A program made the translations under genes and the position numbers. The notes beneath the pieces were generated by a model. It did no database searches and had not been told where the DNA came from. It was given only the letters and a program-made list of their open reading frames with translations. A stretch of 64,000 nt of DNA from Candidatus Poribacteria bacterium (GTDB lineage Bacteria > Poribacteria > WGA-4E > WGA-3G). Of the stretch, positions 1 to 64,000 are shown piece by piece. The DNA is taken from positions 32,001 through 96,000 of the forward strand of contig OZ242029.1 of the NCBI GenBank assembly GCA_965205015.1, in the 5' to 3' direction. Every line of letters starts with the position of its first letter. The first letter of the stretch is position 1.

Positions 1-933
1 ACCGGGATAATCTAATCCCGCAGAGATCGAGTGTGCGGGGGTTATCTGACCGTCATCTTCCTGCAACAGGTAGCACTTCGCACCGTGAAAGACACCGACG
101 CTGCCAGCCGTGAGAGGCGCAGCATGTCGTCCGCTTCGGATGCTCTCGCCTGCGGCTTCCACACCGATAAGTCGGACGGATTCATCGGCATAGAAGGGAT
201 AGAACATACCGAGTGAATTGCTCCCACCCCCGACACAGGCGACGACACACTCTGGGAGTGTACCTTCTTGCGCTAAAATCTGTGATCTCGCTTCGTCACC
301 AATGACGGATTGGAAGTCTCGGACGATCATCGGATAAGGGTGCGCGCCGACAACTGAACCGAGAAGTAGATAAGTGGTTCGGACGTTTGTGACCCAATCG
401 CGGAAGCAGGCGTTGATCGCATCCTTGAGGGTCCGCGACCCGGAGTTAACCGGCACGACCTTTGTCCCCATCAGTTGCATACGGAAAACGTTGAGTGCCT
501 GCCGTTCTATGTCTTCCTCACCCATATATACCTCGCAGTCCATACCGAACTTCGCGGCGACAGTGGCTGTTGCGACACCGTGTTGTCCCGCCCCGGTTTC
601 AGCGATGATGCGTTTTTTGCCCATCCAGCGTGCGAGGAGGATTTGACCGATTGCGCTGTTAATTTTGTGCGCACCTGTATGGTTGAGGTCTTCCCGTTTG
701 AGATATATTTTCGCGCCGCCGAGCGTTTCTGTCAAATGTTCGGCATAATACAGTGGATTTGGCCTCCCCACATATTCACGGAGGTAGTACCGAAACTCCT
801 GTTGGAAGTCGTGATTGTCTTTCAACTTTATGTATGCTTCTTCCAGTTCCAAAAGGGCGGGCATGAGCGTTTCGGGGACGTATCTGCCTCCGAATTGCCC
901 GAAATGCCCTGTTGCGTCAGGGAGTTGTTGCAT
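1..933 (-). CDS. trpB: Tryptophan synthase beta chain (3' end runs off the window)
   Basis: Not in the ORF track. Manual minus-strand translation gives [25 protein letters not shown]... [19 protein letters not shown]... [17 protein letters not shown]... [14 protein letters not shown], all TrpB motifs. Confidence 0.95.
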
Positions 934-937
934 TTTT

Positions 938-1948
938 TTATTTATTCCTTTTAAAATTTGCACGGAGATTCGACTGTTCCAGAACCGATAGGTTCACAAC
1001 GGACTCTGGCAGTTTTCCGGTTAGGACCTCCACGACACATGTGGCGGCAGCAATTTCCAAGTCAAGAATCGATTCCTCCGACATAAAAGCGGCGTGCGGT
1101 GTAGCGACAACGTTGTCGAAGGTCAGTAGTTCTTCGCCCTGTTCAGGAGGTTCGGTTTCCAATACGTCCAACCCTGCTCCGGCGATCTCAACGTTCCGAA
1201 GTGCGACAGTGAGTGCGGCGGTGTCTACGATACCCCCACGCGCCGTGTTAATCAGATAAGCCGTCGGTTTCATCGCCCGAAATTCCGCTTCGCCAAACAT
1301 GCCTTGCGTTTCCGGTGTCAGTGGCGCATGGATAGTGATAAAATCAGACGCTGCGAGGAGTTCTGAAAATGAGACCTTTTCGGCACCATATTGCTGAATC
1401 AATTCAGGATCAGTGCGTGGCGAACAGACGTTGATTGTAAACCCAAACGCCTTCGCTTTCGGCACAATTGACCGCGCAATCCGTCCGAATCCGATGACCC
1501 CGAGCGTTTTCCCTTGAATTCTGCGCATCGCTGGTCCGATGTTCTGCTCCCATGTACCCCCTTTGACTGCCCGATCAAAGCGCGAGATTTTTCTCGCACA
1601 CGCCAGCAGCAACCCCATCGCGTGGTCGGAGACCTCATCAATACAATACGCCGGGACATTGGTGACAACGATACCGTGTTCCGTAGCAACTTCCACATCG
1701 ATGTTGTCTAATCCGATACCGCAACGCCCAATAATCTGACAATTTTCAGCAGCGGCAATGACGGGCGCACGTACCGGTTTCCAGCAGGTAAGGATGCCGT
1801 CCATAGTTGGCGCAAGCGTTAGGAGTTCTGCTTCATCGCCAGTCTCTGCAGCGATGAGTTCTGCCCCGATTTCAGCGAGCACCCGTCGTTCGGGTTCTAT
1901 AGAGGGCCAGGCGTAATCGGTGATGAGGACTTTCCAGTTGTTTTGCAT
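938..1948 (-). CDS. D-isomer-specific 2-hydroxyacid dehydrogenase (CtBP/SerA-like)
   Basis: [16 protein letters not shown] Rossmann motif, [21 protein letters not shown]. Confidence 0.9.
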
Positions 1949-1978
1949 ATTTTCCTTTCAGATACGCCAGCGCACTGA

Positions 1979-2521
1979 CTATGGTGATTCGGACTGTGAC
2001 CTATCCCGCCCTCTGAAAGCTTCATTCTCTGACCTTAACTGCTTGAGTTCTCCCAAAACTTCGCTATGGACTGCGTAAAGTTCTTCAACCGAGGTCTGCA
2101 GGCGTTCTTGCCCGCGTTGTCTAAACGCTATGATCAGTTGTGGAATACCAAGCGCAGCTATAACTAACGCAAACAGCCATCCTAACACCGTAAAAGCAAA
2201 GTTGATCCGCTTGTCTACTTCGTCAATACGGTTGTTAATCTGTGCAAACTGTGAATTGATTTGAGCAAATTGTGAGTTAACTTCTGATATTTTTGCATCC
2301 GCGTACATCTTCATCCGTTCTTCGGAGGCTTGTATTGCAGCAGTCATTTCGGCTCGAAGCCGTTGTTCCGATTCAGCGATTTCCGTACGTAGCCGTTGTT
2401 CCGAACTGACTACCTCGACTTTAACGATTTCTCGGATGCGCTGCAGATCTGAGTCGCTGAGTTCTGAGAAAGCGGGTGTAACGAAAAATAGCAACATTCC
2501 TAAGCAGATTACGTTTCTCAT
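1979..2521 (-). CDS. Hypothetical membrane-anchored coiled-coil protein
   Basis: Signal peptide, repeats SEQRLR x2 and NSQFAQI x2, TM helix near the C-terminus. Confidence 0.75.
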   Translation of the reverse strand: MRNVICLGMLLFFVTPAFSELSDSDLQRIREIVKVEVVSSEQRLRTEIAESEQRLRAEMTAAIQASEERMKMYADAKISEVNSQFAQINSQFAQINNRIDEVDKRINFAFTVLGWLFALVIAALGIPQLIIAFRQRGQERLQTSVEELYAVHSEVLGELKQLRSENEAFRGRDRSQSESP

Positions 2522-2546
2522 AAGAGATCTTTCCTTAGACTCGTAT

Positions 2547-3929
2547 CTATAAGAAGACCTTGCCGGGGTTCATTAAGTTTAGCGGATCCAAAGCATTTTT
2601 GATAGCACGCATTAAATCGATTGCGGATCCGTGTTCCTTTTCTAATGCCTTTCGTTTGCCGATACCAACACCGTGTTCGCCGGTGCAGGTGCCTCCCATC
2701 TCCAAGGCAACATCTACAATCTGATGGCTGAGTTTTTGTGCCTCTGCCAATTCATCGGCGTTATCCGCCTCAAGCGGAAAGACGACATGGAAATTCCCGT
2801 CTCCAACGTGTCCGAGGAGCGACGGGTCCAGATCTGATTTAGCGAGAAGTGCTTTCGTTTTAGCGATGCACTCGGCGAGTTCAGATATCGGGACGCAGAC
2901 ATCAGTGACGTAGCCGACGGAACCCGGACGGCGGTTCAAAGCGGCATAGTAGCTATCGTATCGGGCTTGCCAGAGACGTTTGCGTTCATTTTCGTCCGTT
3001 GCCCACCGGAAATCGCCACTCCCGTGTGCTGCTGCGATCGTCCCCGCAATCTCCGAACTCTCTGCAACGGTGTGCGCCGAGCCGTGGAACTCAAAGAAGA
3101 GTGTCGGTGCAACTTCGTACGCCAACCCAGCGTATGTGTTGACGGCATCCATCTGGCGTTCATCTAACAGCTCAATACGAGCAATACTCACCCCTCTACC
3201 TATGAGTCCAATAACGGTGTCTACCGCTGCGGCTATGGTTGGAAAGGCACAGACAGCAGAGGCAACCGCTTCCGGTAACCGTGTTAATTTAAGCGTGACT
3301 TCAGTAATAATCCCCAATGTGCCTTCAGAACCGATGAAAAGACGTGTGAGATCGTAACCTGCGGCAGACTTTCGAGCCCTGCTCCCCGTCTGGACGATGG
3401 ATCCATCCGCAGTAACAACAGTCAAACCGAGGACGTTATCGAGCATTGTGCCATATCGGACAGCACTTGTCCCAGAGGCACGCGTCGCTGCCATCCCGCC
3501 CAATGAGGCATCCGCACCCGGATCAACGGAGAAATGGAGTTGTGTCTCGATCTCTGCGAGATGTGTGTTCAATTGCAACCGTGTTACACCCGCTTGGACA
3601 GTCGCATCCCTATCGTCTTGACTGACGCGAAGGATACGGTTCATTTCGTTCAGAGCAATACAGAGCGCGCCTTCAGTTGTGACAACAGCCCCTTCAACAC
3701 CCGTACCGGTCCCGTAAGGGACAATCGGCATTTTATATTTCGCACAGATTTTAACAATTTCGGCGACTTCAGCGTTAGTTTTCGGGAAGGCGACGGCATC
3801 CGGGAGCGTGCCTCGGTGATAGGAGGCATCGCGTGCGTGCGCATCCCGGACGGCACTATCCCTACTGAAGCGTGCTCCGAGCAGATTCTGGAGTTCCTTA
3901 TGAGAATGCTTTAAGTCGTGTTGATTCAT
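2547..3929 (-). CDS. FAD-linked oxidase, D-lactate dehydrogenase/GlcD family
   Basis: DPGADASLGGMAAT, GSEGTLGII, GHVGDGNFH, GEHGVGIGK, LMNPGK. Confidence 0.92.
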   Translation of the reverse strand: MNQHDLKHSHKELQNLLGARFSRDSAVRDAHARDASYHRGTLPDAVAFPKTNAEVAEIVKICAKYKMPIVPYGTGTGVEGAVVTTEGALCIALNEMNRILRVSQDDRDATVQAGVTRLQLNTHLAEIETQLHFSVDPGADASLGGMAATRASGTSAVRYGTMLDNVLGLTVVTADGSIVQTGSRARKSAAGYDLTRLFIGSEGTLGIITEVTLKLTRLPEAVASAVCAFPTIAAAVDTVIGLIGRGVSIARIELLDERQMDAVNTYAGLAYEVAPTLFFEFHGSAHTVAESSEIAGTIAAAHGSGDFRWATDENERKRLWQARYDSYYAALNRRPGSVGYVTDVCVPISELAECIAKTKALLAKSDLDPSLLGHVGDGNFHVVFPLEADNADELAEAQKLSHQIVDVALEMGGTCTGEHGVGIGKRKALEKEHGSAIDLMRAIKNALDPLNLMNPGKVFL

Positions 3930-4125
3930 GCTATCTGCATTTTAGCACAATTTGAGGATGATGGCAAGCGGAAAGTATTGGAAACAGGCGTTTTGCTAAT
4001 AAAAAACCTTCACAGATCAGACGATCCGATCTTTAAAATAAAACTACACTGGAACAATGCAGTTGGGGCACGAAGCCATTCTCCTTGTAGAGAAACCAGG
4101 CGAGATATCGTCTTCCATACTCGGG

Positions 4126-7100
4126 TTACGGCAAGGTGTCCCCATCCGGTTCTTGGAAGATTGGAGAGAGATAAGCAGGATCAGCGGGGTCGCGGAAAAG
4201 GATATGCCATTCTTCTGCAAATTCCTGTCTCTCAATACCTTCTCTGCGGCGGAGCGCTTGAAAATCAGTTTTTGAGATAATAAAGGAATCCATCTGTACA
4301 TGTTCACCACGGAAGCGTTCATAAGAGAGAGTCCGTAGTCTTTTGAAAAGAGTGATTTTCTCATTATGCTCGTTGATGGCATCATGCCCCATGCCGTGCG
4401 GTTCAATGAAAACGATACGCTGTCTCGCGCCTTCGGTTATCCACAGGATAAAGTCGGGATAAAATCCTTCATTCTGATAGAAGCCAATACCTTTGCCGCG
4501 ACTCTGGTTGCGTAAGAGGAAAACCTCCCTTTTCGCGAGAAGTTCCTCGTGTTGCTGACGGACGTAACTTCGCAGATCCTCTACAAAGAGTTTCTCACTT
4601 TCTTCTAAGGCAGGCGGTGTCGTTCGCCACGAATCATTGGCATTAGTAATCGCGAGGAGCGGTTGATAGAGATGCCGATCATTATAGGCGTTGGGTAGAT
4701 CGGTTACATTAGGTCCGTATATTTCACCACTCTCTATTAGATTTTGGATTTGGGGCTCAAGTTCATATGCTTCGTCTCGGGGTATATAGATACTCCAATT
4801 TGTGAAGTTATCATCGTCTTCCTTTAAGGTGTCCAATCTTACCCTGTTGCCACTCCACTGTTTCTGAATAATACGGTAGAATTTCGCGATATACTTGCGG
4901 AGCAGTGTAATTACTAATTCTTCTAAGCGAGTGACCTCTTCCAGCGATGTTGGCTTGACTTCTGATTCCGCCATGACGGTAAGGCCGTACAGCTCTTGGT
5001 CTGGATCCATGATTGTTTGAAGACTTTGGATATCAAAGATGAGATTGTGAAACCGCTTCGCCTGCTTGTATTCAAGTAACTCTAAATATACCTTTTGCCA
5101 ATCTAATAGTTCCAAGATTTCTTTTCCAATCCTGCGCGCCAAGGTTGCTGTTGACTGACTTCCATGGATGCCTTGTTGTGAACTACTCCCGATAACCTCA
5201 ACGATTTGTGTCGTGTGGGTGATATAGGCGGCAATATTAACAGTGAGTGGGACACACTGTCCTTTAGCAGCCTCATCGTAAGGATCAACTTCTGGAACAA
5301 AAAGGCGACGCTCGAGGAAACTTTCATTAGAGATAATAGGAATCTCCATCTGGATAGGTTCATCGAGTTCTATACCTTCGCGCATGAGATAATCTCGGAA
5401 TTGTGCCATAAAGTTGGCACGAACAGCAAAGATATTCAAAGTTTCTAAGAGAGATATATTGGATGGATGCTCGCCATCAAGGGCAGCACTGCGTTTGAGG
5501 CTCATATCTTTTCCACGAAGGCGGACCCCCCTACCAAACAATTGGATAATCTGGGAACCTTCCTGTCTACCGATATTGAGGAGTCCCATCGCAGTGACGC
5601 GCCAGCTGTCCCAGCCTTCAATGAACTTTTTTGCTCCAATGAGAATATTGATTGAACTATCGGGTTTGTTGATGTCATTGAAAAGGCTTTCCGTGAGGAC
5701 ATCTTCGGAATCCATTTCAATGCCTACGTCATCACTACGAACGAGTTTTTTGAAAGCAGCAGTATCCCCAATGTAGATGAGCCCAAATCCCTCCCTCCCT
5801 TGTGTCGTTCTCAATGCGATTTCACCTTGCGCGTTTCGGATGTCTTGCAGGTGCAATGCCCCGCTTGTGTCAGTATGAAATACCTCGTTAAGAATGTCAG
5901 TGTAAATTTGCTCTGGTGTTTCGTCAAATCCATTGAGATAGCCGAGTCGGTTTTGAAAGACATCATCGCCGTTGTCATCAGATAAACCAGAATTGCTGCT
6001 AAGTATCTTTTCAATAGCATCAATTGCACAATTTCCTTCATTCTTCAGAAATTTGTGCAGAAAACGAATGACATTAAGAACATCAGAACGGGCGCGGCGG
6101 TTTTCGGTATAGACAGCGTTAACCTTACTACCGACGAATGCCCATAAGGGTGAGTCTAACCCGTAGGTACGCACTGCTTCTGTGTGCTGTTTGAAATAGC
6201 GTCGTTGTTCGTAGAAACTAAGGAGATTTCCCAAAAGCAGTATTTCGGTTTGGGTCTCTTCATCATACTTGACATTGAGGATGCGGAAATTCTTTCCGTA
6301 TCCGTCGTCGTAGAAATATCGGTATGAGTAGTCAAAGACAATGGCCTTGCCGTATTCCTCAACGAGGTCCGCATTTTTGGCAGCGGCGAGTGCTTGTCCA
6401 AAGGTCGCACTATATTCAAAGGTAAAGCCGGTTTCACCGAGTTTCTCACGAATTTTGCGCCAGACTTCGCCGCCACTGCCTTTGTGCCCTTCATCCACAA
6501 AAATAAGGTTATTCCCCTCAAATGCTTCAACTTCAACACTTTCGCCTTCACCTATCTTTTCCTCAACCAACTTTGTAATCTCAATGACTTGGACGGCATT
6601 TTTCGCATGTCGAGCCTTGTTTCCTTCTCTACTAAACCGTTCACTCCGGATGTCAGAGTATGCCATTTCCCGCATGTGTTGTTCGCTTAAGCCTTCATTG
6701 GGTGTGATAAGAACAACGTGGTCCAATTCCTTTTTGCTGTAGTGAAGAAACTGATGGTAATTGATGTGCATGATGAGGGTTTTACCGGCACCTGTTGCCA
6801 TCCAGAACGCGAGTTTTTCGAGGTCCGCGTCTATGAAGTGTGTATCCATGGGATCGCTGGGGGCTCTCACATCATTACGTCTTTGGACAAAAACGTTGAG
6901 TTGGCGCAGAAGTTCCGCGGGTCTATTGAATTTCCAGTCCAAGAAAATTTCGGTGTAGAGGAGTGCAAGGTATTGAAAATAGCGAAGAACAATTGGCTGT
7001 GAGCGCGTGTCGTTTATGACGGACAGATGCCGTTTGATGTTAGAATCGTAAACTGGGAGTGCTTCCGCCATCAATGATTTTGGTTGTACACGCGAGACGA

Positions 7101-7266
7101 GAAATGTGCAGATTGGGGAATGTCCATCTGGATTGAATCCCTCGTCCACATTTTTCAAGTCGTTGAGGAGGTCGCGCGTGGTTTTATACCCAAAGAGGTC
7201 ATTGAACCACGCGTGGAGGATGAGATGATTGTCGAGTTTTTTGATATGTGTTTTGTTCCCAGGCAT
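4126..7266 (-). CDS. res: Type III restriction enzyme Res subunit (SF2 helicase + C-terminal PD-(D/E)xK nuclease)
   Basis: MATGAGKT Walker A, VDEGH, YSAT, QLFGRGVR, FYPDFILW...FIEPHG; lies downstream of a mod gene. Confidence 0.9.
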   Translation of the reverse strand: MPGNKTHIKKLDNHLILHAWFNDLFGYKTTRDLLNDLKNVDEGFNPDGHSPICTFLVSRVQPKSLMAEALPVYDSNIKRHLSVINDTRSQPIVLRYFQYLALLYTEIFLDWKFNRPAELLRQLNVFVQRRNDVRAPSDPMDTHFIDADLEKLAFWMATGAGKTLIMHINYHQFLHYSKKELDHVVLITPNEGLSEQHMREMAYSDIRSERFSREGNKARHAKNAVQVIEITKLVEEKIGEGESVEVEAFEGNNLIFVDEGHKGSGGEVWRKIREKLGETGFTFEYSATFGQALAAAKNADLVEEYGKAIVFDYSYRYFYDDGYGKNFRILNVKYDEETQTEILLLGNLLSFYEQRRYFKQHTEAVRTYGLDSPLWAFVGSKVNAVYTENRRARSDVLNVIRFLHKFLKNEGNCAIDAIEKILSSNSGLSDDNGDDVFQNRLGYLNGFDETPEQIYTDILNEVFHTDTSGALHLQDIRNAQGEIALRTTQGREGFGLIYIGDTAAFKKLVRSDDVGIEMDSEDVLTESLFNDINKPDSSINILIGAKKFIEGWDSWRVTAMGLLNIGRQEGSQIIQLFGRGVRLRGKDMSLKRSAALDGEHPSNISLLETLNIFAVRANFMAQFRDYLMREGIELDEPIQMEIPIISNESFLERRLFVPEVDPYDEAAKGQCVPLTVNIAAYITHTTQIVEVIGSSSQQGIHGSQSTATLARRIGKEILELLDWQKVYLELLEYKQAKRFHNLIFDIQSLQTIMDPDQELYGLTVMAESEVKPTSLEEVTRLEELVITLLRKYIAKFYRIIQKQWSGNRVRLDTLKEDDDNFTNWSIYIPRDEAYELEPQIQNLIESGEIYGPNVTDLPNAYNDRHLYQPLLAITNANDSWRTTPPALEESEKLFVEDLRSYVRQQHEELLAKREVFLLRNQSRGKGIGFYQNEGFYPDFILWITEGARQRIVFIEPHGMGHDAINEHNEKITLFKRLRTLSYERFRGEHVQMDSFIISKTDFQALRRREGIERQEFAEEWHILFRDPADPAYLSPIFQEPDGDTLP

Positions 7267-7279
7267 ATCCTTTGTGCCT

Positions 7280-7638
7280 TTACTGTCTGGAAGATGCGGC
7301 TTTGCTGACTACCTCAACGATTTGCGGGGCGGCATTGCGAAAAACTTCAGGGGCAATTTCTCGGAACGTCTTTTCGAGCTCTTCATCCTTGAATACGTTC
7401 TCGAAACTGCTGTCGCTGAACGCCCCTTATCCAGATCTATCGGAACAGCCTTTTTTTGTTCAATCCCGTTAAAGGCATAAAGGACCCGCGCGAATGGAAT
7501 CCGTCCGTACGCTTTTCCGTAAGGTATTTCTACTCTCAGGAACTCTATTAATTCGCTACCAGATACAAGTTCCTTGAGAGAAACAGTCTGGATTTGGTAA
7601 GGTGCCATCTTAATAGGTTGTGTTTGATATTTGGACAT
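7280..7638 (-). CDS. Small hypothetical protein between mod and res, probably frameshifted at a G4 run (~7423-7426)
   Basis: The ORF as written ends at 7309. One extra G gives ...DLDKGAFSDSSFENVFKDEELEKTFREIAPEVFRNAAPQIVEVVSKAASSRQ*, ending at 7280 just before the res RBS. Confidence 0.5.
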
Positions 7639-7703
7639 AACGGTTTCTCCTAAATATTAACTCGATAAATCAATCGCCATCTCAAAAGTGTAACATTTTT
7701 ATC

Positions 7704-10700
7704 TCATACAAACATCAATCGTTTGAAAAGCGGATCTAAGGATTCTGCCCCTGGAACGATGCTGTCTGTGTTGACATATACCTCGTTTGCACCTTCTGTG
7801 AGTTCGTGTTCTTGAATGAAACGATAATCTCGCTCCCAATCTTGTTGTTCCCATCCTGCGGTTTCACGCCATATTATGACGATCGGATTTTGCGTTACCT
7901 CGCCTTTGTAGACGAGGTAACGTCGATCATCATCATAAAGGCATTGTCGAGTTTTCACCGAAACGCCCAAGAGGTAGTTGAAAGTTTCAGGTAGATCCAC
8001 AGATTGTGTCTGAGTCTGCATATCTTTGACGATGTTGAGTTGATAGTTGAACGGATTTTGGAGCTTGGATATGTTAAGGAGGCTTGGACTTTCCTTTGTA
8101 TGACTTTCCAACATATAACTTAATTGGTGTTCGTCAAGGAACAGATTCTTATGTTCGGTTTCGCTAAGTTCGATGTTGTTGAGAGCATCTTCATAAGATT
8201 CAATGCGTTGGTATTTGATGATATGGGAAAAACGACTTTCACGGGAGACTGGTTTTGCCTCTTTCCACTTTTCGGCATAGATGGCTTTTTTGACGCGCGG
8301 TTTGAGGACAGTGTCGAAATGATGTCCCATCTCAATGAGGATATATTTACGCTTTCCACCATCTTGGCGATTGAGGTTTATGGTTGCGTGGGCGGTGGTA
8401 CCAGATCCCCCAAAGTAATCAAGCACGATTTCATTCTTACCGACGGAGGAAACGTTGAGACAATCTTCAACAAGGTGAATAGATTTAGGAAACATGAATG
8501 CCAGACTATCACCGAGTATATTTGTTAAAAAGATAGTTCCATATTGCGTTGATGAATACTCCGTTTTACCCCACCATGTTTTTGGTAGCATGCCCTCTTC
8601 GTTTAGATACCGTTTAACAGCAATTCGAATATTGCCATTGCGATCAGTTTTTGCAATAGTATCCGACAGTTTTTCTTGTAATGTTTCAACGCCATATCCC
8701 CACGTCATCTCTTCACCGTCTGATCTGATTGGTAACACTTTTGTTTCACCTTGAAACGGAGATTCCAAGAGATCCCATTGTCGTCTCTCGCTATCCCATT
8801 CCATGTGAGGAATCCGAATTCGTTTATCCTTGACAAAGAGCGGATAGAATAAACGAGGACGTGCCGTTCGGAAAGCGTTGGGACCTCCACCACTTCTAAG
8901 TCCTTTCCATACAAAGAGGCGACCCTGTTCATCAATTTCAGCATTCTCAAGTTGTTCTTTTGTTCTTTCAAGACGACCAACTTGCGCCGCTCCTGTTGAT
9001 CTAAAGAACATCGCATATTCATGGGCAGGAGCAAAGCCTGTTGGTCTTTGACGACCTGCTGGATTGGAACAAACTGCGACAATTCCGAGTTCGTTCTCCT
9101 TACCAAAGAGATTCTGGAGTAACTGCCGTAGATTAGCGGCTTCTACGTCGTCAATTGCTGCACAAAAGATGCCATTATCTGCCAACAACCCCTGGGAGAC
9201 TGAAATCCGATCTGCCATCAACGACATCCAAGATGAATCTTTGTAGTTGTTTTTGTAAAGAATTGCTGAAGCATCAGTGTTGTAAGGTGGATCAATGTAG
9301 ACCGCTTTCAAGGATTCGCGATATTTCTCCAACAGCAGGTTTAATCCTTGAAAGTTTTCACCGTGAATTAGCAAGCCACCTATCTCGTTGTCTATATCGT
9401 CAAAATGCGTCAAGAGGCGATCTATGAAATCAGAATCAAAATGACGGGTGTCCAAGACAAGGTTCGGATTTTCCTTGAGGAAGTCAACGGAGAGTGGTTC
9501 GGTGTAATCGGCACCGATAAGATCGTTGTTTATTTCGTGAATCGCAAAGAGGTGTTTCCACTCCTCAAGTTGAGCTGTGCTTTGTATGATTTCGGGATAG
9601 AATTCTTCTGGAACGCGGTCGAGTGTGAGGCAGTAGTCGGTGGAGAGAATTAACTTCTTTTTCAGCCAGAGGCACTTTTGAAATTCTTCGATATGGGAAA
9701 GGAAATCTATAATTTGGGTGGAAATGCAGTGGATGAGTTTCGCGGTTTCAAGCCAATTGTTACTATTTGTTAACAATAAGTTTACTACACCCCCCCCCCT
9801 TTTTTAACGTTTGTTAAAATTAAACTTGACAATGGGATAACCTCGTTTTTGATGTAAATATCGAGTTCGCGGCTGAGGAATCCCTTGAGGTCTTTGTGGA
9901 TGAAGAAGTCTGCGGTGTTGCGGCGGGTGTAGATACGGAGGTGTTTTTTGAGGGTGGTTATACCGTCCATTTGATGATCAAGTGCAGAAAGCGCATTATA
10001 GTGGTCAGTCAATTTTCCCATGATTTCGGGTTCAGCAGCTTCAATGATTTGGTCCTGCTGTTTTTGACCCCTGTAGATTTTCTTTTCTTCATCAGTGAGA
10101 GGACGGTATTCAAAGGGAATGCATATCTCATTGTTTTCTGGCTTATAGTTTGTCTCAGCAGATAAGGGAATAAAGAAGCGTTTCACGCCTTTGACGTTGT
10201 CCTTTTCAACATCTACATCGCGAAGGTCAAAGGTAACAGTAACACCTTGGGATTTGAATCTATAGGTGGAGAAATGTTCACCGCTCTTGACATAGTATTG
10301 GTCTCGGTTTGCCCAGTGGAGATAGACCTCTTCACCGTTGTATGGGACAGCGTAGCGTTCGGTTTGGGAATAACGTCTGCGTGGAATGAAGTCTCCGTTA
10401 TCGTAGTATCGTGAAAAAAAGGTGTAGAGATGGTTATAGACGGCATCTTCACGCTGGTCGCGATTTTGTGGGGAACCGTGTTGTTCTCTCGCTTCAAGGT
10501 ATTGCTGGATAAGCGGTCTTTCTCTGTATGCCTCATTGATGAGATTGCCATCAGCATCCAACATTTCCTCTCCGAGATTGCTACCCAACTCCCTGACTTG
10601 ATTCTCAAGTTCTGTAATATGCTCGCGTACAGATTCTGCTTCGGTGTTTGCTTCAAGTGCATTGTTAACGATAGTGGGTAATTCTTCGTCGACGAAGGCT

Positions 10701-10816
10701 TGGATTTGATTGCGTCGATAGTTGATGATGCGGTAGATACCGAAGTCAAGGTCGGCAGCATCTGCGCGGAAAAGTTGCTGGAGGAGATTTTGTAGTTTTT
10801 GTAAGGATTCTTTCAT
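7704..10816 (-). CDS. mod: Type III R-M DNA methyltransferase Mod, split into two ORFs (9785-10816 and 7704-9776) at a G10 tract
   Basis: N-terminal ADLDFGIYRII; C-terminal half has GENFQGL, YIDPPYNT (motif IV) and LDYFGGSGTT (motif I). G11 or G8 fuses the two frames. Confidence 0.9.
9790..9799 (-). repeat. Poly-G10 simple sequence repeat inside mod
   Basis: C10 at 9790-9799 on +; the coding strand reads AAAAAA GGGGGGGGGG TGTAG. Confidence 0.95.
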
Positions 10817-10854
10817 ACTTTTCTGATTTCGCTGTCTGAAAATGGTAGTTTTAG

Positions 10855-10883
10855 ATTATACACTAATTTTTGTGAAATGTAAA
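10855..10883 (-). promoter_or_regulatory. Sigma70-like promoter for mod
   Basis: TTTACA-17 nt-TATAAT on the minus strand, ~40 nt upstream of the mod ATG. Confidence 0.6.
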
Positions 10884-10905
10884 AACCTGAATACTGCGGA
10901 TGCAT

Positions 10906-11412
10906 TCAGGTTTCATTGCGGGCGTTTATTTCCATCAGTTTTTCACGTGCCAATATTTCAAAGACCGGCATCACTCTTTCGACGAGTTCAGCGTGTCGTC
11001 CGGACAAACGATCATGTGCTGTTTGGAGTGCCTTGTGTTCTCTGGTAAGAGCATCGAGCCCAGCTCGAAGGGTCGCGTTTTCCTCTTTCAAGATTTCGTG
11101 TTCTTTCTGGAGCGCATTATACCGCCGATCCGCCGCACTTTGGAAACCGCTAAACTCCTCCTGAAGCGCATTATACCGCCGATCCGCCGCACTTTGGAAA
11201 CCGCTAAACTCCTCCTGAAGCGTATTATACTGCCGATCCGCCGCACCTTGAAAACTGCTAAACTCGCGTTGAAGGCTTTCATGTTCCACCCGAAGGGCGT
11301 TGTATCGTTCGTCCTCGCGCTTTTTGACAAACCAACCCGTAACCAAAGCAACTATGCCGAAACTAAATATCCCTATATCTATGAGACTGATGGTAGCCCA
11401 ACTGAAATCCAT
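10906..11412 (-). CDS. Membrane-anchored coiled-coil protein with 18-aa tandem repeats
   Basis: N-terminal TM helix; YNALQEEFSGFQSAADRR repeats. Confidence 0.75.
   Translation of the reverse strand: MDFSWATISLIDIGIFSFGIVALVTGWFVKKREDERYNALRVEHESLQREFSSFQGAADRQYNTLQEEFSGFQSAADRRYNALQEEFSGFQSAADRRYNALQKEHEILKEENATLRAGLDALTREHKALQTAHDRLSGRHAELVERVMPVFEILAREKLMEINARNET
11111..11275. repeat. 54-bp tandem repeat, ~3 copies (two identical)
   Basis: Unit agcgcattataccgccgatccgccgcactttggaaaccgctaaactcctcctga. Confidence 0.9.
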
Positions 11413-11556
11413 TTCTTTTTCTCCGTCGCCTTATTGTCCTTCTGGCTTCTGTGATTGCAGGATTGCCATCATGTTCGCGTCAGCTCACATTAAGTTTAAC
11501 ATTTTCAGGCAGGACTGTCAAGAAAAATTGTGGACTGCGAATTTTCATGGAATTCG

Positions 11557-12684
11557 CTAACTTCTAAAGAGATTCAGGTATTTCTCCAAGACAAAGAGAC
11601 GGTTTCGGGAATGACCTGTAGTCTCCTTCAGTATACCAAGTTCTGTCAAGGATTTTAGGAGCCGATTCGCGCTTGAAAAACTAATGTTTAACTCCTTTTC
11701 AACCCACCTCGCGTTAACAATGGGCGTTCCATACATAAGTTGAAGCAATTTTTGTGCTTTTTTCGATCGAGAGCCAAGCGTTAGGATTTTGGTATCATAT
11801 TCTTGACGAAGTGCAATGATTGCTTTAAAAGTCCTCAGCCCGTGTTGAGCGGTCTCAACGATTCCGATTAAGAAAAATACGATCCACTGTTCCAAGTCAT
11901 TTGCAGTGCGAACCCGAGTGAGCGAATTGTAGTATGAAACCTTGTTTTTCTCAAAAAAGGTGGATGCATAAAGTGCTGGTTTGCTAAGTAACTGTGCATC
12001 AATGAGTTGCAAAACGATTAACAATCTGCCACACCTACCGTTTCCATCAAGGAAAGGGTGGATGGTTTCAAACTGATAATGCGTAATGGCGATTTTGATA
12101 AGGAATGGCAGTTGTAGCGATGAGTTGTGCCAAAATTTTTCTAAATCACTTAGGAGGTCTGGAAGTTCTTCCGGTGAGGGAGGAACAAAAAGAGCATTGG
12201 CAAGTGATGAACCACCGATCCAATTTTGACTCCTGCGAATTTCACCCGGTGCCTTATGTTTTCCACGAACACCAGACAGTAATATTTTATGGACATCTTT
12301 GAGAAGTCGCATTGAAATCGGGATTCTTGGGAGTTCAGCTATTGCGAAATTCATGGCTGCAATATAATTTTGGACATCTTGCCAATCATCCTGTCTGACT
12401 GGAGGAATCTCCGATTGTGGCAGAACAATCTCACTAATCTCAGTTTTTGTGCCCTCAATCAGATTAGAGTCTATCGCTTCTTTTGCAACGCTCATTGGAA
12501 TCGCAAAATCGACATCTGGTACAATTTCCGCATAAGCGTTGAGTGCTCCCAAGAGATTTGCAGCTTGTTCGACCAACTGATCTATTTGACGATTTTCCCA
12601 AGTAAACGGACAGTTTATGGAGGATGGGTTAAAACTTTTGTATTCTCGTTGCTGTCGGTATGCGCCCGCTATAAAATTTTTCAT
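11557..12684 (-). CDS. Fic family protein
   Basis: HPFLDGNGRCGR Fic motif, SNLIEG, C-terminal HTH-like region. Confidence 0.93.
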   Translation of the reverse strand: MKNFIAGAYRQQREYKSFNPSSINCPFTWENRQIDQLVEQAANLLGALNAYAEIVPDVDFAIPMSVAKEAIDSNLIEGTKTEISEIVLPQSEIPPVRQDDWQDVQNYIAAMNFAIAELPRIPISMRLLKDVHKILLSGVRGKHKAPGEIRRSQNWIGGSSLANALFVPPSPEELPDLLSDLEKFWHNSSLQLPFLIKIAITHYQFETIHPFLDGNGRCGRLLIVLQLIDAQLLSKPALYASTFFEKNKVSYYNSLTRVRTANDLEQWIVFFLIGIVETAQHGLRTFKAIIALRQEYDTKILTLGSRSKKAQKLLQLMYGTPIVNARWVEKELNISFSSANRLLKSLTELGILKETTGHSRNRLFVLEKYLNLFRS

Positions 12685-12900
12685 ATTGCCGTTTTCGCCT
12701 CTTTTTGAAAACAGTAAATTCGCATTGTCATTTTTCCCCGTTTTTGATAATCCCAGATTCCATATTATAACGTTTGTTCAAGGAGATATCAAGGGATTAT
12801 AGTAAAACCGAATAATTAAGTGCACTTGAGGATCGGTGCGGTTAGGAAACCCCACCTACCGGGGGACGGTATCCATTCTGGGCCCGATCAAAGGGAAAGA

Positions 12901-13887
12901 TTATGGTGTCGGAGTTATGGCGTTGTGGACTTCGTTGACAATCGCATCGGGTTCTATCCCTTCGCCTTGTCCCTCGAAGTTGAGAAGGATACGGTGACGG
13001 AGAGCGGGAAGCAATACAGCATCAATATCCGAAAAGGCAACGTTGTAACGCTCATCGAGAAGCGCATTGATTTTAGCAGTAAGGGCTATCGCCTGGACAC
13101 TCCGAATCCCCGCACCGAGATGGACATAGCGTTTAACGATCTCCGGTGCGTCCTCGGAATCCGGATGCGTGCCCCGGACAACTCGGATGATGTGTCGTTC
13201 GACATGCTCGGCGATGATAACCTGTGGCACGAGGTGACGCATCTCGTTGAGCGTCTCGGCATTCGTTACCTTGTCGATCGTGACCTCAGCCCCGGATGTA
13301 GTGCGACGTAGGATTTCCACTATCTCATCTTCGCTTGGAAAGTCGATGAGGAGTTTGAAGAGGAACCGGTCGAGTTGTGCCTCTGGGAGCGGGTAGGTAC
13401 CCTCCATTTCCAACGGGTTCTGTGTGGCAAGAACACAAAACGGTTCCTCTAATGTGTGGCTGGTGCGTCCAACGGTGACAGTCCGCTCTTGCATCGCTTC
13501 GAGGAGCGCCGATTGCGTGCGCGGTGTGGCGCGGTTAATCTCGTCAGCGAGGATGAGTTGAGAGAAGATCGGTCCCTGTTGGAATTCAAACTGCCTGCTA
13601 CCCTGTTCATCCTCAATGAGAAGGGTTGTACCTGTGATGTCGGAGGGCATCATGTCCGGTGTAAATTGGATACGCTTGAAGGAGAGGTCGAGTGCTTCGC
13701 TGAGGGTATAGATGAGTTGCGTTTTCCCCAAACCGGGGATCCCCTCAAGGAGGGCGTGACCATTGGCGAGTAGACAGAAGAGTACACCTTCGATGATAGC
13801 GTCTTGACCCACAATACGTTTCTGGACTTCGGCTTTGACGTTATAAAAGGTTTCTCGGAACTGCTGGATTTGGGTTTCTAAGTTCAT
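12901..13887 (-). CDS. MoxR family AAA+ ATPase
   Basis: EGIPGLGKT, RIQFTPDMMPSD, ADEINRA, ATQNPLEMEGTYPLPEAQLDRF. Start reassigned to MNLETQ at 13887. Confidence 0.93.
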   Translation of the reverse strand: MNLETQIQQFRETFYNVKAEVQKRIVGQDAIIEGVLFCLLANGHALLEGIPGLGKTQLIYTLSEALDLSFKRIQFTPDMMPSDITGTTLLIEDEQGSRQFEFQQGPIFSQLILADEINRATPRTQSALLEAMQERTVTVGRTSHTLEEPFCVLATQNPLEMEGTYPLPEAQLDRFLFKLLIDFPSEDEIVEILRRTTSGAEVTIDKVTNAETLNEMRHLVPQVIIAEHVERHIIRVVRGTHPDSEDAPEIVKRYVHLGAGIRSVQAIALTAKINALLDERYNVAFSDIDAVLLPALRHRILLNFEGQGEGIEPDAIVNEVHNAITPTP

Positions 13888-13993
13888 GTTTTTTGGGCGA
13901 GGTCGGAAACCTCGCCAGCAGATAACATCGAGGTTAAACACCTCCACATCAGATATAAGCGCGCTTGGAAAGCGCGCCCACCGGGATGCGATT

Positions 13994-15043
13994 CTACCAA
14001 TTGTCTCTCGTAACGTAGAGAGACCGGTTTTCCATGGGGAGCGTAATGTGTTTACCGCCGAGTCGATGCGATTCAATCATGCCCATGAGCGTCTCTATAC
14101 TCCGACGCGCGAGGTGGACGGGTCCTTTCGTTTCCCGGTCTTCGTCGAGTGCCTCGGCGATATCGGTGATGCCCATGACAGTGCCCGTCGCGCGGGATGT
14201 CTCTGGGAACGGCACTTCTTCAAAGAAGCTCCCGTCTTTTTTTCTGAATTGGATCTCTCTACTATTGTTTTGTATACGGATCTTACCGGCGGTGCCGCAG
14301 ACCTCATATTCGGGTCCAGTGCCTGCGGTGTTATAGCCGTGAACCCCGTTGGAATAACGGATGTAACCACAGCCGATACCCGGGTCAGCGTTGAGGCGGT
14401 TACCATCCCAATCTGAATCGTTGCATATAATCGCGCCTGTTACGAAATCTACTTCCGGATCACCGGCGAGAAAGAGGAGCATGTCTGCGGCGTGCGTCAA
14501 ACCCCAAAGCGCGGAGCCAGATCCGTATTGGGCGATAGAGCATAAGACATTACCGATTTCACCAGCATCCACAAACTCACGCACTTTGCGATAGATCGGC
14601 ATGTAGCGACGCTGCGTGCCATAGTTGAATTTGACACCGTGTTTTTGAACGATGTCTACCATGATGTCCGCCTCTTCCATGGAGCAGCAGAGCGGTTTTT
14701 CACAGTAGATGCCCTTGACCCCATTTTCGGCGGCAAAGACAGTCATGTCGGCGTGTGGACCGGGACGCGTGGCGATACAGACGATGTCGGGTTTCTCTTT
14801 CTCGATCATCTCTTGGTAGTCTGTATAAGCGCGCTCGGCTCCGTAGCGTTGCCTGATGGCTTCGGCTTTCTCAGCAAAGACATCTGAGACGGCGACGAGA
14901 TCCGTTCGTTCACAGGCGACAGCGGCGGCCGCGTGCGAGAAGGGTTGCCAAATAAAACTATCGTCTCTGCCTTCGACTTCGTCGTCAATGGTCGCGCCCA
15001 TCCGTCCGCATCCGATGAGACAGGCTTTATATGTGCGTGGCAT
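13994..15043 (-). CDS. Gfo/Idh/MocA family oxidoreductase
   Basis: IGCGRMG, CEKP motif. Confidence 0.9.
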   Translation of the reverse strand: MPRTYKACLIGCGRMGATIDDEVEGRDDSFIWQPFSHAAAAVACERTDLVAVSDVFAEKAEAIRQRYGAERAYTDYQEMIEKEKPDIVCIATRPGPHADMTVFAAENGVKGIYCEKPLCCSMEEADIMVDIVQKHGVKFNYGTQRRYMPIYRKVREFVDAGEIGNVLCSIAQYGSGSALWGLTHAADMLLFLAGDPEVDFVTGAIICNDSDWDGNRLNADPGIGCGYIRYSNGVHGYNTAGTGPEYEVCGTAGKIRIQNNSREIQFRKKDGSFFEEVPFPETSRATGTVMGITDIAEALDEDRETKGPVHLARRSIETLMGMIESHRLGGKHITLPMENRSLYVTRDNW

Positions 15044-15247
15044 AATTTTCTCCTATAAACATAATATCCTGATAGAGTTGCAGGTCAGCTGCAAGATTTC
15101 TGAGCGGATTACCTATTGTGTTCAATCCAACCTACGCTTCTAACATGCTATCAAAACCAGAACCCCTTGTCAAGTCTATTGAGATTATCCGGTGCGGTTG
15201 GAATGCAGCAAAACCGCACCCATCGTAATTGGGAAAAGTCGAAAAAA

Positions 15248-16702
15248 TTACTCACCCGTGTAGAGTTTCCCGAAGTAGGGGCGGTAGCCCGCGGGTCCAG
15301 GATAGCCATCCCAGTAATGCGCATCGGTTGGAAAAGTGTCCTCACCACCACTCCGTAGCCATGCCATCAGGGCAGGATCGGTCCCACGACGTTCAATTTC
15401 ATCAATAGCGGCGGCGTGCAGTTTGGCGACGACATCGGGATGTTCACTGGCAACATCGTCCAATCCACCGAGTCGGACGAGTTTGGAGTTTTCAGGTTTC
15501 GTACCGACCTCTAAACTCCACTCACGGTCGAAGATAGTGAAGAGATTGAGATTCGGATTCTCTGTGCTGTTCTCCCACCGCTCAATACTGCCACCAGAGA
15601 GTGCCAGCTGCCTTTCACCGGCTTCCCCATTACGCGCCGGGGTTACGATGTCGTGTCCTTCAATGCCATCGGGACGTGCTTCACCTAAGATATTGAGAAT
15701 TGTTGGGAAGAAGTCTTGCGGTTGGACGATGACGTTGCTTCTCCCCGTATCTCCCTCGGGCAGCCGAATAAAGAGCGGGACGTGCGTCTCCTGCTGACGG
15801 ACGGGTTGTCCCTTACCAAACCTACCGCGCTCACCGACATTTGTGCCGTGATCAGCGGTAAAGATGACAGCAGTATTCTTGTCAAGCCCTGTGGATTCAA
15901 GTGCGTCAAGGAATTGCCCGAAACAGTGGTCCATCCATGTCGTTTTCGCGGCGTATTGCGCTTTGATGTGCTGTTTCGCTTCATCCGAAAGTTTCGCATT
16001 ACCCCGTGCCCCGAGGCTGCGCGGATCGACGCGTCCGTCGTAACCCGGACGGGTATCGTATTTTTTCATAAACTCGAGTGGTGCATCCCAAGGTTCGTGT
16101 GGATCGAAACAGTCTATCCAGAGGAAGAAATTATCCCGTTTGGCGTTGTCCTTGAGGAATTGCGCCGCCGTGTTGAAGAGTCTTGCGCAGTTCCAATCCT
16201 CAGGTTTTTTGCGGTTTCTGTTTGCGCGTGCGTAGCTGCGGAGCATCCCCGATTCAGCAGCTTTGTCATCAATACAATCGAAGAGTGGTTGACGCGTCCA
16301 GTTGTCGGGCCACACCACGGTATCGGTAATCCAATCCCTGTCGACCTCTGCACCGCGAACGAATGTCCATGCATGGAAGGGCCAATCGAAGTTATGGCCA
16401 CCATTGACGAGATGCGGTGTATCGTGAATGAGTTGCGTTGCGTAGCCGTTTCCCGCGAGCGTCCACGGTAGCGTTTGGCGTTCGTGTCGAAGCGGTTTCC
16501 ATGGGTGGATGGGCGCACCGTATTGTCCAGTGATAACATCAGTTCGGTAGGGGATCGTTGGAAAACTGGCGCAGAAGGCGTAGTCAAATGCCAACGCTTC
16601 CGAGGCAAACCGATCGATGTTGGGTGTCTCTATCCAGTCATTCCCATTTGCGCCGATGTAGTCATAGCGGAGTGTATCAATAACAATATAAGCGAGATTC
16701 AT
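15248..16702 (-). CDS. Sulfatase-like hydrolase (alkaline phosphatase superfamily) with Thr at the catalytic position
   Basis: IDTLRYD, PTIPYRTDVITG, FDPHEPW, TADHG. Confidence 0.88.
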   Translation of the reverse strand: MNLAYIVIDTLRYDYIGANGNDWIETPNIDRFASEALAFDYAFCASFPTIPYRTDVITGQYGAPIHPWKPLRHERQTLPWTLAGNGYATQLIHDTPHLVNGGHNFDWPFHAWTFVRGAEVDRDWITDTVVWPDNWTRQPLFDCIDDKAAESGMLRSYARANRNRKKPEDWNCARLFNTAAQFLKDNAKRDNFFLWIDCFDPHEPWDAPLEFMKKYDTRPGYDGRVDPRSLGARGNAKLSDEAKQHIKAQYAAKTTWMDHCFGQFLDALESTGLDKNTAVIFTADHGTNVGERGRFGKGQPVRQQETHVPLFIRLPEGDTGRSNVIVQPQDFFPTILNILGEARPDGIEGHDIVTPARNGEAGERQLALSGGSIERWENSTENPNLNLFTIFDREWSLEVGTKPENSKLVRLGGLDDVASEHPDVVAKLHAAAIDEIERRGTDPALMAWLRSGGEDTFPTDAHYWDGYPGPAGYRPYFGKLYTGE

Positions 16703-16721
16703 TTCTATCTTTCCTTTTATT

Positions 16722-16840
16722 GGCTGTCGGCTTTCAGGTCGCTTCGCTTTCGGCTGTCAGTAGTATCTGTAGTAGTTGTTGAAGTTGTGTTCGCCGCAAA
16801 TGGCTCTTGTCCGACTGCCGACCGCTGACCACCGATCGCC
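16722..16840. repeat. Intergenic heptamer-based imperfect palindromic repeat
   Basis: ggctgtcggctttcagg...ggctgtcag / ctgccgaccgctgaccaccgatcgcc; related to the elements at ~19436, 23388, 56196 and 63741. Confidence 0.6.
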
Positions 16841-16847
16841 AACGACC

Positions 16848-17594
16848 TTACCATTTTGGGATTGCGCCGAGTAAGAGCTGCTGTTGTGGTGTGCCTTCTG
16901 CTCGGAGTTTCGTGACGCGAGGACCATCAAAGGGTTCACGCGATTTCATCCACGCGTTCTGGTAGCACATCAGGCAAACACGTCGACATTGTGAAGAATT
17001 GTTAGCCGCCCCCCGATGCCATGTCCATCCATCGAACATAACCGCCTGTCCGGGGGACACGAGCACCCGCTTTTCATCCGGCAATTCGACAGGCGTCGGT
17101 GGCGGACGGAACGGGGCGCGGTGGCTGCCGGGTTGGATAACCGTGGGACCGTTCTCGTCGGTGACCTCGTCGAGATAATAGCCGCAGTTAATCTGTGCCG
17201 GGAGACTCCCGTAAGGCGTTCCATTCGGAGCGACGGGCCAGGGACCATCGCGATGCCAATGCTGATCCGGCGTTCCGGGCTCGGTAATACGTGCTGTCGC
17301 GCTGTGGAGCTGAACACACGTCCCCAATATGGCTTCCATCCGCTTCAGGACAGGCGGATTGTCCAACAGAAATGCGAACCGATCGTCTTCCTCAAGCAGT
17401 TCACCGATGAATTGACTTTTGTTGTTGCGTTCGTAACTCTCATCGAGTGCCGCTCGGAGCGACTCAATTTGTGCCGGTGTCGCGGCGTTATCGACGACGA
17501 GATAACCCCAATTGAGAAAAAAATTAACTTCTTGTTGCAGTTGGTGATCGAGTTCGACGTTGAGTGTCGGTGGCACGACGCTTGGATTTGCCAT
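16848..17594 (-). CDS. Phytanoyl-CoA dioxygenase (PhyH) family Fe(II)/2OG dioxygenase
   Basis: WHRDG, ENGPT..PGSH, WHRG, RRVC. Confidence 0.9.
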   Translation of the reverse strand: MANPSVVPPTLNVELDHQLQQEVNFFLNWGYLVVDNAATPAQIESLRAALDESYERNNKSQFIGELLEEDDRFAFLLDNPPVLKRMEAILGTCVQLHSATARITEPGTPDQHWHRDGPWPVAPNGTPYGSLPAQINCGYYLDEVTDENGPTVIQPGSHRAPFRPPPTPVELPDEKRVLVSPGQAVMFDGWTWHRGAANNSSQCRRVCLMCYQNAWMKSREPFDGPRVTKLRAEGTPQQQLLLGAIPKW

Positions 17595-17597
17595 CGG

Positions 17598-18422
17598 TTA
17601 CGCCTCCTTAATTGCATCGCGGTCGGCGGTTGCCCACTCTTCCCAGCGGTCTTCGTCGGAATGGAGGAAGCCAGAGTTACATCGCGGTTGGAGTTGCTCA
17701 TCCACGCCGAGGAGTCGCATGTGTTGATGATTATTGGTAGCTTTCGCAGTTTCCAACAACTTTTGGGTATGCGGACCCGTGTGATGATCGGTGTGTTTCA
17801 GCCAGGTCAGGTTATAATAGATGCTGAAGAAATAGCGTAAGTTTCCAGAGGTATTCGGGGTCCCGGAGTGAATGAGTCCGTTATGTGTGATGACGACATC
17901 ACCAGCTCCCATGTGGACCAGTGTTTCGTCGGGATGCGGGACACTCCGTTGTGAATCTTCCATCGTAATCGGCTTTCGATGCGAACCGACAATGACGCGA
18001 AGGGGTCCGTATTCATCCGTCAAATCTTGCAAATAAGAGATAGCGTTGATGGCGTTCGGGCGATGATAGGCATCGGTAAAAGGAACGTGTGCCCAGCGAT
18101 CGCGGTGCCATCCAGAGACCCTGCCTTCCGCTTTTTCTTTTTCCATTGATGGAAAGGCAGCGAGTGTGAGGTTATCCAATTGCACAAAGGGACCCATCAC
18201 TCTCTCTACAAATTCAAGAATCGTAGGGTGTGAGACAGCGGGCCACATCAGTTCTGGTGCCAATTCAAGCGTATTTCCGAACCATGTTTGTCCGTCGTTG
18301 GCTGCGGAGAGTTCTCGATGTTTCTCGCGCCAACTTTGCATCTGAGGCTCGTCAAAAACTTTCTCAAAGATTGCAAAGCCATCGGTTTTATAGGCTTCAA
18401 ATTGTGCGTCTACTGTCGGCAT
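17598..18422 (-). CDS. PhyH family Fe(II)/2OG dioxygenase
   Basis: GWHRD, GPLRVIVGSH, LIHSGTPN, LRY. Confidence 0.9.
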   Translation of the reverse strand: MPTVDAQFEAYKTDGFAIFEKVFDEPQMQSWREKHRELSAANDGQTWFGNTLELAPELMWPAVSHPTILEFVERVMGPFVQLDNLTLAAFPSMEKEKAEGRVSGWHRDRWAHVPFTDAYHRPNAINAISYLQDLTDEYGPLRVIVGSHRKPITMEDSQRSVPHPDETLVHMGAGDVVITHNGLIHSGTPNTSGNLRYFFSIYYNLTWLKHTDHHTGPHTQKLLETAKATNNHQHMRLLGVDEQLQPRCNSGFLHSDEDRWEEWATADRDAIKEA

Positions 18423-18470
18423 TAGAGTGTTCCTGTTAATTGTTACGGCACACGGCGTGTGCCTACTACT

Positions 18471-19421
18471 TTAGCGTAATCCACTGAGGATTGCATCGGC
18501 GAGTTCCATCGTTTTAACAGCCTCATCAAGATTAGCAGCTGGGAACGAAACAGGCGTATCAGACTTGACACAATCCAAGAAATACCTGTTCTGTTCAACA
18601 GTACCACCCGTGCCTGCTTCGGTGATTTCGTGTTGTGTGCCATCACAGAAAACGGTTCCGCGGGAAACCCCCTCCAGATAAGCGGAGATGTCTCTGCCGT
18701 GAATCTCGTAGCGTTCAAGGCGCGCGTCCGTGGTGTAGTTAGCGATATGTTGGGCGACACAGCCGTTATCAAACAGGATCAGTGCGGCGTGGACATCTTT
18801 GTAATCTGAGATGGTCCGCTGAACAACACTATGGACTTCTTGAACATCGGCTTCGGCGACGGCACGAATTGTATCAAGGGCATGGATAGGTGTCTCCAGA
18901 AACATATTGTCCATCAAATGTTCCGGAAATCTACCGCCTTGTGCCAATCGGGTGATGCTCTTGTGAAATTCGCCGACGATTTGCGTCACAGGACCGCGGG
19001 CGGTCACTTGGCGTTTCGCTTCAACGATGATCGGGTGAAAACGGCGGTTCCAGCCCACCATCCCTTTCGCACCTGTCCGTTCTGCTGCAGTCCGCAAAGC
19101 AACTGTCTCTGCAACACTCATCCCTGGCGGTTTTTCCAAAAGCGTATGCACACCGCGTTCAAAACAGGGGAGTGCCGCCTCACCGTTGAGGTGCGCCGGT
19201 GTAGCAACAAAGATAGCGTCCAAGGTTTCATTGTCCAATAACGCCTCAATGCTTTCGTACTTCGCTGAGACATTGAACATTTCCGCGGCGGTGTCGCGTG
19301 CCCCTTCAACGGGATCGCAGACGGCAACGAGATCCGTATCGTCAAATTCCGAAAGGATTTTCATGTGACCGCGGCCCCTACCGCCGCAGCCGATGACAGC
19401 AACTCGTAGTTTCGACATCAT
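18471..19421 (-). CDS. Gfo/Idh/MocA family oxidoreductase
   Basis: IGCGGRG, LEKPP, GWNRRF; AAGGAG RBS upstream of MMSKLR. Confidence 0.9.
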   Translation of the reverse strand: MMSKLRVAVIGCGGRGRGHMKILSEFDDTDLVAVCDPVEGARDTAAEMFNVSAKYESIEALLDNETLDAIFVATPAHLNGEAALPCFERGVHTLLEKPPGMSVAETVALRTAAERTGAKGMVGWNRRFHPIIVEAKRQVTARGPVTQIVGEFHKSITRLAQGGRFPEHLMDNMFLETPIHALDTIRAVAEADVQEVHSVVQRTISDYKDVHAALILFDNGCVAQHIANYTTDARLERYEIHGRDISAYLEGVSRGTVFCDGTQHEITEAGTGGTVEQNRYFLDCVKSDTPVSFPAANLDEAVKTMELADAILSGLR

Positions 19422-19595
19422 TTTCTCCTTCAAATGGTTATCAGTTATCGGTTATCAGTTACAAGAGAGAATAGAAGAAACCGGGAAGGTTGGAAAAGTG
19501 GAAGGTTGGAAGGGGAGCCCATTCTTCCACTCTTCTCTTCCAGCCTTCCCTTCTTACCTTCCAACCATAATACCGATTGCTGACTGCCTTTTTCC

Positions 19596-20384
19596 TTAGT
19601 GCCGGATGTGCGGTGCCTCCATGACTTCCCGCTGCTCGGGGGACATATCCTCAATATAATCGGGATACGTAACCTCGTGTGCTCCGGTGCCATAAGACTG
19701 GAATCCAGGACTGAACTTGTAGAGCAGTGCGCGCCGTTGATGGCTACCCTTCCACGGAAGCGTCCCGTGCGTCAACGTTTCGGTGAAAATCACGGCATCG
19801 CCGGCTTTTGCGTTGACTTCAAGCACCTGATTCTGATACTGCTCGTAACGTTTCATACTGCTCGGACACGGAAGGTTCGCCTTATGACTACCCGGAACGA
19901 TCGCCAACCCCCCATCGCCGGGTCCCTCGTCAGCGAGCATGTATTCAACGACAGTCAAACCCGTGTAGATGCGACCATATTTGAAAAAGTAGGCTTCAGA
20001 GAAATTCGGACGCTCAATCCCACCTCCGTGTAAAGTACCACCTTCCGTGCCTTTCTCCATAGCAATCAAACCAGGACCGTGATCCAGCCGATACTGTTTG
20101 CCTAAAATCTCTTCAAGACACGGTTTAACCTTGGAATGGACGAGCAAATTTCGGAACGGTTCACACCAAGGTTTCTCCCAGGCGAGCATGCCCCCCATGT
20201 CCATCCGGTGTGCCGTGCCAGAAAGTGCTGTCGAGCCGCCTGCCAAAGAGGTATCGCGTTCCCTAAGTCCTTCAATGTGATGGTCGATGGCAGCGTTGCA
20301 CTCGGCGACCTCTTCTGCCGTCAAAGCGTTTTCGATGATGAGGTATCCAGTCAAATCGAAGAGATATTTTTGATCTTCGTTCAT
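19596..20384 (-). CDS. PhyH family Fe(II)/2OG enzyme with HGG in place of HxD
   Basis: FDLTGYL, LHGGG, GDGGLAIVPGSHK, LTHGTLPW, RRALLYKF. Confidence 0.88.
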   Translation of the reverse strand: MNEDQKYLFDLTGYLIIENALTAEEVAECNAAIDHHIEGLRERDTSLAGGSTALSGTAHRMDMGGMLAWEKPWCEPFRNLLVHSKVKPCLEEILGKQYRLDHGPGLIAMEKGTEGGTLHGGGIERPNFSEAYFFKYGRIYTGLTVVEYMLADEGPGDGGLAIVPGSHKANLPCPSSMKRYEQYQNQVLEVNAKAGDAVIFTETLTHGTLPWKGSHQRRALLYKFSPGFQSYGTGAHEVTYPDYIEDMSPEQREVMEAPHIRH

Positions 20385-20422
20385 TGATGCTCCCTCCTTT
20401 TTTAATTATCTACAAGGTAAAA

Positions 20423-21487
20423 TTAAAAACCTGTTGCTTCGGCAACACTCTGCGGTCTACCCGTTGCATCCCCACCGAGCCATCGATAGGGACGTGGATA
20501 GAGTGCTAAAGATCTGTCCTCAAGCGGGAGTTTGACGGGTGTGCTATTTCGGGTTGCAGAGAGTTTCGCAGCAATGGCAACCTCCAACGCTTGTCGGAGA
20601 TCCGCGCCCGTAATCCACGGGTCTCCGTTGCCATCGACAGCCGCTAAGAAGGAACGAATCGAGCCTGTCAGGTAACTGAATTCGTTCCACGGATATGGAC
20701 TATAGTTGGGATCAGTTCGGACGCGATTGCCGTGAGGGTCGTAGCCCTTGAATATTTCAGGTGGATTCCAATCCCATCGGACGAGGCATTCCTCTGTCCA
20801 AACATCTACACCTCGGCAAGATGTTGGTGTCCCGAAGACACCGCATTCCAGTCCATTCGTAAGAAGAAAACGTCCGTTGATAATTAGACCTTCATCGGTC
20901 TCTGCGTTTAACGCTTCAGGCGGAGTCCCCCACGCGATGATCTCCTCGACTTCAGCGTTAGCGAACAGACGGAGCACGGAGATGTGTTGGCATCCACCCC
21001 CAGAGATCTCGCCCCCGAACCCGTGAACGCTCGCGCCCCTGATTTCTCCAAATTCACCGCTGTGGAGCCGAGATGCCGCCTCTTGAACCTCATTCATTGC
21101 CCGCTGCAGATTGCCCCCCGCGAAGACGACACCCCGCTCAGCACATACGTCAACCATCGCATCGGCATCCTGTAAGCATCCGGCAATCGGTTTCTCCGTA
21201 GAGATCCCTCTGACACCGGCTTCCGCACACGCAACCACCACATCTTTCATGTATTTTGTGGGCGTGACAACCACCGCGATGTCCGGGACCGCGTCCTTCA
21301 GCAACGCTTCTACATCTGGATAAAGAGCCGCAACGTCAAAACGCGCACCGAGCACATCACGCCGCTGCGCATTCGCATCGACGATCGCGACAATTTCTGT
21401 GTCGGGATACGTCGTGTATGCCTCGGCGTAGTTTTGTCCCATCCGTCCACACCCAATAATGGCTACACGATATTTGGTGTTCCTCAT
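20423..21487 (-). CDS. Gfo/Idh/MocA family oxidoreductase
   Basis: IGCGRMG, TEKPIA. Confidence 0.9.
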   Translation of the reverse strand: MRNTKYRVAIIGCGRMGQNYAEAYTTYPDTEIVAIVDANAQRRDVLGARFDVAALYPDVEALLKDAVPDIAVVVTPTKYMKDVVVACAEAGVRGISTEKPIAGCLQDADAMVDVCAERGVVFAGGNLQRAMNEVQEAASRLHSGEFGEIRGASVHGFGGEISGGGCQHISVLRLFANAEVEEIIAWGTPPEALNAETDEGLIINGRFLLTNGLECGVFGTPTSCRGVDVWTEECLVRWDWNPPEIFKGYDPHGNRVRTDPNYSPYPWNEFSYLTGSIRSFLAAVDGNGDPWITGADLRQALEVAIAAKLSATRNSTPVKLPLEDRSLALYPRPYRWLGGDATGRPQSVAEATGF

Positions 21488-21597
21488 TTTTAGACTCCTT
21501 AATCGCGTATGTTAGCAAGGTACAAAAAGTATGTCAACGCAAAAGTGGATTTTTTAGGAGAGGTTTCGGGAGGGGATGCATTATCATGGGTTCCTCG

Positions 21598-21830
21598 TAG
21601 GTTGGGTTGAACGGGACTTCACCAGAACCTCGCTGTGCCCCGAAACCCTTGGACATACAAAAGCACATCAATACCCCTAACTCTATAGTGAAACCCAACG
21701 CACGCATTGAAAAGTTGGGTTTCGCTGAGTTTCTGTGATGTGGCAGGATTCTGGTAAAATTAGGGATTTCTTGGGTCTATCCCCGCTTCGGTCTATTCCG
21801 CTCAACCTAGGGGAAACACCCACGCAAAAA
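21598..21830. repeat. GTAG-type REP-like palindromic element
   Basis: gtaggttgggttga ... gaaacccaac-14 nt-gttgggtttc hairpin ... ctcaaccta. A related end (tcaatccaacctac) occurs at ~15122. Confidence 0.55.
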
Positions 21831-21867
21831 CATCTACGTCGATCCATGCCAAAAACTTTACACACCC

Positions 21868-21961
21868 AACGGGAAAGTACTTCTGAACGACGAGGACATT
21901 CTCATCACCATCGCAAGGACATCGGTTTCAATCCCCTACGAACGGGAAAGCCCATGTGAAC
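21868..21961 (-). CRISPR. Orphan CRISPR mini-array: one full 37-bp repeat, one 36-bp spacer, one truncated divergent repeat
   Basis: Minus strand GTTCACATGGGCTTTCCCGTTCGTAGGGGATTGAAAC (21925-21961, canonical ATTGAAAC end); spacer 21889-21924; partial repeat GTTCAGAAGTACTTTCCCGTT (21868-21888). Confidence 0.7.
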
Positions 21962-22130
21962 AGCACTCTTCTTCAGCCCAGTCAGTACGCGGGGCGGTAC
22001 ACACAAAACCAAACGCGAACTGCGCGAGACATTTTTTTCTCAAAAATTTGCCACTAAAATCCCACAACCCCCTACAAACATTAACCCAAACGCGATTTTT
22101 CGGCAAAAGCACCTTGGAAGTAAGGGCACA
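21962..22130 (-). promoter_or_regulatory. Putative CRISPR leader
   Basis: Non-coding stretch rich in A/T tracts, directly 5' of the full repeat. Confidence 0.45.
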
Positions 22131-22345
22131 TCTGGATTCGTGGACAATTTAAGCAGCGTCTGCATCCGATTGGTGAATCGCGTTTGTGCTTGTGAAGCGC
22201 ATCTGACCCCTTCTCAATTTGATGAAATGAAACAACCCATCGCACGCATCATTTGAAAATAGATGTCAGACATGCTATCATGTCCACCAAACAACATAAA
22301 CAGGCTTCAAGCCGAAACTTTATCCTCAGAAGGTAAACCTTACGC

Positions 22346-22899
22346 ATGACCTACCGCGATACCTTAGAAAAAATACGGCTTGCTTTCCCGCAACCTATAT
22401 CTGACCCGATCCACGATTCCTACTTTGTACATTCCATCATGCGCGCCTTGGACCAGGTGGATGCCCTTAAAACACATCTACCGATGCTCGGCGGTATCGT
22501 TCCCGGGAACTTTGAGGCAGCACGACAAACAACGCTCCCAGACACGATGTCCTCGGTTGAGGATGTCACTGCTGACCTTGTCAGTTATCTGCAAGGGATG
22601 ACGATCTTCGGACACCCTCGAACCCAGCAAAACGTGATACCCCCGCCGACGATTCCAAGTCTGATTGGTGTGCTTATCGCTTCGCTCTACAACCCCAATA
22701 TCGCCTGGGATGAATATAGTCGTCTGGTGGTGTCGTCATCTCCACAACCGACTGTTACCGGCACACGACTTACGGCGAACCGATTGTCGCATTGAAATCG
22801 TATATCCTCTCCCCGTTCGTCGATGAAACCGACGTGGAGACTGTCGTTGCGAAGGTCTTAGAAGCGAGAGAAAAAGTTGGGTTAGTTCAAACCGTATAA
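22346..22899 (+). pseudogene. Group II PLP-dependent decarboxylase with a large internal deletion
   Basis: The N-terminal part (...GHPRTQQNVIPPPTIPSLIG...YNPNIAWDEYS) joins out of frame at ~22725 to a C-terminal part (GVVISTTDCYRHT...ALKSYILSPFVDE...*). The PLP-lysine region is absent. Confidence 0.7.
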
Positions 22900-22971
22900 A
22901 TTTGCCCTACTACGAACCGGAGTGTTTTCCCAGAAACGTGTATCCTCCAAATATTTACAAGGTATCAAATT

Positions 22972-23172
22972 ATGCCTGAATTCATCACTTCCCCAATATT
23001 TTTGATAATCGCAGCAATACTCGGCATATTTCTCCTAATCGCTATTATCAAAGGCGCGGTCCGTGTCTTCATCTGGATCGCTATTATTGCTGTGATCCTT
23101 ATCGGGCTCGGCATTACCACACAAGCCGAACTCCGCGGGTGGTTCGAGAATCTCCTCAAAAGTATACAGTGA
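22972..23172 (+). CDS. Small membrane protein (two TM helices)
   Basis: 66-aa strongly hydrophobic ORF. Confidence 0.7.
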   Translation: MPEFITSPIFLIIAAILGIFLLIAIIKGAVRVFIWIAIIAVILIGLGITTQAELRGWFENLLKSIQ

Positions 23173-23211
23173 CCGGCAGTGCGACTCAGCGTGTCGTTCT
23201 TCATCCATCTC

Positions 23212-23375
23212 TCAACCCACCTTGCGATCGGATCTGATGCGGTAGTGTCCGTATCCAAACGCGGTGTGATCCCCGATATGGAGATATTCACCGAGAGAAA
23301 TAAACGGCAGAAAAGGTCCCACCTCGCCTTCAAAACGGATAGTTCCGATGAACCCACTCATCGGAACCGATGCTT
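23212..23375 (-). pseudogene. cas6: cas6 C-terminal fragment
   Basis: MSGFIGTIRFEGEVGPFLPFISLGEYLHIGDHTAFGYGHYRI matches the Cas6 Gly-rich C-terminal loop. The 5' part is replaced by a heptamer repeat at ~23388-23426. Confidence 0.75.
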
Positions 23376-23563
23376 CCGCCATCCCCCCTTCTGGTAACGG
23401 ATAACCGACAACTGAAAACTGACAACGCATTGCTAATTCGCGCTTGTTTTTTTTCGATGTTTGGCGTATAATTAGGCTTAACTGAAAACCTTTATTCACT
23501 TCGTTATTTCAAGAGGACGCTGCAACAACTGGATCGCGCTGATACATCGGAGGCGAGCGGAAA

Positions 23564-26290
23564 ATGGAAACCCGACAGATCGAAAAACAACTCAATCGCT
23601 ATGTCCCAGACCTGGACGTGTCTTTTGACAATTTGCAAAAACAGTTAGCTGCTTTCATTCAAGCGGAGCGAGAACAATTGAAAGCCCGCATCTTGAAAGG
23701 AGAAAATGGGTTCGCAGCCTGCAAAATTCACACGGCGATGTGGGATGCAGTCATTCAGAAAGTCTATGAGGTAGCCTCTTTCCAGATTCGGGATGAATAC
23801 CAGAAGCAGATCGAGGTGCTGAAGCAACTTCCAGATATTGTCATCAACGACTTAGAAACAGAAATGGAGGGATGGCGGCCGGATGTCGCCCTCTATGGGG
23901 TCGGCAGTTACGGCAGAAATGAACTCTGCTATTTTTCGGATGTGGACGTTATTTATACGTCCTCTGTGGACTTAGAGGATATTTACGATGAGAGCACCCT
24001 CGAACTCATCCGATGGTTCTACGACTTTTTTGACAGTCTCCACTCAGTGATTCCAGGGTTTGAGTTCAGCTTTATCTATCGCCCCCTGACAGATGTAGCC
24101 CAATGGAACTATCAGGATATGACGGCGTTGATCGATATGCGGTTTATCGCTGGCGATACATCGTTGACGGAACGCTTCCGGAAAGAGGTCAACTCTGGGA
24201 AATCGGATATTTCGCTTGTGCTGGATCTACTGAAATCAAAAGCAGATGCTTTTGAAGCGTCTGAGGATACGATCTATCTCAATCAACCGAACGTGAAAAC
24301 CGGGCGCGGCGGACTACGTACCCTTCAGTATGCCCTCTGGATATGCGGACTTCCTGATTTTACCTCAATCTCTGAACTCTACGAACGCTACGATGAAGGA
24401 CAGCTCATCTCGTCCCTGGATTTCATGTTCAAGGTGCGGAACCTTCTGCATGTACTCGCCGACGCACCCCATGACGACCTCACCTATCACCCCGAAAAAG
24501 GGGATGCGCTTCAAGCACAGATCGCTCAGGTGCTCGGATTCGCAGATGAAACCGATGAAGGACGCTACGCGTTCATGGCAGAATATTATGCAATGGCAAA
24601 ATTTCTGCATTTCAAAGCAGAACTGCTGATCCGAAAGATGTTAGCCAACGGGATTCCTATCTCAGATGTCCTCGCGGTAAGAACAGACACGCTGTATTGC
24701 ATTGACAATAACTTCGGTGAACTCGATGCAAATGAGCTCTTTACGCTCTTCACTTACTTCCAACAGTACGATTTCGAAATCGATGCATCCCTTGCCACAT
24801 TTATATCTCGGTATGTCCATGCCTTCAACTGGCATTCTTTCCGGAACCGAATGGCAGAGTTGATAAATATGCCGGGGGATGTAGAGAAGACCCTCACACG
24901 TCTGCACAGACTCAATATCCTGTCGCATCTCGGAGAAGGCGGAGAACTCTTTGAAAGGGCGATGATGACACGGAGCGAACGAAGTCTTGACCCGTATACA
25001 GTCGGGAAACATACACTCGTTGCCATTGGGCATCTCGATGAAATTCGCCGAACGGAACCGAGCAGTCCCTTTGGGGGCGGTGGCGGTTTCGGTTCGCCGA
25101 TGGGACCGTCGCCAACCTCTGAATTGGAGGAACTCAACACGGCGTTCCGCTCACTCTCAGATTCGGCACCCCTCTATATGGCACTCTTCCTGCACGATAT
25201 AGACAAACCCGATCCAACCCACCCAGCGACGGGTGCTGAAAAAGCGGAACGCATCGCCCCCGAATTTGGATTCAACGCACAGCAAACGGATGACATTTGC
25301 TTCCTCATTCGGGAACACCTGACAATGATAGAGTTGGCACGCTATCATCACTGGGATGAAAGTACGATCTCCGAATTCTGTAAGAAAGTCAACGCATTAG
25401 AGCGGTTGACGGCTCTGTATCTGCTCACGTATTGCGACTCCAAAGCGAACGGTTCACAGAACTTCAGCCACGTCGTTAAACACAATCTGAAGAGTTTGTA
25501 CGAGGTTGCTCGGACCCGCTTTGTTGGGCAGGAGGAAACGCAGTGGGGTGCCTTCGCACCTGTTGAAGAGTTCCAGCAATTCCTTCACCACATGCCGGTT
25601 TCCTATCGTATTAGTGTTTCTCCTGAAGAGATAGCCATGCACATCAAGATGACCTCACAGGTGTCCGAAGCCGCATCTACAGAAACAGGATCAACACCAA
25701 GCACCGGAATCATCCAATTTGTGGATCGACCCGGGTTTACTGAATTACACCTCTGTAGTCCGAGCCGCATCGGAAAGTTACACACGGTGAGCGGTCTCTT
25801 TTTTGCGAACGGTATAGATGTCCGAGACGCGCGCGTTTATACGAAACAGGATACCAACATCGAATTGGAAATCTATCGGCTTGTTCATCAGCCACCGCAT
25901 CATCGCGGGGAACCGATGCCCCTTGATGAGGAACTCAAACGGGACCTCGATTTTGACATCCGCGGACTTCTCGCAGAAGAGGTGACACTTGAACAGATTT
26001 TTGAGAGACGTTATGTCAATCTCACCGAAACTTGGCAAGTTGACGATGTGAGCGTTGAAACGGCACGTAACTATTCAGAAATTGTCGTCGTCGGTGAAGA
26101 AAAAGTCGGATTTCTTCACTATTTCAGCGGTATCTTAGCACAACTCGGATTGAACGTTGAGATGTGTAAATGCTCAGGATTAGGTGGACAGGCGATTGAT
26201 CGGTTCTACGTTCAACCCGTAGCGGATCCGAAAGCCGTGCACGCCGATATTATGGCGGCACTGGAATCTGAAAATGGAGCGGCATCTTGA
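23564..26290 (+). CDS. glnD: PII uridylyltransferase/uridylyl-removing enzyme
   Basis: GSYGRNEL..SDVD NTase, PNVKTGRGGLR, YTVGKH / LFLHDIDK HD domain, C-terminal ACT domains. Confidence 0.9.
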   Translation: METRQIEKQLNRYVPDLDVSFDNLQKQLAAFIQAEREQLKARILKGENGFAACKIHTAMWDAVIQKVYEVASFQIRDEYQKQIEVLKQLPDIVINDLETEMEGWRPDVALYGVGSYGRNELCYFSDVDVIYTSSVDLEDIYDESTLELIRWFYDFFDSLHSVIPGFEFSFIYRPLTDVAQWNYQDMTALIDMRFIAGDTSLTERFRKEVNSGKSDISLVLDLLKSKADAFEASEDTIYLNQPNVKTGRGGLRTLQYALWICGLPDFTSISELYERYDEGQLISSLDFMFKVRNLLHVLADAPHDDLTYHPEKGDALQAQIAQVLGFADETDEGRYAFMAEYYAMAKFLHFKAELLIRKMLANGIPISDVLAVRTDTLYCIDNNFGELDANELFTLFTYFQQYDFEIDASLATFISRYVHAFNWHSFRNRMAELINMPGDVEKTLTRLHRLNILSHLGEGGELFERAMMTRSERSLDPYTVGKHTLVAIGHLDEIRRTEPSSPFGGGGGFGSPMGPSPTSELEELNTAFRSLSDSAPLYMALFLHDIDKPDPTHPATGAEKAERIAPEFGFNAQQTDDICFLIREHLTMIELARYHHWDESTISEFCKKVNALERLTALYLLTYCDSKANGSQNFSHVVKHNLKSLYEVARTRFVGQEETQWGAFAPVEEFQQFLHHMPVSYRISVSPEEIAMHIKMTSQVSEAASTETGSTPSTGIIQFVDRPGFTELHLCSPSRIGKLHTVSGLFFANGIDVRDARVYTKQDTNIELEIYRLVHQPPHHRGEPMPLDEELKRDLDFDIRGLLAEEVTLEQIFERRYVNLTETWQVDDVSVETARNYSEIVVVGEEKVGFLHYFSGILAQLGLNVEMCKCSGLGGQAIDRFYVQPVADPKAVHADIMAALESENGAAS

Positions 26291-26449
26291 TGGAAAACTC
26301 TTATTCATGCTGATCTTTTTTCTCTATAGAACAAAACGCGTAGCTCGTAACGAAATGGAGAGCGGATATAAGAAAGACATGTCAAAGTTCTGGGGGAAAC
26401 ACCCAAGCAAAAACACCCACACAGTTTAACCGCAAGGAATCATTAAAAA

Positions 26450-27208
26450 ATGAAAAAACGGGTACTTATTACGGGCGCCGCTGGCACAGTCGGCAGCGCG
26501 CTCTGGCAAGCATGGGAAAAACAGGACGCTTACACATTGACGTTGATGGATATTAATCCGATCATCGGTGCAAACTCGCGCGTCGCGCAAGCAGATATCC
26601 GGGACTACGCGGCGATGCAAGAATTGTGCCGCGATCAAGATGTATTGGTGCATCTGGCGTATGTCCGACAAGATTCGCTCGGAAAGGTGCCCGGTGAAGT
26701 CAGCGACATCGGTGCGTCAATGACGCTGTTTGAAGCCGCACGAGAAGGCGGCATTCAGAAGATTATATACGCCAGCACAAATCACGTTTCAGGATGGAAC
26801 GAGCGATTGAATTCGCCGCCTCGGTTCTCAACAGGCGATCAGTTTCGTCCCGATGGTTGGTACGGCGCGATGAAGGGTATGGCAGAGATCGCAGGTCGAT
26901 ATCTCGTTGACGCACACGATATGCGGTTCATCAGCATCCGTATCGGAAGTTTCAACGGCACGTACGAACCGAGTGGGATACGGCACTGTAGCACGTTGCT
27001 GACCCCACGAGACTGTGTGCAACTCTTCGGGCTGGCTGTCGACTACGCGGGACCCGTCAAATATCTGATCACGTACGGACGTTCGGCAAATTCTGATGGG
27101 TATCAGCAGAGCTATCTCGATATAAGCGGGGCGGTTGAGGTACTGGGGTATCAACCGCAAGACAATCTGGTGAAAACGCATCTCCATAAATTTTTGGAGG
27201 AACTGTAA
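26450..27208 (+). CDS. NAD-dependent epimerase/dehydrogenase (uronate dehydrogenase-like)
   Basis: ITGAAGTVG, YASTNH, YGAMK, IRIGS. Confidence 0.88.
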   Translation: MKKRVLITGAAGTVGSALWQAWEKQDAYTLTLMDINPIIGANSRVAQADIRDYAAMQELCRDQDVLVHLAYVRQDSLGKVPGEVSDIGASMTLFEAAREGGIQKIIYASTNHVSGWNERLNSPPRFSTGDQFRPDGWYGAMKGMAEIAGRYLVDAHDMRFISIRIGSFNGTYEPSGIRHCSTLLTPRDCVQLFGLAVDYAGPVKYLITYGRSANSDGYQQSYLDISGAVEVLGYQPQDNLVKTHLHKFLEEL

Positions 27209-27225
27209 AACACGAAGCTACGCTT

Positions 27226-27355
27226 TCTCCGCAAGGTGAAATTAAAAATGAAGTTTCAAAAACGTTAGCACGTAATGAAATGGAGTGCGGATTTAAGGGA
27301 CCCACGTAAGAATCTAAATGCCCGTTATCTCTCCGCAAGGTAAAATTAAAAAATG
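27226..27355 (+). repeat. ~130-bp element with terminal direct repeats TCTCCGCAAGGT(G/A)AAATTAAAAA(A)TG
   Basis: Copies at 27226 and 27330; the second supplies the trmB ATG. Confidence 0.75.
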
Positions 27356-28057
27356 CGTGAAAATCCCGACTACAACGACCTTTACTACCAGAATACAACT
27401 GTCCACTCCCAAATCATCGACATCGTAACAGAACGCGTTGTGCCGTTAGGCGAATTTTCTGTGCCGATTGACTGGGAAGCGTTCTTCGGAAACTCGCAGC
27501 CCGTAGAAATAGAGATCGGATCCGGGAAAGGCCGCTTTCTGCTTGAAGCATCAAAACGGCACCCAGAGGTTAACTATATTGGCATTGAACGGGCACAAAA
27601 GTACGTCGCATTGACGCAGGAACGGTTTGAAAAGTACATGCGGCATTTCGGTGTCAATAGAACGTCAGGGACATTCGCAAACGTCCGTCTTGCATGGACG
27701 GATGCCAATTACTTCTTGACACGGTACGTGCCTACGGGATCTGTGCAAGCATATCACATCTATTTCCCAGACCCATGGCCCAAAAAGCGGCAGCGGAAAC
27801 GACGAATTTTTCGGAATCAAGACTTTCTGTCTGCCTTGGCATGCACACTCATTCCCAATAGCGGTAGACTCTATATTGCAACGGATTACGCGGAATACTT
27901 CCAAGAGATTCAGGAGCAGCTTTCCGGTCTATCCCTTCTGCATCCCGTTGCGGCGGATGTGAGTCCGGATCGGGATATCCCAACCAACTTTGAAATGAAA
28001 TACGTTTTGGAAGGTAGAGATATCTATCGGGCGGTTTACGAACGATTTTTGTCTTAG
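27353..28057 (+). CDS. trmB: tRNA (guanine-N7)-methyltransferase
   Basis: EIGSGKG, FPDPWPKKR, ATDYAEY, TNFEMKY. Confidence 0.95.
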   Translation: MRENPDYNDLYYQNTTVHSQIIDIVTERVVPLGEFSVPIDWEAFFGNSQPVEIEIGSGKGRFLLEASKRHPEVNYIGIERAQKYVALTQERFEKYMRHFGVNRTSGTFANVRLAWTDANYFLTRYVPTGSVQAYHIYFPDPWPKKRQRKRRIFRNQDFLSALACTLIPNSGRLYIATDYAEYFQEIQEQLSGLSLLHPVAADVSPDRDIPTNFEMKYVLEGRDIYRAVYERFLS

Positions 28058-28090
28058 CACGAAACGAAAAACGGAGAAATCCTGGAAACC

Positions 28091-28669
28091 ATGGAAACTG
28101 CTGCGGCACAAGCCCTCTTCACACCTGAAGAATATCTCGCAAGAGAACGGAAGGCACTCACCAAAAGCGAATACCGGGACGGACAGATACATGCAATGCC
28201 GGGGGCGAGTCGTGCCCATAACCTCATCACAGTCCATGTCACTGGTGAACTTTACATACAATTGAGAACACGGACATGTGAAGTATATCCAAGTGATATG
28301 CGGGTGAAGGTGAGTGCTGCGGGACTGTATACCTATCCAGACATTATTGTTGTGTGCGATGAACCGCGTTTTGAAGATTCGCATTTTGATACGCTCTTGA
28401 ACCCGACTGTGCTGATAGAGGTACTTTCTCCGTCAACCGCCGCCTATGATCGGGGCGAGAAGTTTAGACGTTATCAATACCTTGATTCGTTATGTGAATA
28501 TATCCCCATTTCACAAGACAGGGTTCGGGTTGAACACTATTTGCGACGGGAACAGGGGTGGAATTTGACAGAATTTCATTCCTTAGCAGATGTTTGTCAA
28601 CTCACTTCAATCGGGTGTGAGTTATCCTTACAGGCAATTTATGCGAAAGTCCAATTCTCTCGGGGATAG
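28091..28669 (+). CDS. Uma2 family endonuclease
   Basis: AMPGASRAH, YPDIIVVC, IEVLSPSTAAYDRGEK. Confidence 0.92.
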   Translation: METAAAQALFTPEEYLARERKALTKSEYRDGQIHAMPGASRAHNLITVHVTGELYIQLRTRTCEVYPSDMRVKVSAAGLYTYPDIIVVCDEPRFEDSHFDTLLNPTVLIEVLSPSTAAYDRGEKFRRYQYLDSLCEYIPISQDRVRVEHYLRREQGWNLTEFHSLADVCQLTSIGCELSLQAIYAKVQFSRG

Positions 28670-28715
28670 ACACAACTGCTAAAGCGAATCGCAAACCGAC
28701 ACAGGAACATACGAA

Positions 28716-30572
28716 ATGAAGACAGAACAACATGACACTGCTATCCCTGAATTGTGGCAGGCTCTCCCGAATGCCCCAGGGGTTTATCTGATGAAAGCCT
28801 CCGACGGCACTGTCATCTATGTCGGAAAAGCGGTTCGTCTAAGAACTCGCGTACGCTCCTATTTTCGTGAGAAATTTACATCCGCGTTGACCTCACAGAT
28901 GATGCGGTATGTTACCGAGGTGGACTACATTGTCACAGAGACCGAAGTAGAAGCACTGATTTTAGAAAACAATCTGATTAAGGCGCATCAACCGCGCTAC
29001 AATGTGAAACTCAAAGACGATAAACGCTACCCGTATCTACGCGTGACCGTCAACGAACCCTTTCCCCGTATCCACATCACGCGCAAAGCCGAGAACGATG
29101 GGACGCGATATTTCGGACCCTTTGTCCACGTGCGTTCAACCCGCCAGATACTCAAACAGTTGACGAAGTTGTTTCCTATCCGCACGTGTACCCTACCCCT
29201 CGCGGAAGTGGGGAATAGGTATCGGGTGTGCCTCGATTATCACATTGGACGCTGTCCGGGTCCTTGTGCAGATAAGATTGATGTCCCAAACTATGACGAG
29301 ATAGTTCGGAAAGTGTGTCAATTCTTAAGTGGCAACACAGATGCCGTCGTCAAAGAATTAACGGAGCAGATGCAAGCCGCCGCAGAAGCACTCGACTTTG
29401 AGATGGCCGCGAAGTATCGGGATACACTTAAAGACGTTCAACAGGCGATTACAACACAGAACATGGACAGTGTCTCCGCCGCGGATGAGGACGTCATCGG
29501 TATCGCTGCGAGGGCTGATATTGCGTGCGTGCAACTTTTACGGGTGCGCGATGGTAAACTCCTTGAACGTGAACATTACTATCTCAACGATGTGGATCCA
29601 GAATCGCTCGCTGCCGCCTTAAGTGCTTTTATTTCACAGTATTATCAAAACGCCGTTTTTGTGCCAAAAACAGTCGTCCTGCCGATGCCGATTGCGTCGA
29701 TGGAACTCATTGAAAATTGGCTCAGCGAGAAACAGGGGAACCGTGTCGGATTGCATGTTCCGAGGGCAGGGAGACTCCGGAAGTTGCAAATTCTGGCAAC
29801 GAAAAACGCTGAGATCCTTCTGACGCAGCGCGAACAGAACGTGGTAGGGGCTGGGTCACCCAGCCCGTACAGCGGCATGGAGCCAGCACTCGTTGAACTC
29901 CAGGAATTGCTCGGGTTAAAACATCCGCTCCGACGCATTGAGGCGTACGATATTTCCAATCTCGGCGACAGGTTTGCGGTCGGATCCATGGTGGTTTTGG
30001 AAGATGGAAAGCCGGCTTCAGGAGAATACCGGCGGTTCAAGATCCGCTCCGTTAAAGGACAGAACGATTTTGCGATGATGCAAGAGGTCATCACGCGTCG
30101 CTTCCACCGTGCGCTCGCAAACGATGAAAAATTTAATAGCCTGCCAGATTTGATGCTCATTGATGGGGGAAAGGGACAGTTGAGTGCAGCACAAGCCGCT
30201 ATGAAAACCTTCGCATCATCTCGGCTCCCTGATATCCCCTTAATTGCACTCGCAAAGCGAATTGAAGAAATCTTCGTTCCCGGTCAATCGGAACCGATTG
30301 TATTGCGAGAGGATAACCCGACCTTACACATGATCCAACGGTTACGGGATGAAGCGCACCGGTTCGCGGTTACGTACCACCGGCAACTCCGCCAGAAATC
30401 GCTGAGTGTATCGGTGCTTGACGAGATCCCGAACCTCGGTCCGAAGCGGAAACAGGCACTGCTCCAGCATTTCGGTTCAATTGAAGCGATCCGAGCAGCA
30501 AGTTTAGATGGGTTGCTCTCTGTGAAAGGGATTCCACGCAGCGTCGCTGAGCATATTCGGAAGCACCTTTGA
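28716..30572 (+). CDS. uvrC: Excinuclease ABC subunit C
   Basis: PGVY...YVGKA GIY-YIG, EAYDIS, IDGGKGQL, RDEAHRFA, C-terminal HhH. Confidence 0.97.
   Translation: MKTEQHDTAIPELWQALPNAPGVYLMKASDGTVIYVGKAVRLRTRVRSYFREKFTSALTSQMMRYVTEVDYIVTETEVEALILENNLIKAHQPRYNVKLKDDKRYPYLRVTVNEPFPRIHITRKAENDGTRYFGPFVHVRSTRQILKQLTKLFPIRTCTLPLAEVGNRYRVCLDYHIGRCPGPCADKIDVPNYDEIVRKVCQFLSGNTDAVVKELTEQMQAAAEALDFEMAAKYRDTLKDVQQAITTQNMDSVSAADEDVIGIAARADIACVQLLRVRDGKLLEREHYYLNDVDPESLAAALSAFISQYYQNAVFVPKTVVLPMPIASMELIENWLSEKQGNRVGLHVPRAGRLRKLQILATKNAEILLTQREQNVVGAGSPSPYSGMEPALVELQELLGLKHPLRRIEAYDISNLGDRFAVGSMVVLEDGKPASGEYRRFKIRSVKGQNDFAMMQEVITRRFHRALANDEKFNSLPDLMLIDGGKGQLSAAQAAMKTFASSRLPDIPLIALAKRIEEIFVPGQSEPIVLREDNPTLHMIQRLRDEAHRFAVTYHRQLRQKSLSVSVLDEIPNLGPKRKQALLQHFGSIEAIRAASLDGLLSVKGIPRSVAEHIRKHL
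29844..29870 (+). repeat. 27-bp GTAG-REP-like palindrome in frame within uvrC
   Basis: GTAGGGGCTGGG-TCA-CCCAGCCCGTAC, encoding VGAGSPSPY. Confidence 0.65.
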
Positions 30573-30718
30573 TCCACCGGTCCGCAGCGGTGTGCTGGGC
30601 TGCACGGATGTGGGCAATTTGTTCGACCAGATGCCCGAATTTGTGCAGTTTCAACGTTCGGATCAGCAGCCTACGGTGTTTTTATTTGGCATATTATTTG
30701 CAACATAAACGCTAAAGG

Positions 30719-30851
30719 CTTACCCGCAAGGAAAAATTAAAACATAAATCAGCCAAAAAACGCAGCCCATAACGAAGGGACGGGCGACTCAAACACAAAA
30801 AGCATCAAGTAACGGAAACGCTAACTTACCCGCAAGGAAAAATTAAAACAT
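30719..30851 (+). repeat. Element bounded by perfect 27-bp direct repeats CTTACCCGCAAGGAAAAATTAAAACAT
   Basis: Copies at 30719-30745 and 30825-30851; the second overlaps the next ATG. Confidence 0.85.
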
Positions 30852-33474
30852 GCGCGAAAGAAACATCAAAATCATCACAATATTGCTCATTTTGCTGAGC
30901 GTCGCGGCGTTGCACATAAAACTCTACCGGTTCGCGGAGATAACGCACGACGGTGCGTTGCAGGTGTTGGTCTGTTTAGGGCGTGTTATTAAAATAGACA
31001 CAAGCGACGAGGCGGATCAGGTTTTATCTGTCCGTATTCTCTCTGGACAGTTTCGTGGAGAGACTGTCCAAGTGAACAACGTCTGGACGGGACGTGCCTT
31101 CGGAGACCGCGTATTACATAAAGGGGATGTGCTGTTCCTCGACATCCCACTCCGAGACCCGACACGCCCGAAAATTGACACCGTATCCATGCGCGAGTAC
31201 TTCCGAACACCGTTCCTGCTGTATCTGGCGGGGATGTTAGGCGTCTTGATGATACTCGTCGCGGGAATGAAAGGGGTCCGTGCGATTTTGACCCTGTTTG
31301 TCACCGCTTTCGCTGTCCTTTACCTCCTGGTGCCGCTGACCATCAGCGGTTACAACCCGATCGCAGTCGCCCTTTTAATTGCGACCTTACTCACGTTCTC
31401 GACCTTCCTCCTCATTACAGGATTTAGTTTTAAGGTAATTTCCGGTGTCCTTGGGACACTCGGAGGCTTAGCCGCTGTTGGTGTCTTATCAATCCTCAGC
31501 CAACACGCAATGGCATTGACTGGGTTAGCACAAGAATTTGGTTTCTTGGAACTCGGTGTCGCGTTATGGCGGACACCCGAATCGCATCAGTGGAATTTCA
31601 CAGGCATTTTGTCTGCTGGCATCATTCTGGGCGCAGTCGGTGCGATGATGGATGTGAGTATGTCCATCTCTTCAAGCGTCCATGAAGTCAAGCAGGTGAA
31701 TCCGAACATCACCGCTCAACAGGCGATCCGTGCTGGACTCAATGTCGGCAGAGACATTATGGGAACGATGGCGGATACGCTCATCTTTGCCTACCTCGGG
31801 GCGCACATGATGACGATGCTACTGCCACGCATTGATTTCCCCGAAGTCGGTACCCTCTATCCATTTCTCCGACTCGTCAACGATGAAGCCACAGCCGTCG
31901 CGATTGTTCAAGCCGTCGTAGGAACTATTGGCTTGGTGCTCACGGTTCCGATTGCGGCGTCGGTTGCTGGATTCCTTACCCAGTACACGAAGGTAGATAA
32001 ATCCGAAATCCACGAAGACTTACCTTCAGAGGAAGAATTGGCGGAATTGTTCCGCGCTGACCCGCCGCGGAGTAAAGCCCGAATCGCCGTCCCTATCGCA
32101 ATGGCTATCGTTCTGATCGGCACAATTTTTGTGTACTACCGCACCCATGAACTCTCCGCAACGGTCTTGGAGCAACGGGATGCAGACGGAAACGCTATTG
32201 GTAAATCGGAATACGCCAAGGGTAAAGTCGTTCAATTGCTTGAATCAAGCGGGAACTTCCTGTTTGAGATTGACAGGAGTGCCGCAAGTGATCTGGACAA
32301 TCGTATTGTCCCTGCAGTTTTGCGGGAGGCGTTCAATAGCCATAAAATCCCGCTTTCGGACGAACTCACGGTTTCGGTTAAACCGTGGAAGGACAGTCGC
32401 TGGCTCCTTTCGGATATGAAATACGAGCAGACTTATAGTATCCGGGCAATAGAGGACACTGTGGACGCGACCTCCGAATCGCGACTCAATGTCTATGCGT
32501 CAAAAATCGAACATCATATCCTCGAAGTGGAAATGCTGAGCGGAATGTATAAAGGCAGACGCCTGGTGTTACGAAACATCGTGAACCACAATATGCCGTT
32601 GCTGAGCATTCCTGCGGAACCGGGAGATGTTATTCTCTGTCGTGTTGCTGGGAGCCCGGACCAGGTGGGCCTCGTTAACATCGTTCAAGATTACGGGAGA
32701 GACCGATTTCTGATCTGGATAGTGGGGGGGATGCTACTCTTAATTATCCTCGTCGGCAGGATCGAGGGGATCCGCACGGCGTGTGCGATGTTGATTTCCG
32801 CAGGGGTTATCTACTTCTTCATGCTGCCGTTAATTTCGGGCGGTGCGAATGCGGTGTTCATCGTAACGCTGACGTCCGGTGTCGTGGCGTTTGTGTCGCT
32901 GGTCTTCGTGATCGGTCCGAGTCGGAAAACCTTTTCAGCGGTCCTTGGAACGATGGGGGGTATCTTGGTTGCGGGTTTGATTGTCCTGTTTGCGCAGGAG
33001 CACCTCCATTTTTCTGGGTTAGAGAACGCGATTTCAGCGGACATTGTGGAGGCGACGCGCACACCCCCGTTCGATTTTGTGCAGATCCTCTTGGCAGGGA
33101 TGCTGATGGGGGTACTGGGTGTCGCCGTTGACGGCGCGATCGAGGTGGCATCCAGTATGGAGGAAATTCGCAAGGCGAATCCGAACATGCCGACATGGCG
33201 ACTCATCGCTTCCGGTTTGAACGTTGGCACGGACATTCTCGGCACGATGGTGAATACGTTGGTTTTCGCTTATCTCGGCGTGGAGTTGCTGCTTGTGGTC
33301 ACCGTTACAGCACCGAATCTGGACTTTTTCAAATCGCCACCCGTGCAGATGCTGAGTATCGGTGTTGTATCGGCGGAAATTGTGCGGCTGCTCGCTGGCA
33401 CATTGGGACTCGTCCTTGCGATCCCAATTACGGCAGTGATTTGCGCGTTCTGGAACCCAAAGCAAAGGGTGTGA
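30850..33474 (+). CDS. YibE/F family membrane protein with two tandem YibE/F modules
   Basis: GAMMDVSMSISS...VGRDIMGTMADTLIFAY and GVAVDGAIEVASS...VGTDILGTMVNTLVFAY. Confidence 0.88.
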   Translation: MRERNIKIITILLILLSVAALHIKLYRFAEITHDGALQVLVCLGRVIKIDTSDEADQVLSVRILSGQFRGETVQVNNVWTGRAFGDRVLHKGDVLFLDIPLRDPTRPKIDTVSMREYFRTPFLLYLAGMLGVLMILVAGMKGVRAILTLFVTAFAVLYLLVPLTISGYNPIAVALLIATLLTFSTFLLITGFSFKVISGVLGTLGGLAAVGVLSILSQHAMALTGLAQEFGFLELGVALWRTPESHQWNFTGILSAGIILGAVGAMMDVSMSISSSVHEVKQVNPNITAQQAIRAGLNVGRDIMGTMADTLIFAYLGAHMMTMLLPRIDFPEVGTLYPFLRLVNDEATAVAIVQAVVGTIGLVLTVPIAASVAGFLTQYTKVDKSEIHEDLPSEEELAELFRADPPRSKARIAVPIAMAIVLIGTIFVYYRTHELSATVLEQRDADGNAIGKSEYAKGKVVQLLESSGNFLFEIDRSAASDLDNRIVPAVLREAFNSHKIPLSDELTVSVKPWKDSRWLLSDMKYEQTYSIRAIEDTVDATSESRLNVYASKIEHHILEVEMLSGMYKGRRLVLRNIVNHNMPLLSIPAEPGDVILCRVAGSPDQVGLVNIVQDYGRDRFLIWIVGGMLLLIILVGRIEGIRTACAMLISAGVIYFFMLPLISGGANAVFIVTLTSGVVAFVSLVFVIGPSRKTFSAVLGTMGGILVAGLIVLFAQEHLHFSGLENAISADIVEATRTPPFDFVQILLAGMLMGVLGVAVDGAIEVASSMEEIRKANPNMPTWRLIASGLNVGTDILGTMVNTLVFAYLGVELLLVVTVTAPNLDFFKSPPVQMLSIGVVSAEIVRLLAGTLGLVLAIPITAVICAFWNPKQRV

Positions 33475-33491
33475 GATATCACAATGGCAAG

Positions 33492-33842
33492 CTACGTTAA
33501 AGGATACTTCCCTTCGGTAATCAATCTTTGTCGGGCTTCTTCCAAGCGTTCCTCCCAATCAATCAGCGTAGGAGTTCTGCCATACGCTTCTATGAGTTTC
33601 CCTGCCTCTTCATCCATAAGCTTCCCGCGCGCAAGGTAAGCCTCCACTTCCTCCTTGTTGGTAAGGTAATAGAGAATAGTGGCATAGATTTCTTCCATCG
33701 ACAAAGTTGGGAAGCGATGGAGGAGTTCATCAGTTCCCATGCCTCGTTGATACTTGTTCAACACATGCTGGATAGCAATGCGATGTCCTTTGATGCGTAT
33801 ATCAATTTCGCTGTTGAAGTCGAAGTAATCTTTTAGTTCCAT
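33492..33842 (-). CDS. DUF433 domain protein (putative antitoxin)
   Basis: IRIKGHRIAI...FPTLSMEEIYATILYY. Confidence 0.88.
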   Translation of the reverse strand: MELKDYFDFNSEIDIRIKGHRIAIQHVLNKYQRGMGTDELLHRFPTLSMEEIYATILYYLTNKEEVEAYLARGKLMDEEAGKLIEAYGRTPTLIDWEERLEEARQRLITEGKYPLT

Positions 33843-33856
33843 TTTTACCTCTCCCG

Positions 33857-34201
33857 TTATGGGAGATATTGTATAACATCTCGATATTGCTTAGGATCGA
33901 AGGAGTCCCAAATCCGGCGTAACTCCTTGATGTAAGTACCAATTGAGACGCGCTGTGAGAAGCAGAGAATTCCGGGGACATGTCCACCAACTTGCAAATG
34001 CTCGATAAGGTGTTTCGGCATTGTCGCTCGGTTGTTGGTCAGTAGGATATAGTTGTTGTGCTGAATCCACGTCAAAAGGTCTGGATCAGATGTTGCGAGG
34101 GGTGGTGCTCCCTTATCTCCAATACGGCTAATTTGCATTTCGGGGAGCTGTTCCTGAATCGCCCGGCTGAGATGCTCGTCTAAAAGAAACCGTGGTTTCA
34201 T
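33857..34201 (-). CDS. DUF5615 family PIN-like protein (putative toxin)
   Basis: RFLLDEHL...SDPDLL...ILLTNN...HVPGIL. Confidence 0.85.
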   Translation of the reverse strand: MKPRFLLDEHLSRAIQEQLPEMQISRIGDKGAPPLATSDPDLLTWIQHNNYILLTNNRATMPKHLIEHLQVGGHVPGILCFSQRVSIGTYIKELRRIWDSFDPKQYRDVIQYLP

Positions 34202-34566
34202 GCAGGTTCATCCCAGATCGGGTCAAACTCTCCAGCAGCAATCCGTTTTTCCCGCGCCTTTCGTAGGCGTTCTCTCTCTTCAATGAGCACTAACGTTGGT
34301 CCCTGAGTGTGCCGCCATTCCTGATCTAATGTTTTTTTCTTTTCCTTCACCCGTTCCAGGTAAGCCTCGACCTCTGTTCTGTTCGCCTCATAGTAAAGAA
34401 GCGTAGCATAGATTTTCTCTAAGGATAACTTTGGAAAATACCGGAGAATTTCTTCAGGTTCTCTGCCTTGTAAACGTTGTTCTAACACTTCGTCAATATA
34501 AACGCGATGCCCCTTGATACGGATGCTGGTTTCATCAATAAAGTCAAAATAGTCCCGCACGTCCAT
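34198..34566 (-). CDS. DUF433 domain protein (putative antitoxin)
   Basis: Start MDVRDYFDF after AGGAGG; IRIKGHRV...FPKLSLEKIYATLLYY. Confidence 0.88.
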   Translation of the reverse strand: MDVRDYFDFIDETSIRIKGHRVYIDEVLEQRLQGREPEEILRYFPKLSLEKIYATLLYYEANRTEVEAYLERVKEKKKTLDQEWRHTQGPTLVLIEERERLRKAREKRIAAGEFDPIWDEPA

Positions 34567-34662
34567 AATTTGCCTCCTTTCGAGCGATGTTAAAATTTTA
34601 TACGGAGGCGTGCAAAAAGTCAAGGAATAGTTGCAGATAGCGGGCTCCCCTCTTTCTGATAA

Positions 34663-35373
34663 CTACTGCGGGCACCACGCCATCACTGTTCCGAAACTCG
34701 CAAATGCACTGTTTTCACCGCTCGTTAGGATTCGCGAACCTTGGACGACAACCCGTGTGTCGCGGCTCGTGATTTTGTAACTCACAGGGGCATCTTTGGC
34801 AATCAGAGGTTCACCCTTTTCGTCTTTGAGTTTGTCGAGCCGATAATGCACTGAACGGTGCGCCGGCACTTCAAATTCACAAGAGACGTTTTCTAATCCG
34901 GGGTCCTCATAAAGCACTTCTAAGAGACAACGTGTATCGCTATCAGCGGTATTGGAGATACATATAGATTCATGCGAAAAATATCCCCCACCGTGTTCTT
35001 CCCACGCCTGTTCCGCTGGTGTGAGTGCCGCCATGTAGCCATCTGGAATGACCCAGACATAAGCACCATCGCCATCTGAAGTATAGTTTTTGAGCGCATC
35101 TGCTATCCGTTCCGGTTCATCTTCTACTTTGTCCAACGAAATCACGAGAAATCGGGAGCGTGTTTTTATTCCGTCCACTGATGGGGTGTGTTTTAACGCG
35201 CCTCTCACATTTAGACATAACGTGTTATCTCCCAACATCACAAGGTGACTGACGCCTTGCGATGCAAGCCAATCGCCGAACGTATCGTTGAGGAGTGTTG
35301 ATAAAGTTTCAAGGTTTGAGATGCCTGCCTGTTTGTAATCTTGAATCGTCGTCAGTAATTGTCCAAAATTCAT
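34663..35373 (-). CDS. Anabaena sensory rhodopsin transducer (ASRT)-domain protein with an N-terminal extension
   Basis: WVIPDGY...SHESICISN...VPAHRSVHYRLD...VVVQGSR. Confidence 0.75.
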   Translation of the reverse strand: MNFGQLLTTIQDYKQAGISNLETLSTLLNDTFGDWLASQGVSHLVMLGDNTLCLNVRGALKHTPSVDGIKTRSRFLVISLDKVEDEPERIADALKNYTSDGDGAYVWVIPDGYMAALTPAEQAWEEHGGGYFSHESICISNTADSDTRCLLEVLYEDPGLENVSCEFEVPAHRSVHYRLDKLKDEKGEPLIAKDAPVSYKITSRDTRVVVQGSRILTSGENSAFASFGTVMAWCPQ

Positions 35374-35404
35374 ATATTTCTCCTAAAAAATAGCGAAAAT
35401 TTTT

Positions 35405-35767
35405 CTACACCATCCAGCGTTCGCCGATACCGAGGAGTGCCATTAATACCTGCAAAAGCACACTCTCTGCATCGGTTCCAACAAAGTGTCGGCGCGTATC
35501 AATATAAGTGCCGTAATCGGCTGCCCATTCGCGAAAATAGGTCTCATATTCCCAACCCTTCGCGGTCTGTCGGAAAACAGACCTTTCTGGATATGTGAGT
35601 TTCTGATGCAAGAGTTGCTGCAGTTGTTCGGAGGTGGGTATCCATATCTCTTCGGTGTTTTCTGCACCCGGTCGAAGTGCCTGAATCTCAGGGTGTCGGC
35701 ACCGCTCTAAGTATTCTTGGGAGTGTTTCTGGGTCTCAGCTGGATTCATCGGTTTATGAGCGAACAA
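35405..35767 (-). CDS. Hypothetical protein
   Basis: 120-aa ORF co-oriented with its neighbours. Confidence 0.6.
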   Translation of the reverse strand: MFAHKPMNPAETQKHSQEYLERCRHPEIQALRPGAENTEEIWIPTSEQLQQLLHQKLTYPERSVFRQTAKGWEYETYFREWAADYGTYIDTRRHFVGTDAESVLLQVLMALLGIGERWMV

Positions 35768-35964
35768 TTGGTTCCCGTTTTTGGAGTGTGCACACCCGAC
35801 ATCATACGACTGAGTGCCTCCCTGTTAATTTAAGCGATATTATACGGTGTGAAACACCCAATGTCAATATTTTACAAATTTTTGTTACTTTTTCACAGAA
35901 ATAACGTATTACAAAATACGTCATCATATTTTATCGAATCATCAAAAATCCTGAGAAATCAAGC

Positions 35965-36767
35965 AAGGAAAATCCAATGAATTTCCTAATAGTACTTTCC
36001 ATCTTTTGGGTGAGCGTGCTTGTCAAATTTTCCAGATATCCATAAGTCCAGACAGCACGTTAATACCACTTGATACCAACAAGCACGGGTAATGAGACGT
36101 GTTTGTTAAAACGCAACCATTTCTAAAACACAACTCATTGTTTGGGCAGGCTTCGCGCCTGCCCAATTTCTTTGCAGTTAAGTAACCCTCACGGTGTTTG
36201 TTTCAGACTCGCCCAAGTGCCGACTCGCTTGCGTTTGACCGCACTCGGTGCCGACGGCGCCGGTTGCTCGTAGAACCCGGGAGACCCCATGTCTTCCCGA
36301 TGTCCATAGTAATAAACCTCCGGGGGCGACTCGCTCGGGACGACCTGATGAGAGACACGCGCCTGGTTCTGATGGAGTGGTGCCACCGGATCCCCTAACG
36401 CACCAAAAGCTGCCCTACCGAGACGGTGAATCTCTGCGCCATCGGCATCCGTCAACACCCACCCGCGTTTGAGGACGTTGTCTATGTTCAAGTTGTAGAC
36501 CTGTGTTGCTTCTATCCCGGAAAATCGCCATGCCGAAACTGTTCCGGTTGATAGGATCGCGACACCACCCCCTGCTATGCTGAACCCATCCTGTGTTCCA
36601 GCGAGTGTCAGTGTGTGGACCTTATGGGGGGCGGTGGCAGACCGTCGGGTGGCATATTGGAACGTGTAGCCTTTGAGGTTAACTACCTCGGTGTTGGGGT
36701 TATACACCTCAATCCACTGTGGTAATCCACTACTCCCAGCAGACCAATCTCTGACCATATACTCTGT
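35965..36767. repeat. ~800-bp near-identical direct repeat A, copy 1 (C-terminal domain, terminator, downstream DNA)
   Basis: Matches 44931-45733 at a constant offset of 8966. Confidence 0.95.
36142..36166 (-). terminator. Terminator-like hairpin after the His-rich gene (second copy at 45108-45132)
   Basis: TTGGGCAGGC-TTCGC-GCCTGCCCAA. Confidence 0.7.
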
Positions 36768-37466
36768 TATGCGTATGGGGAATAAAGGTTGAGGCTCGGG
36801 TTGTGTTTCTGGTGTCCCCTCAAGCGTTGTTCCGTATTTTTGTTGGGCTCTGAGGAAATTTTGTTCTGTGCTTGTGTCAACAGGGGTTTGGCTCTCACCT
36901 GCTTCGGATGTCCCTTCAGATGTGCCTCCCGTCGCTACCGCTGTAGGTTGAGTAACCGTAGGATAATTCACTGTTGGCTGATTATTAGGCTGTTGATTCA
37001 CAGGTTGCTGATTTTCCGGGAGTTGACGCACAGCCCGCGGAGGTGCATCCTGTTGAGGTGAGGACCCCTGAATCAAAGACTGCTGAGGGGGAGACTGTGG
37101 TTCAGCAGGTCGCTGAACAGGGTCGTGCTTATGACCTGAAAGATAGTCACCGTGATCGTGCTTGTAAGCCGCCTGCGAGTTCTCATAGTTATGTACATGT
37201 TCACCTGAACTGTAATACCAGGCTCTTGTCATCCCGCCGTAACCTGGATTTGTGTTATCGGGGAAAATATAATTGTGCTCGTGCCAACGGGTTTCCCCAT
37301 AGATTTGCACTCCACGGTCGTCGCTCTCACGGGTTACATCGCGCTGACTGGATAATTCTGCTCGACCCCGTGTTGGGTCTACCCAAGATTCAATGTTATG
37401 CGCGAACACTGACGATGACACTGCTAAAAGTGAAAGCGTTAAGAGTAAGATGCTAAATCTAAACAT
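36189..37466 (-). CDS. Secreted His-rich protein with Q/P/T linker, lamin-tail-like domain and C-terminal TWASLK motif (paralog 1)
   Basis: Signal peptide ...VFA-H; IRITEYM...QWIEVYNPNTEVVNLKGY...GSPG; KRVGTWASLK. Confidence 0.85.
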   Translation of the reverse strand: MFRFSILLLTLSLLAVSSSVFAHNIESWVDPTRGRAELSSQRDVTRESDDRGVQIYGETRWHEHNYIFPDNTNPGYGGMTRAWYYSSGEHVHNYENSQAAYKHDHGDYLSGHKHDPVQRPAEPQSPPQQSLIQGSSPQQDAPPRAVRQLPENQQPVNQQPNNQPTVNYPTVTQPTAVATGGTSEGTSEAGESQTPVDTSTEQNFLRAQQKYGTTLEGTPETQPEPQPLFPIRITEYMVRDWSAGSSGLPQWIEVYNPNTEVVNLKGYTFQYATRRSATAPHKVHTLTLAGTQDGFSIAGGGVAILSTGTVSAWRFSGIEATQVYNLNIDNVLKRGWVLTDADGAEIHRLGRAAFGALGDPVAPLHQNQARVSHQVVPSESPPEVYYYGHREDMGSPGFYEQPAPSAPSAVKRKRVGTWASLKQTP

Positions 37467-37594
37467 TTTTTATCTCCTTAGTTTGTAAAAGAAACGGTCT
37501 CTTGGAAGTGTTTTTGCTTCGGTGTTTTCCGTAGGTTGAACGAGAACGGACACAAAGCATTGGGGTGTCCAATACATCGGGAGAGACCTGATGC

Positions 37595-37648
37595 AACAAA
37601 AATAGCCCGCAATGGGAGGCTCTGTGCAAAACAGAACCACCTGCGGGC
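37595..37648 (-). terminator. Leader hairpin plus U-rich tract (attenuator candidate), cassette 1
   Basis: GCCCGCA/TGCGGGC outer stem, TCTGT/ACAGA inner stem, then TATTTTTGTT on the transcribed strand. Confidence 0.6.
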
Positions 37649-37700
37649 GCGAAGACAGTCCGATGCAGGACCGTCAGGATCGTTTTATGAAATAAAATAC

Positions 37701-37856
37701 TTATCGTTTGTGAAGAATTCGGGGGGGGTTTTTACCTATTTGAGGATCGACAGAACGCCTCAAAACGCAGCAGCCACTCCCTCTCATCGGGGCGCGCACA
37801 TCCGCACGCATCTTCAGAGACCTTTTTAATTCAAAGGGTAAACTGCACTTCGTCAT
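37701..37856 (-). CDS. Leader uORF-B (51 aa) crossing a C8 tract
   Basis: GAGG RBS; MTKCSLPF...GKNPPRILHKR*; G8 at 37721-37728 on +. Confidence 0.45.
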   Translation of the reverse strand: MTKCSLPFELKRSLKMRADVRAPMRGSGCCVLRRSVDPQIGKNPPRILHKR

Positions 37857-37887
37857 GAGCGTTCCTCAGGTAAAATGTTCAAGTCTA

Positions 37888-38022
37888 TCAAGGTTTTTTC
37901 GGTTGGCGAAGGTGTTGTTTTTCAAACGCCACCATCGCTTTTAAGTCAGTAGTTGTAAATCCATGAAATATCTCAAGGTTTTCTCTTTTGTCGTTGTGTC
38001 GGTTGCGAAAATCGCAACTCAA
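37888..38022 (-). CDS. Leader uORF-A (44 aa, TTG start)
   Basis: AAAGAGG-6 nt-TTG; (M)SCDFRNRHNDKRENLEIFHGFTT...; the frame is kept in cassette 2. Confidence 0.4.
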   Translation of the reverse strand: MSCDFRNRHNDKRENLEIFHGFTTTDLKAMVAFEKQHLRQPKKP

Positions 38023-38304
38023 ACGTATCCTCTTTCTAATGCTCTATAGTTACTTAGGTCACTTTTTCATTATTCATCATATAAAATATAAATGGCATAG
38101 GTAACTATTATACAAAATTTCCAGGTAAAAAGCAAATTATATTTACAAAAATTGCTAATTTTCCTTAAAAAGTGAATAATATTTTAGAATTGTAGCTAAT
38201 TTTTTCTGAGAAACCCCTTTCCCAAATATCGTGGGGATCTTCAGCATTTACCAGAATTCACATTGATTTAAAATTTGACCCAAAATGAAATGCGTGATAG
38301 TATA
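37951..38304. repeat. ~355-bp direct repeat B, copy 1 (promoter and 5' leader)
   Basis: Highly similar to 46972-47330. Confidence 0.92.
38107..38135 (-). promoter_or_regulatory. Sigma70-like promoter for cassette 1 (copy 2 at 47132-47160)
   Basis: TTGCTT-17 nt-TATAAT in both copies, although the spacers differ. Confidence 0.65.
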
Positions 38305-38312
38305 CCCTATTT

Positions 38313-38459
38313 AGGGCTTACGCAGTTTACCTGTTTTTGTGCGGTCTTTGGTTCGTAGTAGCGCAATGGTGCAAGTCGCGTGTGGACTTGCGGGACAATG
38401 CGCTTTCTTCGGGAATATCACCTCAATTTTGGTATAGAAGCCAATTGTGCGTAAGTCCT
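38313..38459. mobile_element. MITE-like element with 12-bp terminal inverted repeats
   Basis: AGGGCTTACGCA...TGCGTAAGTCCT; no ORF. Confidence 0.7.
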
Positions 38460-38588
38460 GTTTATAATTTTTTCCGAAATTGTGTCAAGAAAAAAATGTG
38501 TGCTTCGGTGCATACCCTGTTTTGTTATCACAGCTTGAATAAGTTATTTCGCAGTTGAGAAATTCGCAACGCAAATGGAGGCATTTTC

Positions 38589-39151
38589 ATGGGTTTTGTG
38601 TCATGTCAAGAGGATAATCAGGATACTGCCGGTGAACCTGTAAAGGCAGGAAAACAGAAAGGTCAAGTTACGAAAATAGAAGAAACAGATAAACTCATAG
38701 AACCCGATCCCAAAATGGAGACATTGACAGTGAAAAATACGGTTATCGTCAAAGCAGATGGTCTGGCGGTCAACTCTACTGAGATAGAAAGTTATGCCTT
38801 CGACATCATGTTCATGGATGATGATGAGTAATTAGAACCGCAGATAGACCTCACTGCAACCGCACGAACAGAGCCAAGTAGCCCTGGGAAAGTGTATCTG
38901 ATCTCAAGGTTCTATGACATCAAAGAAGCTTGTTCTCTGCTAACAGATCTTATGTCAAACGTTGTCCCGAGAAAATTTTTCACATTCCGTGTCACATTAG
39001 ACTTAGGAGCGTTCCCAAAGCACCCCACCGCTTATTTCACATCTTGTGGACGCAGCACGACACACGGAATATCGGTTTGTGTCAAGATGAGTCCACAACG
39101 CCGATAACCCCCGCGGTTGTCAAACTACTGGAGATGTTTTTCTGTGACTGA
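38589..39151 (+). pseudogene. Degraded hypothetical gene (in-frame TAA at 38829-38831, probable later frameshift)
   Basis: GGAGG RBS. ORFs 38589-38831 and 38892-39107 share a frame that stays open after the TAA. Confidence 0.4.
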
Positions 39152-39400
39152 TAACTCTTGAGCCTTAAGTGGCATATTTGTATTGTCTTGATTCTTTCAG
39201 TCAAATATGCTATTATTTTGTTAAGGTCGATTGTGGTGGTGCGCGGTTTAAAGGTTCTACACATTTCACTTGTAAGGTCATTTCACAATAATATTGAAGG
39301 AAGTTTCGCATAGCATTTCATAAGTTTTGGCAAGGTCCTAACCTGCAGGAACGCGGAGGATTTCACGCTATATACTTTCGCTATCATTCTCGCTTTTTAC

Positions 39401-40558
39401 ATGAACACTCCAGAAGTTTTTACACCGGAAGAACGAAACGAAAATACTGAGCGAAAGCGAGAACTGATTGAACTTATTGCCTCTGGAGAGGCTATACTTA
39501 TCGTTGGAGCCGGAAGTAGCGCGCGTGTCGGTTACGTGACTTGGAAAGGTCTTCTGAAGGAATTGGAGGATTTAGCCAATGAGTGCGGGGCCGGTCTCAA
39601 TCAAGAGCGGAAAGGCGATGATTTAGCATACGCAGAAGACATCAAATCACATATCTACAATGAAATGGGTGATTTAGGTAGATACCATGCTTTCCTTGAT
39701 GAACTTTTTAAACCTAAATCTCTAACTTACGACGAATTCCATAGATTGCTTGTTGATCTTCCTTTCAGAGGTATCTTAACCACAAATTACGATATTGTTC
39801 TTGAAGAAGCGTTGTTAGGAAAAAAGATTGAAGCAGAACGAGAAGACAGAGAGATTCCTCCTATAGATGGATCCCCGTTGGTAATCGGGCAAGATACCCC
39901 TCGACTCATCCATGAATTCCTACTATCGCGGAGCAACGATCCACGAATACCGCAACGGATTGCACACCTACATGGAATGTACAGGAATCCAACAAGTATC
40001 ATTCTCAGTATCAACGACTACATTAAGGCCTATGGCTTGCATGTTGCGGAGGATGGAGAGCAAGTTAATGAGAAAGAAGTATGGACGCTTCATCGGAAAT
40101 TGTTATGGGCTGTCTTAGCAACCCGCAGAGTCGTTTTTGTCGGTTTCAGCATGGACGACCCCTACTTTAACAAGATGTTAGAAATCGTCAGTGCAGACCT
40201 GTGGGGATGGAACAAATCTATTCACTTCGCAATTATGGGTATCTCTGCCGAAGACAAGGGAGGCATCCAAGATTCAAAAGATAAAGCAAATAGCCTCAAG
40301 AGTAAGTATGGGATAGATACTGTATTTTACGAGGTTTTTAAGGATTCACATCAACGTTTGGAGGATCTCTTCACTGAAATCGCAGAGCAATGTGAGGATA
40401 GGAATCGATCTGTTGAAGAAACCCAAGACCTGTTAAGCGATAGTGAGCGTTCCGAAGGTGAAGAATTAAAATCCATTTCAAGTGGATCGAGAGATATATT
40501 GAATTGGATTAAACGAGAAAGCCAACGTATGATAAGGAGGATGGGCGATGAAGATTAA
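39401..40558 (+). CDS. SIR2-like (SIR2_2) protein, putative NADase effector
   Basis: LIVGAGSS, ILTTNYD, AHLHG, VFVGFSMDDPY. Confidence 0.9.
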   Translation: MNTPEVFTPEERNENTERKRELIELIASGEAILIVGAGSSARVGYVTWKGLLKELEDLANECGAGLNQERKGDDLAYAEDIKSHIYNEMGDLGRYHAFLDELFKPKSLTYDEFHRLLVDLPFRGILTTNYDIVLEEALLGKKIEAEREDREIPPIDGSPLVIGQDTPRLIHEFLLSRSNDPRIPQRIAHLHGMYRNPTSIILSINDYIKAYGLHVAEDGEQVNEKEVWTLHRKLLWAVLATRRVVFVGFSMDDPYFNKMLEIVSADLWGWNKSIHFAIMGISAEDKGGIQDSKDKANSLKSKYGIDTVFYEVFKDSHQRLEDLFTEIAEQCEDRNRSVEETQDLLSDSERSEGEELKSISSGSRDILNWIKRESQRMIRRMGDED

Positions 40559-43500
40559 GCGAGAGAAACTACTTAGGGACTTGCAAGACTTCGCCACGCT
40601 AGGAAATGGAGTCATTATAGGAAGTCCAGGCGTTGGGAAAACGTACCTACTAAAAGAACTCTATCGGAGTTTAGACTCTCTTGAAATACCGGAATTCATA
40701 CTTCCTATTGATCAACTTGGAGATGGGACTGACAAAACTTTACGCGAAGAGTTGTCTTACGAGGGTGATCTGATTGAAAGGTTGAAATCCGTCCCTGTTT
40801 CAGACAAGAAAGCAATATTACTTTTTGATGCCTTTGATGCTGCCCGAGATGAACAGACGCGTAAACGTTTTCTGGACCTCATTCGCAGTGCAATTTTTGA
40901 ACTCCACGAGTCGTGGAATATCATCGTTACAGTCCGAACATACGACGCGAAAAAATCGCAGGAACTCTTAGACCTATTCGGCAATCCCAATGAAGCAGAT
41001 CTAACCAAATACAAAAGTAAAGACATACTATGCCGACATTTTACAATTCCCCCTTTTGATGAGCATGAGATTCTACAGGCATTTGATCAAATCGGGTGCC
41101 CGAAATCCATATACGAGGACGAGGAGGTCTCTCAGGACTTTAAGAACATCCTTGCAAACCCTTTCAATCTTTGGCTATTAGAAAAGATTCTAAAGAGCTC
41201 AGACGGGATTCCCGATTTTAGTCAGATTCATTCTGAAGTCCAGTTACTCGGTCTGTTTTGGCAACGACGGATTGAGAACGAAAACAGTGAGCACCTTCTG
41301 AGGCAAATCTCAGATAAGATGGTTCAAGAACGCTCATTGAGTGTCAGGGTAGATGACGTTTATGACGATGTAGACCTCGATAAACCAATGAGAAAAAACG
41401 CTTGGGATAAACTCCAGAGTGATGAAATCCTATCAAAGGTCTCTTCGTCTGGACAACGGATCGCTTTTTCTCATAATATCCTTTTTGACTATGCAATTAG
41501 CATTCTGCTCATTGATGATGAATCTCAACACCTTGAAGATTTTATTCTTGAGGATGAGTCACGTCCACTTTTTCTGCGCCCGAGTCTTACCTACTTTTTC
41601 ACTCGACTCTGGTACTATGATGACTCCACAAATTTTTGGCGCGCCTTCTGGCATATTTTGCAAAGAGATCAATTTATATCTTTGCGTCTCGTCGCGCGCT
41701 TGATTCCGACAAGCGTTATCGCAAATGAAGCCCGCGGAATTGAGCAATTGGAACCACTCTTGAAGAAACTACAGAACAGAGAAAAAATCGCAAACGAGGC
41801 AATAACACGGCTTCTGCAGGCACTCCAAACTCTACAAATTAAGCGGGACGCGCTCTGGATTGATTTTTTCGACCAAATCTCAGCGCACTTGCATAGTGAT
41901 TTTGCTTGGGATTTGGCAAATCTCACTTCAGATATCCTTGAGCGAGCACCAAAGACTGAAACACCTATCATAGACCCTTGTGGACAGATTGGACGGCGAC
42001 TGTTGAAGTGGGTATGGCAGGAAAGAGAAACGGGCGAAAACAATTGGTATGATCGCTTTGGGGGGCGTTGGGCGGTGCCGCTTGTTGCCAAAACCTACGG
42101 CACCAATGTCGATGAATCTCGAACACTTCTCAAAAAGGTTCTTGAACTGACAAAGGAAGAAAATTTTCCGATAGGCTTTCTGTCATGGTTAACCGAACAT
42201 GTTACTAAGATTTGGGACCATGATCCTAAATTTGTTATCTCAATCTATTACACTGTTTTTTCACACCAATTCACTGGCGATGGAGAAACAATACGAGGTG
42301 GAGCTGTCTTACCAATAACAACTTATCGCAGACAAGATTTTGAGATGTGTCAGTATCGATTGGTAAAGCATTTCTCCAATTTTCTTCGAGCAGCACCATT
42401 ACACGCAGCGAAAGCGGTGATCCGAAGTTTAAACGTCTTTATTGTTAGAGAACATAGCGTCAGGACAGAAGACATAAAGATGTTCAATTTTCGTGGAAAA
42501 TCTACTTGTTTTGTGCAAGATCATAGTTATATCTGGGATGAACAACAGTACACCGACGAGCCGATTGAAATGGCGGACGCTCTGTTTGAATACATCGGAG
42601 AATTGGCGATGTCGGAAGATCCGCGTCTTGATTCACTACTTGATGTTTTCTACGATGAGGTGGTAGTTGCTTTCTTTTGGAAACGGCTTTTGAAGACAGG
42701 GTCCCAGTTTCCAAAGGTCTTCGCTCCCCGTCTTTTTGAATTGTGCATTGCAGAGCCGATACAGAGGCATTCCGAAGCCTTTTATGAACTTTGCCTGTTT
42801 TTAAAAGCCGCTGCGTCTGATTTCACACCGAATAAACTTCTTCAGATTGAAAAGAGCATTTTGGCACTCCCAAGCGAAGCGAGAGACAAAAATCATCGTA
42901 ACGTTCTTGAAGAGGATAGAAATCGGCTTCTTGCCCAAATCCCGGTGGATTTGTTATGTACTGACGAAGCAAAGAGAATTCGAGAAGAAATGGAGCGTAA
43001 AAACGATGTTTCGGAGAATCGACCACCGGTTCGTTTTAGCACCTCGTGGGGACCCGTTACTGAGGAGAAGTGGCTTCAAACACAAGGTGTTGACACGACT
43101 ATACCTGAAAATCAAGAGTTACAACGCTTGTCCAGCCCTCTCAATAAATTCAGTTCAGATTGGCTAAATGATGCCCCAACTCAAGAAGCTATTAGGTTAA
43201 TTTTACCGAAGTTACAGGAGGCGTACACTAAACTAAAAAGCAACACAGAAGCCAATCAGGAAGCAATCAATCTACTGTGGCATAATCTAACCGATTGTGT
43301 AGCAATTCTCGGCCGAATTGCTAATAACCTTGAAAGTAATTCTTTCGCCTTTTGCCGACAAGTTCTCCTAGAGGCTTCAAAACATGAACAGCCTCAGCCG
43401 GACCCTAAATACGATGACGAATTTGATCATCCGGGTTATTCCTCATTTCCACGGCATGAAGCCGCCCGTGGATTACTGAGACTTGCGTTTCATCAACCTG

Positions 43501-44585
43501 ACCCAGAAATATTAGAGGCAATTGAAATACTGGCGAGTGACCCTGTACCATCTGTTAGGATGGTAACGGCGATGGAATTAACTAATGTTTATGTCAAATC
43601 TCCAGAAAGGTTCTGGCACATCATGGACAATAGGGCAATCCATGAACGGAATCGCATCGTGCAAAAATATCTCTACCATACATTAACTCGGGTGGTTGCA
43701 AAGGAAAAAGAGAATGAAGACAAGACAACTCGCGTCATGGCGAAACTATTGGAGCATACACCTCCACCTACAGAAGGATTAGAACCGTCAGATTCATTCA
43801 TCGTTTTGTTAATGTGGCTGATAATTGATCGCCAAAATCCATGGGCATTGAAAACAATCGAAGATACATTTTTCACGGATCCCATCCGGTTTGCTAACCC
43901 TCTGAGTCGTGCAGTGTCTGAGATCGTGAGAGATTACGTCCTCCCTAAACATCTTGAAACAGATATAGGACGCGAAAGAGCAAAACGAGCTATTGGATGG
44001 TTAGGGCAAGTGATCGATATAATTGCTGATAGGGTTATGGAATTGTATGGTATCGCCAAAGAACATGAGACTGAAGAAGGAGTGAAAGAGTTACACAACA
44101 CCTACAAAGCAATTGATGAGGTGATAACACGTCTTTACTTTGCAGTTGCCTACAAAAGAGATCAATCTGAGGAACCTGTTGAGGAAATCTCCAACGAGTT
44201 ACGCTGTGATTTCTATAATGAAGTCAAACCTTTGATGCAACAGGTCATTACTTTTGCACAAAAACCAGAAAGCGGTATTATGTTTGCACCGACAGCACAC
44301 TATTTCATGCAACTTCTAACGAGTTTTCTCAGTTGCGATCCCAAAGGTATTTTACGCTTAGCCTCAAGGGTTGCGAAGTCAAGTGAACGGTTCGGTTATA
44401 CGCTTGATTCCATCGCGGTTCGGGATGTTGTCGAATTTGTTGAAATTGTCCTCGCTGACTACCGAGATGAGGTGCGTGATGGTGAAGCATTGGAGGACCT
44501 GCTAAATCTCTTGGATATGTTTGCCAAAATAGGATGGACGGATGCCCTTAAACTTGTTTGGCGGCTTGATGAGGTTTTTCGGTAG
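40548..44585 (+). CDS. STAND/NACHT-like P-loop NTPase with a long helical-repeat C-terminus (Avs-like sensor)
   Basis: GSPGVGKT at the very N-terminus, LLFDAFD Walker B, IIVTVR sensor-1, ANPFNL, FSHNILFDY. Confidence 0.85.
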   Translation: MKIKREKLLRDLQDFATLGNGVIIGSPGVGKTYLLKELYRSLDSLEIPEFILPIDQLGDGTDKTLREELSYEGDLIERLKSVPVSDKKAILLFDAFDAARDEQTRKRFLDLIRSAIFELHESWNIIVTVRTYDAKKSQELLDLFGNPNEADLTKYKSKDILCRHFTIPPFDEHEILQAFDQIGCPKSIYEDEEVSQDFKNILANPFNLWLLEKILKSSDGIPDFSQIHSEVQLLGLFWQRRIENENSEHLLRQISDKMVQERSLSVRVDDVYDDVDLDKPMRKNAWDKLQSDEILSKVSSSGQRIAFSHNILFDYAISILLIDDESQHLEDFILEDESRPLFLRPSLTYFFTRLWYYDDSTNFWRAFWHILQRDQFISLRLVARLIPTSVIANEARGIEQLEPLLKKLQNREKIANEAITRLLQALQTLQIKRDALWIDFFDQISAHLHSDFAWDLANLTSDILERAPKTETPIIDPCGQIGRRLLKWVWQERETGENNWYDRFGGRWAVPLVAKTYGTNVDESRTLLKKVLELTKEENFPIGFLSWLTEHVTKIWDHDPKFVISIYYTVFSHQFTGDGETIRGGAVLPITTYRRQDFEMCQYRLVKHFSNFLRAAPLHAAKAVIRSLNVFIVREHSVRTEDIKMFNFRGKSTCFVQDHSYIWDEQQYTDEPIEMADALFEYIGELAMSEDPRLDSLLDVFYDEVVVAFFWKRLLKTGSQFPKVFAPRLFELCIAEPIQRHSEAFYELCLFLKAAASDFTPNKLLQIEKSILALPSEARDKNHRNVLEEDRNRLLAQIPVDLLCTDEAKRIREEMERKNDVSENRPPVRFSTSWGPVTEEKWLQTQGVDTTIPENQELQRLSSPLNKFSSDWLNDAPTQEAIRLILPKLQEAYTKLKSNTEANQEAINLLWHNLTDCVAILGRIANNLESNSFAFCRQVLLEASKHEQPQPDPKYDDEFDHPGYSSFPRHEAARGLLRLAFHQPDPEILEAIEILASDPVPSVRMVTAMELTNVYVKSPERFWHIMDNRAIHERNRIVQKYLYHTLTRVVAKEKENEDKTTRVMAKLLEHTPPPTEGLEPSDSFIVLLMWLIIDRQNPWALKTIEDTFFTDPIRFANPLSRAVSEIVRDYVLPKHLETDIGRERAKRAIGWLGQVIDIIADRVMELYGIAKEHETEEGVKELHNTYKAIDEVITRLYFAVAYKRDQSEEPVEEISNELRCDFYNEVKPLMQQVITFAQKPESGIMFAPTAHYFMQLLTSFLSCDPKGILRLASRVAKSSERFGYTLDSIAVRDVVEFVEIVLADYRDEVRDGEALEDLLNLLDMFAKIGWTDALKLVWRLDEVFR

Positions 44586-44808
44586 TTTTTTTATGAAGCA
44601 CGCGTTCGATAAAGTCTGCACATTTCGCTCCGCTGGGGCTTAGGGTTCGGGGATGTTGCATTTTCTATAGACATTGAAGAAACACCCAAGCAAAAACCCC
44701 CACTGGGGCTTTAAGGCAGTGGTAGGTTCCGTGTTCTATACATATTTCTTCCTGTTAGGGCTTAGGTATTTATACTCGGACATTTATGAAGGAAATTCCA
44801 ATTAAGGC

Positions 44809-44928
44809 AGGACTTACGCAAATTTGTATTCTGCGACCAAATTAATTGTTCAGAACCCAAGAATGCGCAATGAATTGCGCTACTACAAACCAGAGATGAC
44901 ACGAAAATGAGCAAGCTGCGTAAGTCCT
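44809..44928. mobile_element. MITE-like element, same TIR family as 38313-38459
   Basis: AGGACTTACGCA...TGCGTAAGTCCT. Its internal attgcgctactac is the reverse complement of gtagtagcgcaat in the first copy. Confidence 0.7.
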
Positions 44929-44930
44929 AT

Positions 44931-45733
44931 AAGGAAAATCCAATGAATTTCCTAATAGTACTTTCCATCTTTTGGGTGAGCGTGCTTGTCAAATTTTCCA
45001 GATATCCATAAGTCCAGACAGCACGTTAATACCACTTGATACCAACAAGCACGGGTAATGAGACGTGTTTGTTAAAACGCAACCATTTCTAAAACACAAC
45101 TCATTGTTTGGGCAGGCTTCGCGCCTGCCCAATTTCTTTGCAGTTAAGTAACCCTCACGGTGTTTGTTTCAGACTCGCCCAAGTGCCGACTCGCTTGCGT
45201 TTGACCGCACTCGGTGCCGACGGAGCCGGTTGCTCGTAGAACCCGGGAGACCCCATGTCTTCCCGATGTCCATAGTAATAAACCTCCGGGGGCGACTCGC
45301 TCGGGACCACCTGATGCGAGACCCGCGCCTGGTTCTGATGGAGCGGTGCCACCGGATCCCCTAACGCACCAAAAGCTGCCCTACCGAGACGGTGAATCTC
45401 TGCGCCATCGGCATCCGTCAACACCCACCCGCGTTTGAGGACGTTGTCTATGTTCAAGTTGTAGACCTGTGTTGCTTCTATCCCGGAAAATCGCCATGCC
45501 GAAACTGTTCCGGTTGATAGGATCGCGACACCACCCCCTGCTATGCTGAACCCGTCCTGTGTTCCAGCGAGCGTCAGTGTGTGGACTTTATGGGGGGCGT
45601 TGGCTGACCGTCGGGTGGCGTATTGGAACGTCCAACCTTTGAGGTTAACTGCCTCGGTGTTGGGGTTATACACCTCAATCCACTGTGGTAATCCACTACT
45701 CCCAGCAGACCAATCTCTGACCATATACTCTGT
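44931..45733. repeat. Direct repeat A, copy 2
   Basis: Near-identical to 35965-36767. Confidence 0.95.
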
Positions 45734-46585
45734 CACACGTATCGGTTGCATCAGTGGAGCACTCGGTCGCCTTTCTTGCGGCGCGATGCCTGCCGCAATA
45801 GGTCCCACGGGTTGAGGACTGGATGTCCCTGCGGGGGTTCCACCCGTCACTACCGTTGTGGGTTGAGTAACCGTCGGTTGATTCACAGGTTGCTGATTCA
45901 CAGGTTGCTGATTCACAGGTTGCTGATTCACAGGTTGCTGATTGGCAGGGCGTTGAATCCCTCCCAAAGGTGCATTCACTTGAGGTGAGGACTGCAGAAT
46001 CAGCCCAGCGCTTTGAACCACAGTGCCTTCAACCATTCGTGTGCCTACATTCGAGTGGTCGTTATCCAAATAGTGAGGATTCGGGTGCGGATGTGGATTA
46101 GTTATCGAAGAGTGTTTGTGTCCCACGCGATGCGTGTGCGATGCATAGTCATCATGCCGGTGGGCAGTAAAGGTATGCCAATGCCACTCGTTGGTATTCT
46201 CTACGGGATCAGGAGTAGGATCCGGATCTGGAGCCGCTTCATATCCAGTGGCACTGGTATCATGAGAATTAGCGTGTGCATTGGCAAATCCATCTTTCAG
46301 ATGCGGGTGATTAATAGTCTTACCTGTGCCCGCCGGTGCTCTTGCCGGTGTAGTGGTAAGTCCTGGAACAGCAGTGTTGTGATGAATCTCCGGATGACCT
46401 GGATCTGTCAGCTCCCCGCTTTCCCAGTCGACGACATTTCTATGATAATGCCACCCTGAACCGTGTTCATGATAAAGATCACCATCGTAAGTAGGACTAC
46501 TCACATCGTGTGCGTAGACAGATGAAATAGCCGTCAATACGCAAAAAACGGATAAGACGCTAAAAGTCAGTATTTTTGAAAACAT
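45155..46585 (-). CDS. Secreted His-rich protein with NQQPV repeats, lamin-tail-like domain and TWASLK motif (paralog 2)
   Basis: Signal peptide ...VYA-H; very His-rich N-terminus; the C-terminal ~190 aa are almost identical to paralog 1. Confidence 0.85.
   Translation of the reverse strand: MFSKILTFSVLSVFCVLTAISSVYAHDVSSPTYDGDLYHEHGSGWHYHRNVVDWESGELTDPGHPEIHHNTAVPGLTTTPARAPAGTGKTINHPHLKDGFANAHANSHDTSATGYEAAPDPDPTPDPVENTNEWHWHTFTAHRHDDYASHTHRVGHKHSSITNPHPHPNPHYLDNDHSNVGTRMVEGTVVQSAGLILQSSPQVNAPLGGIQRPANQQPVNQQPVNQQPVNQQPVNQPTVTQPTTVVTGGTPAGTSSPQPVGPIAAGIAPQERRPSAPLMQPIRVTEYMVRDWSAGSSGLPQWIEVYNPNTEAVNLKGWTFQYATRRSANAPHKVHTLTLAGTQDGFSIAGGGVAILSTGTVSAWRFSGIEATQVYNLNIDNVLKRGWVLTDADGAEIHRLGRAAFGALGDPVAPLHQNQARVSHQVVPSESPPEVYYYGHREDMGSPGFYEQPAPSAPSAVKRKRVGTWASLKQTP
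45876..45943. repeat. 15-bp tandem repeat (NQQPV), ~4.5 copies
   Basis: Unit ggttgctgattcaca. Confidence 0.9.
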
Positions 46586-46653
46586 TTTTCAAATCTCCTT
46601 TTTAATTTACTTTAGAAGCACAACCTAACAGGTGCTGCGACAAGGGACCTCTT

Positions 46654-46706
46654 AACAAAAATAGCCCGCAACGCGGCAAGCGTGTGGAAACGCAGCGCGG
46701 GCGGGC
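46654..46706 (-). terminator. Leader hairpin plus U-rich tract (attenuator candidate), cassette 2
   Basis: GCCCGC/GCGGGC outer stem, CGCG and GCGT/ACGC inner stems, then TATTTTTGTT. Confidence 0.6.
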
Positions 46707-46766
46707 GCGAAAAAACCGCGACAGCAGCGAAGCTGCGGACGCAGTTTATGAGATAGATATGTAAAA

Positions 46767-46901
46767 TTACTTCACGGGGGTTAAGAGGGGGGGGGTACTC
46801 GTACCTTGACTAACCACACACCAGCCGGATACCGGGACCCAGCACGGAGGCACGTTTGCTGTGGATATGGTCAGAAGAAGGGGGTCTCTATAAGCCTTCA
46901 T
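46767..46901 (-). CDS. Leader uORF-B (44 aa) crossing a C9 tract
   Basis: MKAYRDP...GTSTPPLLTPVK*; the ATG overlaps the end of uORF-A; G9 at 46787-46795 on +. Confidence 0.45.
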   Translation of the reverse strand: MKAYRDPLLLTISTANVPPCWVPVSGWCVVSQGTSTPPLLTPVK

Positions 46902-47043
46902 ACGCGTTAGTCGGGATGTCCTGAATTTGTAGATTTAAGTTATCATAAACCCAAGTTGCCAGTGAGTCGGCAGTTGTAAATCCATGAAATATCTCAATGG
47001 TTTCTCTTTTAGCGTTGTGTCGGTTGCGAAAATCGCAACTCAA
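46888..47043 (-). CDS. Leader uORF-A (51 aa, TTG start)
   Basis: AAAGAGG RBS; (M)SCDFRNRHNAKRETIEIFHGFTTADSL...AYEGL*. Confidence 0.4.
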   Translation of the reverse strand: MSCDFRNRHNAKRETIEIFHGFTTADSLATWVYDNLNLQIQDIPTNAYEGL

Positions 47044-47330
47044 ACGTATCCTCTTTCTAATGCTCTATAGTCACTTAGGTCACTTTTTACTTATTCATCA
47101 TATAAAATATAAATGGCATATGTAACTAAGGATTATACAAAATTGTCAGGTAAAAAGCAAATTATATTTACAAAAATTGCTAATTTTTCTTAAAAAGTGA
47201 ATAATATTTTAGAATTGTCGCTAATTTTTTCTGAGAAACACCTTTCCAAAATACCGTGGGGATCTTCAGCATTTACCAGAATTCACATCGAATTTAAAAT
47301 TTGACCCAAAATGAAATGCGTGATAGTATA
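46972..47330. repeat. Direct repeat B, copy 2
   Basis: Highly similar to 37951-38304. Confidence 0.92.
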
Positions 47331-47529
47331 TACTATTACTATAACGCAAGTTGCCCCCTATTTAGAGACATAGCACCCCTACGGGGTGCTATCGCTTAAA
47401 TACGCCATTTTCCATAGACATATCACCCCTAAATCAACGTCAGAATGCGCGTGCTGAAACTGCTACAGATTTCCGGGATTATCAAGAAATTCGATCTAAC
47501 TTAAAAAAAGAAGGAAAACTTCGACGGAC

Positions 47530-48711
47530 ATGAAAATAAAAGAAATTCAAGCCGAATTATCAACATTAGGATTAGATGGATGGCTCCTCTACGATTTCCG
47601 TGGGATAAACCCGATTGCACAGAACGTCGCAGGCTTAGCAGAGGCACATATCACACGCCGATGGTTCTGTCTCATCCCCACCCACGGTGAACCGCGATGG
47701 CTCGTCCATAAGATTGAGACATCTAACTTCACGGGTGTCCAAGGCACCGTCGCCCTTTACGCCGGTTGGGAAGAACTTAACCAAGCAATCCGCGCCCTAC
47801 TCACTGGCGTTAAAACCGTTGCGATGGAGTATTCACCAAACGCCGAAATCCCTTATATCTCACGGGTAGATGCCGGCACTTTGGAATGGATTCGCTCGAT
47901 CGGAGTCGAGGTGCACACATCCGCGGAACTCGCCCAACGGATGGAAGCACGCCTGAGCGAAGCACAAGCAACCGGACACCAGACGTCCGCACACTTGGTG
48001 CTACAGGCGAAAGACTATGCCTTCGCGTGGATCGGTTCACAATTGCGTGATGGGAAAACAATTACGGAATACGACGTGCAGCAGGTCATTCTCGGACAAT
48101 TCGATGAGATGGATTTAGTCACCGATCACCCCCCGATCGTCGCTGCGAACGCCAAGAGCAGCGATCCGCATTATGCCCCGACTTCAACAGACACCCAAGA
48201 GATTAAAACAGGCGACTTTATCCTCATCGATTTATGGGCAAAACAGAAAGATCCCGATGCAGTCTTTGCAGATACCACCTGGGTGGCGTATGCGGATAAA
48301 ACGGTTCCGGGGCGGTATGTTGAAATCTTCGATATTGTCAAGGAAGCGCGGGATAGAGCCGTGCGGTTCATCCGTGAGAAATGGGCTGTCGACGCACCGA
48401 TTCACGGCTACGAAGTCGACGACTGCGTCAGAGGGTATATCACAGAAAAAGGATACGGTGAGTTCTTCATCCACCGCACGGGACACAACATCGGCACGGT
48501 TATCCACGGAAACGGTGTGAATTTAGACAACTTAGAAACGCGCGATGGACGTGCGTTGATTTCTGGGATCTGCTTCTCAATTGAGCCGGGTATCTACCTT
48601 ACCGATTTCGGCGTTCGGACAGAAATTGACGTTTTCTTAGCCGGTCCAGGGAGAGACGGCGTAAAAGTGACAACCGCGCCCGTTCAAAATCGGGTATTGC
48701 CGTTGCTGTAA
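47530..48711 (+). CDS. M24 family metallopeptidase (Xaa-Pro peptidase-like)
   Basis: LIDLW...ADTTW...HRTGHNIG..IHG...SIEPGIY...VRTE. Confidence 0.92.
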   Translation: MKIKEIQAELSTLGLDGWLLYDFRGINPIAQNVAGLAEAHITRRWFCLIPTHGEPRWLVHKIETSNFTGVQGTVALYAGWEELNQAIRALLTGVKTVAMEYSPNAEIPYISRVDAGTLEWIRSIGVEVHTSAELAQRMEARLSEAQATGHQTSAHLVLQAKDYAFAWIGSQLRDGKTITEYDVQQVILGQFDEMDLVTDHPPIVAANAKSSDPHYAPTSTDTQEIKTGDFILIDLWAKQKDPDAVFADTTWVAYADKTVPGRYVEIFDIVKEARDRAVRFIREKWAVDAPIHGYEVDDCVRGYITEKGYGEFFIHRTGHNIGTVIHGNGVNLDNLETRDGRALISGICFSIEPGIYLTDFGVRTEIDVFLAGPGRDGVKVTTAPVQNRVLPLL

Positions 48712-49450
48712 CCTGATAATTCCGTTTTTTCAAATCAGTGAGAATGTGTGAAAGGTAGAGGCGTGCATTCAGGATCCATTGGTCGGCATACGCCGATGCG
48801 AGCAACGGAAGTGCCATTGTTAAACGTGGCGAGTCGAGGAGCCACTGTTCCGCGTACTCGGCATAGTCTGTATCAACAAGCCCAGTACTACCGATCGGAT
48901 AGATGACGTAGCGCTTATCGTCTCGCACTTCCAGTCTTGGATCGAGCGGCGTGTCAAGGTTCAGACGCTTGGTGCTGTCAATCTCGAGCACCCAAAAAAA
49001 ATAATCCTCATTGTGTCCCAAGTATCCGATCTCTACATCAAGCCGATGTCTATCTTCGGTCAGAATCGGGATTGCCTCCATATCGCGTTTAACTAAAACC
49101 GGATAGATCGCGGCGAAAAAGATCTGTTCAAATCCAAGCGGATGGTGCGCATGCCTCAGGATGTCTAAAAGAATTTGTGCATCTTCGGTGCGTTGCAATT
49201 CTAAACAACTTTTCGCGAAGACTTCATCACGGATGGATCGGAGGTCTGTGGGATCATTTGAATCCAGGGGTGAGAGTTCGCGTATCAGTTTGAGAATGTG
49301 TCGGCGTTTGGGCATAACTCGCCAAAGCATCCAATTCCATAAAGTCTGCCATGTCCCGCTTTCCCATAATTGATTGAGAAGGGCTCGCACGCTGAAAAAG
49401 AAGCGTTGGAATATGTTTTGAGATGGGAGACTTCGGTGTTCGTTCGCCAT
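48599..49450 (-). CDS. Hypothetical protein
   Basis: Likely start MANEHR at 49450, because the longer ORF overlaps the tRNA. The 3' end overlaps the M24 gene. Confidence 0.6.
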   Translation of the reverse strand: MANEHRSLPSQNIFQRFFFSVRALLNQLWESGTWQTLWNWMLWRVMPKRRHILKLIRELSPLDSNDPTDLRSIRDEVFAKSCLELQRTEDAQILLDILRHAHHPLGFEQIFFAAIYPVLVKRDMEAIPILTEDRHRLDVEIGYLGHNEDYFFWVLEIDSTKRLNLDTPLDPRLEVRDDKRYVIYPIGSTGLVDTDYAEYAEQWLLDSPRLTMALPLLASAYADQWILNARLYLSHILTDLKKRNYQVTATAIPDFERARLSLLRRLSLDRLRKRQFLSERRNR

Positions 49451-49476
49451 AATTCCTAAGACTGTTTGGCGTGAAT

Positions 49477-49505
49477 TTGACTTTCCGCCCAGAATATAGT
49501 ATAAT
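49477..49505 (+). promoter_or_regulatory. Sigma70 promoter of tRNA-Leu
   Basis: TTGACT-17 nt-TATAAT. Confidence 0.75.
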
Positions 49506-49530
49506 ATATGTGGTTTCCAATGATAGAATC

Positions 49531-49615
49531 GCCGGAGTGGTGAAATTGGTAGACGCACGGGACTCAAAATCCCGCGGGCCCTAGGTCCATGTCGGTTCGA
49601 GTCCGACCTCCGGCA
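49531..49615 (+). tRNA. tRNA-Leu(CAA)
   Basis: GCCGGAG/CTCCGGC acceptor stem, CGGGA-CTCAAAA-TCCCG anticodon arm, long variable arm, GTTCGAGTC; CCA not encoded. Confidence 0.97.
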
Positions 49616-49618
49616 TGC

Positions 49619-49645
49619 GGCGATGGTTTCTCAGGAGCCATCGCC
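49619..49645. terminator. Hairpin between tRNA-Leu and the convergent gene
   Basis: GGCGATGGTTTC...GAGCCATCGCC. Confidence 0.65.
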
Positions 49646-49658
49646 TTCTCTGTTTCCA

Positions 49659-50450
49659 TTACATCGCAACGATTTCACGCATCCGCTTCGCGAGGTCAAT
49701 TTGCGCGTCTCTATCACCGCCGACTTCGTGGATAACATAACCATCGTAGCCGATAGCACGGAACGCCGCCATAACCGCTTGCCAATCCGTATCACCATCT
49801 AAGAGGTTAACAAACTGGTGTGCACCGCGAGAGAAATCCTTGAAGTGCACCCGCTTGATACGATGTGCCAGTTCACGGATCCAATGCTCTGGATACCCAT
49901 AAGCCATCATATTCGCAGTATCGAGATAAGTGCCTACCCAATCGCTGCCTATTTCGTCTATAATATCGCGCATCTCCTTTGGGCTGAGTAGGAACTTGTT
50001 CCAGACGTTCTCAAGCCCGATTGCAACTTGATGCGCTTCCGCGGAAGGTGCAAGCTCTTTCAGCACACCCACGAGATTATCCCAAACCTGTTGGTAAGTC
50101 CCCTCAACAGTGAGCTGCCCGGGATGCAGTAAAATCCCACCCACACCGAGGGCACCAGCAACTTCTAAACCGCGAGCGAGAGAGACCGCGCCTTTTTCGC
50201 GTTGTGCTGCATCCAAACTGAGTAAATTCCCGCGGTCGGCGTAGCCTGCCGTGATACTACTGATTTCAATACCGGCGTCTTCACACTTCTCGGCAATGCC
50301 GCGTAACGCCGTATCGCTCATATTGATGTCGGTATCTTGTCCTTCACCGAAAGTGAGTTCAACGGCATCGTAACCGGCATCTTGACAGAGGGCGAGTGTA
50401 TCGTCGAGGGACATACCGCCAAGGATAATTTGGGTAACGCCTATCTTCAT
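49659..50450 (-). CDS. Sugar phosphate isomerase/epimerase (xylose isomerase-like TIM barrel)
   Basis: Start MKIGVTQ after AGGAG; LENVWNKFL, DTAN, HFKD, IHE. Confidence 0.9.
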   Translation of the reverse strand: MKIGVTQIILGGMSLDDTLALCQDAGYDAVELTFGEGQDTDINMSDTALRGIAEKCEDAGIEISSITAGYADRGNLLSLDAAQREKGAVSLARGLEVAGALGVGGILLHPGQLTVEGTYQQVWDNLVGVLKELAPSAEAHQVAIGLENVWNKFLLSPKEMRDIIDEIGSDWVGTYLDTANMMAYGYPEHWIRELAHRIKRVHFKDFSRGAHQFVNLLDGDTDWQAVMAAFRAIGYDGYVIHEVGGDRDAQIDLAKRMREIVAM

Positions 50451-50704
50451 TTCTTCTCCTTTTCGATGTGAAATTGCGTGGCTGTTAGGGATTGTATGCA
50501 GAGGTGCCGAGTTTCGAGACACTGTGGACACCGAATAGCGACGTAATAAGCGTCGTTGAACACGGTATCAATCAAATTGGCGTCCGTACGATTCGCCAAT
50601 GGATGCCCCAAAAACTGGTCAAGCACTTCGTACGCCCTGTCACAATCTGGACAGATTTGTAAGTCGTGACCGATGTCCGTCTGGTCGAGCCATCGCATCG
50701 TCAA
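50447..50704 (-). CDS. Small CxxC/CxxC putative zinc-binding protein
   Basis: CPDC...CPQC; closely coupled to hflX upstream and to the downstream gene. Confidence 0.55.
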   Translation of the reverse strand: MTMRWLDQTDIGHDLQICPDCDRAYEVLDQFLGHPLANRTDANLIDTVFNDAYYVAIRCPQCLETRHLCIQSLTATQFHIEKEKK

Positions 50705-50712
50705 TACCTTTC

Positions 50713-52011
50713 TTAGGAAGAAACCAAAAATTGAGAGACCGATTTGAGATAACGGTTCGGCAAGCGTGCCTTGACGTGAACGGCTTCCGCTGTGTATTCA
50801 GTATCAAGCACGATGCCATACTTATGCAGTAAGTCGAGTGTCTTTCCTTCTGTATACGGAATACAGAGAGAGATATCCGTGCCGCGTTCGGCAAAACGCT
50901 GTGCCAAAGCATCTATTAACGCCGGAACACCGTCGCCACGTTGCGCTGAAATCGGCAGCGCATCAGGATATTGGCACTGTAAGATGTGCAATTCCTCATC
51001 ATCACTTTTGAGCCTATCGACTTTATTGAAAACCATGAACATCGGCATATCGGTAGCATCCAATTCTTCAAGAACTACGTTCACAGCGGCTATCTGTGCC
51101 TCTGCTTCCGGATGACTCACATCAACAACATGCAGCAAAAGATCCGCCTCTAAGACTTCTTCGAGTGTCGCCTTGAATGCAGCAACTAACTGGTGCGGCA
51201 ATTTCTTGATAAAGCCAACGGTGTCGCTCAACAGAATCTGCTGTTTTTGCGGCAAATCCAACTTCCGCGTGGTAGAATCCAAAGTTGCGAACAATTTATC
51301 TTCAGCCAAAACGGTTTCGCCTGTTAGGCGGTTAAATAGCGTTGACTTCCCCGCATTGGTATATCCCACGAGAGATACTTTGATTTTTTCGGACCGATTT
51401 CGCCGCTGAATATGACGCTGTTTTTCAACGGCATCAAGTGCCTTTCTCACATGTGCGATGTTCCTACGCACCCAGCGTCTATCCATTTCGAGCTGCGTTT
51501 CACCGGGACCCCGGAGGTGTCTACCCCCGCCACCGCCTGTCGCAAGTCGTGAGAGGTGTGTCCACATCCGAGTGAGGCGTGGCAGTGCGTATTCAAGTTG
51601 CGCCAATGCGACCTGTAAGCGCGCTTCTTTGGTGAGTGCACGTTGCGCAAAAACCTGAAGAATGAGTCCTGTCCGGTCAATTGTGGCGACCTCAAGTGCC
51701 CGCTCAAGATTCCGATTCTGCGCGGGTGATAGTTCCTCGTCAAAGATAATTGCGTCTGCGTTTAACTCTTCAATGAGAGGCTTGAGTTCTTCTTCAACCT
51801 TTCCTTCACCAATGAAATACGTTGGATTTGGCGCATTACGGGGTTGAATTGTCACAGCGACCACCTCAATGCCAGCCGTCTCTGCGAGTTGCTGGAGTTC
51901 TTGCAGCGATTCTTCGGTCTCGTGCATCAAGGTGTTCCGGAGTTTTATCCCTACCAATATCGCACGTGAGGGCGGATTCGGTGCACGCGTATCATAAAGT
52001 TCTTGCATCAA
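50713..52011 (-). CDS. hflX: GTPase HflX
   Basis: GPGETQLE, GYTNAGKS, LFATLD, DTVGFI, NKVD. Confidence 0.97.
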   Translation of the reverse strand: MMQELYDTRAPNPPSRAILVGIKLRNTLMHETEESLQELQQLAETAGIEVVAVTIQPRNAPNPTYFIGEGKVEEELKPLIEELNADAIIFDEELSPAQNRNLERALEVATIDRTGLILQVFAQRALTKEARLQVALAQLEYALPRLTRMWTHLSRLATGGGGGRHLRGPGETQLEMDRRWVRRNIAHVRKALDAVEKQRHIQRRNRSEKIKVSLVGYTNAGKSTLFNRLTGETVLAEDKLFATLDSTTRKLDLPQKQQILLSDTVGFIKKLPHQLVAAFKATLEEVLEADLLLHVVDVSHPEAEAQIAAVNVVLEELDATDMPMFMVFNKVDRLKSDDEELHILQCQYPDALPISAQRGDGVPALIDALAQRFAERGTDISLCIPYTEGKTLDLLHKYGIVLDTEYTAEAVHVKARLPNRYLKSVSQFLVSS

Positions 52012-52230
52012 GAAACTCCTTTCCTGAGTTCTGCGGGTGTACCGGGGTATAGTGCCACGGTTTACCCAATAACGTGGTACTTCTTATAGTATAGTTTATC
52101 AGATTTACGTGCCTTTTTCCACTAAAATCCTATTTTGCGAAAAAACTTCACATTTTTCACAAGGCCCCTTTTCTGTGTATGTCTTGGAGAGGGTTGTCGC
52201 TTGTCAAACAAATCAAACCTAAAGTTTTTC

Positions 52231-52259
52231 TTGCACACAAGTCAATTCTATGTTATACT
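52231..52259 (+). promoter_or_regulatory. Sigma70 promoter of smpB-ssrA
   Basis: TTGCAC-17 nt-TATACT with an extended TG, 8 nt before the ATG at 52268. Confidence 0.65.
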
Positions 52260-52267
52260 TAAACACC

Positions 52268-52729
52268 ATGATGAAAAATGCCAAAAATTCCACTACGCCA
52301 GCGATTACTGTGAATCGAAAAGCGCGGTATGATTATCACCTGCGCGATCGCTATGAAGCCGGGGTCGTCCTCCAAGGTACCGAAGTGAAGGCAATTCGCG
52401 CAGGACGGCTCAACTTGGCAGATAGTTACGCACAGATAACAGATGGAGAAGTGTTCTTACTCGATGCCCATATCGGTCCTTACGAACACGGAAATATGGC
52501 AAATCACGAGCCGAAGCGGAAACGGAAACTCTTATTGCATCGGCGAGAAATCACTAAACTTGAACGCTCGATCCGTTCCAAAGGCATGACTATCGTTCCG
52601 ACGCGGGCGTATTTCAGCAAGGGTAAGATAAAACTGGAATTAGCCGTCGCTATGGGTAAGCGACTCTACGATAAACGCGACAAACTTGCGCGTGAAGCGA
52701 CCGCGAGTGAGATCCGGGCATACAATTGA
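52268..52729 (+). CDS. smpB: SsrA-binding protein
   Basis: NRKARYDY, GTEVKAIR, RKLLLH, GKRLYDKR. Confidence 0.97.
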   Translation: MMKNAKNSTTPAITVNRKARYDYHLRDRYEAGVVLQGTEVKAIRAGRLNLADSYAQITDGEVFLLDAHIGPYEHGNMANHEPKRKRKLLLHRREITKLERSIRSKGMTIVPTRAYFSKGKIKLELAVAMGKRLYDKRDKLAREATASEIRAYN

Positions 52730-52773
52730 CGTGGCTATCGGCTCTCTTGTCTCCGACTGCCAACAGTTATTCT

Positions 52774-53124
52774 GGGGGTGCACAGGTTTCGACGAAGGTA
52801 AATGAGATATAGGTTGCATGCCGAGGTCTCCGCAGGCCTCGTTAAACAGGCGGAACATTTATAAATGCTGATGAAGAATTAGCATTAGCTGCTTAATGCA
52901 GCTACGCTTGGCCGACCTGCCGCCCGTCAGGGAAGCTAAAGCGCCGCAATACGGGCTAGCTGCTCGCTCATTCTCAAGGGGCGTGCCGTGAAACACTTTT
53001 TGAGATAGCCTCTTATGGATCCTGCACAGGGGAGTCTGAGAGGCGAATCTTAAATCCTGTGATAAGCATGTAGTAGCCTCTATTGAAATGCCTTCGGACG
53101 CGGGTTCGATTCCCGCCACCTCCA
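52774..53124 (+). ncRNA. ssrA: tmRNA; tag ORF ADEELALAA* at 52867-52896
   Basis: GGGGGTG...CACCTCCA acceptor stem, GGTTTCGAC, GCGGGTTCGATTCCCGC T-arm; adjacent to smpB. Confidence 0.96.
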
Positions 53125-53176
53125 TTTCTACCGCGTCATTCCGTGTTTACCAACAACACACCGCCTGCAAAACGAC

Positions 53177-53602
53177 ATGGCTGAACTCGCGAACATGCCA
53201 CTTCGCATTCAAAAGATCGTGCAAGCACATATAGGTGAGGATGAACATATATATTTGTGCGTCCTGGGTCGTTCCAGCTTGCTGCGTCCAGATTATGTCT
53301 TCATCACATCGCGTCGGGTCTTGGTTTTAGATGAACGATATATAGGGAGCCTCGCTGTCTCTTACGCGAATGTCCGGTGTAATCTGCTGTTTACAGAAAT
53401 CAGCAGTGTTCAGTTAGTTCGACATCTTAAACATCGGTTTCTCCGCCAAGCAAAACTCGAAATTAGTGTCGTACGTAATGTTCACTGGATCGATAATATC
53501 AACTTCCGTGCCGCACAATGTGCTTACGCGTGCATCACTGAGCAGCTCTCGGAGGTACGCCATCACCACGATCGTAACGGCGGAACCTCCGAAGCCAGAT
53601 AA
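53177..53602 (+). CDS. Bacterial PH-domain-like protein
   Basis: GEDE...YVFITSRRVLVLD...ISSVQL. Confidence 0.65.
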   Translation: MAELANMPLRIQKIVQAHIGEDEHIYLCVLGRSSLLRPDYVFITSRRVLVLDERYIGSLAVSYANVRCNLLFTEISSVQLVRHLKHRFLRQAKLEISVVRNVHWIDNINFRAAQCAYACITEQLSEVRHHHDRNGGTSEAR

Positions 53603-53612
53603 AAAGGATGCC

Positions 53613-54314
53613 ATGATAGAATTCCTGAATTATCTCATCGTTTCTTATAATGTCTGGTTTACAGCCCCGTTAGCGATTGTGTTCCTATTGGCACTCTTCC
53701 GACTTGCCACAGGCGCAATGGACTTCGGCGATGTGGATACAGACGTTGATATGGATGCAGACATCGACATGGATGCCGATATGGATATAGACGCGGACGC
53801 AGATGTCGATGCTGATATGGACGCACATACAGGTACCCAAGGGACCTCCTTCGGAGATGTATTTGGGTTCTTGAACGTTGGCAGGGTCCCGTTGATGATT
53901 GTGCTGATGTCGTTGTTTGTGACATGGGGAATTTCTGGGCTTATTGTGAACGCGCTTCTTAACATCCCGGAGAACCCACACTGGGTTTGGATATCGTGTA
54001 TCATTGCGTTTTTCTGTTGTTTCTTAGGAACTCGGTATATCTCTATCGGACTTTCAAAACTATTTCCAGAGAGCGAAAAAGCCATCAGTGATGTCCAACT
54101 GCTCGGTCTAAGTGGGCGAGTGGTTAGTGGGCAAATTACAACCACCTTCGGAACCGCCCGCGTCCGAGTGCCAGACGGACCGGAATTAACCGTCAGTTGT
54201 CGTGCCAAACCAGATGAAACCACTCCTGTCAAGGGGGATACCGTTATCCTGATAAATTATGATCGGACCAAACGAATCTTTGACGTAAGAAAAAGCCAAA
54301 TGGATCCGCGATAA
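53613..54314 (+). CDS. YqiJ/DUF1449 (NfeD-like) membrane protein
   Basis: Start MIEFLN; acidic DxDxD tract, FLNVGRVPLMI, C-terminal OB fold; directly upstream of flotillin. Confidence 0.85.
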   Translation: MIEFLNYLIVSYNVWFTAPLAIVFLLALFRLATGAMDFGDVDTDVDMDADIDMDADMDIDADADVDADMDAHTGTQGTSFGDVFGFLNVGRVPLMIVLMSLFVTWGISGLIVNALLNIPENPHWVWISCIIAFFCCFLGTRYISIGLSKLFPESEKAISDVQLLGLSGRVVSGQITTTFGTARVRVPDGPELTVSCRAKPDETTPVKGDTVILINYDRTKRIFDVRKSQMDPR

Positions 54315-54347
54315 TGTATGGTTGTCAGTAAAAAGGAGAATTGAAAC

Positions 54348-56189
54348 ATGTTGGATGCCAACTTATTCGTTACGATTGTCGGCAGCGTGATTGCCTTACT
54401 CGTCATCTTCCTGCTAATCTATCGCTCTTTCTACAAAAAAGCACCAGCAGATTCAGCATTAGTTATCTCTGGAGGACGTAAAAAGCGGGCTGTTTTTGGG
54501 GGGAGCCTTATCAATCCACTTACGAACACGAGCCAACTTATTTCCTTGAATACGCTCCAACTTCCAGTTGAACGCACCGGACAAGCCGCGCTTATCACAA
54601 AAGACAGTTTACGGGTTGATTTGGAAGCAGAGTTCTATGTCAAAATTGAACCCAACGAACAGGATGTCCTCAAAGCGGTTGCGAGTCTTGGCGACAAAAC
54701 GTTAACGCCCGCCGAAGTTAATAAACTTCTGGAAGGCAAACTCGTCGGTGTTCTTCGAAGCGTCGCCGCAACAATGGAGCTGCAGGAATTGCACGAAAAA
54801 CGTCAACAGTTTTCTGACCAAGTTCAGGAGGCATGCCGAGACGACCTCGAACAGAACGGATTTAAGTTAGAAAGCGTCGCCGTCACCAATCTCGACCAGA
54901 CGCCACTTGAAGCACTGGACGAGAACAACCGTTTTGATGTCGTCGCAATTCAAACTATTAAGCAAGAGGTCGAAGATAGGCAAACTGAAACCGCGCGGAT
55001 CGAACACGAAAACCAAGTAAAGCGCGAAGAGAATCGACTCAAAGCCGAACTCGAAATCAAACAACGCGAAGAGGAAACGGAGAGCCAAGGCTTAGAAGTC
55101 GCCAAGCGACTTGAATTTGCACAGGAAGCGCAGCGCAAAGCAATCGCTACGAACAAAGCGGAACAGGAACGCGAGATTGAAGCACATAAACTTGAACAGC
55201 AACAAGCGGTTGAGGAAGCGCGAATCAAGCAGGAAGAAGTGGTGAAATCCACGGAAATCTCGCAGAAGCAGCGGCTCGATACGGCGCGGATCGAACAGGA
55301 ACGCCAAGTCCAAGAAACGGAGATCTCGCAGAAGCAAGCCGTCGAAATCGCACGCGTCCAGCAGGAACAGCAGATCGAAGAAGCACAGATCCAACGAGAA
55401 CTCACCGTCGAAAAAGCCAAGATTGAGCAGCAGCGCACTGTTGAAGAGACCGGTATCTCCAGCAGAATCGTTCTTATTGAGAAAGAACGCGAGGAAAAAG
55501 AGGCACAAGCCGAAAACGCAATCCAGATCTCTATCAAGGAGAAAGAACGCGAGGCAGCTCTGATAGAACTTTTAGACGTTAGCGCCCAAAAGGCGAAAGC
55601 TGAAGCGAGTGTCTTAACGGCTGAAGCCGTTGAGGAAGCGGAACGGCAAAGTAAAATCGCGCTTATCCGCGCCGAACAGGAAGCGGACGAGGAACGAATC
55701 GCCAAAGAACGCGCTGCTGACGCCGAAGCTTATGCCGTTGTAGAATCCGCTAAGGCGGAACTCGAAGCCGCAGAGGTTCAAGCACAAGCGCAAAGAATTC
55801 TCGCAGAAGCATTCCTTGTTGAAGCGAAGGCAAAAGCCGATGGTGAAGAGGCCTCAATTGCTGCAAAAAATCAAGCGGATTCCAAAGTTCTCGTTAGCGA
55901 TGCTATATTAGCACTCGTGGAATCTTTGCCTGAAGTAACCAATGAACTAATGAAACCCGCCGAGCGTATTGAAAGCATCCGTGTGCTTGACCTCGGGGGC
56001 GGTGGTAATGGCAATGGCAGCAACGGTATGAACCGGATCCTCAGCTCGATTGTGAACGCTGGGGCAGCAGTGCCCCTGCTGAAGGAAATTGTCGGATTCA
56101 GCGGTTTAGATACTGAAAGAATTGCACAGACAATTCACGATTATACTTCCAACATGGCAGTCAATGCCCAATCGGATTCAGAAGAATAG
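54348..56189 (+). CDS. Flotillin family protein (YqiK-like)
   Basis: SPFH domain (LITKDSLRVD...FYV, GFKLESV), long EQ/AEA coiled coil, MKPAERIESIRVL. Confidence 0.92.
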   Translation: MLDANLFVTIVGSVIALLVIFLLIYRSFYKKAPADSALVISGGRKKRAVFGGSLINPLTNTSQLISLNTLQLPVERTGQAALITKDSLRVDLEAEFYVKIEPNEQDVLKAVASLGDKTLTPAEVNKLLEGKLVGVLRSVAATMELQELHEKRQQFSDQVQEACRDDLEQNGFKLESVAVTNLDQTPLEALDENNRFDVVAIQTIKQEVEDRQTETARIEHENQVKREENRLKAELEIKQREEETESQGLEVAKRLEFAQEAQRKAIATNKAEQEREIEAHKLEQQQAVEEARIKQEEVVKSTEISQKQRLDTARIEQERQVQETEISQKQAVEIARVQQEQQIEEAQIQRELTVEKAKIEQQRTVEETGISSRIVLIEKEREEKEAQAENAIQISIKEKEREAALIELLDVSAQKAKAEASVLTAEAVEEAERQSKIALIRAEQEADEERIAKERAADAEAYAVVESAKAELEAAEVQAQAQRILAEAFLVEAKAKADGEEASIAAKNQADSKVLVSDAILALVESLPEVTNELMKPAERIESIRVLDLGGGGNGNGSNGMNRILSSIVNAGAAVPLLKEIVGFSGLDTERIAQTIHDYTSNMAVNAQSDSEE

Positions 56190-56195
56190 CATATT

Positions 56196-56308
56196 GGTTA
56201 TCAGTTGTCAGTCATCAGTTACCAGTTAAGAGGTTTCGTTTAACGAAGGGACCCCCCAAGCAAAACACCCTCTTTAACTGAAAACCGAGAACCGAGAACC
56301 GACAGCCA
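56196..56308. repeat. Heptamer-based palindromic intergenic element
   Basis: ggttatcagttgtcagtcatcagttaccagttaagagg...ctctttaactgaaaaccgagaaccgagaaccgacagcc. Confidence 0.7.
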
Positions 56309-56344
56309 ATAAGTTGATAGCCAATATTACGAAAGGATGAACAG

Positions 56345-56854
56345 ATGGAAAAAGAAAAACAAGCAAGAGTCGAGGTTAAAGTTAACTTCCTCTCAATTGA
56401 CCGGAGTACCGGCGCACCAATAGTTGCCCTGAAGGAAAAAGAGGGGGATTCAAATCGAATACTGCTGATTTGGATCGGTGAATCGGAGGCAGCGGCTATC
56501 CAGCGGTATACCGATAAAATTCAACTCCCGCGACCGATGACACATGACTTACTCAAGATAATGATTGAAACGCTTGGAGCCAAAGTTACAGCCGTGTGTG
56601 TACACGCTTTCGAAGAACGGACTTTCTATGCACATTTGACCTTGAAAGTCGACGGGAACAATATTGATGTGGATTGTCGACCGAGCGATGCAATCGCGCT
56701 TGCACTCCGCTGTGAAGCCCCGATGTACGTTGTTGAAGAGGTACTCGTAGAACAGGGATTCTCTGAACAGGAGCTCACCAAGGGACAAAAACCCGATACG
56801 AAAGATGTCTTGGAGAATTTAGACGACGATACACTAAAACAGTATACAGTCTAA
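56345..56854 (+). CDS. Bifunctional nuclease (DUF151) family protein
   Basis: IWIGESEA, PRPMTHDL, DCRPSDAIALA. Confidence 0.93.
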   Translation: MEKEKQARVEVKVNFLSIDRSTGAPIVALKEKEGDSNRILLIWIGESEAAAIQRYTDKIQLPRPMTHDLLKIMIETLGAKVTAVCVHAFEERTFYAHLTLKVDGNNIDVDCRPSDAIALALRCEAPMYVVEEVLVEQGFSEQELTKGQKPDTKDVLENLDDDTLKQYTV

Positions 56855-57004
56855 ATAGCTGTCAGGCGTCGGTCCGGATTTTCTACGAACATCCTTTCGG
56901 TTTTCAGTTAAGAGGTTTTTGGTAACAATTGACCGTGCCTTGGAATATTCCAAGTGAGGGAGTTTGGCACAGGAACCCTTTTTAACCGATAAAGGAGAAA
57001 AACA

Positions 57005-58699
57005 GTGTATGACCTTGTCATCCGCAATGGAACAGTCATTGATGGAACCGGTCAGCCCGGTTTCAAAGCCGACATCGCTATTAACGGTGAACGGATCACA
57101 GACGTTGGCGATGTTCCCGATGCGGCGTACCAGACGATTGATGCAACGGACAGACTCGTCACACCGGGCTTCATAGATACACATACACACATGGATGCCC
57201 AGTTCATGTGGGACCCACTCGGCACACCGACATGCTGGCACGGTATCACCACGTTGATCCTTGGGAGTTGCGGTGTGAGCTTCGCACCCGTCAAGCAAGC
57301 AGACCACATGGTTTTAGCGAAGGTCCTTGAAAGCGTTGAAGGCATTCCTGCGGAAAGCATCATGTCAAGCCTCCGTTGGAATTGGGAAACCTTCGGGGAG
57401 TACTACGACGCCTTGGACGCGTGCCCAAAGGGTGTGAATGTCTGCGGTATGATCGGGCATGCGGCAACACGCTACCACGCGATCGGGGAAGAAAGCCTAA
57501 AAAGGGACAGAAATCCAACGCCCGATGAAATGAAGACCATGCAAGCCTCCGTCGATGAAGCAATGGAGGCTGGAGCATTGGGATTCTCTACCTCTCGAAC
57601 ACTCACCCACAAGACCTCCGAAGGCATTCCGATTCCCGGCACATTCGCACATCTCGATGAACTGGTCGCGATCGCACAAGCCGTTGCAAGACACAATAAA
57701 GGGATTTTCCAATGGGCACCCGGTTTCGGGGAATATGAGGACTACCCGACAACGGAGTATCCAGAAACGCGAAAAGAGATCCACCGTATTGCTGAGGTGA
57801 ACCGGCAGAGTGGATGCCCCGTGATCTTCAGTGCCTTCACCCATGAAGCCGTACCCACGATCCAGACCCTATATTTGGGATGGCTTGATGAAGAACGCGC
57901 CGCTGGCGCACAGGCGCGTCCGATGGTCTCTTCCCGCGTTAACACGGTGATGGTTGGACTTTGCAATTGGATGCCGATTCGCGACGCGAGTGCGTGGCGT
58001 GAATTATACAGCCTTCCGTATCCTGAACGGTTGACAGCCATTCAAGACGAAAAGATACGTACAGGACTGTTAGATATTTCCGCCGAAAGTGATGAACGTC
58101 TCGGTAAAATGTTATACCGTTTCGGACCGGCAGCGTGCGAATACGTTCGTAAACCGGAGAATTTGTTACGCAATATCGCCGATGAAAACAGTGAACGCCC
58201 GATAGAGACAATCGTTCGGTTATTCCACGAAACGGGTGGGCGACAGTTATTCGCCTTCGCAACGAATAACCATAATCTCGCGCATGTTGAGGAAGTCGTG
58301 CGCTACCGAGACACGCTCCTCGGTCTCGGTGATGCAGGCGCACACGTAAACGCAATCTGTGATGCCTCCCTCTCAACGCATGCCCTCACATTTTGGCACG
58401 GGGAACGACACGTGTTCAGTTTGGAAGAGACGGTTCGCCGCTTGACTTCTGATGGCGCAGAAGCCTTCGGAATCCCGGAGCGCGGGTTATTAAAGCCAGG
58501 GTATTACGCCGATGTCAATGTGATTGACGCAGAAAATCTCCGGATGGACATCCCCGAATTTGTGTATGACCTACCTGTCGGTGCGGGACGTTGGACACAG
58601 CGCGCACAGGGGTATGACTACACCCTTGTGAACGGTAAAGTTGTCGTTGAGAAGGACAACCATACAGGTCGTCTCGTTGGGAAACTCATTAGAATCTAA
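57005..58699 (+). CDS. N-acyl-D-amino-acid deacylase family amidohydrolase
   Basis: PGFIDTHTHMD, HGITT, DAGAH, RGLLKPGYYAD. Confidence 0.92.
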   Translation: MYDLVIRNGTVIDGTGQPGFKADIAINGERITDVGDVPDAAYQTIDATDRLVTPGFIDTHTHMDAQFMWDPLGTPTCWHGITTLILGSCGVSFAPVKQADHMVLAKVLESVEGIPAESIMSSLRWNWETFGEYYDALDACPKGVNVCGMIGHAATRYHAIGEESLKRDRNPTPDEMKTMQASVDEAMEAGALGFSTSRTLTHKTSEGIPIPGTFAHLDELVAIAQAVARHNKGIFQWAPGFGEYEDYPTTEYPETRKEIHRIAEVNRQSGCPVIFSAFTHEAVPTIQTLYLGWLDEERAAGAQARPMVSSRVNTVMVGLCNWMPIRDASAWRELYSLPYPERLTAIQDEKIRTGLLDISAESDERLGKMLYRFGPAACEYVRKPENLLRNIADENSERPIETIVRLFHETGGRQLFAFATNNHNLAHVEEVVRYRDTLLGLGDAGAHVNAICDASLSTHALTFWHGERHVFSLEETVRRLTSDGAEAFGIPERGLLKPGYYADVNVIDAENLRMDIPEFVYDLPVGAGRWTQRAQGYDYTLVNGKVVVEKDNHTGRLVGKLIRI

Positions 58700-58761
58700 G
58701 ACGCACAGATACATCAAAGGGTATTGGAGCCAAATACATCTTTTGGAAGGGATTACGCATT

Positions 58762-58950
58762 ATGAAAGAACACGCACAAACCCCTGAAAGCGACGAGTTC
58801 CGCGACTACATCCGGCACCGGCAATTAGAAATGATTTCCGAGGATTTATGGGATGAATATCTCTGGGGCGAACTCGGGGCTGCAGTCCGAGATTTCGAGA
58901 ACGAACCCTGGGGAAAGCCTTCAAAGGAAACCAATCCAGACGCATCCTAA
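58762..58950 (+). CDS. Small acidic hypothetical protein
   Basis: 62-aa ORF preceded by a purine-rich RBS-like stretch. Confidence 0.45.
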   Translation: MKEHAQTPESDEFRDYIRHRQLEMISEDLWDEYLWGELGAAVRDFENEPWGKPSKETNPDAS

Positions 58951-59006
58951 CTCCTGCGGTCTCTGAAACGAAGGTTAAGGCGAGCCAAGGAGATGCAGAA
59001 AGCATT

Positions 59007-59369
59007 ATGAGCAATAGAATTAAGATCGAAGAAGGCAGTGAAAATATTTTCAAAGATTTGGGTTTTTCTGATGAGGTTGCAGAGAAAGAACTCCTAAAAG
59101 CACAGTTGGGAACGGAAATTTTTCGGATTCTCAAGGAACGCAAGCTGACTCAGGAAGAAGCTGCGAAGTTACTTGGCGTTAAACACCTTGACATTCTTCG
59201 CCTGAAAGCCGCCAAACTTTCTGACTACAGCATTGACCAATTGATGACCTTTCTGAATCGGTTGAATCACGATATTGAGATACACATTATTCCTTCACAA
59301 GAGAGAGAAGGACACCAGCGGGTCGTTGCTGTTGAGTTATCAAGATTTTCCATCTCGGCAGAAAAATAG
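59007..59369 (+). CDS. XRE-family HTH protein (HigA-like antitoxin)
   Basis: GSENIFKDLGF...LTQEEAAKLLGV...YSIDQLM. Confidence 0.88.
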   Translation: MSNRIKIEEGSENIFKDLGFSDEVAEKELLKAQLGTEIFRILKERKLTQEEAAKLLGVKHLDILRLKAAKLSDYSIDQLMTFLNRLNHDIEIHIIPSQEREGHQRVVAVELSRFSISAEK

Positions 59370-59469
59370 AACGCTTTCACGTTTCACATTTGACCGCTCC
59401 TCGCCCCTGAAAGCATCATTTTTCAAGGACAGATTTAGAACTTTTCCTGCCAGTGCTGTTGAGAAAACC

Positions 59470-60207
59470 CTATTCAATCTCATAAGTCACGGTGACATTC
59501 ACGGTGACGGTGAGTTCACCGGCTTCAATAGGGGTTTTACTGCGCGCGGTATCAGCAGCGAAGTCTGCTTCTTCAGCATAGGCGATAGGTGGACTCGTAG
59601 CGTGCGAGGTCTCAGTGATCGTGATAGGTTTCCCGAGCGTAACACCGCTCGCTTCCGCCAAGGTTAAGGCTTTCGCCGCTGCGCTCTTTACCGCCAAACT
59701 ACGCGCCTGTGTCTGCAGCGGTGTGGTGTCCTCAATCATGAATTGGATAGAGTTCACAACGATAATATCCCCACCCGCTTCGGCAGCAGTATCAATGACC
59801 TCACTGAGATTCTCTAACTCTCGCACCTTTGCACTGACGGCGTTGTTCACACTATATCCACGAAGGACACGTCCATTATCCGTGTAGTCATACTGCGGAT
59901 AGATGCTAAACCTTTCCGTTTGAATGTCTTTTTCAACGACGCCACTGGCTTTCAGCGCGTCTATCACCGCCGTCATAGCGACGGCAGCTGCCTCACGGGC
60001 TGCCGCGACTGTTTTTTTCTCAACGGATACGCCTAAATTGAGGGTTGCTATATCCGGTTCACCGACGACTGAACCGCTTCCTGTCACGTGGATTTTCCCA
60101 CTCTCCTGCGACTGCAATAAAGGTCCTATAATTTGTGGTTCGCATCCGGTGAGCGTTATGGCGAGCAAGACACTAATCCCCAAAGACAGAAATTTTAATC
60201 TATGCAC
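59470..60207 (-). CDS. SIMPL (DUF541) family lipoprotein
   Basis: Lipobox LTGC; VTGSG...PDIATLNLGV; PIEAGE..VTVTYEI. Confidence 0.92.
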   Translation of the reverse strand: MHRLKFLSLGISVLLAITLTGCEPQIIGPLLQSQESGKIHVTGSGSVVGEPDIATLNLGVSVEKKTVAAAREAAAVAMTAVIDALKASGVVEKDIQTERFSIYPQYDYTDNGRVLRGYSVNNAVSAKVRELENLSEVIDTAAEAGGDIIVVNSIQFMIEDTTPLQTQARSLAVKSAAAKALTLAEASGVTLGKPITITETSHATSPPIAYAEEADFAADTARSKTPIEAGELTVTVNVTVTYEIE

Positions 60208-60219
60208 GGCACATCTCCT

Positions 60220-61185
60220 TTATTCAGTTTCAACTTCCGGTGGTGTTTCCTCAGCCTTGAGCGTATCGGATTTCTTTATTAACTGATCTACATTCGACTT
60301 GAAGAGTCTGAAGATAGTATCCGTGTCGTCGCGTTTGACGTAAAGTTTACCCTCCTCCTCTTTCCCAACGTGCAGGGTTGCCGTTGTGCCATCGTTGAGT
60401 ACAGCAGAAATAGTGGATTGCGGTGCGTCTAAGTCGTATTCAGCAAGGTCATCCGTCGCTGCAGCGAAATCGTCTGTGTTCAATGCGCTGAACGCTGTCA
60501 GAAGCGTGTCAATCTCTGTTGTTTGAGCAGCAGCGGCTACAGGCTTAAGCATCTGCCATGCACCCGCTGCATCAAGACGCAGTTCGACCGTCTCCTCCGG
60601 CGAGATGATGTTCAGCTGTGTGACAATCCCTTTGTTAAAATTGAAGATAGTCCGATCTTTCCAAGTCCGAGTGCCTTTGTCAAAGACAGACTGGAGATAC
60701 CCTTGTGCTACATAGACCTCGTTGGAATCAGCAGGACGCACATAACTGCTCAGAAAGCCGGGGGTTGTTTTCCCCACAAACAGATGTGCTAACACTTCAC
60801 CGTTTGTATCCATCAATTTTGCTTCGACCCCAGTGCTATCCACTTCGAATTCAGACTGTTTCTCTGGGTTATTGGACACGCGCTGCGTATTCTTAAATTC
60901 GGTCACCTTGGACAGCAATTCCGCCACGCCTTCACTCTCCGCCGGATAGTTATCCATAGAAGCCACAACCCAACTGTCATTCTGTTTTGAAAGCGTTGTG
61001 GTTTCGCCGGTAGCGGTGATTTCTATTTTCGCGACCTGCTCCGCAGTGAAATTCGGAAACAAGGGCATTGCGGTTTCAACCTTCTTTTCATATTCGCTCT
61101 GCCCAAACGGGTTCTCGAAAATCAAAATAAGGAGTGCCAAAACGACAAAAATAGCACCTAAAATAAGGAGTTGTTTCGTTTTCAT
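60220..61185 (-). CDS. DUF4340 domain protein
   Basis: N-terminal TM helix, two repeated DUF4340-like units, follows the GldG-like gene. Confidence 0.85.
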   Translation of the reverse strand: MKTKQLLILGAIFVVLALLILIFENPFGQSEYEKKVETAMPLFPNFTAEQVAKIEITATGETTTLSKQNDSWVVASMDNYPAESEGVAELLSKVTEFKNTQRVSNNPEKQSEFEVDSTGVEAKLMDTNGEVLAHLFVGKTTPGFLSSYVRPADSNEVYVAQGYLQSVFDKGTRTWKDRTIFNFNKGIVTQLNIISPEETVELRLDAAGAWQMLKPVAAAAQTTEIDTLLTAFSALNTDDFAAATDDLAEYDLDAPQSTISAVLNDGTTATLHVGKEEEGKLYVKRDDTDTIFRLFKSNVDQLIKKSDTLKAEETPPEVETE

Positions 61186-61280
61186 CTTTTAATTATTCCT
61201 TGCGGAGAAACGACCGGAATTAGGACTTTGACGTGCTATCCTCTGGAGTCGTCCTCCCATCACCGATTTTAAAACGTGAG

Positions 61281-62939
61281 TTATACGGAGCCGTAGGTCT
61301 CTACGAACCTTTTCGCTCGCCTTTTTAGGAAGTATCGAAGGAGCCCAAAAACAATAACTACCAGTGGAACCCCCACAATACAGAGGTACTTAATAAAATT
61401 TTTCTCAATTTCAGAAACCTCACGCAAGGGTCGATCCGTAATGGTATGCGACCGAATACCGATAAGCGCATCGCCAAGGGTCAGCCAATCGACGGTGTTT
61501 AAGAAAAAGTCGATGCCATCGCGACGGAGCTGTGTGAGAAATTGCGCCGTGCCGACCACAACAATTTGGGTCTGTCCACTCACAGTTTGGGTGATGCGTC
61601 CCTCTGTGTCCGACCCTGGAGCAGGCGTCTCGCTGTCCTCTGTTAAAGGAGGGGTTTCTAACCCGGATTCTGCTGCACCTTGGGGTGAGACCGGCGGAAT
61701 CTCTTTACCGGCATAGAAACTCTTGAAGGTGCCTTCCAAGGCGACAGCGACCGTATAAACTTGGGACTCAGCATTCGGCGGAATCGGAGCACTCGGCATT
61801 AGGTTGTAATAGCCTTGGATACTCCGTCCGGCTTCACTCGTCTTTGCCAATGGCGTCGCAGTGATCCCTTCTTTTGGCACTATCTCTAAAGAACTCGTCC
61901 ACGGTAATGTCAACACCTCCAACTGGTTGGTGATGCCGTGTTCCGTCGAGAAATTCGGTTTCACAATTTTAATAAAATAAGGGTACGGCTGAATAACCGT
62001 CATGAATCCTTGTTGGAAGCGCGCGGTGTCATGGAATCTGGCATCCAGCAAGAGATTGTTCCCAAGTTTCACACCGTAGTGTTCCAAGAGGTCATTCAGA
62101 CCGGTGCTCAACGGAGAACCTTGCAATGTACCGGGTTGCATTTGAATCGGATCGACCAAGAATACCGCTCTACCCCCACGCATGATAAACTGATCAATTT
62201 CATATTTATCGCGTTCCGTCAACGGTTGCTGGGCACCGGCAATAACCAATGTCGCAACGCTACCGTCAACGGCTTTCCCATCTTGCAGATTGACGGAGGT
62301 GAGATTATATTGCCCCCGCGCGTTTTTATCCAAAAGTTGATGAAACTGCTGATGGTTTTGATTATTGATATCGAATTCGCCGTGTCCGGTCAGAAACCCT
62401 ACCGTCTTCGCCTCTTTGGTGGTAACTTTGAGAATAGTAGAAGTGAGTTCGTACTCCAAATTAGCGGTTGATCGCACAACGGGTAAAATCTCTTCTTTAC
62501 CACTATAACCGATAGAGATCCCCATGTAGACGTTCGCGATTTCCGCTTTATCCTTTCTCACGACATTGATTTGGACTTCCGGGATCCCCTTGAAACGGAG
62601 TTCCTGTTTCTGTCCGTCGTCGAAATCCGCGGGATTCACAAAATCAATCTGGAGTCTCTTGGAAAATGCGTTGTATTCATCGAGTACGTCCCTGATATCG
62701 CGACGGATTTGTGCGACCTCCGCGGGATTCGTGGAAAAGTAGGCGGTGATCGTTACAATATCATCTAACGTGTCCAGCACATTCTTCGTTGCTTTCGAGA
62801 TCGTATAACGCTTATCTTCAGTGAGATCCGCGCGAATGAAGCGGCGCGTCGATAGGAAATTAATTAGCGCGAGGATGCCGAAGATGATTGCTACAAAAGC
62901 GAGGGTGTTGCCACCGTATTTGATTCGTTTATTAACCAA
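61281..62939 (-). CDS. GldG family ABC transporter auxiliary component
   Basis: DLTEDKRYTIS, LEYELTS, FLTGHGE, IDQFIMRGG, NTVDWL. Confidence 0.9.
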   Translation of the reverse strand: MVNKRIKYGGNTLAFVAIIFGILALINFLSTRRFIRADLTEDKRYTISKATKNVLDTLDDIVTITAYFSTNPAEVAQIRRDIRDVLDEYNAFSKRLQIDFVNPADFDDGQKQELRFKGIPEVQINVVRKDKAEIANVYMGISIGYSGKEEILPVVRSTANLEYELTSTILKVTTKEAKTVGFLTGHGEFDINNQNHQQFHQLLDKNARGQYNLTSVNLQDGKAVDGSVATLVIAGAQQPLTERDKYEIDQFIMRGGRAVFLVDPIQMQPGTLQGSPLSTGLNDLLEHYGVKLGNNLLLDARFHDTARFQQGFMTVIQPYPYFIKIVKPNFSTEHGITNQLEVLTLPWTSSLEIVPKEGITATPLAKTSEAGRSIQGYYNLMPSAPIPPNAESQVYTVAVALEGTFKSFYAGKEIPPVSPQGAAESGLETPPLTEDSETPAPGSDTEGRITQTVSGQTQIVVVGTAQFLTQLRRDGIDFFLNTVDWLTLGDALIGIRSHTITDRPLREVSEIEKNFIKYLCIVGVPLVVIVFGLLRYFLKRRAKRFVETYGSV

Positions 62940-62995
62940 AACAGCTTAACTCCTTTTCCATTGAATCACGGCACAACGGCGTGTGCCTACTACCT

Positions 62996-63712
62996 TTAAC
63001 GCCATTTGCGGCTCTCAACCGACAATGTGCTTAAATAGAGAAAAAAACCGATGAGCGACAGATAATAGATAATGTCTCGGGAATCCAGTACGCCTCGAAG
63101 AATACTGCTATAATGTGCACCGAGACCCAAATAACTGAAAATCGGGAACAACCAATTCGGGGCATTGAAAAGCACAATGTCCTCACCGATGATAAGCAGC
63201 ACGAAACACGCAGTGATCCCAAAAATAAACGCAATAATCTGATTTTCAGTCAACGTTGAGGTGAAAAGCCCAACGGCTATATATGCCCCGCCCATCAACA
63301 GAAGTCCGATGTAACCGCTGATGAGTGTCCCACCATCCGGACTTCCCAAGTACATGACCGACAGCGGCAGCACAAGTGAGAGTAGCACTGTGACAGTAAG
63401 AAGGGCAAAACTGGCTAAGAATTTTCCAATGACGACTTCGTAATCTCGAATCGGCAACGTCATTAGGATTTCTACCGTGCCGAGCTTCTTCTCTTCAGCC
63501 CAGAGCTTCATCGTAACAGCGGGGATAAAAAATAGGAAAATCCACGGCATCAACCCAAAAAAACCGCGCATTTCAGCTTGGTTAACCAGAAAAAAACCTC
63601 TGAAGAAGAGCCATGCGGAGATACCGAGGAAAAATGTGATGAAAATATACGCGATAGGTGAATTGAAATAACTTCTAAATTCCTTTTTAAGGATAGCTGT
63701 AATGTTCGTCAT
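62996..63712 (-). CDS. GldF-like ABC-2 permease
   Basis: KEFRSYFNSPIAY, AEEKKLGTVEILMT, TENQIIA, GVLDSRD. Confidence 0.92.
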   Translation of the reverse strand: MTNITAILKKEFRSYFNSPIAYIFITFFLGISAWLFFRGFFLVNQAEMRGFFGLMPWIFLFFIPAVTMKLWAEEKKLGTVEILMTLPIRDYEVVIGKFLASFALLTVTVLLSLVLPLSVMYLGSPDGGTLISGYIGLLLMGGAYIAVGLFTSTLTENQIIAFIFGITACFVLLIIGEDIVLFNAPNWLFPIFSYLGLGAHYSSILRGVLDSRDIIYYLSLIGFFLYLSTLSVESRKWR

Positions 63713-63809
63713 AATCTTTGATAAAGGCTATCGGAAGAGTGGTTATCAGTTACAAGAGAATTTTGTTAAACGAAAACCTCTTAACTGATGGCTGACAACT
63801 GACAACCAA

Positions 63810-64000
63810 TCATACCTGCTCCTTGTCTGTCAAATTAAGGAAGACATCCTCTAAGTCCACGGATTCTTGACGGAGTTCTGTCAGGCTCCACCCATTCCTC
63901 ACAACGACGTGAAAAAGCGTCTCCGCAGCATCACTCCCCTGAGCAGCATGGACCTGATAACCGACAACACCGTTGTCCGTGTCAACACAATTCCACTGTG
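63810..64000 (-). CDS. ABC transporter ATP-binding protein, C-terminal end (partial, GldA-like)
   Basis: Minus strand ...GWSLTELRQESVDLEDVFLNLTDKEQV*. Confidence 0.8.
   Translation of the reverse strand, partial: QWNCVDTDNGVVGYQVHAAQGSDAAETLFHVVVRNGWSLTELRQESVDLEDVFLNLTDKEQV

Follow-up and report, generated by a model that had tools for sequence, protein, structure and literature searches.

A putative poly-C leader-ORF switch with an attenuation read-out upstream of secreted-protein genes in Poribacteria

Two cassettes upstream of Lamin Tail Domain genes

The window analyzed here is a stretch of 64,000 nucleotides from Candidatus Poribacteria, in which two genes encode proteins with a Lamin Tail Domain (LTD). 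Both genes are preceded by the same layout, with all features on the minus strand: a promoter, a leader ORF running across a C8 or C9 tract, stops in two reading frames, and two hairpins with a T-rich tail (Table 1). Every coordinate of an initial annotation of this locus was checked, and the promoters, tracts, hairpins and frames that it had placed there all hold. Runs of at least eight C or G residues occur just three times in the whole window. A clear Shine-Dalgarno sequence was not found before the cassette 2 leader ORF.

Table 1. Features of the two LTD gene cassettes (window coordinates)
Feature	Position	Strand	Basis
Cassette 1 conserved 5' block, spanning promoter and proximal leader (93% identity with 46965-47337)	37944..38311	-	
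Cassette 1 promoter, TTGCTT-17 nt-TATAAT, AT-rich block	38107..38135	-	read from sequence
Cassette 1 leader ORF, 51 codons, ATG, GAGGA 5 nt upstream, across tract, TAA at 37701-37703	37701..37856	-	
Cassette 1 poly-C tract, C8	37721..37728	-	
Cassette 1 TAA (in TCATAA), closes second stopped frame	37685..37687	-	
Cassette 1 first hairpin	37654..37675	-	folding
Cassette 1 terminator hairpin, GCCCGC...GCGGGC, tail TATTTTTGTT, -27.2 kcal/mol	37595..37648	-	folding
Cassette 1 read-through frame, 86 codons, needs +1 C, ends TAG at 37459-37461	37459..37720	-	
Cassette 1 gene, 425 aa, signal-peptide-like N-terminus, His-rich N-terminal half, LTD	36189..37466	-	
Cassette 2 promoter, TTGCTT-17 nt-TATAAT	47132..47160	-	read from sequence
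Cassette 2 leader ORF, 44 codons, ATG, across tract	46767..46901	-	
Cassette 2 poly-C tract, C9	46787..46795	-	
Cassette 2 first hairpin, then TTTTTT (ends approximate)	46712..46746	-	folding
Cassette 2 terminator hairpin, GCCCGC...GCGGGC, tail TATTTTTGTT, -22.5 kcal/mol	46654..46706	-	folding
Cassette 2 read-through frame, 57 codons, needs +1 C, ends TAA at 46612-46614	46612..46786	-	
Cassette 2 gene, 476 aa, signal-peptide-like N-terminus, His-rich N-terminal half, LTD	45155..46585	-	

The two cassettes are 93% alike in the promoter and proximal leader and 97.7% alike in the 3' part of the gene. Their middle parts cannot be aligned, save for an 18-nt exact match that corresponds to the 3' arm and T-rich tail of the terminator. 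An additional leader ORF assigned to both cassettes in the initial annotation (37888-38022 and 46888-47043, with a TTG start behind AAGAGGA) could not be supported. It sits in the 93%-identical duplicated block, and its leader segment was not met again at other loci. Both window promoters went unlisted in a simple promoter scan because their -35 element matches at just three of six positions; the block containing the cassette 1 promoter (38105-38170) is ~80% like the upstream regions of three modules found in other places (L077, L081 and L089).

The 16-nt sequence comprising the 3' arm and tail has two exact copies in the window against 0.03 expected, a number reached by none of 100 shuffles, and the folding z-scores of the two terminators are -4.05 and -4.49. 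No alternative antiterminator pairing was found in single folds or in the consensus fold. In Rfam 15, neither window leader matches at gathering score, the region 37400-38400 has no match at E up to 1, and a related leader (L004) gave a chance-level match alone (E 0.79).

Past the tract, the three frames stay open for 11, 86 and 5 codons in cassette 1 and for 1, 57 and 5 codons in cassette 2, so that, as had been annotated, two frames stop before the hairpin and the frame reached with one more C reads through it. The current frame stops 17 nt after the tract, as against 259 nt (cassette 1) and 172 nt (cassette 2) for the read-through frames. The read-through TAG of cassette 1 overlaps the gene start, lying 5 nt beyond the first base of the ATG, and the TAA of cassette 2 leaves 26 nt before the ATG, both in agreement with the initial annotation. 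Phase variation within the gene itself was considered and rejected, since the window read-through frames are out of frame with the gene and end at the ATG in cassette 1 and 26 nt ahead of it in cassette 2. The frame that passes over the 3' arm of the hairpin is not the same in the two copies (..GLFLL.. in one, ..RAIFV.. in the other), again as described before. Judged by their reading frames, both window copies are in the stopped, OFF-type state to which they had been assigned, one C below read-through.

Contigs from sequencing runs have the tract lengths of the window: X4 record 17 spans the C8 tract ungapped at ~99% identity, X2 record 16 spans the C9 tract with no difference, and neither tract had a listed variant.

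Occurrence and anatomy of the module across Poribacteria

The exact hairpin pattern occurs at 12 places in GTDB species genomes, eight of them in Poribacteria. A C8-C14 tract lies 63-95 nt upstream of the hairpin in seven of these eight matches, the eighth tract being decayed, and the four matches outside the phylum have no C tract upstream. The motif thus recurs in relatives, as the initial annotation had anticipated, and is nearly confined to Poribacteria. Of the 101 genomes sampled from the phylum, 61 have matches to a covariance model (R1), for which 30 candidates were scored per genome; the total is ~430 matches, with up to 25 or more in one genome. We dissected 57 instances, consisting of a first set of 43 and 14 more out of one genome.

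The anatomy and the frame logic are conserved. An ORF with an ATG, GTG or TTG start enters the tract in 57/57 instances (39-203 codons long, bar one of 16), and its stop lies 0-28 nt past the tract, before the first hairpin, in 16 of the first 17. The two-hairpin fold is present in 42/43 modules, where the terminal hairpin is GC-rich with a T-rich tail (median -21.2 kcal/mol); at least six T follow it in 10 modules. This hairpin with its T-tail is the best-conserved feature of the module. In all 57 instances, one frame or more stays open as far as the end of the terminator, which extends to the relatives what had been noticed in the window; among the first 43 there is one open frame in 36 and two in 7. 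In a G066 subfamily, the open frame is ~420 nt long and ends ~45 nt ahead of the gene.

The open frame is weak evidence in any single instance (P 0.16-0.91), because the segment between tract and terminator holds just 1-7 stop triplets. In dinucleotide shuffles, the mean chance per instance is 0.58, the product over the 43 is ~5e-12, and the value is 3.5e-4 when the most conservative instance from each of 17 sequence clusters is used. These numbers bear on the very improbable reading that the module is an inert dispersed repeat or terminator cassette, with open frames arising by chance and tract lengths reflecting assembly noise. The weakness of single instances, the mixed technologies behind the MAGs, and the depth of cassette parts in X1, which is 10-30 times that of adjacent single-copy genes as a repeat would give, fit such an explanation. 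It is contradicted by the joint frame statistics, by the start-codon ORF found in every instance, by correctly placed consensus promoters, by ATGA-type overlaps at the gene start, and by the consistent position of the module before genes and on the gene strand.

In 18/43 loci, a promoter with 10-12 of 12 matches to the consensus TTGACA-17-TATAAT lies 43-85 nt ahead of the start of the leader ORF, and eight of these promoters are perfect. The tract is therefore transcribed and is not a promoter spacer. The opposite arrangement, in which the tract lies in the -35/spacer region of an internal promoter whose -10 element is the TAAGTAT/TATAAT sequence ~17 nt downstream, is highly implausible. Most of the first 11 instances do have a TA-rich motif 15-21 nt past the tract (TATAAT in L015 and L017). 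However, this conserved motif is accounted for as the stop of one of the stopped frames, its reading in the open frame being ATA-AGT-ATT, no -35-like hexamer stands at a constant distance ahead of the tract, and the range of 7 to 29 C is much beyond spacer tolerance. A transcript starting there would consist of just the two hairpins and the terminator, whereas the strong promoters lie upstream of an ORF that contains the tract in 57/57 instances. A placement of the tract at the -35/-10 region of the regulated promoter was likewise rejected, the tract being 100-240 nt downstream of the promoter and within an ORF.

At the other end of the module, the read-through stop is at most 7 nt from the called gene start in 9/36 loci, five of which have a 4-nt overlap of the ATGA type. 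Of the first 17 instances, 16 have an open frame that terminates close to the gene start and is not in frame with the gene. At L072 and L076, the ribosome site of the gene begins 5 nt past the T-run, too close for the gene to have a separate promoter in between. The leader peptide is without protein-level constraint, as differences by codon position are 174/144/143, 24/18/37 and 85/63/83; this bears out the earlier suggestion that ribosome transit rather than the peptide is conserved. We consider it very unlikely that what varies in phase is the read-through product (~100-200 aa including the leader ORF), whether as a protein in its own right or as an N-terminal addition to the gene product, with the hairpin being incidental. 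L063 is the only in-frame fusion of the read-through frame with the gene, its open frame continuing into a segment resembling a signal peptide and into fn3 domains, which lack a nearby ATG or ribosome site of their own, and the extensions have ..ISIL.H.. and ..SRAIFV.. stretches in common. These stretches, however, are conserved DNA motifs read in two or three frames across instances; the hairpin and T-tail are more conserved than any other part, and 16 of the first 17 frames end as described above. The genes behind the modules mostly begin with signal peptides, in line with the proposal that the motif stands before secreted-protein genes, and the module lies in front of the gene on its strand.

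Tract lengths, current states and a proposed switch

Tract length is diverse, ranging from C4 (decayed) to C29, with intact tracts of C7-C29 and a mode of 9, and both states occur in the genomes. By the lengths in the assemblies, in which homopolymers can be wrong, the current frame is the read-through frame in 13/57 instances and is stopped in 44/57. Of the first 43 instances, 35 are stopped; 19 of these require +1 to read through, 11 require -1, and for 5 either change would do, a mixture that a uniform under-call of homopolymers does not explain. Two modules in the same genome, otherwise ~98% identical, differ in state (L110, C8, read-through; L113, C9, stopped). Two apparent orthologues with the same downstream gene in two genomes (L018, C14; L055, C10) are in different stopped frames. 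Read-through is rarer than one in three, with 5/37 among intact tracts of at least C7 in the first set, and all four loci carrying the CACAAACGATAA motif are currently in the frame that ends ..KR-TAA. The rarity of read-through and the constancy of the ..KR-TAA frame could point to selection that keeps the stopped frame in place, as opposed to unrestricted switching.

The same observations may be read as a physiological attenuator that operates with no change in the DNA, either because an EF-P- or prolyl-tRNA-dependent stall on poly-proline sets terminator formation, or because a fixed share of ribosomes enters the read-through frame when RNA polymerase slips, or the ribosome shifts frame, on the C-run. 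Every leader ORF has PP(P) at the tract, C-rich proline codons tend to undergo +1 frameshifting, and the predominance of the stopped frame together with the ..KR-TAA frame would fit a fixed template with recoding. Yet the C-runs are pure, mixed CCN codons never being present; their lengths, from 7 to 29, are not multiples of three; and both states are seen across genomes and near-identical paralogues. Of the 35 stopped instances in the first set, 19 call for +1 and 11 for -1, so no one recoding direction fits. The stall site would lie at least 40 nt ahead of the first hairpin, and no alternative antiterminator pairing was seen in the folds. We regard this explanation as unlikely.

Our preferred interpretation, which we hold to be rather probable from the sequences compared here, is that each cassette belongs to a Poribacteria-wide cis-regulatory module that acts as a heritable on/off switch by leader-ORF phase variation with an attenuation read-out. 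A long leader would be transcribed from a sigma-70-type promoter, and a leader ORF of 40-90 codons, which we infer to be translated, would carry ribosomes into the poly-C tract. With two of every three tract lengths (modulo 3), ribosomes would meet a conserved stop (a GATAAG or TCATAA motif) 0-30 nt past the tract, both hairpins would fold, the second with its U-rich tail would terminate transcription, and the gene would be low or off. With the third length, the ribosome is predicted to cross both hairpins, to block the terminator and to stop at or near the gene start codon, so that the gene would be transcribed, with translational coupling in addition at some of the loci. One C gained or lost by slipped-strand replication error would flip the state, and one-base slips probably switch the gene of the module on and off.

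Relation to known systems and significance for Poribacteria

The mechanism is not new in principle: in Streptococcus gallolyticus pil1 (PMC3894217, 2014), phase variation of a leader peptide combined with attenuation was demonstrated by genetics. As described there, pil1 and the Poribacteria modules have the same order of promoter, leader ORF with a slippage-prone repeat, stem-loop terminator and genes; an in-frame stop precedes the hairpin (39 bp upstream in pil1); an out-of-frame change of the repeat gives a longer peptide with its stop in or past the terminator, and ribosomes block folding; and the low state prevails, in most cells (pil1) or at most loci (Poribacteria). The pil1 repeat consists of ~22 GCAGA units, whereas that of Poribacteria is a homopolymer of C7-C29, and either out-of-frame change turns pil1 on, whereas one frame is open in 36/43 modules and two in 7/43. 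The Poribacteria modules further differ from pil1 as described in having two hairpins and in a read-through frame that often ends exactly at the gene start. They are known from sequence, with as many as 25 or more copies to a genome, before unrelated genes and in an uncultivated phylum. The pil1-type features that can be recognized in them are the promoter and leader ORF, the repeat within the ORF, the frame-moved stop and the intrinsic terminator. A literature search found no report of a pil1-type mechanism for Poribacteria, as the initial annotation had supposed, nor for a homopolymer or at such copy number.

Homopolymer promoter-spacer switches control Bordetella fim, Neisseria porA/opc and Mycoplasma vlp. 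The vlp genes of M. hyorhinis and the fim genes of Bordetella resemble the present case in being multigene families of surface proteins with a tract of their own in each conserved 5' region and combinatorial expression. Their tract sets promoter geometry, whereas that of Poribacteria lies within a leader ORF, downstream of a consensus promoter. In E. coli pyrBI and in leaders of the trp/his type, in which a leader ORF extends across the attenuator, a ribosome trailing the polymerase decides whether the intrinsic terminator of the leader forms. Those leaders sense nucleotide or amino-acid supply by pausing or alternative hairpins, whereas the input proposed for Poribacteria is a heritable frame change; as to the regulatory codons of trp/his-type leaders, proline codons do occur in the Poribacteria leaders, though in the form of a pure C-run whose length is variable and non-triplet.

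In H. pylori, the tlpB G-repeat is reportedly the target of the sRNA RepG. For H. influenzae hmw, heptamer repeats in the 5'-UTR are described together with RNase III (PMC12721329). The hmw and tlpB systems, so far as described, likewise place a slippage-prone repeat in a transcribed leader, where it acts after transcription start, but their effect is graded, via RNA structure and processing or sRNA pairing, whereas the leader-ORF frame is proposed to act in Poribacteria. The C. difficile flagellar switch involves Rho-dependent termination in the flgB leader, a phase-variable leader element again governing premature termination (PMC7446863). It differs in its recombinase-driven DNA inversion and use of Rho, with no repeat tract, leader ORF or intrinsic terminator described.

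We lean, by a little, towards the view that sponge-symbiont Poribacteria carry a phylum-wide, uncatalogued family of poly-C leader-ORF/terminator switches, with dozens of independent ones per genome, each serving a different gene. The gated genes would encode secreted proteins with fn3, LRR, cadherin, cohesin, WD40 or LTD domains, or would be a defence gene. These domains are among the 'eukaryote-like' types of Poribacteria. If this is true, the surface and defence proteins displayed by a clonal population would form a repertoire that is combinatorial, heritable and reversible. It would represent a contingency-locus strategy on the scale of host-adapted pathogens, but in a mutualist, with a read-out that combines transcription attenuation with coupling at the start of the gene and that is so far known from one streptococcal operon.

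Organization of the two cassettes

Both copies of the LTD (Lamin Tail Domain) gene lie behind long leaders on the minus strand of the window. The initial annotation had laid out each cassette as a promoter, leader ORFs, a poly-C tract, reading frames past the tract and a terminator, and all of these matched the sequence. The proposed upstream element 'uORF-A' found no support, because its leader segment sits within a block kept identical by duplication and has no match at other loci. The three frames past the tract run for 11, 86 and 5 codons in cassette 1 and for 1, 57 and 5 codons in cassette 2, and in both cassettes alike the addition of one C is needed to enter the long frame. This frame closes with a TAG 5 nt inside the gene in cassette 1 and ends 26 nt upstream of the ATG in cassette 2. 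The 16-nt 3' part of the terminator occurs exactly twice in 64 kb (0.03 expected), and the window contains just three C or G runs of at least 8 nt.

Coordinates of cassette elements and neighboring features in the window
Feature	Positions	Strand	Details
Cassette 1 promoter	38107-38135	-	TTGCTT-17 nt-TATAAT; sequence reading
Cassette 2 promoter	47132-47160	-	TTGCTT-17 nt-TATAAT; sequence reading
Cassette 1 leader ORF	37701-37856	-	51 codons, ATG after GAGGA
Cassette 2 leader ORF	46767-46901	-	44 codons, ATG, ribosome site not clear
Cassette 1 tract	37721-37728	-	C8, inside leader ORF
Cassette 2 tract	46787-46795	-	C9, inside leader ORF
Cassette 1 terminator	37595-37648	-	GCCCGC...GCGGGC + TATTTTTGTT
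Cassette 2 terminator	46654-46706	-	GCCCGC...GCGGGC + TATTTTTGTT
Methyltransferase, upstream part	9785-10816	-	343 aa
Methyltransferase, downstream part	7704-9776	-	690 aa, N6_N4_Mtase domain
SIR2_2 protein gene	39401-40558		between cassettes
NACHT/STAND NTPase gene	40548-44585		1345 aa, between cassettes
Tandem direct repeat	11102-11274		54 nt, three copies, inside ORF
Tandem direct repeat	55251-55382		66 nt, two copies, inside ORF
tmRNA gene	52774-53127		192.6 bits
tRNA gene	49531-49615		

The cassettes, spanning 35965-38311 and 44931-47337, resemble each other as a mosaic. The promoter and proximal leader are 93% alike and the 3' half of the gene with 220 nt past it 97.7% alike, and the middle (distal leader and N-terminal half of the gene) is unalignable, save for an 18-nt exact match at the terminator 3' arm and tail. 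The products, of 425 and 476 aa, each begin with a signal-peptide-like segment, are His-rich in the N-terminal half and contain a Lamin Tail Domain. In X1, the sequencing run best covering the window, depth over the conserved cassette parts was 10-30 times that of the intervening single-copy genes, consistent with the organism or community containing many copies; the same parts were 10-30 times as deep as the N-terminal parts. The mosaic cassettes and the depth together suggest a large family whose members share their ends, possibly via recombination.

The third long homopolymer, a G10 (gene strand) at 9790-9799, splits a DNA methyltransferase gene on the minus strand. By frame reading, one additional G joins the halves, and the gene resembles a classical phase-variable restriction-modification gene, or a frameshifted one. 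The SIR2_2 and NACHT/STAND genes form a defence-like pair with the arms of a 56-nt inverted repeat on either side (38312-38367 and 44874-44929; 78.6% alike), as if the pair had been inserted between tandem cassette copies.

Distribution of the module and its downstream genes

Rfam contained no family matching either window leader, and the leader ORFs and terminators had no entry in Rfam or Pfam. A strict hairpin pattern gave no match in the species-genome contigs; a looser pattern did match. The hairpin scan of the species genomes returned 12 matches, eight of them in Poribacteria MAGs, where seven carried a C8-C14 tract 63-95 nt upstream and one a decayed tract; the tract was absent from all four matches outside the Poribacteria. 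The motif recurs in relatives, where the initial annotation had proposed to look for it, chiefly in Poribacteria and with the tract upstream of the hairpin. Among nine loci from a metagenome hairpin scan, L004 was the sole module; it combines a C7 tract and two hairpins with a signal-peptide gene and shares the TA-rich motifs. The other eight were rejected as ordinary terminators of other organisms. An IS630-like pair of transposase genes lies just upstream of the L004 module (positions 315-1510). In the complete genome G001, 7 of 21 runs of at least C8 fall within modules, and the 14 non-module tracts are C8-C9.

Of 101 genomes sampled from the phylum, 61 were matched by a covariance model built from 17 instances (E up to 0.001, only 30 candidates scored per genome) and 40 were not; the matches numbered about 430 in all and up to 25 per genome. 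In the window the model recovered two copies and no more. As detection by regular expression missed 17 of 30 new loci, model coordinates were used to delimit loci. We dissected 57 of the matches, comprising a first set of 43 from about 35 genomes and 14 from genome G066. Seven of the G066 modules (L108-L110 and L112-L115) are near-identical, which looks like a recent expansion; in each, tandem repeats follow in a long leader whose read-through frame has no stop for about 140 codons, and a signal-peptide gene comes after. A protein search from the LTD genes found two distant homologues, L001 and L002, with neither tract nor hairpin (the L002 intergenic region is 130 nt), so the module is not tied to the LTD domain.

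The domain scan covered 29 of 36 called downstream proteins, the seven omitted being paralogues, orthologues or already-scanned window genes. Fifteen of the 29 had fn3, LRR, cadherin, cohesin/dockerin, WD40, FlgD_ig or NPCBM domains, and nine had no domain match. Other matches were to DUF4007 (a defence-operon gene), a mechanosensitive-channel domain and a cytochrome domain. Two were transposases, probably inserted; the first downstream ORFs of L073 and L089 are DDE_Tnp_1 and HTH_32 proteins. Most downstream proteins begin with a signal-peptide-like segment. 'Eukaryote-like' repeat proteins are a known feature of Poribacteria.

Reading frames, tract lengths and the proposed switch

Judged from its sequence features, the module is best read, with good confidence, as a frame-gated attenuator carrying a heritable one-C switch. 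In a stopped frame, the ribosome would leave the RNA before the hairpins, which would then fold and terminate transcription. In the read-through frame, it would cross the hairpins, preventing termination and bringing ribosomes to the gene start. A one-C slip would flip the state heritably.

Single-sequence folding gave two hairpins in 42 of 43 instances, the terminal one with a median of -21.2 kcal/mol and followed by at least six T in 10. RNAalifold on MAFFT alignments retained only six invariant outer pairs, its consensus contained no covariation, and a column search of the alignments did not find a consistent first helix; the structure is thus argued from single folds, which is weaker than covariation.

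An ORF with a start codon runs into the tract in all 57 instances. Consensus promoters (10-12 of 12 matches, eight of them perfect) lie 43-85 nt upstream of its start in 18 of 43, and therefore the tract is transcribed, inside the leader. On these promoters we dropped an interim idea that the tract acts as a promoter-spacer switch, which we regard as the least probable reading. Leader-peptide differences by codon position were 174/144/143, 24/18/37 and 85/63/83 in three subfamilies, a test that found no protein-level constraint on the peptide in any of them; the openness of the leader ORF is kept and the encoded peptide is not. That the extension peptide is itself a real product is quite improbable. 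At L063, in G001, the read-through frame runs on, without a frame change, into a segment resembling a signal peptide and into fn3 domains, for which a separate start codon or ribosome site was not found nearby; there the terminator T-run codes for part of the hydrophobic stretch, and the hairpin 3' arm is altered.

The conserved motifs GATAAG(T) and TCATAA past the tract supply the stop codons that close the two stopped frames. All 57 instances keep one or more frames open from tract to terminator end; in the first set, 36 had one and seven had two. Dinucleotide shuffles gave a mean open-frame chance of 0.58 per instance, so a single case is weak evidence; the joint chance was about 5e-12, or 3.5e-4 with the most conservative member from each of 17 sequence clusters. 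The read-through frame stops within 7 nt of the gene start at 9 of 36 loci with a called start, with an ATGA-type overlap in five of the nine, and in one G066 subfamily it extends for about 420 nt without a stop, up to about 45 nt upstream of the gene. The ribosome site of the gene starts 5 nt past the T-run at both L072 and L076, so the gene can be transcribed only via the hairpin. Control by poly-proline or recoding at the C-run is unlikely as the main explanation; recoding there could add a basal level.

Tract lengths ranged from C4-C6 (interrupted, decayed) up to C29, and the commonest length was 9. Read from homopolymer lengths in assemblies, 13 of 57 instances were in the read-through state and 44 stopped early. 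The former comprise L080 (C10), L091 (C16), L094 (C12), L099 (C29) and L101 (C12), together with L107, L108, L110, L111 and four decayed tracts; L099, in genome G035, is in the read-through frame as assembled. A uniform homopolymer under-call was suspected, as all three window tracts need one more base, and was ruled out by mixed needs among 35 stopped instances of the first set (+1 in 19, -1 in 11, either in five). Within one genome, L110 (C8) reads through and L113 (C9) is stopped, the two being otherwise about 98% identical. L018 (C14) and L055 (C10), apparent orthologues with the same downstream gene in two genomes, are in different stopped frames.

Three findings speak against tracts that switch freely: of the 37 intact tracts in the first set just 5 read through, an under-representation; every one of the four CACAAACGATAA-motif loci is in the ..KR-TAA frame; and contigs from two other studies have the same tract lengths as the window. 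Among the indels listed, which come from contigs that drop rare variants, there was no length variant at either window tract; contigs break at the hairpin common to both cassettes (37619). An inert repeat is very improbable, and no rival explains the joint pattern as well as the frame-gated attenuator.

Comparison with pil1 and implications

Frame-gated attenuation has been shown by genetics for Streptococcus gallolyticus pil1, where GCAGA repeats lie within the leader-peptide gene, and the short peptide's stop is 39 bp before the premature terminator and those of longer peptides within or beyond it (PMC3894217). The Poribacteria module as read here from sequence would use the same mechanism, with a homopolymer instead of GCAGA and, unlike pil1, two hairpins, in most cases a single open frame where pil1 has two, and frequent coupling to the gene start. 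The main difference is that the Poribacteria module forms a family of many copies dispersed across a phylum.

A search of the literature outside subscription journals found, among the matches listed and judged by title, no report on phase variation or homopolymer switches of this kind in Poribacteria. If the proposed switch is real, a mechanism known from one streptococcal operon would prove to underlie a widespread family of regulators, the frame-gated terminator would be a compact natural part, and tract-length 'frameshifts' in these leaders should be annotated as states, not errors. Uncultivated sponge symbionts would then vary surface proteins, thought to mediate recognition by host and phages, by stochastic per-gene on/off switching, a concrete and testable answer to how such variation arises.
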